DNA of 64,000 nt, taken from positions 682,001 to 746,000 of the forward strand of contig JANJGN010000017.1 in the NCBI GenBank assembly GCA_026770705.1, read 5' to 3'. The first letter of the stretch is position 1, and every line of letters starts with the position of its first letter. Below, in pieces: positions 1 to 64,000 of the stretch. The notes under the pieces were generated by a model. That model worked only from the letters and a program-made list of their open reading frames with translations, had not been told where the DNA came from and searched no databases. Both the position numbers and the translations under genes were made by a program. This stretch comes from Isurus oxyrinchus. Its lineage: Eukaryota.

Positions 1-974
1 AAAACTTACAGTTCTCATTAAAATGCAGTCTATGTTCAAATGCTCCTGGTCAAATATGTCCTGTTCCTGAGAGTCCAGATATAAACATTTCCCATCAGTT
101 TTGGGAAATTAAATTTCATCTTTCCCCTTCTGGGGCATATTCTAAAGATCCTTCTTCAAATGAAACTGATAATTAAAAGGATTGGTGAAAAGCACAGTTC
201 TGTAGATTGATTAAAATGTATTTGCTAAAAATAACCTGAATGAGTTTTAAACCTTTCCAGTGTATTGACTAGATATATTCAAATGGACATTCCTTGAAAT
301 ACACTTGCATCCGCATATATTGGCATTGTCAAGTCTTTGAAAGCAATGTTGAGATTCACATTATGCCACCAAACAGCTTTTGAAATGTTGCTTATAATCT
401 CTGCAGACCAGGTTCTGTATTACTGAATGTTATCTTTCATGGTAACCCACTGCTAGAAGAAAATTTGGTCCACTGCATTCTCCATGTAGGTTACAATCTG
501 CAAAGTTAAAACATCAAATTCATACAAAAACCTAACCTAATTTTTAATGATATATTTGCCTGAGGTGATTTTCACAAGATGAAATCCGTATTATTGGATA
601 TTTAATCAATGCAAAACTAACAAATGGGAACCAGGGTGCAATGATGAGACACGATATACTGGCACTCCAGCATCCTGTTTGGCAGAGTGGATGAACCTAA
701 GCTTTCAATTGTGAGTCTTCATGGTCTATATTCTAGTCATGGCATTAAAAGGAGCTCCAGGTTCAAGACTTCCATACAGGCCAGGAGATATCAAAGTATT
801 TTACCCCTGAAACCTTAGCATATAGTATCTACCAGCTAATCACAGAGCACTATTAGCAGAGGGCAAAGAAAAGGTTTGTCAGCCTTTCTAAGGTATGTTT
901 ACCACATCCTGAAAAAGGGGAAAGGAGTCAATAGTTACAGCCTCTGTGGGACTGTAAGAGTATAAGATGCTGCT

Positions 975-1203
975 CAAAAACAGAATTACCTGGAAAAACT
1001 CAGCAGGTCTGGCAGCATCGGCGGAGAAGAACAGAGTTGACGTTTCGAGTCCTCATGACCCTTCTACAGAACTTGATGGGTCATGAGGACTCGAAACGTC
1101 AACTCTTTTCTTCTCCGCCGATGCTGCCAGACCTGCTGAGTTTTTCCAGGTAATTCTGTTTTTGTTTTGGATTTCCAGCATCCGCAATTTTTTTGTTTTT
1201 ATC
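975..1203. mobile_element. Palindromic Penelope-like (PLE) terminal-repeat insertion, family 1
   Basis: Two inverted ~100-bp arms around 1070-1078. 14-bp direct repeat tataagatgctgct at 961-974 and 1204-1217 (TSD). Same sequence recurs at 4521, 6660, 9998 and 61699. Confidence 0.85.
1035..1073 (-). ncRNA. Minimal type I hammerhead ribozyme-like motif
   Basis: Minus strand reads AGTT-CTGTAGA-A-GGGTC-atgag-GACTC-GAAA-CGTC-AACT: stem I, variant core, stem II, GAAA, palindromic ACGT stem III and a GUC site. Confidence 0.6.
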
Positions 1204-1419
1204 TATAAGATGCTGCTGTTTCATGGAAATAGAGGCAAGGGCAGCTCACAGATATGATTCTCTTTGGATATCCAATTTGAGTTTTAGATAACAATAATTA
1301 CTTGTATTGCTCCTTGCAACAATGGAAAGTTGAACCTTACCCCTTATAGGACAGGTGAATGAAACTGGACATTGGGTGAGAAGGAAGGACTTAGATAAAA
1401 CTCGCTTAAAGGTATAGGT

Positions 1420-1575
1420 ACAATAAATGGGTTGCTAGATAACCATGTAAGGGATAAAGAAATATAAGGTTATGCTGAAGAGGGGTGGAAGGAGGTTCAT
1501 GTGGAGCATAAATACCACCATGGACCAGTTGACCCAAAAGGCCTGTGGTCTATATATTTTATGTCATTCTGTGTA
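1420..1575 (+). mobile_element. CR1 LINE 3' tail fragment
   Basis: ggaccagttgacccaaaaggcctgtg...attctgtgta resembles the CR1 3' terminal hairpin and tail seen elsewhere in the window. Confidence 0.55.
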
Positions 1576-1944
1576 GTTATGAGCAGTGATGTGTGTCTTC
1601 CTGTGAGCCAAACATCCATAGACGTTACATTGTGCAAACTTAACCTCACTGTCTAAGCACTTATCACCTCACAATGCACAATTTGGCTGGTGTCTTTCTG
1701 GTTCACCTAAGCTGACAGAGAACCACCATGACAGTTCTCCTTCTGTGTGGATGGGTAGCAAGAAACTGGGGAATGGCTTGCAGTTTTACTGAAATGGCTC
1801 CCTGAAACAACAGGACAAAACTACCACGTTATATGGTTCAATTTAGTGCAGTGCCATACAATTCTGAGAGTTTGTAATGCACTTTTGAAACTGAACTACA
1901 ACCAAGTACCAACAATCTAATGATCATAAAATGTAGTGCAATCA

Positions 1945-2330
1945 TGATTAAGGGGTGACCTAATTGATGCGTTTAAGATGATGAAAGGATTTGATAGTAG
2001 ATAGAGAGAAACTATTTCCCTGGTGGAGCATCCGGATCAAGGGGGATCTGCCTTAAAATGAAAGCCAGGCCATTCAGGGGTGATGTAAAGAAACACTTCC
2101 TGCTCACAAAGGTTGGTGGAAATCTAAAACTCTCTCTTCCAAAAAGCTGTTGAGGTGGGGAATGAGGGGGAGGGAGGGGCGTGTTGATTGAAAATTTCAA
2201 AATTGAGATTGATAGATTATTGTTATGTAAGGGTGTCAAAGGTGGATAGATGGAGTTAAGATATAAATTGATCTAAATTGAATTGTGGAACAGACTTGAG
2301 AGTTGAATGGCCCGCTTCTGATTCTACATT
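1945..2330 (+). mobile_element. CR1 LINE 3' end (RT C-terminus and 3' UTR)
   Basis: RGDLIDAFKMMKGFD...RH/FFSQRV-like coding remnants followed by a gaatggcc tail. Homologous to 41850-42210. Confidence 0.8.
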
Positions 2331-2752
2331 TTCAGTATACGTTATATTTACATATTTAAGCATCTTAATACAAATGATCTTTTCTAACCTCTGACCCCCA
2401 AAACATGGCATTCCAATCTGTTGGCGTTATAAATTCTTCAGCTTTCAGCCTCATAGTTTATCGTAAGTCTTCAATCTTTTTTTATTTAAATTCATTGAAA
2501 GTCGGTGACAGTGTTCAAAGATGACTTCATTAATATTCTTCCAGCTCAAACTTACAAAATTGAAACAAAGCTTTCAGAGATCTCAGGACAATAACTTCTG
2601 TGATTTCTCAATAATCATTTAATAATGCAAAGGTAATGTAAGTGAAAAATAGAAGGAGATTAAAATTTGTGGTTATTTAAAGAATATTGAAAATGCAGTG
2701 GAAATATTGGCCTTTCTGTACTCTTACTCTCCAGTTCTAGCACCTACATTAT

Positions 2753-3457
2753 GGGCAGAATTTAGCCCATGTCGAGCGGGCTTGGCGGGAGCAGGCAGGT
2801 GCAGTTGGGAAACTGACCGCTGCCCGCGATTGGGGCCAGAAGGTGATTTCATGCTGGCAGGCCAATTAAGGCCTGCCCAGCGTGAATCACGATTGGCAGC
2901 GCTGAGCGCTGAGCATTGCCTGTGCAGGCAGAGGGAGGAGAGTGAGCAGGGTGAGTGCAAACTTCACACATGCAATGCAAGTGAGTGCTTGAAAATCTCC
3001 CTGAGGCACAGAGCTGCCCAAGAGAGATGAAACCTTTTTTAAAAAAACAATTTGAAAAATGTAATAAAACATGTCCCCTCGTGTCACTCTGTCACATGAG
3101 CAGGGACATGTTATTAATTAAATTTTAAAACTTTCATTTCATTTTTATTTGCTTTTGGAAACCTCATCCCGCCAGTGGATGAGTTTTCCAAAAAAATGCA
3201 AAGGCTGGTTGACCTTTTTGCCTGCCTGTCAACCATAATGTTGGACGGGCAATGAAAAATTTAACTTAATTGATTCTTTAATGGCTTTAATAGGCCTTTA
3301 AATTGTCAGCGGGTATGCTGCTGACTCTGGCGCGTGCCTGCCGACTGAACTATCACACGACTGCACGTTGATGTCAGGACACTCAGCTGACATCAACGCA
3401 TCTCATTTCACACTCAAGCAGGTCAGGCGCGCACCCACCGAGCTAAACATTTTGCCC
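2753..3457. mobile_element. Harbinger-family MITE
   Basis: TIRs gggcagaattt / aacattttgccc. Colinear with 55671 and 59585 copies, and ends match the Harbinger at 29580-33730. Confidence 0.85.
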
Positions 3458-3682
3458 CGTGTATAATTGCTTGCATTGTATTTTATAATTCTTGACCACT
3501 ATTAAGTTGAAAGCTGGAAAGGAAATTAATTGAGTATGCTGCCTTAGGCATTATAACGTTTATGCCAGATGAATATAAAATGATTCAGAATAATGTGCAC
3601 TCTTAGTTTATCTTCTGGGACTGGAAAGATTCTAAGTGTGAATTGTTAGACAAACTTTACCTGGCATTAAATAAAATCAAAT

Positions 3683-4235
3683 ATAGAAACCTAGAAAATT
3701 TATAGTACGGATGGAGCCCATACAGCCCATCATGTCACTGCCATCCAACAAAGAATTACCCAGCTTCCCACTTTGCAGTTTTGAGTCTGTAGGCTTGTGG
3801 GTTACAGCACTTCAAGTGCATATCCAAATATTTTTTAAATGTGATGAGAGTTTCTGCCTCAACAACCTTTTCAGACAGAGAGTTCCAGACCTTGTCCTCC
3901 AGTGGAAAGATTTCGCCTCAACTTCCCTCTAATTCTTGTACCCGCCCCCCCACACCCCCCCCACCCCCCACCTCGAATGTGTTTTACCTTAAATCTAGTT
4001 ATTAACCTCACTGCTAAGGGATATAAGTCCTTCCTAACCATTCTATCTAAGCCCCTCATAATTTTATATGCCTCATTTAAGTCTCCTCTCAGCCTCGATC
4101 AGTTCCCAAAGCAAGAAACCCCAGCCTCAAACATTCATTTCTAAAATTCTCCATTCCTGGCAACACCTTCATAAATCTCTTTTGTACCTCCTTCTACTGT
4201 AATCATATCCTCTCTGTAATGTGGTAACCAGAAAT
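3683..4235 (-). mobile_element. CR1 LINE 3' fragment
   Basis: Homologous to the CR1 3' end at 52634-53200 (gtgcatatccaa...tttaaatgt, ctatctaagcccctcataatttt). Confidence 0.8.
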
Positions 4236-4520
4236 GTCTATGAAAACACTGTATAAGAATCTAATTTGTACCCCAAAACTCGATGATATTGCAAACACTG
4301 ATCATGTTGCTGGCTTGTGGCAAAAAATAAATTCACAGCTTCTGTGAGCTCTTTCCTTCCCTTAAAATATTCAATTATAAATCTTTCAGAAGCCATAGAT
4401 CGCCTCAGATTGATTAAATCATAAAACTCCCCTCAAAAAAAGCCTTCCTTTGAAAGAAATACAAAGGGTGGAAATGCTCCACATCTTGTCTTATTCAAAG
4501 CTCAGTCAGTTCTAGTCTGT

Positions 4521-5007
4521 TAAACACAGAGATAAAAACAAAAAACTGCGGATGCTGGAAATCCAAAACAAAAACAGAATTACCTGGAAAAACTCAGCAG
4601 GTCTGGTGATGCTGCCAGACCTGCTGAGTTTTTCCAGGTAATTCTGTTTTCGTTTTGGATTTCCAGCATCCGCAGTTTTTTTGTTTTTATCTCTGTGTTT
4701 AATTGACTGCCACTGCTCTTCAAGAAATGCCTACCTCCTTGAAGAAGTTCTGTTCGTCTCTGCGACAAGATTTCCGTATCCCTCTTTTGCCTTGTTCACC
4801 TTCATTGCTTTCAATTTCTCTCCTGGTGTTTGACAAGGTGTTTATATTTCACCCCTCTCCTTGGATTCACCTAGTTCTGTTGAAGGGTCATGAGGACTCG
4901 AAACATCAACTCTTTTCTTCTCCGCCGATGCTGCCAGACCTGCTGAGTTTTTCCAGGTATTTCTGTTTTTGTTTTGGATTTCCAGCATCCGCAGTTTTTT
5001 GTTTTTA
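4521..5007 (+). mobile_element. Penelope-like insertion: inverted terminal repeat plus partial tandem
   Basis: Inverted arms 4521-4606 / 4615-4701. Second direct copy with hammerhead motif at 4873-4911. 15-bp TSD tcagttctagtctgt at 4506-4520 and 5008-5022. Confidence 0.85.
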
Positions 5008-6659
5008 TCAGTTCTAGTCTGTACTGATTAAGGAAATCTATAGTGAGGCCTGATGTACCATTATAAACTGATTGAGCACATTGTCTGCTGGAGTTATTTC
5101 TCAAGATATCTGATTAATCAAAGCGGGACTTTGGTAAATTGTTTATTGTGGCTGCCTGCCACTGGATCTGGGCAAAGTGAAAGGTCAATTATCCCCCCTC
5201 AGAGATTCAGTATGGCAGGAAACACTAGGCCATTGTAGTGTTACAGTGCATCATACATTCTATTAGTTTAGCAACTAAGAAACTATCCCTAACATTTATG
5301 AAGCACTGTAACATGTTCAGTCAGTGGCCTTGGTTCATTTAACTATTGGGGCCATTGAACTTCTGACATATGATGGGAACTCCTGTAGGATGCATGATTT
5401 CAATGATAAGTGTGTTCAAGGAGAGGCAATGCATTAGTCTTTGCAACACCTATATAAAGGGTTGATATACCAGAGCCCAATCAAATTGATAACAGGTAAG
5501 TGAATAGTCTGCTTCATGTGGATCAGATCCTTTTCCACACCATGACATCTTGATTCTATAACTGAGTTGGTGAACTAAAAGTGTTTAGCTGCTGCCAAGC
5601 TGAGCTAGCAATTACTAATTAGCAAGCACATGCTTGAATAACATTTAATGTATGATTAGTGCTAATTAACTCCAACTCATATACCATTAAATGTTCTATA
5701 ACACACAGCAGAGAGGTATGAAACCCTTCTGGCCTATTAGTCACATCAGCATTACGATTGTTTACTTGCAGGCAAGGATCCTTCATGAAGTAAACAGAAA
5801 GAACTCTTCCAAAATGAAGGCTTTGCAAGTGCTCGCAGGTTGCATTTCAAATAACTATGTTGAAAACAACAATGCTGATTTACAGTGGCAAGGGCAGCAG
5901 AATGAACTACAAAATGAGAGACTAGGGATGGAATTGACCATGCTATTGGCACTTGCATGTGTAGACAATATGATGAGAAGGCCAAAAATCGGTTTCATGA
6001 TGTCGTGAAACCAGTTTGTGACCATCCGCTCAGCCTGTCAATGGTGGGTCGCGTTTCCCACCATCAGACTTCAGGAACCTCATTTTCATACATCTGCAAA
6101 TCATTGTAAGCCCAGCCCACAGGAATCGCCTGCCCCCAGGGATTGCCCACCCACATCGGCGTGACTTCACAACAGCGTATATAGGGCATGCACTTAGTGG
6201 GCTGCACTTTGAGGGGAACTTGGAGGTGAGCACACAGTAACGCTGTGCACACTTGCCAGGGTCACCTGTTGGACTTTGAGGTTGAGGCACATTGTTGGGG
6301 GGTGAGTGGGGCAAGGGCTCCCTGCAGTTGAAGGTAACGCACAAGCACATGCAGAGTGGGAGGAAAATAGCCACACATTAGGGAAACCTTGTATAAAGTG
6401 ACTATTCCTCTGAAGCTGAGACAATTCAGGCACAGCCACATGGATATGATTGAATTCGGGTCTCTAGCTTATCTGCCCACTCAAACAACGCAGAGGCATG
6501 AAAGCCCCACCAAGTGCTCCAAAGCTTTTCACTCCTCGGGCACAGACTACAAATTTATGAGCCTTTTAGTGGACTGCAGAACAGTCTGATGACTGGGCAT
6601 GTTGTACAATCTCGTCGCTAAAGCTGGCCATGGAGCAGTCACTCTGGAGGCAAAAGTTG

Positions 6660-6816
6660 AAAACAAAGAAAACTGCGGATGCTGGAAATCTAAAACAAAA
6701 ACAGAATTACCTGGAAAAACTCAGTAGGTCTGGCAGCATCGGCGGAGAAGAAAAGAGTTGACGTTTCGAGTCCTCATGACCCTTCGACAGAACTTGATTT
6801 CGAGTCCAGGAAAGAG
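6660..6816 (-). mobile_element. Penelope-like terminal repeat with intact hammerhead motif (6756-6794)
   Basis: Near-identical to the arm at 9998-10160. Minus strand reads AGTT CTGTCGA A GGGTC atgag GACTC GAAA CGTC AACT. Confidence 0.85.
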
Positions 6817-6852
6817 GCAATGTCATCATCCCAGTTTGGACCAGTCTCCCCC

Positions 6853-8014
6853 ATGGTTCAAGCTAACAGTGCAGCCTTGCAGTGTGGGTTAGGAGAATGC
6901 CTGTGTCCGAGCTGAGAGCACAGCCTGCAGTCCAATGGGCAAAGCTGCTGCCAATCGGTCAGATGGAGTGGAGTGGAGGTGGGTGGGGTTTTGGGCAGCC
7001 ATGCAGAGCACTAATCTCTGGCCATCCAAGTGGGGGCCAGCACTCTCCGGGATGTGTAAAGGGGCCTTCAGGCTTTGGCGCTACGGGGACATGGAAAGTA
7101 TCCACTGCCAGTGGCTGTGAGAGTGACTGTTCAATTTCAATGCCAGTGGCTCCTTTCAGGGCTCCACAGGTGACCTCTGTGGGATCTCACAAGCATCCAC
7201 CCACAAATGCATCTATGAGGTCACGGATGCCATCTTCGCGAGGGCACACAACATTGCTCATTTCGCCCAGGGCCAGGAGAACCAGGATACAAGAGCAATT
7301 GGATTTGCCCAGATCTTGGGTTCCCCAGAGGTGCAGGGTACGATCGACTGCACTCATGTGGCCCTCAGATCACAGTCACAACACGTGGTTAACTATGTCA
7401 ACTGCAAGGGCTTCCATTCGCTGAATGTGCAGCTGGTGTGCGGCCACCACAAACCCATCCTGCAGGTCTGTGCAAGGTTTCCAGGGATTGTCCACGACTC
7501 CTACATCCTCAGTCAGTCACAGATCCCTGAAGTCTTCCAGGGTCCACAGAAGCTGCAGGGTTGGCTCCTCGGGGACAAGGGCCACCCACAAAGGCCGTGG
7601 CTGATGACACCCGTGAGGCAGCCTCAGACTGCAGCAGAGCGACGCTATAATGAGGCTCATGCTGCAGCTCACAACTTGGTGAAGCAAATCATCGGGATGC
7701 TGGAGATGAGGTTCCGGTGCCTGGACCGGTCTGGTGGAACCTGCAATACAGTCCACAGAGGGTGTTATGCATTGTTGTCACCTGCTGAGCCCTTTACAAC
7801 CTGGCACTGCAACGGGGAGAGGAGCTGACTGAGGAGGAGATGGAGGAGCTGGAGGTCTCCTCCGACAAGCAGGATATCAACATGGATGAGAGTGAGCAGT
7901 TCGTCGAAGGCAACGATGATGGCGATGAGGCCCTTGCACTGGCCAGATGAGGCAGGCACCCTCAGGATGCCCTCAGCTGCTAGACCTGTGGAGGATGATG
8001 ACGACATACAGTGA
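6853..8014 (+). pseudogene. Harbinger (HARBI1-like) DDE transposase, frameshifted
   Basis: Motifs SGSFQGSTGDLCGISQ, VQGTIDCTHV, NCKGFHSLNVQLVC, RFPGIVHDSYIL, WLLGDKGHP, YNEAHAAAHNLVKQIIGMLEMRFRCL. Confidence 0.92.
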
Positions 8015-9997
8015 GGAGACACCACAGATCCTCACATTGTATCTGTGAATGTTTGACTCCATCTGGCTTATGGCAGTGCACATACCCTCTGTGTTAAGGC
8101 TCCTGTCATGGCCCTAATAGTCGCTCAATTGCAGGAAGATGATGACAACATGCAGTGAGGACACTCCATAGATCTTCACATAGCCTCTGAGAATGTCTGA
8201 CTCCTGTCTGGCCGAGGGCAGCTCGCTTGCGCTCTGTGATCAGGGTCATATCACAAAAACACAGCCATGAAACTTTAGAAGCATCTGATCCTTTGTCCAC
8301 CTTCAGCACCTGAGCCCTTCAGGAGCACAGCGCCACTGGTCACAGATGCTGAAGAGATGGGGACCAGCCCCATCTTAAAGATGTTGAGAGCACATAGAGA
8401 GTATGATGGAACTCTGTGATGCCTGCCACTACATTCTGGCAGCAATGACCAGCACCATCGAGGTGCAGGCATCTGTAATGTGTCCAGGGACAGTGAGGCT
8501 GGACCATCACTTTGGTCTAAAGGCTGCACAGACTGGACTGAGACACCTGCCTTTATCTTGTACAGAAAGGCTTCACATCTGAGTGACATGAACACTGCTC
8601 ATCAGAAAAGGGAGCCATAGACAATGAGACATTCTTGGGAGTTTATTTACAATAGTGAGCATTATGTACAAGTGATTAACACCCGTGCCCAGGCTGTGCA
8701 ACTAAATCTTCTTAACCTACTCGAAAGAGTTACATCTTCTTAACCTTCCTAACCCTGTCTCTATGTCTTGGTGCTCCCCGGACATCCACAGCAGAGGTGG
8801 GGGCAGCCTGCTGACTGTGACTCCCTGTCTGTGATGACCTTGGTGGGTGTCCTCTGGAGGGCTGAGACCTGGAGGGTCCCGGCCTGCTTTCGGGGTCCTG
8901 CTGTGTGGCAGTGGCTCCCTCCTCAGCCTGTGGAGCTGGAGCTGCTGAGGTCACAGGAAGAGGGGATTCGGATGGCCCAAACAGTCCTGGAGTCGCCTGG
9001 ATAGATGGCCCCAGGGTTATCCTCCTCCCTATGGGTTCCCAAGGACCCCTGGCTGATTCCTTGAGGAGAAGGCATAGCTGGAGTGAGATCGAGTTTCCCC
9101 CCACCCCTCTCGTGTACACACTGTTGGGAGCCAACTATGGCATCAGTGATGGAGTTCAGCCCGTATAGCAGTGCAGGAGCAAAGTCCTAGACCAAGGTCT
9201 CCATGGTGGCTGCCATCCTACCAGTGATGACATTGGCACATTGGTATGCCAGTGCTATCATCTCAGAATGAAGGCAGATTGACTCCTCCATCGTTCCTTC
9301 AATCTGAGGTGTGCAGCAGACATCCCTCCTTGGTGTTCCCGAGCTCCAGCAACTGAGGTGTGACATGGTCCAGAGGGTCCTCATCTGACTCAGACTCAGC
9401 AGATATCCAGCCTCCAGCAGTCCCCCAACTGCCAGCCACCTGGGAAGTCTCTGCCTCTGCCTGTTGTGGATCAGACAGTGCGATGTGCTCACCAGATTGT
9501 GATCCTGAGGCTGCTGTAAAGCTAGGGCCCACTGAGGTATGTGTCTCTGCGCTGGTGGAGGGTGTGGGTGAGCGCTGTGACGGGATTTCAGGGAGGGTGC
9601 CTCCAGATTCCTCTTCAGAGGTTTCTTTGGGGCTTGATTGGAGGCCCTGGGTCATGGACTTCATTGGCTGTTTCCCAGATGTGCCTATGAAAGCAAGAGG
9701 AGATAATTAGTGTATGGCAGTGGCCTGTGAAACAGGAAACCTCACTCACAGCCTGGTTGTCTGATGGATGTTGCACTGCCAGATTCTCACCTGGTAGAGC
9801 CCCACCAACCTCACCATCAGCACAGGACCCATCCAGATTCTCGCTGGCCAGCTGGATGGCTCTGTTTTCAAAGTCCATGAGGACCTTGATTTCAGGCATT
9901 CCTCCACCGGTCTGCGATCTCTCCCTCTCCTGCTTGTCCTGCATCAATACAGATGGAGAGAGTGTAAGCAGGATGCCTGCCAGACCAGATGATAAGT

Positions 9998-10345
9998 ATA
10001 AAAACAAAAAAACTGCGGATGCTGGAAATCCAAAACAAAAACAAAAACAGAATTACCTGGAAAAACTCAGCAGGTCTGGCAGCATCGGCGGAGAAGAAAA
10101 GAGTTGACGTTTCGAATCCTCATGACCCATCGACAGAACTTGAGTTCGAGTCCAAGAAAGAGTTGAAATATAAGCTGGTTTAAGGTGGGGGGGTGGGGAC
10201 ACCTTAAACCAGCTTATATTTCGACTCTTTCTTGGACTCGAACTCAAGTTCTGTCGAAGGGTCATGAGGACTCGAAACGTCAACTCTTTTCTTCTCTGCC
10301 AATGCTGCCAGACCTGCTGAGTTTTCCAGGTAATTCTGTTTTTGT
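9998..10345. mobile_element. Palindromic Penelope-like insertion with two opposed hammerhead motifs
   Basis: Near-perfect inverted arms of ~145 bp around a G-rich loop at 10187-10200. Motifs at 10102-10140 (-) and 10247-10285 (+). Confidence 0.9.
10247..10285 (+). ncRNA. Minimal type I hammerhead ribozyme-like motif, predicted cleavage after C10281
   Basis: agtt CTGTCGA a gggtc atgag gactc GAAA cGTC aact. Stem I agtt/aact, stem II gggtc/gactc. Confidence 0.65.
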
Positions 10346-10619
10346 CCCTGTGGATTCATGATGGGTTTGTGAGTGTGTGAGTTGAGAGTAATGAGAAGAA
10401 TGACTTACTCTGGCGGAATGGAGGAGATCATTCATCCTCTTGCATCACTGAGTGGCTGTCCTCTTATGCAGGGCGTTAGCACTGACCACCACTGCCACCG
10501 CCTCCCAAACTGGATTAGTGAGATTGTTGCCCATCCTGCGGCATTAAACCTGGGCTGGAAGTGCTGAGAGGTGTGCACACAGCTGGAATTTAAATAAATA
10601 ATAACGGGTCAATTGCACT

Positions 10620-11159
10620 TGTTAAAAAGCCAACTGACCCCAATAATACATCATCCACACTGTAATACAGGGTTGGTAGGCAGTTGGGCGGGAAAAACTT
10701 CTAAAACCCTTTTAAAAGGGCGGTTAGGAAGATTGTTGCTATCGTTGGGAAGGGTACCCTTTTGCTATCGTTGGGAAGGGTACCCTTTCCCCCTTTCTTC
10801 TTACCCGCCTGCTCACCAAAGCCCCCACCCCTACCCCCTTTCCCCCTCCTTAAACTGGCCAAACCCTGCCTGCCCTATATCCCGAACTTACCTCCCTCTG
10901 GGATCCATTGGGCCTTCTTCCTGCTCCTGGTTACAGTCCCGGCAATGCTGGCCAATCCGATTGGCTGGAAGCTCCTGAGGCTGGGCCTTCCTCCCCAGTG
11001 TCAGGTGGAGGTCCCACCAGTGGGGTATTTAGCCCCCCACAGCATGTTACAGCGTGGGGCAGGCTAGTGTGGAGCGAGACAGCCACCCACCGGCTTTGCT
11101 TCCAGGGGAGCAAGGCATCAGTCCACCCCTCTGCCCCCAACCCCCACAAAATGCAGCCC
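10620..11159. mobile_element. Harbinger-type MITE relic
   Basis: GC-rich segment ending in aaaatgcagccc, the reverse complement of a gggc-tg-aatttt-type TIR. Contains a 26-bp tandem duplication near 10735-10787. Confidence 0.5.
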
Positions 11160-11351
11160 TAGATTACACAACAGCTGCTAAACATAAATAATTTGTCCAT
11201 TGTTGCTGATGTCATAATACTGTACTCACAACAGCTCTTTTATTAAAATTAACAAATGGTATGTCAAGTCTTGAGCATCCAAATGCAAAAATCTTCACTT
11301 CCCAGTTGACATTCCTCACTTGAATAAACGACGCAATGTTGCTACTTCTCA

Positions 11352-11772
11352 GTGTCAGTAGTGGCTCAGTTGGTAGCCTTTGAGTCAGAAGGTTTTGGAT
11401 TTAAGTCCCACTCCAGGACTTCAGCACAAAAATCACTCCAGTGCGGTACCGATGGATTGCTGCATTGTCCAGTGTGCTTTTTGAACTGTACTCTCAAGTA
11501 GATGTAAAAGATTGCAGAGCATTATTTCGAAGAAGGGCAGAGGAGTCATCCCCAGTGGACGGACCAAAATTTATCACTTAATCAACATTACAAAACCAGA
11601 TTAGCTGGTCATTATTATATTGCTGTTTGTGGGAGCTTGCTGTGTGCAAATTGCCTGCCATGTTTTCTACAGTACAACAGTGATTACATTTAAAAGATAT
11701 TTCATTGGCTGTCAGTGCTTTGGGGCATCATGTGGCATAAAAGGTGATATATAAATGCAAGTCTTACTTTCT
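11352..11772 (+). mobile_element. tRNA-derived SINE with Deu-type core (SacSINE1/AmnSINE1-like) and L2-type tail
   Basis: Box A gtggctcagttgg, box B-like gatttaagtccc, core gatgtaaaag...gaagaagggcag, tail tatataaatgcaagtc. Confidence 0.85.
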
Positions 11773-12270
11773 CAGAGACATAAGATTGAGCAAAGTTATA
11801 TCAGAAGTGTCAATGGGAATAGTACTTGTATTTGTCTGGTGTCTTATCACATTAAAACACTTCCTGCAATTATTGAAAACAGAAAACATTATTGACTTGT
11901 CTTGAAACGCCATAGCTATTGTGTTTAGGTGAACACAACTTCATTTCAGTATCTGCAACATCCCACAAACATTAATAGGATGAACAGTTAACCTGCTTTA
12001 TTTCTGAATGTCTTAGCTAAGGAAAGAATAAATGTATGGATGGCAGAAGAATTTATCAAAAGGACAGCACATCCAATGTTCCAATAGTCCCTCTGTTCCT
12101 AAATTACAGCAGTGACTACTTCAAAAATATTAAGTTGTCTGTGGAGTACTTTCAGATCTTGAGGTCATGAAAGGCACTATATGAATGCAAACCAGTCTTG
12201 ACAATACAGCACTGGAAAGTTGACCTAGACTATGAGCTCAAATCCTGGTGTGCACTCACAATTTCTGATA

Positions 12271-12458
12271 CACATAAACATACAAATTAGGAGCAGGAGT
12301 AGGCCACTCAGCCCCTCGAGCCTGCTCTGCCATTCAATAAGATCTGATTGTAACCTCAACTGCACTTTCCTGCCTACCCCAATAACCCTTCACGCACCCT
12401 GTGTATCAAGAATCTATCTAGCTATTGCCTTAAAAAGATTCAAAGACTCTGCTTCCAC
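12271..12458 (-). mobile_element. CR1 3' tail fragment
   Basis: catacaaattaggagcaggagtaggccactcagcccctcgagcctg is the reverse complement of a CR1 3' terminus. Confidence 0.75.
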
Positions 12459-12984
12459 TAATCTAACAATTAAACCAAGCTGACACATGTTTAAGTTATA
12501 CAAACATTGTAAACAGCTGATTTGAATTCTTGCCTTTTTTCAGACTCACCTAAAACCTAAACCATATGATTTATGTCCTCTGAATTTTGGCAATAAGAAC
12601 AAGGAAAGAAGGATTTGCATTTACATGTACCGAACCCCTTATCAGGCATCCCAAAATCCAAAAGGGCCAGGAACTGGGTCCTGCACACGTCTATCACATC
12701 TGCGTCATGGTGTGCTGATCCTCTGCTCTTTGGGTCCAGCCATTTTTATTCCATGTTGGGAATAGCAGCACAGAAGCCAGCCTGGTCCACCCCTCATCAT
12801 CCATTCCCTGGACAGAGAAATCAGCCCAGCTTTAAGTTTTAATGAATTATTATCCTATCCCCTGCCCACCCCCACCCCCACCCCCAAAATCTGGAAAATC
12901 CACAAATTTGGCACAAGTCCAGTCCTGTGCTCCCCAGATAGGGGGTCCTGTACCTGTATCTAGCAATTTTGTGGCCCAATTAAA

Positions 12985-13100
12985 CCTTTTAAAGTACAGT
13001 CACTGCAGGAAATGTGGCAACCAATTTGTGCACAGTCCCAAAAACAGAAATGGGATAATGACCAGACATTGGCCAGGACACTAGGGAGGTTGCTTTGCTC
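12985..13100 (-). mobile_element. Deu-type SINE split by the Gypsy insertion (continues at 21623)
   Basis: ...ttggccaggacactagggagg...tgctc resumes as ttcttcaaaaaagtgccataggatcttt after the far LTR. Confidence 0.75.
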
Positions 13101-13339
13101 TGTTGACAGGTGAGTCGATTACAATATGCTGCAGATGCAGAGACCAATATGAAATGAAGCAGATGCTATTGATTTACAGACACAACAGAGCATTAACATG
13201 TTGCGCGCTTCTCCAACCAGAGCCCACTCTAGACTAACATTTACATGGTAGCCCGTGCTACACAGCTATTGGGTCATATAGTCACATGGTCAATCTGCTC
13301 ACAGTCTCTTAAAGGTGTATTACACCTCAGATTACCACA
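13101..13339 (-). repeat. 3' LTR, missing ~53 bp of its outer end
   Basis: Diverged direct repeat of 21370-21619, adjacent to the polypurine tract aaagggggaggga. Confidence 0.9.
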
Positions 13340-13701
13340 TCCCTCCCCCTTTATTTGAAAGTACATTTTACAATTAATTACCTATTTACATAAATGAACT
13401 ATTTACAAATTCAGGCTCTCGGGAGGCTTTTTCAGACCAGTCGACCATCGTAGTTCTGTGACTTCCAATGGTTTATCTGAGGCCTCCCTCTCAGGAGTCA
13501 TCTGTCCACTAGGCCCCCCCCCACCAACCCCAGTAGGAACCTGCAGGTTTGCCTCTATGACTCCCTCAGGCTCAATGGGTCCTACAGGTACTTCCAAAGC
13601 AAGAGGTGCTCCTTCTACCTGTGGTGTAGACTTCAGCGGGAATGTTTGGTGTTGCTTTTCTTATCGATCTGTTTCCCGTTCCCTGAGGTGATCTAGATGT
13701 C

Positions 13702-16700
13702 TTTTTTTTTATTCATTTATGGGATGTGGGCTTCACTGGCTGGGCCAGCATTTATTGTCCATCCCTAACTGCCATTTGAGAAGGTGGGGATGAGCTGCTT
13801 TCTTGAACAACTGCAGTTCATGTGGTGTAGGTACATCCACAGTGCTGTTAAGAAGATAGTTTCAAGGTTTTGACCCAGCAACAGTGAAGGAACGGTGATA
13901 TATTTCCATGTCAGGATGGTATGTGTCTTGGAGGGGAACTTCCAGGTGGCAGTGTTCCCATGTATCTGCTGCCCTTGTCCTTCTAGATGGTAGTGTTCAT
14001 GTGTTTGGAAAGTGCTGTCGAAGGAACATTGGTGAATTCCTGTAGCGCATCTTGTAGATGGTACACACTACTGCTGTGCGTCGGTGATGGAGGGAGTGAA
14101 TGTTTGTGGACGTGGGTGTGGTGTCAATCAAGCGGGCTGCTTTGTCCTGGACAGTGTCCAGCTTCTGAATGTTGTGGGAGCTGCACTCGTCCAGGCAAGT
14201 GGAGTGTATTTCATCACACTCCTGATGTGCCTTGTAGATGGTGGATAGGCTTTGGGGAGTCAGAATGTGGGTTACTCGTCGCACTATCCCTAGCCTCTGA
14301 CCTGTTCTTGTAGCCATGGTATTCATATGGCTACTCCAGCTCAGTTTCTTGTCAATGGTAACCCCCAGGATATTGATAAAGGAGGATTCAGTGATGGTAA
14401 TGCCAATGAACATCAAGAGGTGATTGTTAGATTTTCTCTTGTTGGAGATGGTCATTCCCTGACACTTGTGTGGCGTGAATGTTACTTGCCACTTGTCAGC
14501 CCAAACCTGGATATTGTCCAGGTCTTGCTGCATTTGGATATGGACTGCTTCAATATCTGTGGAGTTGCGAATGGGGCTGAACATCGTGCAATCATCAGCG
14601 AACATCCCCACTTCTGACTTTATGATGGAAGGAAGGTCATTGATGAAGCAGCTGAAGATGGTTGGGCCGAGAACACTACCCTGAGGAACTCCTGCAGTGA
14701 TGTCCTGGAGCTGAGATGATTGACCTCCAACAACCACAACCATCTTACTTTGTGCTAGGTATGACTCCAACCAGCAGAGAATTTTCCCCGTGATTTTGAA
14801 AGACTCCAGTTTTGCTAGGGCTCCTTGATGCCACATTCGGTCAAATGCTGCTTTGATGTCAAGGTCAGTCACTCTCACCTCACCTCTGGCATTCAGCTCT
14901 TTTGTCCATGTTTGAACCAAGGCTGTAATGAGGTCAGGAGCTGAGTGGCCCTGGCGGAACCTAAACTGGATGTCAATGAGCAGTTTACTGCTAAGCAAGT
15001 GCTGCTTGATAGCACTGCTGATGATCCCTTCCATTACTTTACTAATGATGGAGAGTAGACTGATGGGACAGTAGTTGACCGGGTTGGATTTGTCCTGCTT
15101 TTTGTGTACAGGACATACCTGGGCAGTTTTCCACATAGCCAGGTAGATGCCAGTGTTGTAGCTGTACTGGAACAGCTTGGTTAGGGGTGCGGCAAGATCT
15201 GGAGCACAAGTTTTCAGTTCTATTGCCTGAATATTGTCAGGGCCCATAGCCTTTGCAGTATCCAGTGCCTTCAGCTGTTTCTTGATATCACGTGGAGTGA
15301 ATCGAATTGGCTGAAAACTGGCATCTGTGATGCTGGGGACCTCTGGAGGAGGCCGAAATGGATCATCCACTTGGCATTTCTGGCTGAAGATTGTTGCAAA
15401 TGCTTCAGCCTTATCTTCTGCACTGATGTGCTGGGCTGCTCCATCATTGAGGATGGGAATGTTTGTGGACCTCCTCCTCTAGTGAGATGTTTAATTGTCC
15501 ACCACCATTCACGACTGGATGTGGCAGGACTGCAGAGCTTAGATCTGATCTGTTGTGGGATCGCTTAGCTCTGTCTATCACTTTTTGCTAATGCAAGTAG
15601 TCCTGTGTTATAGCTTCACTAGGTTGACACCTCATTTTTAGGTATGCCTGGTGCTGCTCCTGGCATGCCCTCCTGCACTCTTCATTGAACCAGCGTTGAT
15701 CCTCTGGCTTAATGGTAATTGTAGAGTGAGGGATATGCCGGACGATGAGATTACAGATTGTGCTTGAGTACAATTCTGCTGCTGCTGATGGCCCACAGCG
15801 TCTCATGGATTCCCAGTCTTGAGTTGGTAGATCTGTTCGAAATCTATCCCATTTAGCACGGTGGTAGTGACACACAACACGATGGAGGGTATCCTCAATG
15901 TGAAGGCGGGATTTCGTCTCCACAATAACTGTGCAGTGGTCACTCCTACCGATACAGTCATGGACAGATGCATCTGCGGCAGGCAGGTTGGTGATGATGA
16001 GGTCAAGTATGTTTTTCCCTCTTGTTGGTTCCCTCACCACATGCCGCAGACCTAGTAGCTATGTTCTTTAGCAATTGGCCAGCTCGGTCAGTAGTGGTGC
16101 TACCAAGCCACTCTTGGTGATGGACATTGAAGTCCCCCACCCAGAGTACACTCTGCACCTTTGCCACCCTCAGTGCTTCCTCCAAGTGGTGTTCAATATG
16201 AAGGAATATTGATTCATCAACCGATGGAGGGCGGTACATGGTAATCAGCAGGAGGTTTCCTTGCCCATGTTTGACTTGATGTCATGAGGCTTCATGGGGT
16301 CAGGAGTCGACGTTGAGGGCTCCCAGGGAAACACCTTCCCGACTGTATACCACTGTGCCTCCCCTTCTGCTGGGTCTGTCCTGTCGGTGGGACAGGAGAT
16401 ACCCAGGGATGGTGATGGTGGAGTCTGGGACATTATCTGTAAGGTATGATTCCGTGAGGATGACTATGTCAGGCTGTTGCTTGACTAGTCTGTGAGACAG
16501 CTCTCCCAATTTTGGCACTAGCCCCCAGATGTTAGTAAGGAGGACTTTGCAGGGTTAACAGGACTGAGATTGTCGTTGTCGTTTCCGGTGCCTAGGGCGA
16601 TGCCGGGTGGTCCGTCCGGTTTCATTCCTTTTTTGTGACTTTGTAACGGTTTGTTATAACTGAGTGTCTGGCTCGGACATTTCAGAGTCAACCACGTTGC

Positions 16701-16911
16701 TGTGGGTCTGGAGTCACATGTAGACCAGACCAGATAAGGATGGCAGATTTCCTTCCCTAAAGAACATTAGTGAACTAGATGGATTTTTACAACAATCAAC
16801 AATGGTTTCATGATCATTAGGCTTTTAATTCCAGATTTTTATTGTATTCAAATTCCACCATCTGCCATGGCAGGATTCAAATCCAGAGCATTACCCTGGG
16901 TCTGAATTACT
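13702..16911 (-). mobile_element. Near full-length single-ORF non-LTR retrotransposon (CR1/Jockey group, Zenon-like) with tRNA-SINE-derived 5' end
   Basis: APE motifs DIVILTESYL, WVGDFNVHH, NILDLIIT, SDHC. RT motifs DIKAAFDRMWH, GVPQGSVLGP, GMFADD. Poly(A) tail at 13702-13710. 16677-16911 aligns to the SINE at 21714-21949. Confidence 0.93.
13997..16680 (-). pseudogene. APE endonuclease-reverse transcriptase ORF (several frameshifts and stops; 457-aa open RT segment at 13997-15370)
   Basis: ORF-track fragments 16300-16518, 16003-16239, 15588-16040 and 13997-15370 tile the APE and RT domains. Confidence 0.92.
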
Positions 16912-17328
16912 CGTCTCCTGGTTATTTGTATATTCAGTCAATATGTGGTAGGACAGGGGTCCTGTCACTGCATTAACTTCACCTGAGATCCATTTCAGCC
17001 CAACTCCAAAGTTCTTTGCAAAAACTGCTTCTCCTACAGTGAAGTTTCTTTCATGACTGTGGTAATTGTGTTCATTTTTCTGGACCTCTTGACTTCTCTG
17101 TACCCTCCCCGCTAAATTTGGCCTTATGAGGCTTAACCATGTCCTGAGACGTCTCTTCATTAATAACTCTGCAAGGCAATAGCGGTGATTGTATGTGGCG
17201 TAGTCCTATAGCTGAGCAGGAAACGTGATAATTTAGTTTCGGCCTTGAAGGTCTGAACTGCCCTCTCAGCCAATCCATTGGATGCAGGGTGGTATGATGA
17301 GGTCTTGACATGTGTTATGCCATTGAGA

Positions 17329-17937
17329 GGGAAGCAATGGCATCTACAAGGCACAAGTCAGGAGTGTGATGGAATACTCCCCACTTGCCTGGATGAGTGC
17401 ACTTCCCACAATACTCAAGAAGCTTGACACCACCCAGGACAAAGCAGCCTGCTTGATTGGCACCATTCACTCCCTCCACCACCAACGCACAGTAGCAGAA
17501 GTGTGTACCATCTACAAGATGCACTGCAGGACTTCACCAAGGCTCCTTCAAGGTGGTGGTGTTGCCATCTATCTGCTGCCCTTGTCTCCTAGATGGTAGT
17601 GATCATGGGTTTGGAAGGTGCTGACTTCCAAACGCATGACTGCTACCATCTGGACAGACAGGGGCAGTAGATAGATGGCAACACCACCACCTGTAAGTTC
17701 CCCTCCAAGTCACTCACCATCCTGACTTAGAAATATATCGCCATTATTCACTGTCGCAGGGTCAAAATCCTGGAATTTCTCCACCCCCCCTCCAACAGCA
17801 CTGGGTGTACCTCCACCACATGGACTGCAGCGATTCAAGAAGGCAGCTCACCACCACCTTCTCAAGGCCAATAGGGATGGACAATAAATGCTGGCCCAGC
17901 CAGCGAAGCCCACATCCTGTGGATGAATAAAAAAAAG
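17329..17937 (+). mobile_element. Truncated, rearranged copy of the same Zenon-like LINE inserted in the Gypsy integrase
   Basis: Interrupts EFQRFTSL|NGITHVK. gaga duplicated at 17325-17328 and 17938-17941. Poly(A) tail and internal inversion. Confidence 0.9.
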
Positions 17938-20900
17938 GAGACTTGTAAATCTTTGGAACTCCCCGCTGGTGAACGCCATTCCATTATCAGACACTATTAT
18001 CTCTGGTAAACTGTGTATCACAAAACTCTGACACAATCTGTCTATGGTACTGACAGATGTGGATGATCTCACCTCGTGTACATCCATCCATTTGGAATGA
18101 GCGTCGATAAGTAAGAGGAACATTGTGCCCATAAAAGGCCCCACGTAGTCAATGTGGAGGTGCACCCATGACCTTCTGGGCCATTCCCAGGGATGCAGTG
18201 GAGCAGAGGGAGGCAATTTCTGCTCCTGTTGGCACTGCCTGCTGCTCTTGACCATGTTTTTGATCTTGGTGCCCATACCTGGCCACCATAAGTAGCTATG
18301 TGCCAACATTTTCATTCTAGAAATGCCAGTGCGATGGATGCAATGCTGGCAATAATGGTTGCCTTCCTCTGGGAAGCACAGTGACTCTTGCTTCCCACAG
18401 TAAGATGCCATCCTGGCAGCTGAGCTCGTATCTCCTGCCAAAATAGGGCTTCATTTCATCCAACTTTGGCTAGTTAGCCCATCCCTGCAAGACTTGTTCC
18501 CTGACGTGAGACAAAACTGGATCACAATTGGTTTATTCTCTGATCTATTTGGCATTCATTTGTGATGAGCCCAGAAAGTTTAATAGAAAGTCAAATGGGG
18601 ATGTTCACATTGCTGTGACTTTTGGAGGTAATCAGCTCAGTGAGTCGGCATTTGCAACCTGGCTTCCCGGCCGGTGAATAAAAATCTATTTGGAAGCAGC
18701 TAGAATCAGTGCCCACCTTTGGATGTGCGCAGAGGCAATTGGGGGTATTGCCTTATCTTCACCAAACAAGCCTGGAAGTGATCAGATACGATGGTGAAGT
18801 GGCGACCATGGATGTGTTGGTGGAATTTCTTAATGCCAAATACATTGGATAAACCCTTTTTCTCTATTTGTGAATATCTTCGTTCTGCCGCACTGAGTGT
18901 TCTTCAAACATAGCCAATGGGCAGTTCAGAGCCATCCACCATCCGGTGGGAGAGTACTGCCCCTACTCTTTAAGGGGATCCATCAGAGGTTAAAATCAAT
19001 TCTTTCTTTGGGCCAATATGTATCAACAGGGCTGATGAATGTAGCAATTGCTTTACTGCCGTAAAAGCCTGTTGTTGTGAAGGTTGCCAAGTCCATCTGT
19101 GGTTTTTCTTGAGTAACCCATATAATGGAGACAGTACTATCGACAAATTTGGGAGAAAACGACCATTGTCGTTAACCATTCCCAAGAAGGTCTTGAGTTC
19201 TGTGGCATTTTTTGGAGCTGGTACTTCACAAATACCTTGTCTTCTATTGGGTAAACGCCCTGTGAGTCAACCCTATGACTTAGGTAAATCGCTTCTCTTG
19301 CTTGGAAGGTACATTTTTCACTTTTCAAGTGTACTCCTTGTGAGAAACGCTTCAATACCTCTTCCAAGTTAGCCAGGTGTTCTTCATCAGTTAATCTTGT
19401 TACTAGGACATCATCGAGACAAACCATCACATGGGGTAGACCTTGATATAAATTTTCCATAGTCCACTGGAAAATGGCAGAAACCGATAAGACTCCAAAG
19501 GGTAACCTAGTATACTGGTATAACCCCCTATGTGTGTTGATAGTCACAAAATCCGAGAGGCCTTTTCTAGATCGACTTGTTGGTAAGCGTGACTCATGTC
19601 GAGCTTTGTATATGCGGTTCCCCCTGCCAGCTTGGATTACAGTTCATCAATTTTTGGTATAGGATGCCTATTAAGTCTCACCACTTTGTTAATGATCAAC
19701 TTGTAGTCCCCACATATTCGCAGCCTCTGGTCAGGCTTTAGTGCTGGAACTATGGGCGCTGCCCATTGGAAAATTGTACAAGTTGTAAGACTCACAACCT
19801 TCCCAGCCTGTCCAATTCAACACCAGCCTTTTCTGATAATGTATAAGGGACTGGCCCCGCCTTCAAATATCTGGGGGTTGCTCCAGGATCCACGTGGATT
19901 TTAGCTTCCAGTCCCTGAATCTTCCCGAGCTCTTCCCTGAAAATGGAGGCATATTTCTGTAATAATTCTTGCAGATCTTTCATTCTGAGTTGAAAACTCT
20001 CAGTCCACTCCAACTTTATTTCCTTCAGCCAGTTCCGACCAAGTAGAGTTGGATCCTTCCCTGCTACTGCTATCAGGGCTAGATTAGCAGACTGGCTTCA
20101 TATTGTACTGGAACATTGCATATACCCTTTACTCATATGTCTTTGCCCGTATATGTCTTTAATCTAGCGTCTGAGGTTTCCAGCTTTAGTGAGTGGCCTT
20201 CTCCATTTCGATACTTAAATGAGTGTTTCCTCTGGGACTGTCATGGATGTGCCTGTATTCACCTCCGTTCGAATGGGTTTTCTGTTGACTTCCAATATCA
20301 CATAGATAGGCTATTTTTGATCCATTTTTAAGTTGTGTAGCGAGTAAATATCTGACTCTGTTTCTTCTGGTTCCTCCACAATATAAATTTCATAGCCTTT
20401 GTGTCTGAAATTTTGTCTTAATCTGTCTTTACAATATCGTATAATGTGCCCATTGCAATGGCAGTAGAAACACTCGATTCTTTTAAATTGTCGTTTAATT
20501 GCAGACTGTCTGTGGCTCCATTTCTGCTGTTAATACCATGGGTTTTCTCTATTAAACCATTGCTTTTTGCTGGTCTGTTAATGGGGACTGTTCCCCGCCT
20601 TTCCACGGAGCCCTGCACTTCCACCCCATTTCTAGCCTGTGCCTCCCTCCCAATGTGAAGGACGGCACCATTTTGTGTCCCCTTGATTGCTCCTGAATCC
20701 CTGACTGCGTCTCCATTGCAAGCGCCAGCTCCAGCCCCTTGCTGAAGTCTAAACTTGTTTCTGACAACAACCTTTTCTGAATGGCATATTCGTTAATCCC
20801 ATAAACTAATCGGCATCTTAACATGTTGTTAATCGATGTCCCAAACTCTCAGTGCTCTATTGGTTGTGTTAAGGCTGCTACATAGCAAGCGACTGTCTGT

Positions 20901-21316
20901 CCAGGGGTGCGACATTAAATTTAAAACGCTGAGTTGTTACCGAGGGGTTTGACTGAAAATGGCTTTTCACAAGATTCACCAACTCATCCAAACTCTTGGA
21001 ATCTGGGGCATTGGGAGCCGTTAACCTACGAATTAGGCCGTATGTTTTACTGCCACATGTCGATAAGAAGATTGCTCGCCTCTTCTCCTCCCCAAAAAGA
21101 AAAACACGAAGAATTCCATATAATGTGATCAGTCATCTTTGGTCTGATCAAATGGTTCGATGTGGCCAAATTGTGACATACTGGAGGGAGATAACTTCGA
21201 CGACTACGGTGAGGGCTGTACTTGCAATTGGCCTGCAAGGCGGTTGATTCACTTCAGTTGAGTTTTTGCGGCTTTCCTTGGTATTGTCGGCTGGTCATGT
21301 TTGCCTTGTCGCCAGC

Positions 21317-21619
21317 TGTTATGTTCTATTGCGGGGTGGCTCTGCTCATGTCCTAGTTGCACACTTATCTGTTGGTGGGTGAATCGATAATAATGTACTG
21401 CAGATGCAGAGACCAATATGAAACCAATGAGACCAATATAAATAGCTATTTATTTACACAGACAACAGGGCACTAACATGATGTGTGCTTCTCCAACTAG
21501 ACCCTACTCCAGACTAACATTAACATTGTAGCCCACGCTACACAGCTATTGGGTTGTACAGTCGTGTGGTCAATCTGCTCACATTCTCTTAAAGATATAT
21601 GGCACCTCAGATTACCACA
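21317..21619 (-). repeat. 5' LTR (TG...CA)
   Basis: Starts tgtggtaatc on the minus strand and ends aacataaca, 2 nt before the PBS. Confidence 0.9.
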
Positions 21620-21681
21620 AGATTCTTCAAAAAAGTGCCATAGGATCTTTCATTCTTAACTGAGCGCAGTTTAGGGGGGTG

Positions 21682-22025
21682 GGGAGGCGGTGGCACACTG
21701 GTATTGCCACTGGCTAGTATTCCAGAAACCCGCAGTAATGCTCTGGGGACTTGGGTTCAAATGATGAAATTTGAATTCAATAAAAAGTTGGAATTAAAAG
21801 TTTGATGCTGACCATGAAACCATTGCCAATTGTTGTAAAAACCCATCTGGTTCACTAATGTCCTTTAGGGAAGGAAATCTTCCGTCCTTACCTGGTCTGG
21901 TCTATATGTGACTTCAGACCCACAGCAATGTGGTTGACTCTTAAATGCCCTTTGGACAAGGACAATGGGCAATAAATGCTGGTCTAGCCAGTGATGCCCA
22001 CATCCCATGAATTAATTTTTAAAAA
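21682..22025 (+). mobile_element. tRNA-derived SINE sharing 5' body and 3' tail with the Zenon-like LINE
   Basis: Box A-like tggcacactgg at 21691-21701, anticodon-arm-like ctgg-ctagtat-tccag, box B ggttcaaat at 21754-21762, tail gggcaataaatgctggtctagccagtgatgcccacatcccatgaa. Confidence 0.9.
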
Positions 22026-23119
22026 GACAGGAGTTTTATGTCTCATGCAAAAGACATTCTGTATTCAGTTTCCTGAATATTAACAAGACATTTAAAAAAA
22101 CTTGGGTCCATTTACAAAAGAAATAAAATATATATTTTATCTCCTGGTGGATCATTGCTGGCAGCTCTATGTTACAGGGTCTGAGACTGTACTGAATAAT
22201 GATAAAAAGGCTTGGTTTCTAACCAATAATAAACCACTCAATTTGAGAAAATGTTGTTTCTAATGAGTTGCCTGTCACTATGTTCCAAACATCTATCTTT
22301 GTGTAATATAGTGCAATAGCTTTTCAGTATACCTTGTTAAGAGTAATTTATACTATCTTGAAGAAGGAAGCAGTAGATTAGGCTTTATATTAAGAATTAT
22401 TAAGTGTCAATCATAGCATATGAATCCTTTCAATGCCACTTTTGTCACTTTTTCCATTTCACCAATTATCCCTGCTATTTTCTCTCTTCCTTTGTTGAAA
22501 TCACTTCTCTTCTCATTCCCAAAAGTGCTCAAGTAAAACTTAGACCCCATGGAATGTGAAATGTTATGGGGCCTCGTTGAGCTATTTAATCTAAAGAACA
22601 ATCATAGGGAGGACTTCTACTATGATAAAAAAAAATAAGTGTAATTCCTCCAAGCTCATAATAGAGTGAAACATATGAATATCGATCCGTCACCAGACAT
22701 CCACAATTTTATTACTAGTTGATTGCTTTCCACAGGTCATCTTCCACTGTCACCAGCAGCACTGGATCCACAGGCTGAGTATATCATAGGTGACATCAGA
22801 TATTTCGTTTCTGACAATCATTAATATTAGTCAGTCAATTCTTCTGAGTCTCAATTAAAAGCTTCATAACAAAATGGACAAAGAGTGTAGGCTGATGGAG
22901 TTAATGAAGAAGGTCAGCAGCAGGAGTTGTGATGCCACCATTCTGGATTCAGAGCCAAAAGCAGGTTAACCTATTCTGGGCAGGAAAGGTAAGTACAGTG
23001 GCACATTCAACTACATCCTGAAGTGTGCATCATGCCAGTCCCCTCATTCAGCCTTGTCAAGCCTACTCTGACATATCACCCTACTACTCTGGGTGCCCCC
23101 AACATTCACTGCCGAATGC

Positions 23120-23730
23120 TGAAGAGAGACATACTGCCAAATCTTTTCATCTTGTACTCATCAGGACAAACGGATGAATGTCAAATTTCAAACAATCACA
23201 ACAATCTATACCAGAGGAGAAAAGGATGTTGATTTGTTGGCAAGTCAATTCTGATTGGCCAAGGTGTTGCCATTGAGAAAGCAATGGAGAATAATAGGCT
23301 CCCCAGCTCCTGGGTATTCAAATAAGGCACTAGGTTCAAAATATTCCTTTTGTTTGCAGAGAATAGGCCTCCATTTATGAATGTGTGTTGTTTCTAGAAA
23401 ATAAATCAGCCACATTCTGAGCTTGACTGATTATCTTAAATTAGTTGATAGTGTAGCTATTAGTGCACTCAGGATTGTTCAGTAAATGCTGCCCAAAAGT
23501 GGAATCACATCTAACTGTAGACATTTTATTTTGGGTTTTGCAAGTACAGGCTGGTTGAGTACAGTCTGTATTCTGTCTGATTCAATCACTTGACCATTGG
23601 GGCATTCGGCCTATGCAGCTGGCATAGCACTGGTGCTGAAATTCATACACAATGTTGCTCAATTGTGTGATAGACAGAATGTGTTTTTGGATGGTCAGTA
23701 GCTTCCTGATAGTGTACATAAAGGATAATT
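23120..23730 (-). mobile_element. Penelope-like element family 2: GIY-YIG endonuclease relic and 3' hammerhead
   Basis: Minus strand encodes SNIVYEFQHQCYASCIGRM (VYxF...YIG type). Motif ttgtc CTGATGA gtacaagat GAAA agattt ggcag at 23134-23169. Confidence 0.75.
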
Positions 23731-23789
23731 GTGAACAGTAGTTACACATGTATTAACTTACACAATAATTGTTCAAGTATCTACTGACT

Positions 23790-25500
23790 CAACCTGACCT
23801 GGTAACAGTGAAACTTTGAGATCTGGGATTGTCAGCTCTTTTCTCTGGACTCGTAGGTATAGGCTGAGAGTTATCTTGCGCTTGAGTGTTGTGCATGTTA
23901 TCTCCTTTAACTCCACTCTCAGGACTTGAATGTGCACTTGTTCTTGATGTTACAGGAGTGTTAGGTATGATGCTGTTGGATAACTCTGTCAACTAACATC
24001 TAGTCCTCTTCAACATCACTCCATTCAGGGTGGTCACCTCATTTGACTGTGGCTTATTACAATCTTCAGCAGGGAACCATGTCCTTTCTTGTGGGTGAAT
24101 CACTCTGACCTTCTGTCCTACATTCAGAGGAAGCCACACCTGCACCTTTATCATGTGTGATTTTCATTTTCTTTTACCTTTCCAATAATTTTTCTTGGAT
24201 TGACTGTGCTCTGATCAGATGATAACTCGGAAGACTTGCCGTCATTTGCCTTCGGAACATAATCTCTGCTGGGACTGGTAATACTATGACTGGTGGTGCT
24301 GCACGTACGTGCAACATTGCTACTTGAATATTTTAATTGGCCTCCATAACATTTCAAAATCAGTGTCTTTCCTGCCTACACCATCCTTTCTGCTACCCCA
24401 TTTGACCTCGGATAAAGTGGGGATGATGTAATGTGCTTTACAACTGACTTTGCACATACGTCTTGGAAGTGTTTACTGCAGTATTGTGGACCATTGCCTG
24501 ACACTATTTTCTCTGGGGAACCAAAAAGACTGAAATTGCGCTCATTATGTTTGCAACCGGTATACTTGATGTATCCCTCCGTTGGCAAATGATAGAAAAT
24601 TTGGGGATGTAGTTGGTAACAAGTAAGGGGTCATCACCTCTGACAGTAAACGAGTCGGTAGCTATTCTTGACCACGGATGTGACAGGACATCATCATGAG
24701 GATGGAATAATTCTTTGTGCTGACTTGCCTGATGCTTCTGACCTGCATCACACATCCTCACAGCTCATTCTATGTCATTATTGATCCCTGTTCTTTCAAT
24801 GCCCATGTGATCTTGATGTAACTACGTAAGGATATCTTGATGAAGCACTTCTGGTATCAGCACTTGTCTGCCCTTGAAAATTACTCCACTTGAAATGCCA
24901 ATTTCATCATGGTACAACCAACAGGTTCTGAGGTTCTGAGGGAACTTCTTATACTGTATCTGGCCATCCATTGATGATAATCTGTCATAATACCCTGAGG
25001 ACAAGATCCCTGGAAGTCTTTGTCCTAAGCTTCTTAGGTTTGCCTTGTCCAAATTACATTAAGTCAACGTACACGTCTATTTCTGCATCTGCTTCATCCA
25101 CTTAGAAATCCAATGGTGTAACTTCAGTTGTCTTGGGGTTGGGCAGCCTGCTCGATGTGTCAGTCATAACCATGAGGTTTCCAGTTTGAATCAGACCTCA
25201 TAATTGCATTTGGTTCCAAATGTTTGTACTTGCTCAGACGAACTATTCAAAAATTGATTGAGAAACATTGGCACTAGCGTTTGGCATCACCAGATTCCAT
25301 ACCTATCTATTTGGCAAACACTATGTTGTTGAGACTGATCACAAGCCACGAGAAATGATTTGGAAAAGGCCACTCACCAATGCACCACCCCAACTCCAAA
25401 GATTGTTAATCAAAGTATAGGCCAAAGTGTTTGCCAAATAGCTACATATGGAATCTGGTGATGCTGAACAATATTGCCAATGCTTCTCGTTCGATGCTCT
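23790..25500 (-). mobile_element. Second Gypsy relic (integrase and RNase H fragments)
   Basis: GVIFKGRQVLIP, HPWSRIATDSF, FGSPEKIVSGNGPQY, SSPLYPRSNGVAERMV. RNase H piece FGITRFHTYLFG...ETDHKP is inverted at 25225-25420. Confidence 0.85.
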
Positions 25501-25690
25501 TATATTCTATGCTTCAGCTAATAAAGGCAAGTATCCCATTTGCCTTCTTAACTACCTTATCTACCTGTGCTGCTGCTTCAAGGATCTCTGGACATGTACA
25601 CTAAGGTTCCTCTGATCCTCCGTACTTCCTAGGGTCCTACAATTCATTGTGTATTCCCTTGCTGTGTTAGTCTTCCCAAAATGCATCTCC
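25500..25690 (-). mobile_element. CR1 internal fragment
   Basis: Aligns to 53245-53430. Confidence 0.75.
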
Positions 25691-26624
25691 TGATATCCTG
25701 GATAACATTCATCGCTAAACAATTGCCATTGAAGCAGGTTATCTGATTGTTCATTATTTGTGGGATCTTGATCAAATTTGCAGTTTATTTTCATACACTG
25801 CAATAATGATGACTCTTTAACAGTACTTCATTAGCTGTGAAATGCTTTTGAACATCCTGAGTTCATGAAAGGCACTATTTAGCAGCTCATTCAAATTGAT
25901 TCGTTAGTTATTCACTGTGAGCCAGAACTGTCCCAATATTTTATTCAGAGCAACATCATCAATTTGCTGCTAGTTAAACTAAAACTCTGCTGTCTAATCA
26001 AGTTTGAACAGATTCCATTCACTGCACTGTCTCAGGGTATTAACAGAGCTTACTGTTTCTTTGACAGGGTCCATCAATCACAATCCTGATTGAAAGAAAT
26101 GTTTTAAGTGCTTCGATTTACCAATTTGCCAAACTGCCAGTTGCAAGCTCTGCTTTACTTCTATATTAGCTAAAAGGTGCAGCCTCGGCAAAATGTTTGT
26201 TAATCAACTATTTCTAGATACAAACAGTAATTGTTCTGAAATATTAAAATGACTGAAACACACCAGTCTGCGAAATATCTTACTGTAAAAAAGGTTTTGT
26301 ACAGTTTCAAAGGCATGAGAATCAAAAATTCATGCTGTTCTTTGACAATGTTGAAGACATTTGGCTAGTTAGGCTCATTCTTCCTCCAGGTACCTGCCCT
26401 AACAGGGCTTTGGCAACCATGGACTTCCATTGGATTGGTCCATGATTATGTTTGGCAAAGCACTGCAGTATGGCTAACCAGGAAACTCTCCTGTTCTTTA
26501 CTGCCTGCAATTAAGCATATTGAAAGGAATTACTGGCTGATAGTCCATCTATTTGGCCACATTATGCACACACTTTCCACAGCCATCAAGTTAAAAGCCT
26601 TACAAAGTCCAATAAAAGCAGTCT

Positions 26625-27127
26625 GATTGGGATTTTCCAGCCGGCCTCCAGTTTCCCCAGTGGGGTGGGGGTGGTGGTGGGAAATTTAAGTGCCAGGAGG
26701 TGGGCAGCCAGTGACAGGCCAGCAAACCAGTGCTCTAGGAAAACCCAGAGCAGAGGCCCTCCCTCCTTGCCTGGGTGCAAGGGCAGTCACAGCTGCCCAT
26801 CGGAGACTTTCCCCACCTCCCCTGCCCACAATGGTGGTTGAGCTGCTGAAGATATTTTTTTACTGTTGGGGAGAGCGCGCCTCCATGTTGAAGTGCCCTC
26901 TCTTACTTACCTTCCGTTACAGCCGACTGCTTTTCTCAACCTGGAACCCTCTGATTCGCTCTCCAGCTTCAAGAGCTTGCTCACCTCTTTTAATTGGACA
27001 GAGAACTTGTCTCCATGACAATTAAGGGAGAGCTCCTGAAAAAAATCCCAATGAGTGACTGCTCCTACCTGGGAACAGGTTCAGGATCCAACCCCTGTTT
27101 CCCAACCCTGGAGGGAAAATCCAGACC
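26625..27127. mobile_element. Harbinger-type MITE
   Basis: Imperfect TIRs (g)attgggattttcc / ggaaaatccagacc around a GC-rich body. Confidence 0.6.
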
Positions 27128-27219
27128 ATAATGTGGTTAGCATGTTTTTTGCTGGGGTTTTGGGGGGTGGGGTGGGGGGGGTGCGAGGCAGGGTGCGCAG
27201 GGGGTGGGGGGCTGGTCAT

Positions 27220-29570
27220 ATTTTATGTCGAAGATCTTATGAGGGTACAAGTGAGGAACCATACCTCTGCCAGCTTCGATTCATTAAGAATGCCTTGATG
27301 GACCAAGTCGCATTCCACACACTGGCCTTGCAATCCAAGTCACTCTGCCAGTGCTGGGTACAGCTCTGAATGTTTTTCCTACTGATTCCTTCCAAGCTGC
27401 AAATGGGGGCCTCTGCAACATCACCCAGGCTGCTGTCTGGTCTCACTTATGAGAAGTCACAGGTGCCACCTTTAGGGAAACTGGGAAATTAACTCATTTT
27501 CAGTTGACTACCAGGTAACAGCCTGACTGGGCCATTCAGTTCGATCATACTGTTGGTTTCCCTTAACAGAGGCTGTTCACATTGTATTGTCACCCCAGCT
27601 GAGGACCCATTCTCCTGGATATAAAGAGATTCTACTTCTTCAATGTTCAAGTTGTGTTTTGATGAGTTAAAATGAATCTTCCATATCATTGCCAATTTTT
27701 GCTGAGTGCAGTCACAATGTCAGCTTCCCAGCTCTATTCAGGAAGATAGGCAACTATTGGGATGGTTTTTTGAAGGCAGGGCAGCTCCTCGGCTCCTATG
27801 GCTCATGAGATCAACTACTAAACTCACCAGAAGATTATTACTACAATAAGGCCTACGCAACAACTAATGAGGAATTTGGGTGGATCACAGTGATTCTGAA
27901 GGTAAGGTTGTGTTCTTTTGATAGATTTGGTGAGATATTTCAGTTTGGTCCTGAGCAGACCTCTTGCATCTTTGTCACTTGCTGTGTCATTGATAGTTTC
28001 ACTATTCAGAAAGGACTGGGGATAGAATCCCAGAACATTGGAATTGGGCTCATAAGGATGAATGCCTAAAGGATTCCTCTGTGCTAGCCACGCATGCTCC
28101 TTCGATTCGAGGAATACCCTTTTGAAATGCTGGAGAATGTGCTATTGAAGCTGAAAGCATTCTGGGGATAGCAGTAGTTTCTGGTGCAGGCTACATGGTG
28201 CACCATCTTGAAAAGGGAGGTCACAGGGGTGCCCCATTTGCCGGAAGCAACTGTTCATCAAAATGTTGCACAACTCTACCAGCTGATTTGATGCTCGTTT
28301 ACCAAATTTGGACCACATGGGTCCTTTCAATGAATTTGTCCATCACTCATCAAAGATCAAACATTTTGCTTTAAGACAGGCTTGGCACTAATGTTATTTA
28401 AAGGGCCAGGCACTCGACTTTCAGGTAAGGTCATTTTGAAGAATTTCTACTCTTGCAAAGTCTCTGGAAATACTGTGGAGTATTGTTAAAAGAATTGTGG
28501 TGAGTTCCGGAGATTTGGCAGGGAGTGGTACAGCCTCAGCATAGGGAAGACACAAAGTTTGCAAGCCATATGGGTGCTGCACTGTCAGCACCTCTGGGTC
28601 TGCAGCGCAACAGGGAGCTGGAGCAGTGGCTGTGGAGATTGGAAGGTCGATGTGATGCCCTCTGCAAACCTGAGGATGGGCTGCTCCATGCTCCTCGACA
28701 GTGACAGGAGGCTGCCTGGCAGACCAGCCAATGCACCCAGCATCTCGGTGTGCTTACCCGTCAGTGTTCTTCAGCAAGCTGTTTCATCAAGATCCTCACC
28801 TGAGGCCTCTGCAGCAGAACTTGTCTGTCACCTCAGTGTCTGGGAAACTGGCCCATAAACCATCCTTTCCCCCTGGCATGGCTGCAGTCTACTCGTACCC
28901 GATGATTCATCCCATGTTGTTCCCAACTCTGTACCAGCCGCTAAGAACATGCAGTGCCAGTATCTCAGCTGGTGGCTGCAAGCAGCAGGGCCTCTTCATT
29001 AATACTGAGCTGTTACTTTCTCCTCCTCTTGGTGCTGTCATATGTCTTTAAGGGATAGCAGCATGCCATCACTAAAAGGGAAATGTGTCATGTGATCCAG
29101 TCTCAGTTTTGCTTTGGCCTGTGAGCAGAACACAGCACACACAGCTATGCTGCTGATGTCTTCAAGCTTTCTATCCATCCATCTATATACGTTCTAATGT
29201 GCCTAGTCTAAATCAATGAACCCGCAACATGTTTACCCAATCCCTTATGAGCAATTGGTGCTTTTGTATAATGATAAAGACACAGCATTTGTAGTATCAG
29301 CAAGAGACAGATCTAGGGTGTCTGAAAGCAGAAAATCAGCAGGGGAAGGTTGGAGTGAGGAAGGGGGTTGGGTAGAGAGCAAGAGATCCACAGCCACATT
29401 ATCTGCAGCTTGCTCATCTTGGCAGACAGCAGGATGAGGGTGTGCTGGGGTTAAGAAAGGGGCATAAGGCATCATCCTCATTGTTCTCAGTGAAGCTTGA
29501 TGCCATGGTCTCTGTTGCTGGTAACCACATGACACAGAGAGGAACATCCTGCTCCCTAGCTTTGCCAAGC
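27220..29570 (+). mobile_element. Heavily decayed Harbinger transposon 3
   Basis: 27340-27475 translates VTLPVLGTALNVFPTDSFQAANGGLCNITQAAVWSHL*EVTGATFR, matching the N-terminal transposase block of elements 1 and 2. 28530-29570 resembles the minus-strand partner gene. Confidence 0.6.
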
Positions 29571-30082
29571 TAATATATTGAGCAGAATTTTACACTTCTC
29601 AGACGGGCATGTGCCCAACCCCTTCGGACATAAAATAACACGAGAAGACATCGGGCCAGCGTCCCAACCATCCCACACACACAATCTTCAGCTCCATGGG
29701 CACACGCAGAAGTCAGAGCCGCGCACACCATCAATTAAGAGCCCACCTAAGGCCATTAAAAACCCAATTTTATGTTGCCTGTGCGATTTTGTGCTCATTG
29801 CACAGGCAAAACAGACAGGCAGACAGCTCACTTTTTAGCAAAATCTCATCCAAGGGTGAGATAAAAAGAGTCAGCAGCATTGCCATTGTGAGTAGTGAGG
29901 AGTTTAAGAGATAGTTTGCAGCTGTTTGCTTATTTGAACTTGGCAGCTTCATCTCCATTCGGAATTTCATTCTTAGCATTTCCAGGCTTTATTTCAGGAT
30001 TCATTAGTGTCTCCAAGGTCCCAAGAAGATTCGGACCATGTGGACCCTTCCAGGTATCAGACAGCCTTCCCTTACCCTGGGA

Positions 30083-31275
30083 ATGGGGATTGTGGTCTCC
30101 GCTGGAGGCACCTCCTCCACTGAGGAGGAAGAGAGGGGCAGAAGGGAGAGGAGGCCAGGTGTCCCAATGCAGCCTCCAGTGAGGGACTTGTGGTATTCCA
30201 AAGCAGAAGGGGCAACAGAGGACGACATTATCCTGTCACCAGGGTTTACAGGTAGTGATGCAGCTACCTCAATATGTTGGAGGTGCCATGCCGAAGGAGG
30301 CTCCGCCTCTCCAGCGAGACTGTGACCTCCATTTGTCAGATGATTGGGCCTGAGATCAGCTCTGACTGTGTGGATGGACACCCCATGCCAGTGTCTCTGA
30401 AGGTCACAGTGACCCTTAACTTCTATGCCTCCAGCTCTTTCCAGGGTTCAGTGGGGGATCTGTGTGGAGTCTTCTAATCAGCTGTCCACAGTTGTGTTAA
30501 GCTGGTGACAGAAGCTCTGTTCAGGTGGGTAATGACTTTCATTCATTCCCATATGGACGAAGCCAGCCAGGCTGAGTGAGCCAGAGGGTTTGCAGCAATT
30601 GCTGGGTTCCCCCACATCCAGGGTTCCATCGACTGCACACATTTGGCCATTGAGGCACCAGCGGGTCAGCCGGGTGCCTTCATTAATAAGAAGGGCTTCC
30701 ACTCCATGAAGATGAATATAGTGTGTGATCACAGGATGCTGATTTTACAAGTCTGTGCAAGGTACCCAGGCAGCTCCCATGATGCCTACATCCTCAAACA
30801 CTCCCAGGTGCCGGGGCTCTTCAGTGCTCCAGCCCGACTGGATGGATGGCTGCTGGGTGACGAGGGCTATCAGTTGAAAAGGTGTCTTATGACACCTCTC
30901 CGCCATCCAAGAACAAAGGCAGAGCAGTGTTATAATATGAGTCATGCCTTCACAAGGGCGGTGGTAGAGACGATCATAGGTCTTTTGAAGAATTGCTTTC
31001 AATGCCTGAACCGTTCAGGGGGCGCACCACAACATTCCCAGAGTGAGTGTCAAAGATAGTGGTTGCATGCTGCGATCTCCACAATCTGGTACTAGCGAAG
31101 GGGGACCCACTGGAGGAAGAGGATCTTGACACAGCTGCACAGGCCACAGAGGATGAATCCAGAAGTGAGTCAGAAGAGGAGCACGGTGAATGCTGAGGGT
31201 GTTGAGGCAGAAGTCTGTAACCTCCAGGGAGGCAGGGACACCAGGGACACCTTGATCTAACGCTCCTTCAACTAG
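30083..31275 (+). pseudogene. Harbinger (HARBI1-like) transposase with stops and frameshifts
   Basis: LNFYASSSFQGSVGDLCG, GSIDCTHLAI, NKKGFHSM, YPGSSHDAYIL, WLLGDEGY, TRAVVETIIGLLK. AATAAA at 31378-31383. Confidence 0.92.
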
Positions 31276-31599
31276 GCTGCCCAAGATTTGCTTCCACCTC
31301 ATGCCAGGGCTGCTACCTCTATCCCGGTGTCTGAAATGACCCTTTCATTTGAACCCAAAATCCACTCTTGCCTGTGCAATAACGTTTAGAGCCACTCACA
31401 GCCAGCATTACACACTGGCGTTCCTCGCATCAAAAAATACAAAGGTGAAGCTACTCAGGCCATGACGGCAAAAACAAAACAATTAACATCACCTTCTCTG
31501 GTCTTCAATTCCAGACTAGTAAACATAAACAAAACATTACACAATGTTCACCTGTGACCAGTCCCTCTTGTGCTCATGGTGCCTTAAACTTAATTTGCG

Positions 31600-33440
31600 A
31601 GTACTGTGTCTTGGTGCACTACCCCATCACCCCCCATCCCCTTCACTGGCACTGGCATTGGAGACAGCTGCTGACTCTGCTGTCTTATTTGCCTTGGTGA
31701 TTGTCCTCTGACCAGTGAAGCCTGTGCTGGTCCAGCCTGGGAGGGAAAGGCCAGTGCTCCAGCTGACCATTCCCGAGACATTGCAGCCTCATCAGATGCC
31801 ATGGTCAGTGGCTGAGGGGCGGAGGAGCTGCTGCTGTCATCCAGGGCACCCTGAGAGGAGCCCGCAGAGACAACCAGCAGCTTGCGCGCCAACGTGAGGT
31901 CGCTCTGGATCTCCCTGCACAACATTGATGGGCGGGCACCTAGCTGGGACACTGGGTGCCTCATCCATCTTCCAAACTGCCACTGACCACCAGAAGTCAT
32001 TGCCTGTGTGAGGGCTGCAGGTCCGAGTGCAATCCCAGGAAGCCCTCTTTCTGTCCCTGGAGCTGCCTCTCCATGAGAGTCACCACTCTCTCAATGGAGA
32101 AGGCAGTGCGCTTGGCCATGAGGGCCAATGAAGTGTTGATACTCCCCATGGACTCCTCTACAACAGATCATGGCACACATACCCTCATTGGATCTCTGCC
32201 AGATCCTCCTGGACATCCAGCATCTGCCGCCTAATTGATGAATCCAGAGGCCCATCATCTGCCTTCGACTCAGCATCGTCCTGGTCTCCAGCAGTACTCC
32301 AACTGCCAGCGCCCTGGGAATTCTCTGCCTCCGCCTGCACCTCAAGCAAGTGTGAAGTTCCCTCACCGTTATGCGCTGACATTCTAGCCAAAGATCTAAC
32401 ATCCACCGAGGTGCTGGTATCTGCGCTGATGCCTGGTTCAGAGAGCGGGTGTGACACAGGTGCATGTGAAGCCGGGTGGTCCTCTGGTGTCAGGGGTGGC
32501 TCTTCAGGGCCCTGTGATTGGGTGCGTGATGGTGAATCTAAGAGAGAAAAATGACATATCATTAGTTTAAGTCATCACACTGTCACTGTGCATGCCAGGC
32601 ACCCTGGTGAGATAATGGAAATCTGCATCATGGTGCCATCATCTTTCAATGGTCAATGGGGAATACAGTTTTGAGGCTTGATTAATTATGAGACTACACA
32701 AAGATGTTTGCACCATCCAAAACTCTCACCTGCGCTGCACTCTTACCTTCATCTGACACCCCAGCCTTTCCATGACCGGTTGACCGAGGACCATGGTACC
32801 TCTCCTGCTCAAACCTGGATAGGAGTAGAAGGTTTGGGGGGCCTTCACCTGTCTGCAACCTTTCAACGTTGTTATGGGCCGTCTTCTCCTGAAAGAACAG
32901 AGAAGCATAGATTAGGCCCCTCTCTACCTGCAGCACCATTGCCAACCCCACCTGAGGAACACCTCACAGGGCACATCTGAGTCATGGCCCTCGAGCCTCA
33001 AACCAAGCAGCCAGGGCTCACCCCCTTGGACAGATCCAGTATCAGGTAATTCCAGGTAATTCTGTTTTTGTTCCAGTATCATTGACAATTGGCACCCAGA
33101 CTCTAACACCCCTGATCTCCATGGGGGGATGACCAGACCTTAACACTTCACCACACTGATCCATGCCAACAGGGTATTCACCCTTCCTGAGCATAGCAGG
33201 TCATTAAACCTCTTGCGGTGCTGCACCTAATATCGAGGCTGCTGACATGTGCTACCACCTCCTCCCAAGCTCTTTTTGTCAGGTGCGGTGGCCTCCTCCT
33301 TCCATTGCTAGGGACATGGGTGCCCCTCCTGTCAACCATCTCCTCCAGAAGGACCGCAAGGCAGTCATCCAAAAACCGGGGGCCCAGTGCCCACCCAACT
33401 TGCCCTCCCGCCTGGCATCTCCAGCCACACTTGATGCCAT
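31600..33440 (-). pseudogene. Harbinger Myb/SANT-like gene, 3 exons (33440-33182; 32888-32730; 32537 to ~31600)
   Basis: APGF..CLAVLLEEM...KRAWEEVVAHVS...RKRFNDLL|gtgaat, then tttcag|EKTAHNNVERLQTGEGP|gtgag, then ctcttag|. Confidence 0.82.
33045..33071 (+). mobile_element. 27-bp Penelope family 1 fragment with 10-bp TSD
   Basis: ggtaattccaggtaattctgtttttgt flanked by tccagtatca at 33035-33044 and 33072-33081. Confidence 0.7.
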
Positions 33441-34410
33441 AACTTCAGTGTTTACAACGCAGAAGGCATGTTCTTCCCTGGCAGCCTTCAAGGAGCTGCC
33501 TGTGCCCATTTTTAAACCCAATGGCCGGGTCGCCATTGGACCTGACGGCCAACAGGTCCCTGCACCCGCCTGCCCCTTCCCAGCCATTGGGAGGGCACAT
33601 TTCACACTGGGCGGACCTTAATTGGCCAGCGTGAAATCACAGTCAGGGGCCGATTGCAGGAGACAGCCCGTTTCCTGACCAGCCATAGGCCCACGGATCC
33701 CGCCCGCCCGCCAAGGGTAAAATTCAGGCCATTGTCCTGAGATCTCCCTGCAATTCTTTGCAAGTATTTTCTAACGTACAATACTATAATTTAAGGCAGG
33801 ATAAAAATAAGAACATATGAGAATATGGAATAAAAAAGGCTGTTTTCTCACTGAGGCCCATCCTTCCACAGGCCTTGCACAATTTGCCTTATTTGGGGTT
33901 CTCCTGTAGAAGGTGAATAATGACTAGTAGGAATTTTAAGAAGATAAAGCTGTGTGACATTTCTCCCTGGCTCCCTAGAATACTCCAGAATGTCATTGGA
34001 ACCAACAATATTCCCTCCTCCTACACAATTGGCATTTCAATTATTAATAGCATGAAACAATTATGCCCCAGTCACTATTTGATGGACCATGTTTGTACTT
34101 ACAGTATTCAAGGCCATTCTTTTTTATATATTTATCCAAATTTTTTAAAGGTTTAATTGATTGACAAGGCATATATTGCATTTTCTGTCATTCTAAAACA
34201 CAATGCAACTATTCTGAGGGAGAAAGGCTCTCTTTTTGGCCTTCCTTACTGTTGTAATTATACTTCCTGGTCCTATGATCACAGCCTAAGTTATATGGCT
34301 TGTTTGCCTATATATAATCCACTTGTCAGAGCATTCAAGAAAGGGATTGCGTCTCTTTCAATTCTGTTTCACCCCTGTATTACTTAGTGAGAATGTCACA
34401 TTGGAACATT

Positions 34411-34541
34411 GGGTGGAATCTTATGGTCCTGTCATGGTGAAGCGGGACGAGTTCGGAAAATGTGGCGAGCCGTTCAAAAGCCCGTTGATTTCGGTGGGAC
34501 CAGAAAATCCCGCCGGCAGGTGGGGCTTTAAAATTCCGCTC
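34411..34541. mobile_element. 131-bp MITE (Harbinger/Tourist type)
   Basis: TIRs gggtggaatctta / taaaattccgctc with TSD att on both sides. Confidence 0.75.
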
Positions 34542-36149
34542 ATTCTGTATAGTTTTGTGTACCTTGACCTTACTGTTGGTAACATTCACAGACAAACTAT
34601 AACATGTTTGTGTGATATTTCTCTACTTTAACACAGACATTAATCTAGCTATTGCAAAGGTATGAATTTCCTCTAACAAAGAGGCAGACAGCGAAAGATC
34701 ATTCGAATGCATTAAATAATCATCTGCTATTGTCAGTAAGATTAATTTAAAGGCTGCTATCTTTGAAAGAACTAAATGCATTGAAGAGGGTTGAAAGAAG
34801 AGGAAGAAGGATAAAATTAATGTCTTGAATTTTCTTGGAAGTAAAGTAAGTATCGTGTGTTATTGCCTTTAATGAAGCAATTTACACTTGGAAAATGTAC
34901 ACAGTTTCCGAGCCAAAAGAGATATACAAGTATATTCATCTTACTGTCCCTATTGCTCATCTTGAATTATATGACTTCAGTCTCCTGTGGCTCAAAATAG
35001 CCCTCACTCCAGATCTCTTCAACAAAACTGAATCAATCAAGTCTAATTTCTTCTCCACAAAAATTACCTTTCATCGAAATTCACTGTCAGTAATAGCCCT
35101 GCTCTTCTTTGTATTTTACTGATCGGACCAGTAGTAATTCAGAGCATTTTCCTGACTAAATGATGTAGATTAACCTCCTCCCAGGCCACCGTGGTTGAAC
35201 AAGAGGGCTTCCTGCTGCCATCCCTGGGAAAGAGGACCTCTCACCTTTCCTGCTCTGCCAGGAGGTGAATCTCCAGGGAGGCCTCACTGAACTGTAGGGC
35301 CGCAGGTTGTTTTCTGGGATATCCTGGACATGTAATAGAGTTCCTGGGCCACAGTGGGTGAATGGCTGCCTGGGTGCTCCCTAAATATGGTGCCCAGACC
35401 TTCGATCCTATGAGATAATAGTGCGGGCGGCGACTTCCTGCCTGCCCCTGTCAAGAGATTCACCGTGCTCCATATGGATACATAGTTAATGAGCTGAACA
35501 GTGCAAGATCACACGTGCTCAGCCATCCCACATCCCGATGCGAATCATTCCCACTTCCGCACCTACCACCGAGCTTAGACTTCAGAGAGGAAGATTCCGT
35601 CCACTGTACCTACCATCTTACCATTCAAATTTTATGACCCCCGCCTTATATCTGCTTCTTGGAGAAGAGCATGCAAATAAAATATCAAGAGGTGGGATGG
35701 AATTTTTGCAAGCCATTGGAAGTAGGTTCAGAGGAAAATCCCAGAAAGTGATGTCAGATCGAGATCCTGATGTGACCCCATCCTCTGCCACTTTCGCCCT
35801 GGGCTGGGTTGATGGAGAGCAGGAAATCAAGTGGCAATTGTCTTTTTCCAATACATTGTTTGCAGTTCTGGGCACAACCCAGTGTATTGGGGTCTCATGA
35901 TAATGAAGCTTCAATGAAAAGCAATCCAGTGCCTGGATATGAATGTTATTGGCTCTGAATCAAATGTAGGGCCAAGATTATGGGACCAAGCTAAAGGCCC
36001 TTGGAATGACAACAACCTGACTGAGAACACAAAACTGTGTCCATAGTGTACATCTAAGGTATTGAAACCTGATAACTTATGCTTGGCAGCAGAACAAGTT
36101 GAATAGCCTACACCTTCTTTGCCTCAGATGTATCCTCAGCATCTGTTGA

Positions 36150-36660
36150 CAGAACAAGGTCATCAACTCAGGTCCTGGAACATGTTAATTCCATCAGCAT
36201 ACACTCATTACTAAGCCAATGACATCTGAGTTGGCTTGCACATGTTGGTCAGATGGATAAGACTGTATACCTAAATAGCTTCAGTACAGTAAACTGGTCA
36301 CTGCGTCACACAACATGCTGGACATCCATACTTCTGCTACAAGAACACCTGTAAGTGAGATATAATCGATCTACACAACTGGGGGACAGTCGCCGAGAGC
36401 CATGACTTCTGGAGGTTGACTGTTTGGAGGGGCATTGGAAGAGGCAAGGAGAGGGAAAGCGCAGCTGGCTGAGAAGAAAGCCCAGAGAGAACAGAGGCTA
36501 GTGAATCCTGCACCTCTCAGCCCCACCATCTTTATCTGCAGCAAATGCAGTAGAGACCGCCATGCAAAAGTGGGGCTTCTGAGCCACACCAGATAAGGGT
36601 TAACACAGAGTTGACCACATAGGGTGAAGCATTGTCTCACGAGATGGGAGGCTACCAGAA
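36150..36660 (+). mobile_element. RTE-clade LINE 3' fragment
   Basis: L(R)WLAHVGQM... and C-terminal FICSKCSRDRHAKVGLLSHTR zinc-finger-like end. Homologous to 43980-44475. Confidence 0.7.
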
Positions 36661-37569
36661 TCATGGACATGATAAATTTGACATTGGACTAAGTAATACC
36701 TGAAAATTGTTAGATTCTAGAATGTATTAACCCAAAGTCTATGTGAAAGAACTAAAAACAACTGGAACTAAGGTTCTCCCCATTGTGTCTTCTTCTCCAC
36801 GCCTTCCATTATAGCAGATAGAAGAATAGAATTCTTCACAACAGAAACCGTCATCAACCTCTACATCAGCAATTTACTGCACTCTATACCTTGACAGGAA
36901 CATCTCCTGACCGTAACCATGAATTATGTCCTCATGGAATGCTACAAAATTATGTGAGAACTTCACTGCAGAAAATAATTGACTCACTTTTGTGTGTCCC
37001 ACTGAATTTTATTTCTATGTTTGCTTTTAACCTACAACATCCTGTGTCTGACTGATCGGTGGAACTGAATAACTTGCAAGGAATTTGCAAGTTACATTTA
37101 ACAATTGTATGAAAATGCTATTATCTTTTTGTTGTGAGAAAATGATGATAAGCGAGTTTTTTTTTGCATTCTACACTAATGCAATCCAAAATGAAACTCG
37201 TTCAATCAGGTCTTCTTACTGTCAGATCCCAAAGTTGGAGTAGGGGCGAGGGGAGGATGGAGTGGTTGTGAATATCCAAAAATTGGAAGATGTATCTGCA
37301 ACTCCTAGAGTTTCAAAATGCAGGAATCTCCACTATTTGGAAAACAGGTCTTGTTAATCATTTTGGCCTGAATCACAGCTATGTCAGAGTTATCGTTAAA
37401 CTGCACGTCGATGCAGATCCTGTTAATCTGCTAAATATCCCCAAGAGGATTAAGGTTCTGCTTTATATCATCTTGAAAAAATGTAGGAATTGGAAGGCAA
37501 ATGGCTGCTGACATTAACATAAAATGAACAACAATCCAAAAATTATCCCAATAAGTTTTGAGAAACTAT

Positions 37570-38391
37570 GGCCCTGATATTTTTGGGCCATGGTGGGGGT
37601 GGGGGGTGGGGGGGTGGTTGGTGGTGGGTGGGTTGGTTGGGGTGGGGGGGTGGGGGAGCTGGTTGGGGTGGTTGGGGTGGGGGGTGCTGGGTGGTGTGGG
37701 GGGTGGTGGTTGGTTGTGGGGGGGTGGAGGGGTGGTTGGGGGGGTGCATGGGCAGGGATCAGGGAAAGTGTGGGTGAGAGAAAAAGCAGAAAAATGCAGG
37801 AAGGTTGGGTATACAAAGGTTCTGCTGATCATAACAATAGCATCTTACCGCCATCTTGTAGCCACATCTCCCAGCAGACAGCCAATATGGACAGCCTGGC
37901 TGGTGGGCAGAAAGGAACACCAGCAGCAAGAGTCATAGCAGGAGGTCCTTGGGGATGGTGCCAGCAACAATGAGGAGAGGGGGAAGGCCTGCAACTGGGA
38001 GGACTCAGTTTGGGGGAGGCCAAACACCTTGAGGGGTCTGGAGGACCTTCCCTCTTAGGCCAAAAGGAGTGCCCAGAGAGCTATTTATCTCGCAGAGCCA
38101 GAGGTCCCACCTTGGTTTCACTGCTGCCTTTCCCAAACCTTGGGAATCTTGTGTAGCAACTGTAAATTTCCAATCAGGCAACCAATTGTACTGTAGGAAC
38201 TTGACTTAAATATGTTAATACTGTGTTCATGTTATGTCCCTTTTCACAGTGGGACACTCGGGTGTAAGGATGGCATTGGGTGCATGTAGGGTGAGCTGGA
38301 ATTGAATTCTGCACATTTCACTATTTAAACCCTTTACCCCCCCCGTCGACCCTCTACCACTCATTGTGGGAGAAAGTTAACATTGAGGCCC
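37570..38391. mobile_element. Old MITE containing a G/T low-complexity expansion
   Basis: Imperfect TIRs ggccctgatatt / aacattgaggcc. Confidence 0.5.
37590..37746 (+). repeat. G/T low-complexity tract, (GGGGT/GGT)n
   Basis: ~155 bp almost exclusively G and T. Confidence 0.95.
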
Positions 38392-38759
38392 ATGTTTAGG
38401 TAAATGTCACTCTAACAAAGACAAATTTCAATTACTTTACTGAGATCAACAGTTTTTCTCATAAAATCTCAATAGATTGACAACAGATACAGGCTTGTAT
38501 TGAGGCTATTTATAATTATTATATTTTTTCTATTGAGGCACACGGCCAAAGCACAAATGAGGCACAATAAAGTTTGTCATGAATCAGTGAAAAGTTATAC
38601 AGATGAGGTGGAACAGAAATTTAGAATAGGCCAGACAGTTCTTGGTCTGCATTTCCTTCATTGTTCTGATTATTTTTACATTGTGTTTCATTGCACAATG
38701 GATAGGGGTGGGGAGGGGGGGTCGGGGGCTGGTTAGTGACCATAGGAAAGTAAAAGGTA

Positions 38760-39135
38760 AAAAAGACTTGCACTGTATCACACATTTCCTGACCACCGGG
38801 CATGTCAAAGTGCTTTACAGCCAATAAGTGCTTTTCAAGTATACTCAATGTACTGTAGGAAATGTGGCAGCCAATTTGTGCACAGCAAGCTCCCATAAAC
38901 AGCAATGTGATGGTGACCAGATAATCTGTTTTTGTGATGTTAATTGAGAAATGAATATTGGCCAGGACACCAGGGATAATTCCCCTGATATTTTTTGAAA
39001 TAGTGCCATGGGATATTTTATGTCCACTCGAGAGTGCTGGCAGGGCCTCCGTTTAACATCTCATCCTGATTTCTGTGCTGAAGTTCTGGAGTGGGACTTG
39101 AACCCACAATCTTCTGACTGAGAGGCAAGTGATAG
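38760..39135 (-). mobile_element. Deu-type tRNA SINE
   Basis: Reverse complement of the 11352-11772 family. Box B gggttcaagtccc near 39092-39105. Confidence 0.85.
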
Positions 39136-39451
39136 CAACTGGGCGAAGTCTGAAACCTAATGAACCAATGATTGTTTTACAATATATGTAATTTGATTAA
39201 GGTATTTTTAAAAATTGCTAGATTTTGTGAGAGAATTTGAAGTTAAGGAAGCTTAACAATGCATGCAGCAGTTAGGATATTAATAGTATAGTTGGTGTTG
39301 TAAAAAAACTGTTTCTTGGTAATATTGTCCCACACGTATTGGGTGATTGTGGTATGTTACTGTTAGCATCGGCCAAAATCTACAGCATTCATTGTCAGAC
39401 CGCTACAAATTGACCAGCACACATGTCGCTTAACAGGGACATGCTGAACAC

Positions 39452-39940
39452 AGAACATAAGGAATAGGAACAGGAGTAGGTCAATGGGCCATTGAAGCCT
39501 AGTCTGCCATCCCATATGATCATGGCTGATCATCAGCCTTAACTCTACTTTCTTGCCCACTCTTCATATCGATTGATTCCGAGAGACCAAAAGTCTATCT
39601 GTCTCAGCCTTAAATACATTCAAAGATGTAGCATCCAAAAACCTCTGGGGTAGAGAATTCCAAAGAATCACAATGCTTTAAGTGAAGAAATTACTCCTCA
39701 TCTCAGCCCTAGGTGATTGGCCCCTTATCCTGCAATGGTGCCTCTCTGTGTTCTAGATTCCCCAATCAGGGTAAAAACAACCTCTCAGTGTCTGACCTGT
39801 TGAACCCCTTCAGAATCTTGTAAGTTTCAATGAGATCACCTCTCATTCTTCTAAACTCCAGAGAGCATAGAGCCAATTTAACTCAGTCTCTCATCATAAC
39901 CCTCTCATCCCAGAAACTAATGCAGTGAGACTTCACTGTA
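39452..39940 (-). mobile_element. CR1 LINE 3' end
   Basis: agaacataaggaataggaacaggagtagg tail. Homologous to 41780-42210. Confidence 0.85.
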
Positions 39941-40777
39941 AATTTGATATGAAGTTGTTATATGTTCATATAATTATAGTATTTGGCATAATTTCCAGGA
40001 TTTTACTGGGAGAAACTTCTCATTAGCTCAGCAACAAATCTACTCAAGCTTCTAAACAAATTGGCAAGGGAGAATGATTCCCAGAGTCTTTCCACATTTC
40101 ATGTGACTGTCCTTGGGGTCTTTACATACAAGTCATTTCCTGGTAATGTCAAGCAAGGAGGTTTGATCCATACTTTTCCTGGAAACTACATGCTGACACC
40201 GGAGTTACAATTTTTAGAATATACTGGCAGAGAAAACACATGCATGGGTTGAAGTGTCACCATGGACTGTTAGCGATGCAGTTATTAACATGTTCTTACG
40301 AAATGTCTCACCCACTATTCTAATGAAGGTGTAAACTTATTTATATAAAATCGTTCAATATTTGCTTAAAATCTGGACAGAGTAATTACATATGAACACA
40401 TTAATATATGCATTACTGACATTATAGAATGAGATTTCATTCCCTGCTATAAGATTTACCACCCAACACAATAAAGTACCCCCCAACAAAATGACATTTC
40501 TCGGTGGGAAATTATACACAGATGACATCAAAGTGGAAAATCCTAATCCAAGTTTTAATTTAACTCTTACATTGCCAATGTTTATTTGTCCAGTTCTGAT
40601 ATAAACAAATCTGATTATATGCACCTTCTATCCATTCTTAATAATTGCAGGTTACTAGGACTTTATTCGTGCATAAATAGAACAAAAATTCAAGTTGTGC
40701 TAAAATGCCATCTTGTGGTAACATTGAAGAAATAAGGCAACTGTGCCATGGGATATGAATCCAGATTCTAGGTTCTA

Positions 40778-42210
40778 GATTCTGGAAATGTCCCAGCAGG
40801 TTGGAAAACAGCAAATGTAACTCTACTGTTCAAGAAAGGAAGGGCATAGAAAGCAGGGAATGATAGGCCAGTTATTCTAACATCTTACATTGGGAAAATG
40901 TTAGAATCCATTGTTAAGGAGATGGTAGCAGGACCTTTAGAAAATCATAATATAATCAGGCAGAGTCAACATGGTTTTTGCGAAAGGGAAATTGTGTTTG
41001 AAAAATTTATTGTAGTTCTTTGAGGATGTAAAAAACAGGGTGGATAAAGGAGAACCAGTAGATGTAATGTATTTGAATATCCAAAAGGCATTTAATAAGG
41101 TGTCACATAAAAGGTTACTGCAGAAGCTAAGAGCTCATGGTGTTGGGGGCGATATATTAGCACAGATAGAAGATTGGCTAACTAATAGGAAACAGCCAGG
41201 AAAAATGGGTCATTTTCAGGTTGGCCAACTGTAACTAGTGGAGTGTCACAGGGATCAACTATTTACAATTTATGCGAATGACTTGGATGAAAAGGCCTAC
41301 AGTATAGTAGCCACATTTTCAGATGATACAAAGATAGGTAGGAAAGCAAGTTGTGAGGGGGTTATAAAGAGTCTGTGAATGGATGCAGATAGGTTAAGTG
41401 AGTGGGTGAACATTTGGTAGGTGCAGTATAATGTGGGAAAATGTGAGATCATCCACTTTGGAAGGAAGAATAGAAAAGCAAAATATTATTTAAATGGAGG
41501 GAAACTGCAAAATGCTACATTAGGGAGGGATCTAGATGACCTTATATGAATCACAAAAAAGTTAGCACACAGATACTGCAAGTAATCAGGAAGACAAATG
41601 GAATTTTGACCTTTATTGCAAGGTGATGGAATATAAAAGTAGGGAAGTCTTGCGTCAACTTTACAGGGCATTGATTAGATCACACTTGGAGTACTGCGTA
41701 CAGTTTTGATCTCCTTACTTAAGGAAGGATACACTTGCATTGGAAGCAGTTCAAAGAAGGTTCACCAGGCTGATTCCTAGGATGAAAGGGCTAACTTCTG
41801 CGGAAAGGTTGAGCAGATTAGGCCTATCCTCATTGGAGTTTAGAAGAATGAAAGGTGATCTTATTGAAACATAAGTTTCTGAGGGGGCTTGGCAAAGTAG
41901 AATTTTTTATCTCGTGGGGAATCTGGAACTAGGGGGACACATTTAAAAGTAAGAGTTCCCCCATTTAAGACTGAGATGAGAAATTTCTTATTTCAGAGGA
42001 TCATTAGTCTTTGGAATTCTCTTCCATGAAGGCTGGGTCATCGAATATATTCAAGGTTGATTTAGACGGATTTTGATTGACAAGGAACTTAAGGGTTATG
42101 GGGCAGGAAAGTGGAGTTAAGGCCAAAATCAGATCAGCCCTGATCTTATTGAATGGCAGAGCAGACTCGATGGGCCGAATGGCCTCCTGCTGCTCCTATT
42201 TCTTATGATC
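40778..42210 (+). mobile_element. 5'-truncated CR1 LINE (decayed RT and 3' UTR)
   Basis: WKTANVTLLFKKG, VDVMYLNIQKAFNKVSH, SGVSQGS, FSDDTKIG, then the 3' gatgggccgaatggcctcct tail. Confidence 0.92.
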
Positions 42211-42623
42211 ATCTTGAATTTTACAATATTTCTGTCCAGAAACCTGCAATCTTCAGGCTCCTGCATTCCAACCTCCTGAACCTCCCTCCATAAACACTCT
42301 AGGTTGTTCCTTCTCTCCCTGTGAAATTTTCTTCAAATCTTGCCTTTTATGAACATGATTTTGGTTGTCTGCGCTAATTATTTCACAACTGTCAATTGTA
42401 TGTTTCCTCTCTGTGAAGGACCTTGAAATGCTTGCTGCATTGAAAGTGTTTTATAGAGAGTGTGGCTGTGATAAATTCACACCCTGAGAAAGTTCTATTC
42501 AAAAGATTAAAAGTCTAACTTTTTATGATACATTCTGTTCTGCAATTGGTACAGTTAAGGGACATCACTTTGTTACTCAGCACTTACTCTCTATTCTTTT
42601 CAGAACATCTTTCTTTCTCTCTG

Positions 42624-43195
42624 TGTCAGCTATGGCTCAGTTGGTAGCTCTCTCCTCTGAGTCCCAAGATTTGAAGTTCACGTCCCTCCAGATTTTGAGC
42701 AAAAAAATCAAGGCTTACACTCTAGTGCAGTACTGAGGAAGGGTGACACTGTTGGAAGCGCCATTTTTTGGATGAGAGGTCAAACCATGTCCCCATCTGC
42801 TCTAAGGCGGATGTAAAAGATCCAATAACATTGTTTTGAAGAAGAGCAGGGGAGTTCTCTCTGGTGACCTGGCCAATATTTATCCCTCAATCAACATCAT
42901 GAAAATGGATTATCTGGTCCTTAGCACCTTGCTGTTTGTTTGAGTTTGCTGTGTGCAAATTGGCTGCTGTGTTTCCTACATTACAACAGTGACTATACTT
43001 CAAAATACATCAGTTGTTGTAAAGAACATAAAAAATAGGAGCAGGACTAGACCATTCAGCCCCTCAAGCCTGCCCTGCCATTCAGTAAGATCATGGCTGA
43101 TCTGCCGCAGGCCTCAACTCTTCTTTTGTGCTTAAAGTGCTTTGAGACGTCCAGTGGTTGTGAAAGGTGCTACATAAATGCAATTGCAAGCCTTT
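42624..43195 (+). mobile_element. Deu-type tRNA SINE with a CR1 tail (43022-43130, minus) inserted
   Basis: Box A tggctcagttgg, Deu core, tail ggtgctacataaatgcaa. Confidence 0.85.
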
Positions 43196-43979
43196 TTCTT
43201 TTCCTTGAATAGGTTTTCTGACACTGAAGCCACAGGTAGTATCAGAATAGATGCAGCACAGGTAACAATGCATCTAATTGCCAGCACAATTGGAGCATAA
43301 GCACCATTTTCTGTTTGGTTGAATTCCAGCGTCACTTTCTCCGAAGTCTTTCATTCTTGCAGTTATAAAGCTACCTTGGTGCAAAATCTTGTTCCTCCTT
43401 CAAGGTGAAAATGACCATGCTCCTCATCTTGGGTATTTGGTAGAGTTCTGATGGGTACATAGGTGACTGCTAAGGCCCATCTGCACCTGCAAAGTTCTAC
43501 TGATGCAAACTAAAGTCTATCTGAAAAATACTCACAATATGATCATGAGCTTTTCCATCCCTCATCCTCTGAGCTGATTAAGTTTTCTACCTGATGCTTA
43601 ATAATTTTGTACTCACAGTCTTTAGGGCTTGTATTCACATTCCAAATTAAACAGCCTATTTACATTCCTGTTATGCATACCTCTCACAGCTTTACAGCCC
43701 TGGATCTGCCCACTCTTAATATCTTTCCTCTACTGAAAACTCTGTGAATTTCTTCTCATTTCTCAGAACCTTCAGATCCCTACATCGGAGATTATCATTT
43801 CTCTGAATTTTACACTGTTTCTCTTTTTGATGTTTGTTTATCTTCAGTGCAAACTGAAATCAGTGAGATGTAAACCACTCTGCCAATTTGCCATCTGCCA
43901 TTTTACACCCTTGTAAATAGTCAATATCTAGCCACCATGTTTTTCACATAGTCTTTCTTCTTCATAATCCATCATTCAG

Positions 43980-44475
43980 TCGGCATCTCTCGGCAGGACA
44001 TCAACACAGAGGTCCTGGACTGTGCCAATTCCATCAACATACATTCATTGCTAAGCCAAAGTCGTTTGCGCTGGCTCGGCCATGTTTATTGGATGAATCG
44101 TGGCCGTATACCATACGGTGAACTGGCCACAGGGTCACGACCTCCTGGGCATCCATACCTTCACTATGAGGACACCTGCAAGCAAGTTATGACGATGGTA
44201 GACATTGACACTGACCACTGGGAGACAGTCTGTGACCTCTGGAATCTAACTGTTTGCAAGGTCATTGGAAGAGACAAGCAGAAACAGACAGCTCAGCTGA
44301 GAAGAGGCTCAGAGAAAACAGAGGCCATCGAATTGTGCACCTCCTCGGCCGACTGTCTTCCTCTGCAGCAAATGCAGCAGAGACTGCCATGAGAGAGTGG
44401 GGCTCCTGAGCTACACCAGGTGATGCCTAACACAGAGCAACCCATCATCTTACAAGGAAGGAAGGCTGCCACTAA
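43980..44475 (+). mobile_element. RTE-clade LINE 3' fragment
   Basis: LSQSRLRWLGHVYWMNRGRIP..YGELATGSRPPGHPYLHYEDTCKQ. Confidence 0.85.
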
Positions 44476-45129
44476 CCAACATCCATAGGAACGTTGTGAA
44501 AATGTAAAGAGGAAGCTTTAATACGATTTGTGGCAGGATGCATTGTTTACCTGTCTACTTACCATTGATATTTCTACTTACTCATCAGATGGAAAAATTG
44601 AATATTTGGAACTGTGCAATTTATGAGCAATATATTTTCAAGGGATTTATTTTTTTAAATGTTTCTCATTTTTGGGGAATTTGTAGGGGAAACATTATTT
44701 CAACTATTAAAAAACATTAAAGTGGGGCTGCCCTCCTGTATATGATGGAATGGGAGCTCAACTGCCCTGGGGCTTATGTCCAAAAAATCCTGCCAGGGAA
44801 AAGTCATTAAAAAACTAGCAAACAGGCCTAAGGGAAGGAAGTGGTTTTGCATTGCATCAAAATTTCCTTTTCATTTCAGTTTTTACTTGATCTAGTCAAA
44901 AGGCAGACACATAGCTCTTCCCTTTGTAGTTCAGTCCTTTGATCTGGTTAAATTTCTTCTGACTGCTGTCCGCATAACTTGGCAGCTTGAAAATGATCAG
45001 CCTGAATCTGACAGAGATGTGACATGGATAGTGGGCTCTCACCGGTAAAAGCCTGTTGTGACCATCTATCCTGACTATGAACATCCCTCAGGGGAATCTA
45101 AAAGCATCACCATACAAGCACCAACTTCT

Positions 45130-45310
45130 GTTGGCTGCGGGCTTCAGCTGTCTAGACCCTAAGCCGCACCGTCTTGCCACCTTTTCTTCCTCTTTAAGAT
45201 GTTCCTTAAAACCCAGCACCTTGAGCAAGCTTTTGGTCACCTATTGTCCAATAAATCTCCTCTTACAAACTTTGGGATGTTTTGCCACGTTAAAGGCATT
45301 ATGTAAATGC
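45130..45310 (+). mobile_element. L2-type LINE 3' tail
   Basis: gggcttcagctgtctagaccctaagc...gttaaaggcattatgtaaatgcaa. Same tail as the Deu SINEs. Confidence 0.6.
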
Positions 45311-45311
45311 A

Positions 45312-45630
45312 AGGCAGCACCTCCCAAACCCATGACCACTACCATCCAGAAGGACAAGGGCAGCAGACACATGGGAACACCACTGCCTAGAAGATCCCCT
45401 CCAAGCCACTCACCATCCTGACTTGGAAATATATTGGCCATTCCTTCAGTGTCACTGGGTCAAAAACTTGGAATTCCCTCCCTAACAGCTCTGTGGGTGT
45501 ACCTACACCACATGGACTGCAGCGGCTCAATAAGGCAGCTCACCACCACCTTCTCAAGGACAACCAGGAATGGACAATAAATGCTGGCCCAGCCAGAAAC
45601 GTCCACATCCCATAAAACAAAATTTAAAAA
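45312..45630 (+). mobile_element. Zenon-like LINE 3' end
   Basis: Aligns to the reverse complement of 13702-14020. Confidence 0.9.
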
Positions 45631-46863
45631 TGTATTGTTGGTTAAGGAGAGAGTGAATAGAACCTCAACCTTTACTTCCTCCAACAACCTGTAGGCTTTT
45701 AAAATTCAAACTAAGAGGCACAATTTTTCTGCTTCTTTTCACCCTTCAGTAATGTTTCCCTCCACGGTCCTTGACCTGAATCGTTCAATACAAAAAAGGT
45801 GGACAAAGTTCATGTGGCCTTTTTCCATTGAGCTTGCCAAATTTAGAGCCAATTGCTGGCATTTTGTGCTGTAAACCAGGACATTTACAGATGAACCATG
45901 AAAATCTCCAGTCCCAGCACATTCTTGTTAAATGGGAGTGTGCATTGAAGAATCAAATGCAGAGCTTTGCGTTACTAATAGCAACATGAAATGCTCTCAA
46001 TTTTGATAAAAATCGGAAGTCTCATGAACTGAGTATATTGGCTTCTGTACCCTATTCTCTAATTCCCATATCAAGTGGTGATGCCTATAAAATGTAACCA
46101 TTAAGGATAGCAGGGGGAGGGAATTTTCATCCTTGAATTGAGACTGCTCCAGTTACCAAAGTGAAAGGACAGCACGCTAACTTAATGTATGTTAGTCCCC
46201 TTTGTAAAAAACAGGCAGCCTCATAGAAAATATTCAGAGCAATAAGGTGAATCAATCTATCACCCATACAGAATATGAAGCATTATTTACAATTCAATTA
46301 CTCTTATGATTGTTTTAACATACATTATATAACTGTACAATAAATAGACCATGTCACATCTTGCACAGTGGTTTTTACAATTAGTAAATTACTTACATAA
46401 TTCATAAAACAATGTTGTTGGATTGTTCTTTGCCTTATCCCATCCAGTATTTCTTTTGGGTATTTTTCTAATGCTTTCTAAAATTGCACTGTAGGAAAAG
46501 CTAGCTGTGAATAGGCTCTAAAGGGCAGAAGAATGTTCACTAACATTTGTGCAAAGTTTGGTTGATGTTATTGGTGCCAAGTGTTGTGTGATATGGATCT
46601 GTAGAAATCTGTACATATGTGGGTGAAAGGAGGACTGAATGAAGATGCTGGAAAGCAGCAGGCAAAAGCTTCTGTAATTTGCTTTATTTTTGCAATTGGT
46701 TAGTTATTCAGCTCTGAACAGATGCAACAAGTATGAGTTATGGTGAAGCAATAAACTTCGGATATGAAGAGGTGCTCCTGTCCATTTCTTTGTTGTTATA
46801 AAGGCAGAGGCCTGTTTGAAACACAAACAACTCCTATAGCGATGCTGCCATCGTAACCTTCTA

Positions 46864-47170
46864 GGGAACTTGTGGTGCAGTGGGTAGCACGCCTGTCTCT
46901 GAGCCAGAAGCTCCAGGTTTGAGTCTTACCCTAGGACTTGATGGTCAAGGAAGGTGCATCAATTACGTGGCTGAACAACCTGTAAGTCCTTCCAACATAT
47001 GCCAATGGCAGGTGGTAAGAGCAGGAAAGATTCCTGGTCAGCCATGTGATGGAAAGAAAATTGGAGCCTCCACCATCACTACCCATAGCTCCAGGCTACA
47101 ACATGTGTGTAAAGATGCATTTTGTCACAGCAACTCAGACTTCCTGAGTGATCTGCAATACATGCACACA
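46864..47170 (+). mobile_element. tRNA-derived SINE (different family)
   Basis: Box A tggtgcagtgg, box B-like ggtttgagtc, (CA)n-like tail. Confidence 0.65.
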
Positions 47171-47419
47171 CACAACTTCACCACATATCGTGCCTCCTTT
47201 AGCAGACTGAGTAGTTTGTTTAGGATCTATAATAAAGCAATCTGCACATATGGAGTGGATTTGGAATGTTAAAAAACCTTTACTTGTTCCGTAATTTCCA
47301 AGGTTCTTTGAAGTTAGAGAGTTAGACTGCAGCTTACATAATTATCTCACAAGAGACAATGATGTGTAACTTTTCACTGTTTTAGTGGATTTGACTGCAG
47401 CAGCAAGTAATTGGCCTTC

Positions 47420-47845
47420 TAACAATAACTTGCATTTCTCTGATCTCTCTAATGTAGTGAAATGTCCCAAGGTGCTTTACAGGTCAACTGTCAGACAGAA
47501 TTTGACACAGAGTCACATTAAGGAGTATTAGAACAAATGACCTAAAAAGCTTAAGCAAAGAGGTAGGTTTGATGGAGCATCTTAAAATGGAAGAGAACTA
47601 CAGAGAATGGAGGTTTAGCTTGGCAGCTGAAGGTGTGGCTACCAATGGTAGAACAAGACACTCGAGAAGATGTAATAGGCCAGAATTGGAAGAGGACAGA
47701 GATCTTGAAGGTTTGTAGGGCTGGATGAGATTACAGAGATAGGGAAGGGTGAGGCCATGGTGGAATTTGAACACAAGGCTGAGAATTTTAAAATTGAGGT
47801 ATTGCCAGACCAAAAGCCAACGTCTGTCAGTGAGTGCAGGCAAGC
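47420..47845 (-). mobile_element. L2-clade LINE 3' fragment
   Basis: Minus strand encodes LNFKILSLVFKFHHGLTLPYLCNLIQPYKPSRSLSSS, the L2 RT C-terminus. Confidence 0.85.
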
Positions 47846-48254
47846 GACTTTTCACCAGAGGAACTATTAACAACTAGAGCCAGACTTTCTTGATGATTCC
47901 CACTCTCCTCCTGCTGTTACAGAAATTTTTTCCACATAGAAGCCCCAATACAGATAAAGCCATGATGTTTGCAACTAAAAACAGTTGGTCTTTTTCCTTA
48001 GTGTAGAAAAGTTCACCTTGCTTGGCAGAGTTCATTTGTTTGCCATTGTCCATCACTGCCATGAGGTTTTCAGTATTTCAGGTTCTAACTTTGTGTTAAG
48101 TATCCAGACAGTCAGTCTATTTTATAGCAATGCAATTCAAAGTATTTCAAATCAATGAATAATATACTGATCAGTTTCTTCTGATGAAACATTGCCAAAT
48201 GCAGTGTAAATTTTCAAGAGTTTTTACACAATTTGGTAACAAAAGTATTAAGAA

Positions 48255-48900
48255 TTGCTGAAAGACATGTTACTGAAGCTTTGCGTTAGCACTCATCAGG
48301 ACAAATGCTACTGCCCCTTTTATTCCATGACCTATAACTTTCTTCACAAGTTGTGTGGCATGTATCGAATGCTGTTTGGAAGTCCATATACACCACATCA
48401 ATGACCCAGCCCTCATCAACCATCTCTGTTACCTCTTCATAAAACTCATCAGGACAAATGCAAGGATGCCAAATTTCAAATGATCAAAACAACTTACAAT
48501 ACAGGAGAAAAAGGTGCTGATTGGTTGGCAAGTTGACTGTTATTGTTTGAAATGTCGTCATGGAGAATGCAACAGGGAGCCATGGGCACCACAGGCTCCA
48601 GGCTAATACCTCCCTGTTGCTCTCCCCATCATCTTTTAAAAATATCCCTCCCCATCACTGAGATGACTATTTTCTCCCTTTCTATCTCAGACATGACTTC
48701 AATATCCATGGGGATTCTTCCATCATTTCTCTCCTACAAACAAGGAATTTTACAGGACAGCAGAAGACCTTTCAACCCATCACACCTGCACTAGATCTTT
48801 GAAAGCAATCGGCCAATCACAGTTGGCTTGCCAACCAATCAGCACCTTTTCTCCAGTGGTATAAATTGTTGTGATCGTTTGAAATTTGGCATTTGTCCCA
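48255..48900. mobile_element. Penelope family 2 terminal repeats in inverted arrangement, with an inserted CR1 piece
   Basis: 48444-48610 is homologous to 23157-23315. 48811-48898 is its inverted copy. Decayed hammerhead at 48270-48304 (-). Confidence 0.75.
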
Positions 48901-48932
48901 ATGTGTATAAGCTCTGTGCTATAAAAAGTATT

Positions 48933-49079
48933 GAGGTAGATTTTCAGTTTGCTGCCTGTGTGTAATACTGAGTGTGCCTCAGCTGCCTGTTAAAGAAAGT
49001 AACTGTTTTTTAACTAAAAGTCAGGTGGTTTCTAAATGGGTGGTGATTTGGCAATGCCACTTTCAAGTTGAAAACTACC
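48933..49079. mobile_element. Short MITE
   Basis: Imperfect TIRs ggtagattttca / tgaaaactacc. Confidence 0.5.
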
Positions 49080-49094
49080 ATGTTTATTGTATGT

Positions 49095-50460
49095 CCTGAC
49101 TGGGCACCTCTACCTCGCAGGTAAAGACAGATGCAAAGTATTCCTTTAACACCTCAGCCACACCTCTTGCCTCTATGTGTAAATCCCCTTTTTGGTCCCA
49201 TTCGGCCCTACTCCTTTTACCATCCTTTTACTATTGATGTGCTTATAGAATACTTTGGGATTTCCTTTTTATGTTAGCTGCCAGTCTTTATTCATAATCC
49301 CTCTTTGCTTCTGGTATTTCCTTTCTCACATCCTTTCTGAAACTTCTGTTTTCTCAGTTGTATTTGCTCCGACACCTGCTGTAAGCACACTTTTTCTTCT
49401 TTAACTTAATTTCTATCCCCTTTGTTATCCAGGGAGCTCTGGATTTGTTTGTCCTACCTTTCCCTTTTGAGTGAACATACCTTGACTGTGCCCAAACCAT
49501 CTACTCCTTTGAAGGTAGCCCATTGTTCAGCTACTGTTTTTCCCGCCAACCTTTGGTCCCAGTCTATCGGGCCCAGCTCCGTTCTTGCCCCGTTGACGTC
49601 CGCTCTCTGCCAGTTGTTAATTCTTACCCTGGATTGACCAATGTCATTTTCCACCGTCATCCTAAACCTCATGATACAATGACCACTGTGCCCTAAATGT
49701 TCCCCCACTGTCACATGATCTACTTGGCCCACCTCATTCCCAAGAACCAGGTCTAGCAGCGCCTCCTCTGCTGTAGGAAATTCTCCTGAACACAATCTAG
49801 GAACACTTGTCCCTCACTGCCCCTAACAATACCACTATCCCAGTCTATATAAGGGTAATGAAAGTCCCCCATTATAACTACTCTATGATGTTTACGCCTC
49901 TCTATAATTTCCTTGCAGATTTGTTCCTCTATACCCTTCCCACTAGCTGGTGGTCTATACATTACACCGAGCAATGTAATTGCACCCTTCTTATTCCTTA
50001 GCTGTAGCCAAATCGACTCTGTCCTTGATTCCTCTGACACATCCTCTTTCTCCTATAGTGCAATACTCCCCTTAACCAAAATGCCACCCCTCCTCCTTTT
50101 TTCCCTTTCCTATCTTTTCTGAACACTTTGTAACCTGGAATATTTAACCCCCCAGATCTGCCCTTCCTTAAACCAGGTCTCCTTTATCGCCATAACATCA
50201 TAATCGCACAAGGCAATCTGTACTTGTAACTTTCCAATTTTATTAACTATTCTCCGTGCATTCACATACACACAGTGTAACCCTGAATTAGACTTCATTA
50301 CTTATTCCCTTACTCCAACTCCGTCTATTAACTCACTATTCTCTATTTTAGTGCTATCTGCCTCTCCCAGCATTCTGTGCACCCTGGTATTACTTTCTAA
50401 TATTCTCTCCTGGTTCCCAAACCCCTGCTGGGTTAGTTTAAACCCTTCCCAACAGCACTA
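49095..50460 (-). mobile_element. CR1 LINE fragment: ORF1 end and APE endonuclease
   Basis: SAVGKGLN*, CVYVNARRIVNK, AIKETW, GVMYRPP, IMGDFHYP, LLDLVLGN, LGHSGH. Confidence 0.9.
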
Positions 50461-51038
50461 GCTTGGAGGGGAGCTTTCAGGTGGTAGTGTTCCCATCTAT
50501 CTGCTGCCCTTGTCCTTCTAGATGGTAGCGGTCAATGGGTTTGGAAGGTGCTATCTAAGGAGCCTTGGTGAATTGCAACAATGCATCTTGTAGATGGTAC
50601 ACACTGCTGCTTCTATGCATTGGTGGTGAGGAAGTGAATGTTTGTGGATGTGGTGCCAATCAAGCAGGGTTGCTTTGTCTTGGATGGTGTCCGGCTTCAT
50701 CAGTGTTATTGGGAGCTGCACTCATCCAGGCAAGTGGGGAGTATTCCATCACACTCCTGACTTGTGCCTTGTAGATGGTGGACAGGCTTTGGGGAGTCAG
50801 GGGGTGAGTTACTCTCCGCAGGATTCCTAGCCTCTGACCTGCTCTTGTAGCCACAGTATTTATATGGCTAGTCCAGTTCAGTTTCTGGTCAATGGTAACC
50901 CCCAGGAGGTTGATAGTGGGAGATTCAGTGATGGTAATGACATTGAACATCAAGGGGTGATGGTTGGATTCTCTCTTGTTGGAGATGGTCATTGCCTGAT
51001 ACCTGTGTGGCGCGAATGTTAATTGTCAGCCCAAGACT
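50461..51038 (-). mobile_element. Zenon-like LINE RT C-terminal fragment
   Basis: Colinear with 13927-14510. Confidence 0.92.
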
Positions 51039-51039
51039 G

Positions 51040-51330
51040 ACAAAGTCACATGAGGGAACATGTTTTCATGATTTTAAGTATCTTTATTTTTATGGTTAAA
51101 AATCTTCAGTTCCCTGAGGCATCTCTGTGCCTCAGTGAGCTTTTACTGCAGGCACCCACAGGCATGCCCGAACTTCAACACTCGCCCTCCTCCCAACCCC
51201 ATCCCAGCAGCGCTGCCACACACATTTCACACTGGCTGGCCAGCCACATGAAACCACGGTCAGGGCCTGAATGCCCACGGCAGTCAGCTCTGCAGCCACT
51301 CCCGGGACCACCTGATGAAGGCAAAAGCTC
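51040..51330 (-). mobile_element. Harbinger MITE half (inverted)
   Basis: Reverse complement of the 55671-55990 type. Confidence 0.7.
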
Positions 51331-52124
51331 CTTGAGTTATGTACTTAAATCTCTATTGTGGGACTTGAACCTAGAGCAATCTTACCTGTTGCACACTGAT
51401 ATTTAATTCATAGGTAAGAGCTAAATAACATGAATCATTATCCTCCTTTTATTTGAACACCTGTGAAATAGCTACTTTTATTTTCATCATTTCTGCTCCT
51501 TGGAATTTTTTTGCAATCAATTAACATCACAATTTTTAACAAAAGCTGATGGCACACAGAATAAATTTCCTTGTCTTTGATGTAACACTTCCAATTTTTA
51601 GTGTTCACAACACACGTATCACAGTCTTTATTCTCTGGATTCTGATTTCCTTTAGGTTCGAAGACGATTTTCTGAATGATGATTACATTTTGATTAAAAA
51701 ACTGCAGAGCATTTAGATCAACACTGTGTTCAAATTAGAAGCTGGAGCACAGATTTAAATAGCACTTCTTTTAAGATCATTGCAATTGTGATTTTGCAAA
51801 GAACTATTCAATTTAATGTTTCAATGTGTCAGGAAGTGTATGATAATGGAAAATTGTAAGACTGAAACATCAGACTCCTGTTAATGTAAAAGTTGAATTC
51901 TTTCTAGGCATGTATTAGTGCAATGGACTTGGAGGTATTAATTCCCACTCTGCCATTTAAGATTGATAATTTTACAAAAAATTAATCTGACTGAGCCAAT
52001 TGAGTTTGACTAATAATTGGCTTCAGCTGTCTTTCACTCTGTTATTTATTCCTTTTTTAGGGGCAACAGATGTGGCGATCATGTGGTAATTTACTCCAGT
52101 GCTAACAATGTAATTGCTTGAACT

Positions 52125-55082
52125 TAAGACTTAGGAGCAGGAGGAGGCCATTTGGCCCCTTAAGCCTTCTCTGCAAATCAATAAAATCATGGCTGATTTG
52201 GTTTGGTCTCAACTCCATTATCCTGTCTGCCCCCCCCGACACCCTTGGCTCCCTTGTCTATCAAAAATCTGTCTAACTAAATCTGCCTTGAATAAATTCA
52301 ATGGCCCAGCCTCCACTGCTCTCTGGGGAAGAGAATTCCACAGGTTAACAACCCTCAGACAAAAAAAATCTCCTTATCTCAATTTTAAAAGGGAGACCTT
52401 TCATTCTTAAACTATGCCCCCTAGTCCTAGTCTCCCCCACAAGTGGAAACATTATCCCGGCATCCACTCTGTCAAGTCCCCTCAGAATCTAATGTTTCAA
52501 TAAGATCACCTCTCGTTCTTCTGAACTCCAATGGGTAGAGGCCCAACCTATTCAACCTTTTTTCAGAAATTAAGCCCTTCATCCTAGGAATAAGTCAAGT
52601 GAACATTCTTTGTATTGCTTCTAATGCATTTGTATCTTTTTTCAAATAGGGAGTCATAGAGGTCTACAGCGCAGAAAAAGGCCCTTCGGCCCATCAAGTC
52701 TGCGCTGGTCAAACAAGAACCTAACTATTCTAATCCCATTTTCCAGCATTGGCCCATAGCCTTGTATGCCATAGCATTGCAAGTGCACATCCAAATAATT
52801 CTTAAATGTTTTGAGGGTTTCTGCCTCTCCCACCCTTTCAGGCAGAGTGTTACAGATTCCCATCATCCTCTGGGTGAAAAAGTTCTTCCTCACATCCCCT
52901 CTAAACCTCCTGCCCCTTACCTTAAATCAATGCCCCCTGGTTATTGATCCCTCCACCAAGGGAAAAGTTCCTTCCTGTCTAACCTATCTATGCCCCTCAT
53001 AATTTTTTAGACCTCAATCATGTCCCCCCTCAATCTCCTCTGCTCCAGGGAAAATAACCCAAGTCTATCCAATCTCTCCTCATAAATAAAACTCTCCAGC
53101 CCAGGCAACACCCTGGTAAATCTCCTCTGCACTCTCTCTAGTGCAATCACATCCTTCCTATAATGCGGATTCCAGAACTGCGCGCAATACTCTAGCTGTG
53201 CCTAACCAGTGTTTTATACAGTTCCAGCATAACCTCCCTGCTATTCTATTCTATGCCATGGCTAATAAAGGCAAGTATCCCATGTGCCTTCTTAACCACC
53301 TTATCTACCTGTTCCGCTACCTTAAGGGACCGATGGACATGCACACTGGTCCCTCTGATCCTCGGTACTTCCCAGGGTCCTACCATTCATCATGTATTCC
53401 CGTGCCTTGTTTGTCCTGCCCAAGTGCATCACCTCACACTTATTCAGATTAAATTCCATTTGCCACTGATTAGCCCATCTGACCAGCCCGTCTATATCCT
53501 CCTGTCATCTAAGGCAATCCTACTCACTATTTACCACCCCACCAATTTTTGTGTCATCTGCAAACTTACTGATCAACCCTCATACATTTAAGTCTAAATC
53601 GTTTATATATACCACAGACAGCAAGGGACCCAACACTGATCCCTGTGGAACCCCACTGGATGCAGGCATCCAGTCACAAAAACACCTCTTGACCATTACC
53701 CTCTGCTCCCTGCCACTCAGGCAATTCTGAATCCAATTTGCCAAATTGCCTTGGATCCCATGGGCTCTTACCTTCATTATCAGTCTCCCATGCGGGACCT
53801 TATCCAAAGCCTTGCTGAAGTCCAAGTAGACTACGTCAAATGCATTGCCCTCATCTACACACCTGGTCACCTCTTCGAAAAATTCAATCAAATTGGTCAG
53901 ACCTGACCTCCCCTTAATAAAACCATGCTGACTATCCTTGATTAATCCCTGCCTCTCCAAGTGTAGATTAATTCTGTCCCTCAGAATTGCTTCCAATAGT
54001 TTCCCCACCACTGAGGTTAGACTGACTGGCCTGTAGTTCCCTGGTTTATCCCTTCCTCCCTTCTTGAATAACGGTACCACATTGGCTGTCCTCCAGTCCT
54101 CTGGCACCTCTCCTGTGGCCAGAGAGGTATTGAAAATTATTGCCAGCGCCCCTGCTATCTCCTCCCTTGCCTCACTCAACAGTCTGAGATATATTTCATC
54201 CAGGCCAATGGAGTATAAGGTGAGAAAATGTAAACTTGTCCACTTTGGCAGGGAGAATGGGAAACCAATACTGTACACAGTTCTCCAGATGTAGTCTCAT
54301 CAATGCCCAGTACAGTTGCAATAACCCTTCCCTACTTTTATATTCCATTCCCCTTGCAATAAATGCCAACATTCCATTTGCCTTCTGAATCATTTGTTGT
54401 ACCTGCTTACTAACTTTTTGTGATTCATGCAGCAGGACACTCAGATCTCAGAGTTCTGCAATCCCTCTCTATTTAAATAATTTGCTGCTTTTCGATTGTT
54501 CCTGCCAAAGTGAATAAGTTCACATTTTCCCACCTTATACTCCATCTGCCAAATTTTTCTCACTTAGTTAATCCGTGTGTCCCTTTGAAAACTCTCTACC
54601 TCCTCTTGAGAACTAACTGTTCTTTCTATCTTATTGTCATCGGCAAATTTAGCCACCATACATTTGGTCCCTTCATCAAAATCATTGATATAGATTATAA
54701 ATAGTTGATGCCCCAGCACTGATCCCTGTGGCATTTCACTAGTTATTGTTTGCTAACCTGAAATAGATCCATTTATCTCTACTCTCTGCTTCCTGCAATA
54801 TCCAGAAGACTGGTTGCTTGGATGTAAGAGATTACATGGTATTATTCTGAATAAGAGCATGGGAATTCTCCCCAGTACCCTGGCCAATATGCAATCCTTT
54901 ATCCATGGTAATGTTACCCACTAAACCATGTGCGCTTATCTTGTGTATTAACCTTTGATGTGGAACTTTATCAAATGCCTTTTGGAAATCCAAGTAGACC
55001 ACCTTGTTACTTCCTCAAAATACTTTAATAAATTAGTCAAGCATAATTTCCCTTTCACAAAGTCATGTTGACTCTGCTTGAT
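52125..55082 (-). mobile_element. CR1 LINE A (52125-52633 and ~54263-55082), interrupted by CR1 B
   Basis: ...ttcaaatagggag resumes as accaatactgtacacag. MIQKANGMLAFIARGMEYKSRE, KFADDNKI, DFQKAFDKVPH. Confidence 0.88.
52634..54205 (-). mobile_element. Younger 5'-truncated CR1 LINE B
   Basis: ORF 53580-54278: EDWRTANVVPLFKKG...YLDFSKALDKVPH...GVPQGSVLGP. 3' tail at 52634. Confidence 0.95.
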
Positions 55083-55394
55083 CATGGATATGATTATTCA
55101 TCTGAATGCATGGTAAGATGGTTAATTGACCATGTTTCCCTCAAACTTTTTTCCCTGTAAGGAATGCCACCCACTAGCTGACCAGAGGCAGGGGCGCTAT
55201 TGAACAAGTACAATATGCCTCAGAGGCCTGTTTTTGGGAGCAGGTTGGGGATCTTGATCCATTGATCTCTGCAAACTGTGCATTAGATAAGAGGAGGTTC
55301 AGCCTTGACTGTGATGCTCTCATGGTTGCAAAGCACAGTAACAAGCAATATCCACAAGACTGGTTGCTTGGATGTAAAAGATTACATGGTATTA

Positions 55395-55635
55395 TTCTGA
55401 ATAAGAGCATGGGAATTCTCCCCAGTACCCTGGCCAATATGCAATCCTCAACAACCAGCGCTAAATAAAATATCTTGCTCATTATCTCATTGCTTTCTGT
55501 GGGATCTTGCTGTGCGCAAACTAGGTCATGTTTCCATCCTACAAGAGTGGCTCACTTCAAAAATATTTAATTGGCTCTAAAATGCTTTGGGATGTCCTAA
55601 GATTGTGAAGGATATTTAATGTAAGTCATTCTTAT
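55395..55635 (+). mobile_element. Deu-type SINE 3' part
   Basis: gggaattctccccagtaccctggccaatat...gctttgggatgtcct. Confidence 0.75.
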
Positions 55636-55670
55636 TCAAGAAAGTGTTATAGCTGTGTAACTGTAATTTT

Positions 55671-56236
55671 GGGCAGGATTTTCCCTTCATCGGGTGGGAG
55701 GGCCTGGGAGTGGCTGTGAAACAGACTGCCGCCTGCGATCGGCCCCTGTCCACGATTTCATGCTGGCTGGCCAAATAACAGCCAGTCAGCGTGAAACACA
55801 CACTGAGGAACTCAGCACTGCCGGGGTGGGAGCTAGAGGAGGCCGAGCATTGAGGTCTGTGCCTGCGGGGGGGAGTGCACACTGACAGCTCCCTGAGGGC
55901 ACAGAACTGCCTTGGGGAGCTGATGATTTGGAGAAAGGAAAATAAAGATTGAATAAATGATATAAACATGTCCCCACATGTGGCTTAGTCATGAAGAGGG
56001 ACATGTTTATAATGAAGTGGAAACATTTTTTTGCGTTTTTTTACTTACCGTTGGAAACCTCATCCTGCCCATGGATGAGGTTTCGTAAAAAAGGCAAAGC
56101 CTTAATAGGCCTCTCTCTCTCACGCGCGTGCACGCCAATCAGAAGATCAGAGACTGCACAACGACGTTGGGACGCTCACCTGACATCATCGTGCATTACT
56201 TTACTCCCATTCGGGGAACAGCGCTTCATTGACTGA
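55671..56236. mobile_element. Harbinger MITE, right end lost
   Basis: Starts with TIR gggcaggatttt. Colinear with 2753 and 59585. Confidence 0.85.
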
Positions 56237-56239
56237 ACT

Positions 56240-57835
56240 GCTAAAAAAGAACAAGAAATTGGGCACAGGGATGCCAGAGCACATTTGACAGTTTAAAAAA
56301 CTGTTGACTACTACACCAGTTTTGGCAACACCTAATTATGTCAAGCAGTTTAAGTTGGCAATTGATCCAAATGATTTGGGTGTTGGTGCTGTGTTGTTAC
56401 TAGAAGATGAAACAGGAATTAAAAAGCTGGTAGGATATTTTTCACAGAAGCTGAATGTACATCAGAAAAGATAGTCAACCATCAAAAAGGAGACTCTGGG
56501 TCTGGTGTTTGTGTTGCAGCATTTTGAGGTTTATGTTACAAGCAAATCTTCAGAAAGTTGTTTATACAAACCACAGTCCTTTAAAATTTCTGGACAAACT
56601 TCAAGACCAAAGTGCAAGACTGTTCAAATGGAGTTTATTACTGCAACTGTTTACAGGTTATACATGTGGCTGGGTGAGAAAATTTAATTTCAGATTCATT
56701 GTCAAGAGTTTAAAGTTCAAAGGAAATTAAACATTTGAAACGTCTACACTGGACTGAAGTGACCTCTGTTGATACAAACGATTTATATGTATTATATTAA
56801 CGCATGTATCTGATAGTTTAATAGTTTTGTGTATATAGATAAATATAGTAAGCAATGTTGAGAAGATGAAATTGTCTTTTAAAATTATGATGGTTCATTT
56901 TTCCATAAGAATGGAGAAGTCAAGAAACTATCATATTTTTCCTATTATTATGGGATATTTTGAAACAGGCATCCATGTATCTGTTTGTATGGTTGTGTGT
57001 GTGTGGCTAATTTAATTAAACTAGAGATGGATAGACTGCAAGGTTTAAATTAGCAAAGAAGTGAGGTGTAAAACAAGTGTTTGAAATAGAGATGAGTAAA
57101 GCTAGGATGCAGTCTCAGCAGATGTGGTGTGAATGAAGTTTTCCTTTTTAAGTGGAGAAGTGTTTGATTTTCAAAGGGTCATGGAAGATTTCTTCAACTT
57201 GCAAGATGAATAAGGCAAAGTGATTATGTTGATTTTTCCCAAAGGTGCTGGCTATAATGATAACATGAAAAATTGTTATATTCTGGGAAAAGTAACTTCT
57301 AAAGACAAGTGGAAACAATGGGATTTACAAATCAGAAGGGATAAAATGTATTAAAGAAGGAAGGAAGGCTGTGAGAGATGTGGCCATATGAGATCTTGAA
57401 AGGTGACTGTGTGAAAAAGACTTGGAGAAAAAGCCTCTAGCCACTCTTCAGAAGTTTGCTGTTCCAATAACCACAGTTGTGTTGAAAGCCTTTGGAAGTC
57501 CATTGTCTTGTGGTAAAATTCCTGGATGGCTGTATAAATTGGGAATCTATTTGGACTGTTGCCTTAAAGGGTGTGTGTAGTTGAGAGTATGGTTAAGTAG
57601 AAATTTTGAGAACTGTTATAACTGAGTAACTGTGATCTTGTGTTTTTAAGTTTGATCTTCTTTTGTTAATGAACATTTTAATTTAATATTTAAAATCTCT
57701 AAAAACGGTACTTCTGACTTTAGTGCACAAGCCTTCTCGTAATAAATACAAATTTCAAAATCATTGTGCTAGTGTGGCCAAGTTTCTCTTGTGGATTTGG
57801 TCAGTCTGGCAAATACCAGCTGCCACATCCTAACA
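56240..57835 (+). mobile_element. Gypsy (probably Gmr1-like) 3' part: RNase H, PPT and LTR (~56920-57835)
   Basis: PVLATPNYVKQFKLAIDPNDLGVGAVLL...VGYFSQKLN...LQHFEVYV...YTNHSPLKFL...DSLSRV*. Purine run gaatggagaag, and the LTR-like segment ends taaca. Confidence 0.8.
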
Positions 57836-58927
57836 AAAGCAATAAAGAAAAAAAAAGTGAAAATGGGAAATAAATATAAACGTAAGTTTATTTAAAACAA
57901 AGCAAAAATTAAAAACCAGTCAGCAACCAATCAATAATTTTGAACATCAAGGATCGAGAATTAATGTACACCAGCAATGAAGTCCTGTGGCTGTTTTATG
58001 AAAGGGTTTTAAAAATCTGGCACCAGTTTGTGTTGAGGAAGATGAGAAGTCTCAGTGCTGTCACTAGTTTTACAGATAAATAGCAGTCATAAAGCTAGCT
58101 CTCCACTTGATACTGCTGCTTTCAATGTGCATAGATTTCTAACACTGCTGGGCTTGCACAATGGCTTCAGGACATGCTGACAAGAATTAATAATGACCTT
58201 TATCATCCGCTGTGTGCTGCACCATTAACATGAAAAACCTCAGTGTGATTTACAGTTAGGCTTCACAAAAATTAATTGCGACAGACCCTGCATTGGCAGC
58301 AGCTCTTAATGGAGTCCAGGTTTGAGATTGATGCACACACCATACTTTGCAGCAATGACATACAATTGCACCTTATACCTTGTAATTGTTTTGTCCACAG
58401 GCCCGGGGATTTGAACTCATAAATATGTCTGAATCAGATTTTAACAGAAATTTTCACAAGTAATTATTAGTCCATGAATTATATTAGGTTATTAGAAATT
58501 ACTTATTTTGCTGCTTCAATTCTATGCACATGAAAAATTACAAATTGTAACTGTATATGTGATGACCATGGCATAATACTCAGTGATACAAGTATTTACA
58601 GAAAGCATTTTTATTAAACCATCAATTTGAATACCAATAAATAACAATTTAAAGGCAGAAAGTTTTTCTACATAAAGATTTCAACAAAACATTTTTGATC
58701 ATAAAAGAACACATCATAAGTAATAGACTAGTTATTGACGGTCCAGATCTGGTATCACACACAGTCCGCAAATAATGAGGATGCTATACGTGTTTGAACA
58801 TTATTCCCATACCAACATTACATTGGGCGTATAGGGTTTTTTTTTCCTCCTTGCTTATATTTGTGAGTTACTCCTATGAATGGAAGGTCACCCTTATGGA
58901 TACTAAGAGAAAATACATCATAGATGC

Positions 58928-58968
58928 CTAGGATCTAAGGCGGAAATGGTCAAAAAAACAATAGTATG
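58928..58968 (-). CDS. Candidate terminal coding exon of an unidentified host gene ([S]YYCFFDHFRLRS*)
   Basis: Pyrimidine-rich acceptor ggtctttttatgtcgtag. Phase-compatible with 61309-61381. AATAAA on the minus strand at 58610-58615. No homology recognised. Confidence 0.25.
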
Positions 58969-59084
58969 CTACGACATAAAAAGACCATAAAACAGAGATG
59001 GGTTCACAGAAAATGAATGCATGTAGTAATTCATGCATGTAGTAATTCTACAGAGAAGATGGTTCAAATGAGTTACAGAAAGAC

Positions 59085-59440
59085 AAACTTATATAATGCT
59101 TTTACAAATTTAGTGCGTCCCAAAGCACTTTACAACCAATTATAACCACTGCTGTAATGCAGGGAACACAACAACCAATTTGCCCACAGCAAAGCCTCAC
59201 AATCAGCAATGTGATAATAACCACTTAATCGGTTTTTAGCGATAAATATTGGCCAGCGCACTGGGGAGAGGTCTCCTGCTGTCTTCGAATCAGTACCATG
59301 GGAACATTTGTGTTCACGTGCAAGGGTAGAACGAGCCTTGCTTTAAAGTCTAACCTGAAAAGTGGCACCTCCATCAGTGCAGCACTCCTTCAATATTGTA
59401 CTGGTGTGTCAGCTGATGTGCTGAAGTCTCTGGAGTGGGG
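59085..59440 (-). mobile_element. Deu-type tRNA SINE
   Basis: Reverse complement of the 11352/42624 family. Confidence 0.8.
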
Positions 59441-59584
59441 CATAGCTGTGAAAACATGATGTTTGGAGTAAAGGTAGAGGCAAAGACATTAGAGTTAACC
59501 AAAATACAAATCAGAAGCCACCATTGTAGACTTTAACACATTAGAATTCTGAGCTGTGAGGAAATTGGCAATTTCTTGTCCCTA

Positions 59585-60255
59585 AGGCAGGATTTTTGGG
59601 TCGTTGGGTGGGGACAGTGAGCAGGCCCAAGATTGGCCTCCGACTGCAATTTCACACTGGCTGGCCAATTAACGGGCAATCAGTGTGAAAGGCGCGCTGA
59701 GAGCTTCAGCGCTGCCGGAGTGGGGGGTGGGAGGAAGGCAAGTGTAAAGGTCTGCCCATGTGTTGGGGGAGCACATACTGAAAACTCCCTGAAGGCAGGG
59801 AGCTGCCTCAGGGAGCTCAAGAATTTTAAAATCAAACATAAAGCTTTTGAAAATCAGAAAAAAATGTCCCCACATAGGACTCACTCACATGGACATAAAC
59901 GTTAATTTAAAAAAATGTTTTGGGATAATAAAAATTATGTCGGAAGCCTCATCCCACCCACGGATGAAGTTTCCTAAAAAATCCAAAGGCTGCCTGGCCG
60001 ATTAGCCCACCCGCCAACCATAAGGTTGGGCAGGCAGCGAAAAATGGCAGTTAATTGAAACTTTAATGGCAGTTAATTGAAACTTTAATGGCCTTAATAG
60101 GCCTCTTGTCAGGAGGTGCCCGGCTGACACTAACGCACACCCGCCAATTGAAATATCACACGAGTGCGATGACGTCAGGACACTCGCCCATTGTGCGCTA
60201 TTTTATGCCCGATCACATTGGGCATATGCCACCCGCAGGACATAAAATCCTGCCC
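59585..60255. mobile_element. Harbinger MITE, complete
   Basis: TIRs aggcaggatttt / aaaatcctgccc. Flanks cta / ctg. Confidence 0.88.
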
Positions 60256-60484
60256 CTGGTTACTTCGTTATGTCAGCTTGGCACAGTCTTATCATCTTAA
60301 AGATCACAGGGGTGAGATTCATCTCCGGCAGGATCAGAAAATGGGTGATAGTGAGTTGACCAGTCATTTTATACTCTGCCCGGTTTTCTTTTCCACTTGA
60401 TGTTAATAGAAAAGATAACAGATGGAGACCAATTCTCTATCACACATTTTACACTCCCCTGTAACAATAATTTCACACTCCTTG

Positions 60485-60855
60485 GCTGCAAGCCCCACTG
60501 CATCATGCAAGGACATAATCCAGAATGAGATTTCTGTGCTGTTCAGTTGGAAGCCACATCTTTAGACATTAAATTGAGGCCCTTTCTGATGAATGTATAA
60601 AAATCCCATGACATATTTAAATGACGGCAGAGGAGATCTGCTCCTGTTTTGGCCAATAAGTGTCCTTCACTCAATATCATCAAAATGGATTGGTCATTTA
60701 TCTCATCTCTGTTTATAAGGCTTTGCTATTGGCAAAATAGTTGCATTTGCCTAAATAAGAACAATGGAGGTCACATGTTAAAAGGAATTAATTGGCTATG
60801 AAACACTTGGCACATTCTGAAAATTATGAATGGTACTATAGGAATGGAAGTTCTA
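60485..60855 (+). mobile_element. Old Deu-type SINE
   Basis: aaatcccatgacatatttaaatgacggcagaggag...ttggccaat core and tail. Confidence 0.65.
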
Positions 60856-61308
60856 CGTGACTAACTTGAGGTGCTAATATAACACTATAAACCGTAACTA
60901 TAATATAACACTATAAACCATGAAAATGTATTAAATCCTATGAAACACTTCTATCTGCAATTGCTTTTTTACTTGTTGCTAAACATTCCTGTTTGAGATT
61001 GTTAGAATTGGATTTTCAATTACCATCATTAATCCTTTCTTCCCATCAATAGCCATAATTATTCTGGGTGTCAGGATCTACTGAATCACTTTATCATGTA
61101 ACAGGATGAGAATTGTTTCTAAACATTAATGATATAACTGCAGTTTTTGTTTTAAAAAATGAAAATGAATATAAAACACCTAATCTTCTCATGCAACTTT
61201 TCAAAAGAAAAATAGCTTCATTTTTATTAAGTTTCATATACCTGTACACATTACAATTCAGTAACCAAAATAATGTATAAACTTAAAATAACAAAAAATG
61301 TTACTTAC

Positions 61309-61381
61309 ATATAGTCACAACACGATACCCTAGCTCTGATTGATGGCTTGGGTATACAGTAATATGGTCAAACAACTTGAA
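61309..61381 (-). CDS. Candidate internal exon of an unidentified host gene (FKLFDHITVYPSHQSELGYRVVTI)
   Basis: Acceptor ccttttagctctatctacag (alternative in-frame AG 12 nt upstream) and perfect donor gtaagt. Only one frame is open. Unique AT-rich flanks. Confidence 0.4.
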
Positions 61382-61698
61382 CTGTAGATAGAGCTAAAAG
61401 GAATGTTTACTTATAAATAATATTACCAGCATAACATAAGACCATTCAGTTTAACTTGCTTGCTCCTTCCATACTTTCAATATCTGCCTATGACCTCCTG
61501 TTCTCCTCCCATATACATTTAGTCCTTTTATGGAAAATGTACTGTAAATAATCTCCACCTCCAAGGTCATCCAACAAAATTTAAAGTACTGACCTATCCC
61601 ACATCTTCACTATTCGACCCCCATCTATTGTTCTGAAAAAGGCAATATTCCATCAGTACTCCCAGCCTTTCCTCTCTCACCCAACCTTATCTGTACAG

Positions 61699-61884
61699 AG
61701 ATAAAAACAAAAAAACTGCGGATGCTGGAAATCCAAAACAAAAACAAAAACAGAATTACCTGGAAAAACTCAGCAGGTCTGGCAGCATCGGCGGAGAAGA
61801 AAAGAGTTGACGTTTCGAGTCTTCATGACCCTTCTTCTCCACCGATGCTGCCAGACCTGCTGAGTTTTTCCAGGTAATTCTGTT
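61699..61884. mobile_element. Palindromic Penelope family 1 insertion
   Basis: Inverted arms. 13-bp TSD cttatctgtacag at 61686-61698 and 61885-61897. Confidence 0.88.
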
Positions 61885-62175
61885 CTTATCTGTACAGGAC
61901 CATTCTATTTATTTCCTCCACTTCTTCATACACTTTTGTCTACCAAACTCATGTCATTTCCAACATTGAACTTAAAACTGGTAGAAACTCAATTTAAAAC
62001 GCTTACTTTAAAAAAAATCCAATTTAAAACCTATTATTTGTTTGCTATTCTATATATATATCTTTATAAATAAAGTGCAAGTACCTTGCTCTTATAACGT
62101 ACAGAAACTGTACTCAGTAGATGCATGTTATAATGAATTGAAACCTTAAACTCTATCTGGTTTATGAACACAGGA

Positions 62176-62320
62176 ACAGCACTGTGGGTGGGCCTATGCC
62201 ACAGGGACCGCAATGGTTCAAGGCGGCAGCTCACCACCGCCTTCTCAAGGGCAATTAGGGACAGGCAACTAACGCTGGCCTAGTCAGTGACACCCAAATC
62301 CCATAAACGAAAGAAAAAAA
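62176..62320 (+). mobile_element. Zenon-like LINE 3' tail
   Basis: gcagctcaccaccgccttctcaagggcaattaggg...atcccataaacgaaagaaaaaaa. Confidence 0.85.
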
Positions 62321-63577
62321 TTCAAGACTTTTGGCCTTTGCAAACAATTCATTATTTTTATTTCCCCAATACATAAATATTTAAGATGAATGTTGGTTGC
62401 TTGAATGAAGAATATTAGATGTTTGTTTGCTATTTAAAAGACAACTACAAGAAGCCATGCAAAATTATCTTCTATTTGATTAATGACATGCATCCAATGC
62501 CTCACTTAAAAATGTTAAATTAATGTGCATGGGTTCTGCTCTAGAATATGTTTTAGCAGTGAACATCCTTCCCTATCACTGTTACCATACCCGTTTGATT
62601 CTTCATCCCTCTAGCCTCATAGTCCATTGATAAAACTTAAAGGGAAAAGCAAAATACTGCAGATGCTGGAAATCTGAAACAATTTAAAGACTTGACCCTG
62701 ATGGCACTGGAGTCAGCTGCCATACCTAATCTATCCCCAGGCAACAAGGAGGCTAGAAGTAATAGTTTTATGTACCGCAATTCCAGTCCTCTCCACATCT
62801 GTGAATTATTACTGATAAAATGCATTTTCAACCAGCTTTGAAAGAGAAGGTAGCTGCAGAAGTAAGAATTTTTAACACACAAAAATTACCTCTTCATACA
62901 TTCTACCTGATGAGTTTTTTTCTTTGGTTTGACTCAGTCTTCTTGTTAAAGTATATTTTTAAGTAATACAAGGTGAAATAGTTGTACTTTATTGATTGCA
63001 TCCAGAGGTGGAGATGTATGCAGCACATCTATTAAGCACCATTAATTTCAATGTTTTTAAATATATATATATTATAGACTAATTAAGGTATCACCCACTT
63101 GTTTTAGTCACTGCCAAGTTTTGTAATTCAAAACAAAGCTCCGAACACTAAGTAACAAAAAAAAAATCAATATGCAATTATTTAAGCAAATTGAGTTTTT
63201 ATTATGTGTAGAGCCAGTGAGTTCATTCCTTTCTTCTGGATGGCTCTTTTTAAAAAACTGTGGCAAACTGTATAATGAAGTACTATGTTACTTTTAAATC
63301 CCACATACATTGTTCATGAGGCAATGAGTAGTTATTGGATTTGTCACAGTAAAGAAGCCTTTGAATTGAGTCCACTTGTTTGTTAAATTAATTTGACAGT
63401 GGAGAAATTAGAATAGAATTAAAAAGGACTCATGGGAACTTGATACCATTGATGGTTCGTTCTGATGACTTGTGTGTAATTGAGTCAAGTGGTATTTAGC
63501 ATCTGAATCATCAAAATGATAGGAAACAATTGTAGCAATTATAAATTAAAAATTCCTTCAATTAAAACAACTGATCG

Positions 63578-63805
63578 TGTGGGTTGGTTAACTCAGTTAG
63601 CCAGATGTCCAGAGTATGATGCAGAATGTGACAATGTCACAGGTTCAATCCTGATAATGACTGTGGTAGCTCATGGAGACCTGCCTCTTCGCCTTATCCC
63701 CACGCTTGCGAAGTGGTACCCCCTCAAGTTATATACAACCAATTGTCTCTGTCTAATGGAGAGGGATGCCAACAGTCCTTTGTGGGCAATGGCTAAAATA
63801 CCTTA
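63578..63805 (+). mobile_element. tRNA-derived SINE relic
   Basis: Box A-like taactcagttag and box B ggttcaatcc. Confidence 0.55.
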
Positions 63806-64000
63806 TCCCACTGATCTGAAATTAGTGGCGTTTGCTTGACCTGTACCTCTTTGTGCTCAAATCTAAAGAGTAAATCAAAGCTATTCCCCATATAAATTAA
63901 TGGGCAGGGAGATTAAAAGGGCACTATTTAGAAACATAATCAAAGGGTCTAGCAAAAGTTTACACTGTGAGTGACACTCACACAATCAAAGAGGCTGAAA

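What the first reader, a model, noticed from the sequence alone, without database searches (positions are those of the whole stretch)
13702..16911. Protein-coding LINE with a tRNA-derived head and almost no Pol III terminators: candidate Pol III-transcribed autonomous retrotransposon
Seen: the 5' 235 bp (16911-16677) align with the tRNA-SINE at 21714-21949. This covers an anticodon-loop remnant agtaa, a hairpin ccagggt-aat-gctctgg, a degenerate box B atttgaatcc, and the SINE body. It runs directly into a basic leader (RTTRHRPRHRKRQR) and the APE-RT frame, with no ORF1; an in-frame ATG sits at 16680, followed by two stops in this copy. Seen: by eye the 3.2-kb sense strand has one run of 4 or more T (plus-strand aaaa at 15314-15317) against about 17 runs of 4 or more A. 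The CR1 at 52634-54205, half the length, has about 8 sense T-runs. Other fragments of the family (17329-17937, 45312-45630, 50461-51038) also lack T4. Known: vertebrate Pol III terminates at 4 or more T and uses internal A/B boxes; LINEs are normally Pol II transcripts. Inference: the LINE captured a tRNA (possibly Thr-AGT) promoter, its ORF was purged of T-runs, and it would need cap-independent translation. Whether this has been described needs a literature and Repbase check.
Basis: partly seen in the sequence, partly recalled or inferred. Interest (0 to 1): 0.88.

Follow-up and report, generated by a model that had tools for sequence, protein, structure and literature searches.

The report
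Shark LINE with SINE-type head
A decayed shark jumping gene (a LINE that encodes its own copying enzyme) starts with part of the same tRNA-like leader as the small SINE that borrows its machinery, which suggests the SINE is a shortened copy of the LINE; whether the LINE uses that leader as its promoter is not shown.

Summary
The alignments and counts hold. The minus-strand element 16914-13702 is a decayed single-ORF LINE with APE and RT domains. Its first ~240 bases are collinear with the head and body of the SINE at 21690-22016 (86% over 193 bases). Its last 52 bases match the SINE tail (88%). The SINE therefore looks like the LINE's 5' part joined to its 3' part.

This copy starts inside the tRNA-like unit. 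It has no box A, and ARAGORN and Rfam call no tRNA.

The sense strand has one T4 run against 18 A4 runs. Reads from the family show that this one T4 is private to the copy. For this copy the scarcity is not significant (dinucleotide shuffles P=0.14). A family state of zero is modestly unusual (synonymous shuffles P=0.015). Other LINEs in the window carry about 5 T4 per kb.

Whether masters carry the head is therefore untested here. The scan has noted the same architecture in at least 20 other windows of this genome, all unchecked first-reader notes.

Pol III transcription of the whole LINE is possible but not shown (about 0.15). No such LINE turned up in four paper searches.

The parts
13702..16914 (-). 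Decayed copy of a single-ORF LINE, slightly 5'-truncated. Order along the element: head remnant, body, APE, RT, 3'UTR, short A run.
   Evidence: There are stops and frameshifts. No target-site duplication of 7 bases or more.
16865..16914 (-). 3' half of the tRNA-like unit: anticodon-loop-like stretch, a hairpin and a box-B-like motif. Box A is missing.
   Evidence: Gapped alignment to SINE 21714-21757. The hairpin appears in the MFE fold. The region is multi-copy (table 4, place 16881).
16675..16864 (-). 5'UTR body shared with the SINE
   Evidence: 86.0% identity over 193 bases with 21758-21950
16678..16680 (-). In-frame ATG at the 3' edge of the shared body, the likely start of the APE-RT frame. 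Seven other ATGs lie upstream in the 5'UTR.
16006..16554 (-). Apurinic/apyrimidinic-type endonuclease domain, in two stop-free pieces
   Evidence: Pfam Exo_endo_phos 9.4e-05 and Exo_endo_phos_2 4.5e-09
14354..15097 (-). Reverse transcriptase domain, inside the 493-aa stop-free piece 15478-14000
   Evidence: Pfam RVT_1 2e-33, residues 128-375 of the piece
15314..15317 (-). The only run of four T on the sense strand, private to this copy
   Evidence: At 15316 the family reads G on the plus strand in 1863353 of 2097123 depth units in X1, and likewise in X5, X15 and X17 (table 3).
13702..13999 (-). 3'UTR. Its last ~52 bases are the tail shared with the SINE: a small hairpin CTGGC/GCCAG, AATAAA motifs and a short A run.
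21690..22016 (+). Partner SINE: tRNA-like head with box-A-like and box-B-like motifs, the LINE 5' body, and the LINE 3' tail
   Evidence: No tRNA call.
17341..17936 (+). 5'-truncated, internally rearranged 3' fragment of the same LINE family
   Evidence: 79.7-87.3% identity; one piece inverted. 0 T4 runs.
45315..45616 (+). 5'-truncated 3' fragment of the same LINE family
   Evidence: 83.2%. No head or body upstream.
50462..51028 (-). Internal fragment of the same LINE family (LINE positions about 2470-3034)
   Evidence: 84.7%
62175..62320 (+). 3' end fragment of the same LINE family
   Evidence: (77.6%)

Best explanation
This is an old, broken copy of a very abundant elasmobranch LINE family, truncated by roughly 25-30 bases at its 5' end. 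The family is about 3.2 kb long with one APE-RT reading frame and no ORF1. Its full-length RNA begins with the same tRNA-like head and ~190-base body that make up the 5' two-thirds of its partner SINE, and it ends with the same ~52-base tail.

The SINE is therefore a bipartite derivative of the LINE: the 5' part plus the 3' part. It arose most simply by internal deletion of a headed LINE, or by recombination between the two RNAs.

Both elements are copied by the LINE's reverse transcriptase, which starts at the shared 3' hairpin tail (inferred from what is known of LINE-SINE pairs that share a 3' tail). In the SINE the head serves as a Pol III promoter (inferred). Which polymerase makes the full-length LINE RNA is open. 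The family's lack of T4 runs means that Pol III starting in an intact head would not be stopped inside the element, but Pol II transcription remains the default expectation.
For: - Collinearity of head, body and tail between the LINE and the SINE.
- No SINE tail lies between the body and the ORF, and the ORF's ATG lies in the shared stretch.
- The copy starts inside the head, as expected for 5' truncation of an RNA that carried it.
- A 326-base contig from another copy (X1 record 8) bridges the ORF start and the body, 16388-16713, with 0 gaps (table 8).
- Joined forms 13768/16678 and 13757/16703 occur in 3 of the 4 runs each. At least three different sets of letters lie between the two sides, and one of them keeps more of the LINE 5' region (tables 5, 5c).
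- Body (86.0%) and tail (88.5%) identity between SINE and LINE lies at or above the top of the LINE-to-LINE range here (77.6-87.3%), so the two have not evolved apart.
- 0 of 4 truncated fragments have head or body upstream, which excludes homing into a SINE.
- Family-level T4 absence.
- At least 20 first-reader notes report the same architecture in other windows of this genome. These are unchecked leads only.
Against: - Only one 5'-complete LINE copy and one SINE copy are in the window, and no other full-length copy could be fetched.
- This copy lacks box A.
- No tRNA is called by ARAGORN or Rfam.
- In X1, laid depth falls from 1.9 million in the body bin to 92,773 at place 16881 and to 15,916 in the bin 16876-16992. 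That is lower than in the ORF 5' bins (tables 2, 4). It could mean that most copies do not share this head, although the tool warns that depth is no copy number and the gapped head alignment would be clipped.
- Homologous template switching from LINE RNA to the far more abundant SINE RNA within the shared ~190 bases would give the same picture in single copies.
Confidence: 0.55

Rival explanations
1. The LINE is an autonomous retrotransposon transcribed by Pol III from the A and B boxes of its tRNA-derived head. Its 3.2-kb sense strand has been purged of T4 terminators, and the uncapped RNA is translated by a cap-independent route.
For: - The head is collinear with the SINE.
- Combining the two decayed copies points to a canonical box B. 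The LINE reads TTTGAATCC and the SINE reads GGTTCAAAT, the two products of CpG decay of one motif (the box B consensus is recalled).
- There is one T4 in 3210 bases, and it is private to this copy.
- P(0)=0.015 under synonymous shuffles and 0.013 under codon permutation.
- Other LINEs in the window have 15 T4 in 2851 bases and 6 in 1304 bases.
- TT odds ratio is 0.82 against 1.20 and 1.18.
- Seven upstream ATGs in the 5'UTR argue against simple scanning.
- There is no ORF1, and a templated short A run sits at the 3' end.
Against: - There are no transcription data of any kind. All four runs were contigs, which cannot show RNA starts, ends or strand.
- For this copy the depletion is not significant (P=0.143 dinucleotide, 0.089 synonymous), and it was noticed post hoc.
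- AATAAA motifs are conserved in 4 of 5 tails, as in Pol II polyadenylated RNAs.
- The 5'UTR is not unusually structured (z -1.5 and -1.9).
- No natural Pol III transcript of this length that encodes a protein is known to me (recalled).
Confidence: 0.15
2. The LINE master has no tRNA-like head and its 5'UTR starts at the body. The SINE arose as Kojima (2018) proposed: a bipartite non-autonomous LINE gained a head by template switch. Headed LINE copies such as this one are then recombinants, made when the reverse transcriptase switched from LINE RNA to SINE RNA within the shared ~190 bases, or by later gene conversion.
For: - The shared stretch is long and similar enough for copy-choice.
- SINE parts are far more abundant than the ORF 5' region in the RNA-like runs. 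In X15 the depth is 183,693 in the bin 16642-16758 against about 5,000-16,000 in the ORF 5' bins (table 2).
- Depth over the head remnant is far below that of the body.
- Kojima 2018 describes this route for RTE and Vingi partners (PMC5786205, section 22 read whole).
Against: - The same architecture is reported in at least 20 other windows (unchecked).
- This model does not explain the absence of T4 runs.
- No headless full-length copy has been seen, though none could be looked for.
Confidence: 0.25
3. Chance juxtaposition or homing. Either a SINE landed at the 5' break of a truncated LINE, or the LINE inserts specifically into a site inside the SINE, so that head, body and tail are target flanks.
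For: A Tx1-type LINE behind a tRNA-Thr-like head, with homing considered, was reported elsewhere in this genome (s1-871382).
Against: - No SINE tail lies between the body and the ORF, and no second tail follows the LINE 3' end.
- Another copy shows the same body-ORF junction (X1 record 8).
- 0 of 4 truncated fragments have head or body upstream. Only 9-11-base matches were found, at E 0.12-0.56.
Confidence: 0.03

Closest known systems
SINEs built from a small-RNA head plus the 5' and 3' ends of a LINE (Bov-tA, SINE2-1_EC, SINE2_Gav, WALLSI and others; Kojima 2018, PMC5786205; Okada and Hamada 1997, as cited there)
   Same: The SINE here has the same three-part build: a tRNA-like head, a middle part homologous to the partner LINE's 5' region (86% over 193 bases), and a tail homologous to the LINE's 3' end (88% over 52 bases).
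   Different: In that paper only RTE and Vingi LINEs contribute 5' regions, and the autonomous LINE is not described as carrying the head. Here the protein-coding LINE copy itself carries part of the head. Its nearest named relative is labelled jockey-type rather than RTE (P0013), but the clade was not tested by a tree.
HE1 SINE / HER1 LINE of sharks and rays (Ogiwara et al. 1999, seen only as a table row and a reference in PMC3747384), and SacSINE1 with its L2-2_CM-like tail (Luchetti et al. 2017, PMC5499810)
   Same: Same host group. These are tRNA-headed SINEs that share a 3' tail with a LINE.
   Different: No reference sequences were available, so identity with either pair could not be tested. 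The parts of those papers that I read describe tail homology only, and no homology between the SINE and the 5' end of a LINE.
[quoted passage not shown]
   Same: A LINE that contains a tRNA-like stretch which hits many tRNA-headed SINEs.
   Different: It is mentioned only as a source of hits to be removed. Its position and role are not given, and it belongs to another clade and host.
Chimeric LINE insertions with small RNAs by template switching (for example U6/LINE-1; bioRxiv 10.1101/2025.02.02.635956, seen in a search listing only)
   Same: A small Pol III RNA sequence joined to the 5' side of a LINE copy.
   Different: As I recall, those chimeras join the whole small RNA to a truncated LINE at varied points and are one-off events. 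Here the junction is collinear with a SINE through ~240 bases and appears to be family-wide.

Membership tests
APE-type non-LTR retrotransposon (LINE) | Apurinic-type endonuclease domain upstream of a reverse transcriptase domain in one frame | tested here: met
   Pfam Exo_endo_phos and Exo_endo_phos_2 on the 16554-16006 pieces, and RVT_1 at 2e-33 on 15478-14000. The frame is broken by stops and shifts.
APE-type non-LTR retrotransposon (LINE) | Copies truncated at the 5' end that share a common 3' end | tested here: met
   Four 3' fragments in the window, with a common tail in 5 aligned copies.
SINE with a bipartite LINE-derived body and tail (Kojima 2018 class) | Middle part homologous to the partner LINE's 5' region, and 3' end homologous to the LINE's 3' end | tested here: met
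   86.0% over 193 bases and 88.5% over 52 bases.
SINE with a bipartite LINE-derived body and tail (Kojima 2018 class) | Head derived from a small RNA (tRNA) with A and B boxes | tested here: inconclusive
   Box-A-like and box-B-like motifs can be read at 21693 and 21761. ARAGORN finds 0 tRNAs, and there is no Rfam tRNA match even at E<=10.
SINE with a bipartite LINE-derived body and tail (Kojima 2018 class) | Partner LINE of the RTE or Vingi clade | not tested
   No clade-labelled reference proteins were at hand. The best named hit is labelled jockey-type, and the atlas gave no clade.
Pol III type 2 (tRNA-type) transcription unit | Box A and box B at tRNA-like spacing | tested here: not met
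   In this LINE copy box A is absent because the element starts in the anticodon-loop-like region. Box B has two departures that fit CpG decay. The SINE copy has both motifs in decayed form.
Pol III type 2 (tRNA-type) transcription unit | No run of four or more T between the start and the intended end | tested here: met
   One T4 in 3210 bases, private to this copy. The statistical weight is modest.
Pol III type 2 (tRNA-type) transcription unit | Transcripts made by Pol III (uncapped, amanitin-resistant, TFIIIC/TFIIIB bound) | not testable with these tools
   All runs laid were contigs.
HE1/HER1 or SacSINE1/L2-2 pairs of cartilaginous fishes | Sequence identity with the published consensus, and a V or Deu conserved domain in the body | not testable with these tools
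   No reference sequences were held. The original papers were not held either.

The most novel reading that the evidence does not exclude
A protein-coding LINE family of sharks natively starts with a tRNA-type Pol III promoter and is transcribed end to end by Pol III through a 3.2-kb body kept free of T4 terminators. Its SINE partner arises again and again by simple internal deletion. This would be an autonomous element that lives like a SINE, and it would show one concrete origin of a SINE body.
Probability: 0.15. Interest if true: 0.9.

Novelty: new variant of a known kind. Interest (0 to 1): 0.62.

Why it matters
Where the middle 'bodies' of SINEs come from is an old open question. The current proposal (Kojima 2018) has a headless deleted LINE gaining a head later, and documents it only for RTE and Vingi partners.

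A coding LINE that itself carries the head would reverse the order of events: a headed LINE first, then the SINE by deletion. It would also add another LINE lineage to the list, and it would give a system in which the step can be watched in a living genome.

If the head also drives the LINE, this would be the first Pol III-transcribed autonomous retrotransposon and a natural case of a Pol III-made messenger RNA.

Tried and rejected
**Fetching other full-length copies**
- The search for related loci on metagenome contigs and genome contigs, using the 84-aa APE piece, matched patterns but found no relative. On viral contigs, using the RT piece, it found nothing.
- The DNA search with a body motif found nothing in metagenome contigs or viral contigs.
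- In genome contigs it found 8 stretches in MAGs. By BLAST and alignment all were chance matches of at most 28 bases.

**Protein libraries**
- No intact family member is held. Close hits (69-80% identity) are fragments inside shark and ray gene models. Full-length relatives are only about 40% identical.
- The protein atlas gave only generic RT clusters. The LINE clade was therefore not placed.

**Read laying**
- So much was laid (517,003 pieces in X1) that the loose ends at the 5' junction were not among the rows shown. It could not say what lies upstream of the head remnant in other copies.

**Structure**
- Folding the 5'UTR and the SINE gave z-scores of -1.54 and -1.93, so there is no strong structure signal.

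**Readings rejected**
- Homing into a SINE.
- A chance SINE insertion at the 5' break.

**Body domain**
- The claim in another window's note that the body is a Deu-like core could not be tested, and neither could a V domain. The source papers were not held and no reference sequences were available.

**Literature**
- Searches for a headed or Pol III LINE listed 6, 1, 2 and 5 papers. None describes one by its title or abstract start.
- Repbase, Dfam and supplements were not searchable and may hold such a family.
- Supplementary figures of Kojima 2018 and Luchetti 2017 (alignments of SINEs to LINEs) were not seen and may bear on identity.
Full report
**What is there.** The minus strand from about 16914 to 13702 holds a 3.2-kb non-LTR retrotransposon copy.
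- Translation shows a basic leader and then an endonuclease and reverse transcriptase frame broken by stops and frameshifts.
- Pfam finds Exo_endo_phos (9.4e-05) and Exo_endo_phos_2 (4.5e-09) on the two N-terminal pieces. It finds RVT_1 (2e-33) on the 493-residue stop-free piece 15478-14000.
- Only about 234 bases precede the in-frame ATG at 16680, so there is no ORF1.
- Four more fragments of the family lie in the window, all from the 3' part: 17341-17936, 45315-45616, 50462-51028 and 62175-62320. They are 77.6-87.3% identical to this copy.

**The shared ends.**
- BLAST aligns LINE 16864-16675 with the SINE at 21758-21950 (86.0% over 193 bases). It aligns LINE 13762-13711 with SINE 21965-22016 (88.5% over 52 bases).
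- MAFFT and a pairwise alignment extend the 5' homology, with three indels, through a further ~47 bases to about 16911. This part corresponds to the 3' half of the SINE's tRNA-like unit.
- The SINE is therefore collinear with the LINE's first ~240 bases joined to its last ~52 bases.
- The LINE copy starts in the stretch that looks like an anticodon loop. The box-A half is absent, and the upstream flank shows no homology to it. No target-site duplication of 7 bases or more marks the ends.

**Is the head a tRNA derivative?** ARAGORN calls no tRNA in the window. Rfam gives nothing at gathering scores. On the SINE it gives 13 weak matches at E<=10, none of them a tRNA. What remains are box-like motifs. 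The two decayed copies differ at the box-B-like motif in exactly the way CpG decay of one canonical motif would produce. The consensus of box B is recalled, not computed. I treat 'tRNA-derived' as likely but not shown.

**Not a chance neighbour and not a target site.**
- No SINE tail lies between the body and the ORF, and no second tail follows the LINE's end.
- In the laid contigs a 326-base record (X1 record 8) from another copy lies on 16388-16713 with 0 gaps and 50 differences. The body-ORF junction therefore recurs (table 8).
- Joined forms that skip from about 16678 or 16703 to about 13768 or 13757 are seen in 3 of the 4 runs each. At least three different sets of letters lie between the two sides, and one of them keeps more of the LINE 5' region before joining the 3'UTR (tables 5 and 5c).
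- None of the four 5'-truncated fragments has head or body sequence within 400 bases upstream. Only 9-11-base matches were found, at E 0.12-0.56. This rejects homing of the LINE into a SINE.

**Abundance and host.**
- At 80% likeness, 517,003, 410,201, 26,188 and 12,832 contig pieces were laid from runs X1, X5, X15 and X17, which come from two coded organisms. The family is huge.
- The closest proteins (69-80% identity over a quarter to a third of the query) are fragments inside gene models of Heptranchias perlo, Mobula birostris and Heterodontus francisci. The family is therefore elasmobranch-wide.
- No intact member is in either protein library. Full-length relatives are about 40% identical.

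**T runs.**
- The sense strand has 1 T4+ run, 18 A4+, 7 C4+ and 6 G4+ runs.
- Mononucleotide expectation for T4 is 5.9.
- Dinucleotide-preserving shuffles give 3.33, sd 1.67, P(<=1)=0.143 (1000 shuffles).
- Synonymous-codon shuffles of the 2421 coding bases give 3.43, P(<=1)=0.089, P(0)=0.015. Codon permutation gives 4.08, 0.057 and 0.013 (1000 each).
- The one T4 is private. At 15316 the family reads G on the plus strand in about 89% of depth in X1, and similarly in the other three runs (table 3).
- Of the 34 best-supported family-majority differences listed inside the element, one removes that T4 and none creates one. A further 727 differences were not shown.
- The four fragments (1611 bases) have 0 T4, but only about 0.8 are expected.
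- Two other LINEs in the window have 15 T4 in 2851 bases and 6 in 1304 bases, which is in line with their own composition. Their TT odds ratios are 1.20 and 1.18, against 0.82 here.
- Fair statement: the family is strikingly poor in T runs compared with its neighbours. Much of that comes from low T and low TT. The excess depletion is modest (P about 0.015-0.04 if the ancestral count is 0), and it was noticed post hoc.

**Other features that bear on the polymerase.**
- The tail is conserved in five copies and carries AATAAA motifs (4 of 5 copies) and a small hairpin that keeps pairing through two one-sided changes. The hairpin fits recognition of the 3' tail by the reverse transcriptase. The AATAAA motifs fit Pol II polyadenylation as well as anything else.
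- The 5'UTR has seven upstream ATGs. It is not unusually structured (z -1.54; the SINE gives -1.93).
- All runs were contigs, so no RNA start, end, strand or level can be read.

**Results against a native head.** In X1, depth drops from about 1.9 million in the body bin to 92,773 at place 16881 and to 15,916 in the bin 16876-16992. That is below the ORF 5' bins (tables 2 and 4). This may mean that most elements sharing the body do not share this head. It may also reflect clipping of a gapped, ~70% identical terminal stretch. The tool warns that depth is no copy number. Together with the large excess of SINE parts in the RNA-like runs (table 2), it keeps alive the rival in which headed LINE copies are recombinants made by template switching within the shared body.

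**Other windows.** The scan's notebook lists at least 20 first-reader notes in other windows of this genome that describe a ~3-kb ORF1-less LINE with a tRNA-like head, often with 'no TTTT' and a SINE that looks like its deletion derivative. No follow-up is shown for any of them. I could not read their DNA, so they are leads, not evidence. They did raise my estimate that the head is a family feature. One followed-up note (s1-871382) concerns a different, Tx1-type LINE behind a tRNA-Thr-like head, and it prompted the homing test above.

**Comparison with what is known.**
- Kojima 2018 (PMC5786205; outline, section 22 whole, section 7 part 1 of 2, and passages) shows that SINE bodies can come from LINE 5' regions, but only for RTE and Vingi partners. 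It proposes that a headless bipartite LINE gains its head by template switch. [quoted passage not shown]
- Ohshima 2013 (PMC3747384, passages) lists HE1/HER1 and SacSINE1 for sharks.
- Luchetti 2017 (PMC5499810; outline, section 7, passages) describes only tail homology to L2-2_CM.
- Four searches for a headed or Pol III-transcribed LINE listed 6, 1, 2 and 5 papers, none on this subject by title or abstract start.

**Verdict.** The SINE-equals-LINE-ends relation is solid. A coding LINE copy that carries part of the SINE-type head is unusual, and I did not find it described. Whether masters carry the head is about 0.55, and whether Pol III makes the LINE RNA is about 0.15. Both remain to be tested on the whole assembly and at the bench.

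Noticed in passing
window 21753-21822 (+): The SINE body gives a cluster of weak C/D-box snoRNA-family matches (snoR25, SNORD5, snoZ199 and others; E 0.45-8, all far below gathering scores). They hang on a UGAUGA ... CUGA pair of motifs. The LINE copy lacks the CUGA, so this is probably chance.
   Followed up: partly
window 52287-55137 (-) and 40742-42045 (+): Two other RT-bearing LINE remnants from a different, C-poor family. They have ordinary T4 densities (15 and 6 runs) and were used as comparators.
   Followed up: partly
window 17341-17936 (+): This fragment of the same LINE family is internally rearranged. A 78-base piece (17546-17623) lies inverted between two direct pieces.
   Followed up: no
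window 16684 (-), table 7: Many contigs (102 in X15, 63 in X17) carry about 12 extra bases here that this LINE copy lacks. The window's SINE has a related insert, while another LINE-type contig (X1 record 8) lacks it. This may be a marker that separates LINE-type from SINE-type bodies.
   Followed up: partly
window 22010-22016 (+): The one SINE copy ends in a run of five T before its A run, at the place where LINE copies have only A. This could be a Pol III terminator in the SINE tail, but there is only one copy to judge from.
   Followed up: no
window 13702-13790 (-) and the aligned tails: The shared tail keeps AATAAA motifs in 4 of 5 copies, about 40 bases before the terminal A run.
   Followed up: partly
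window 10247-10285: Another first-reader note on this window (s1-898396) reports a minimal hammerhead in a Penelope-like repeat. I did not look at it.
   Followed up: no
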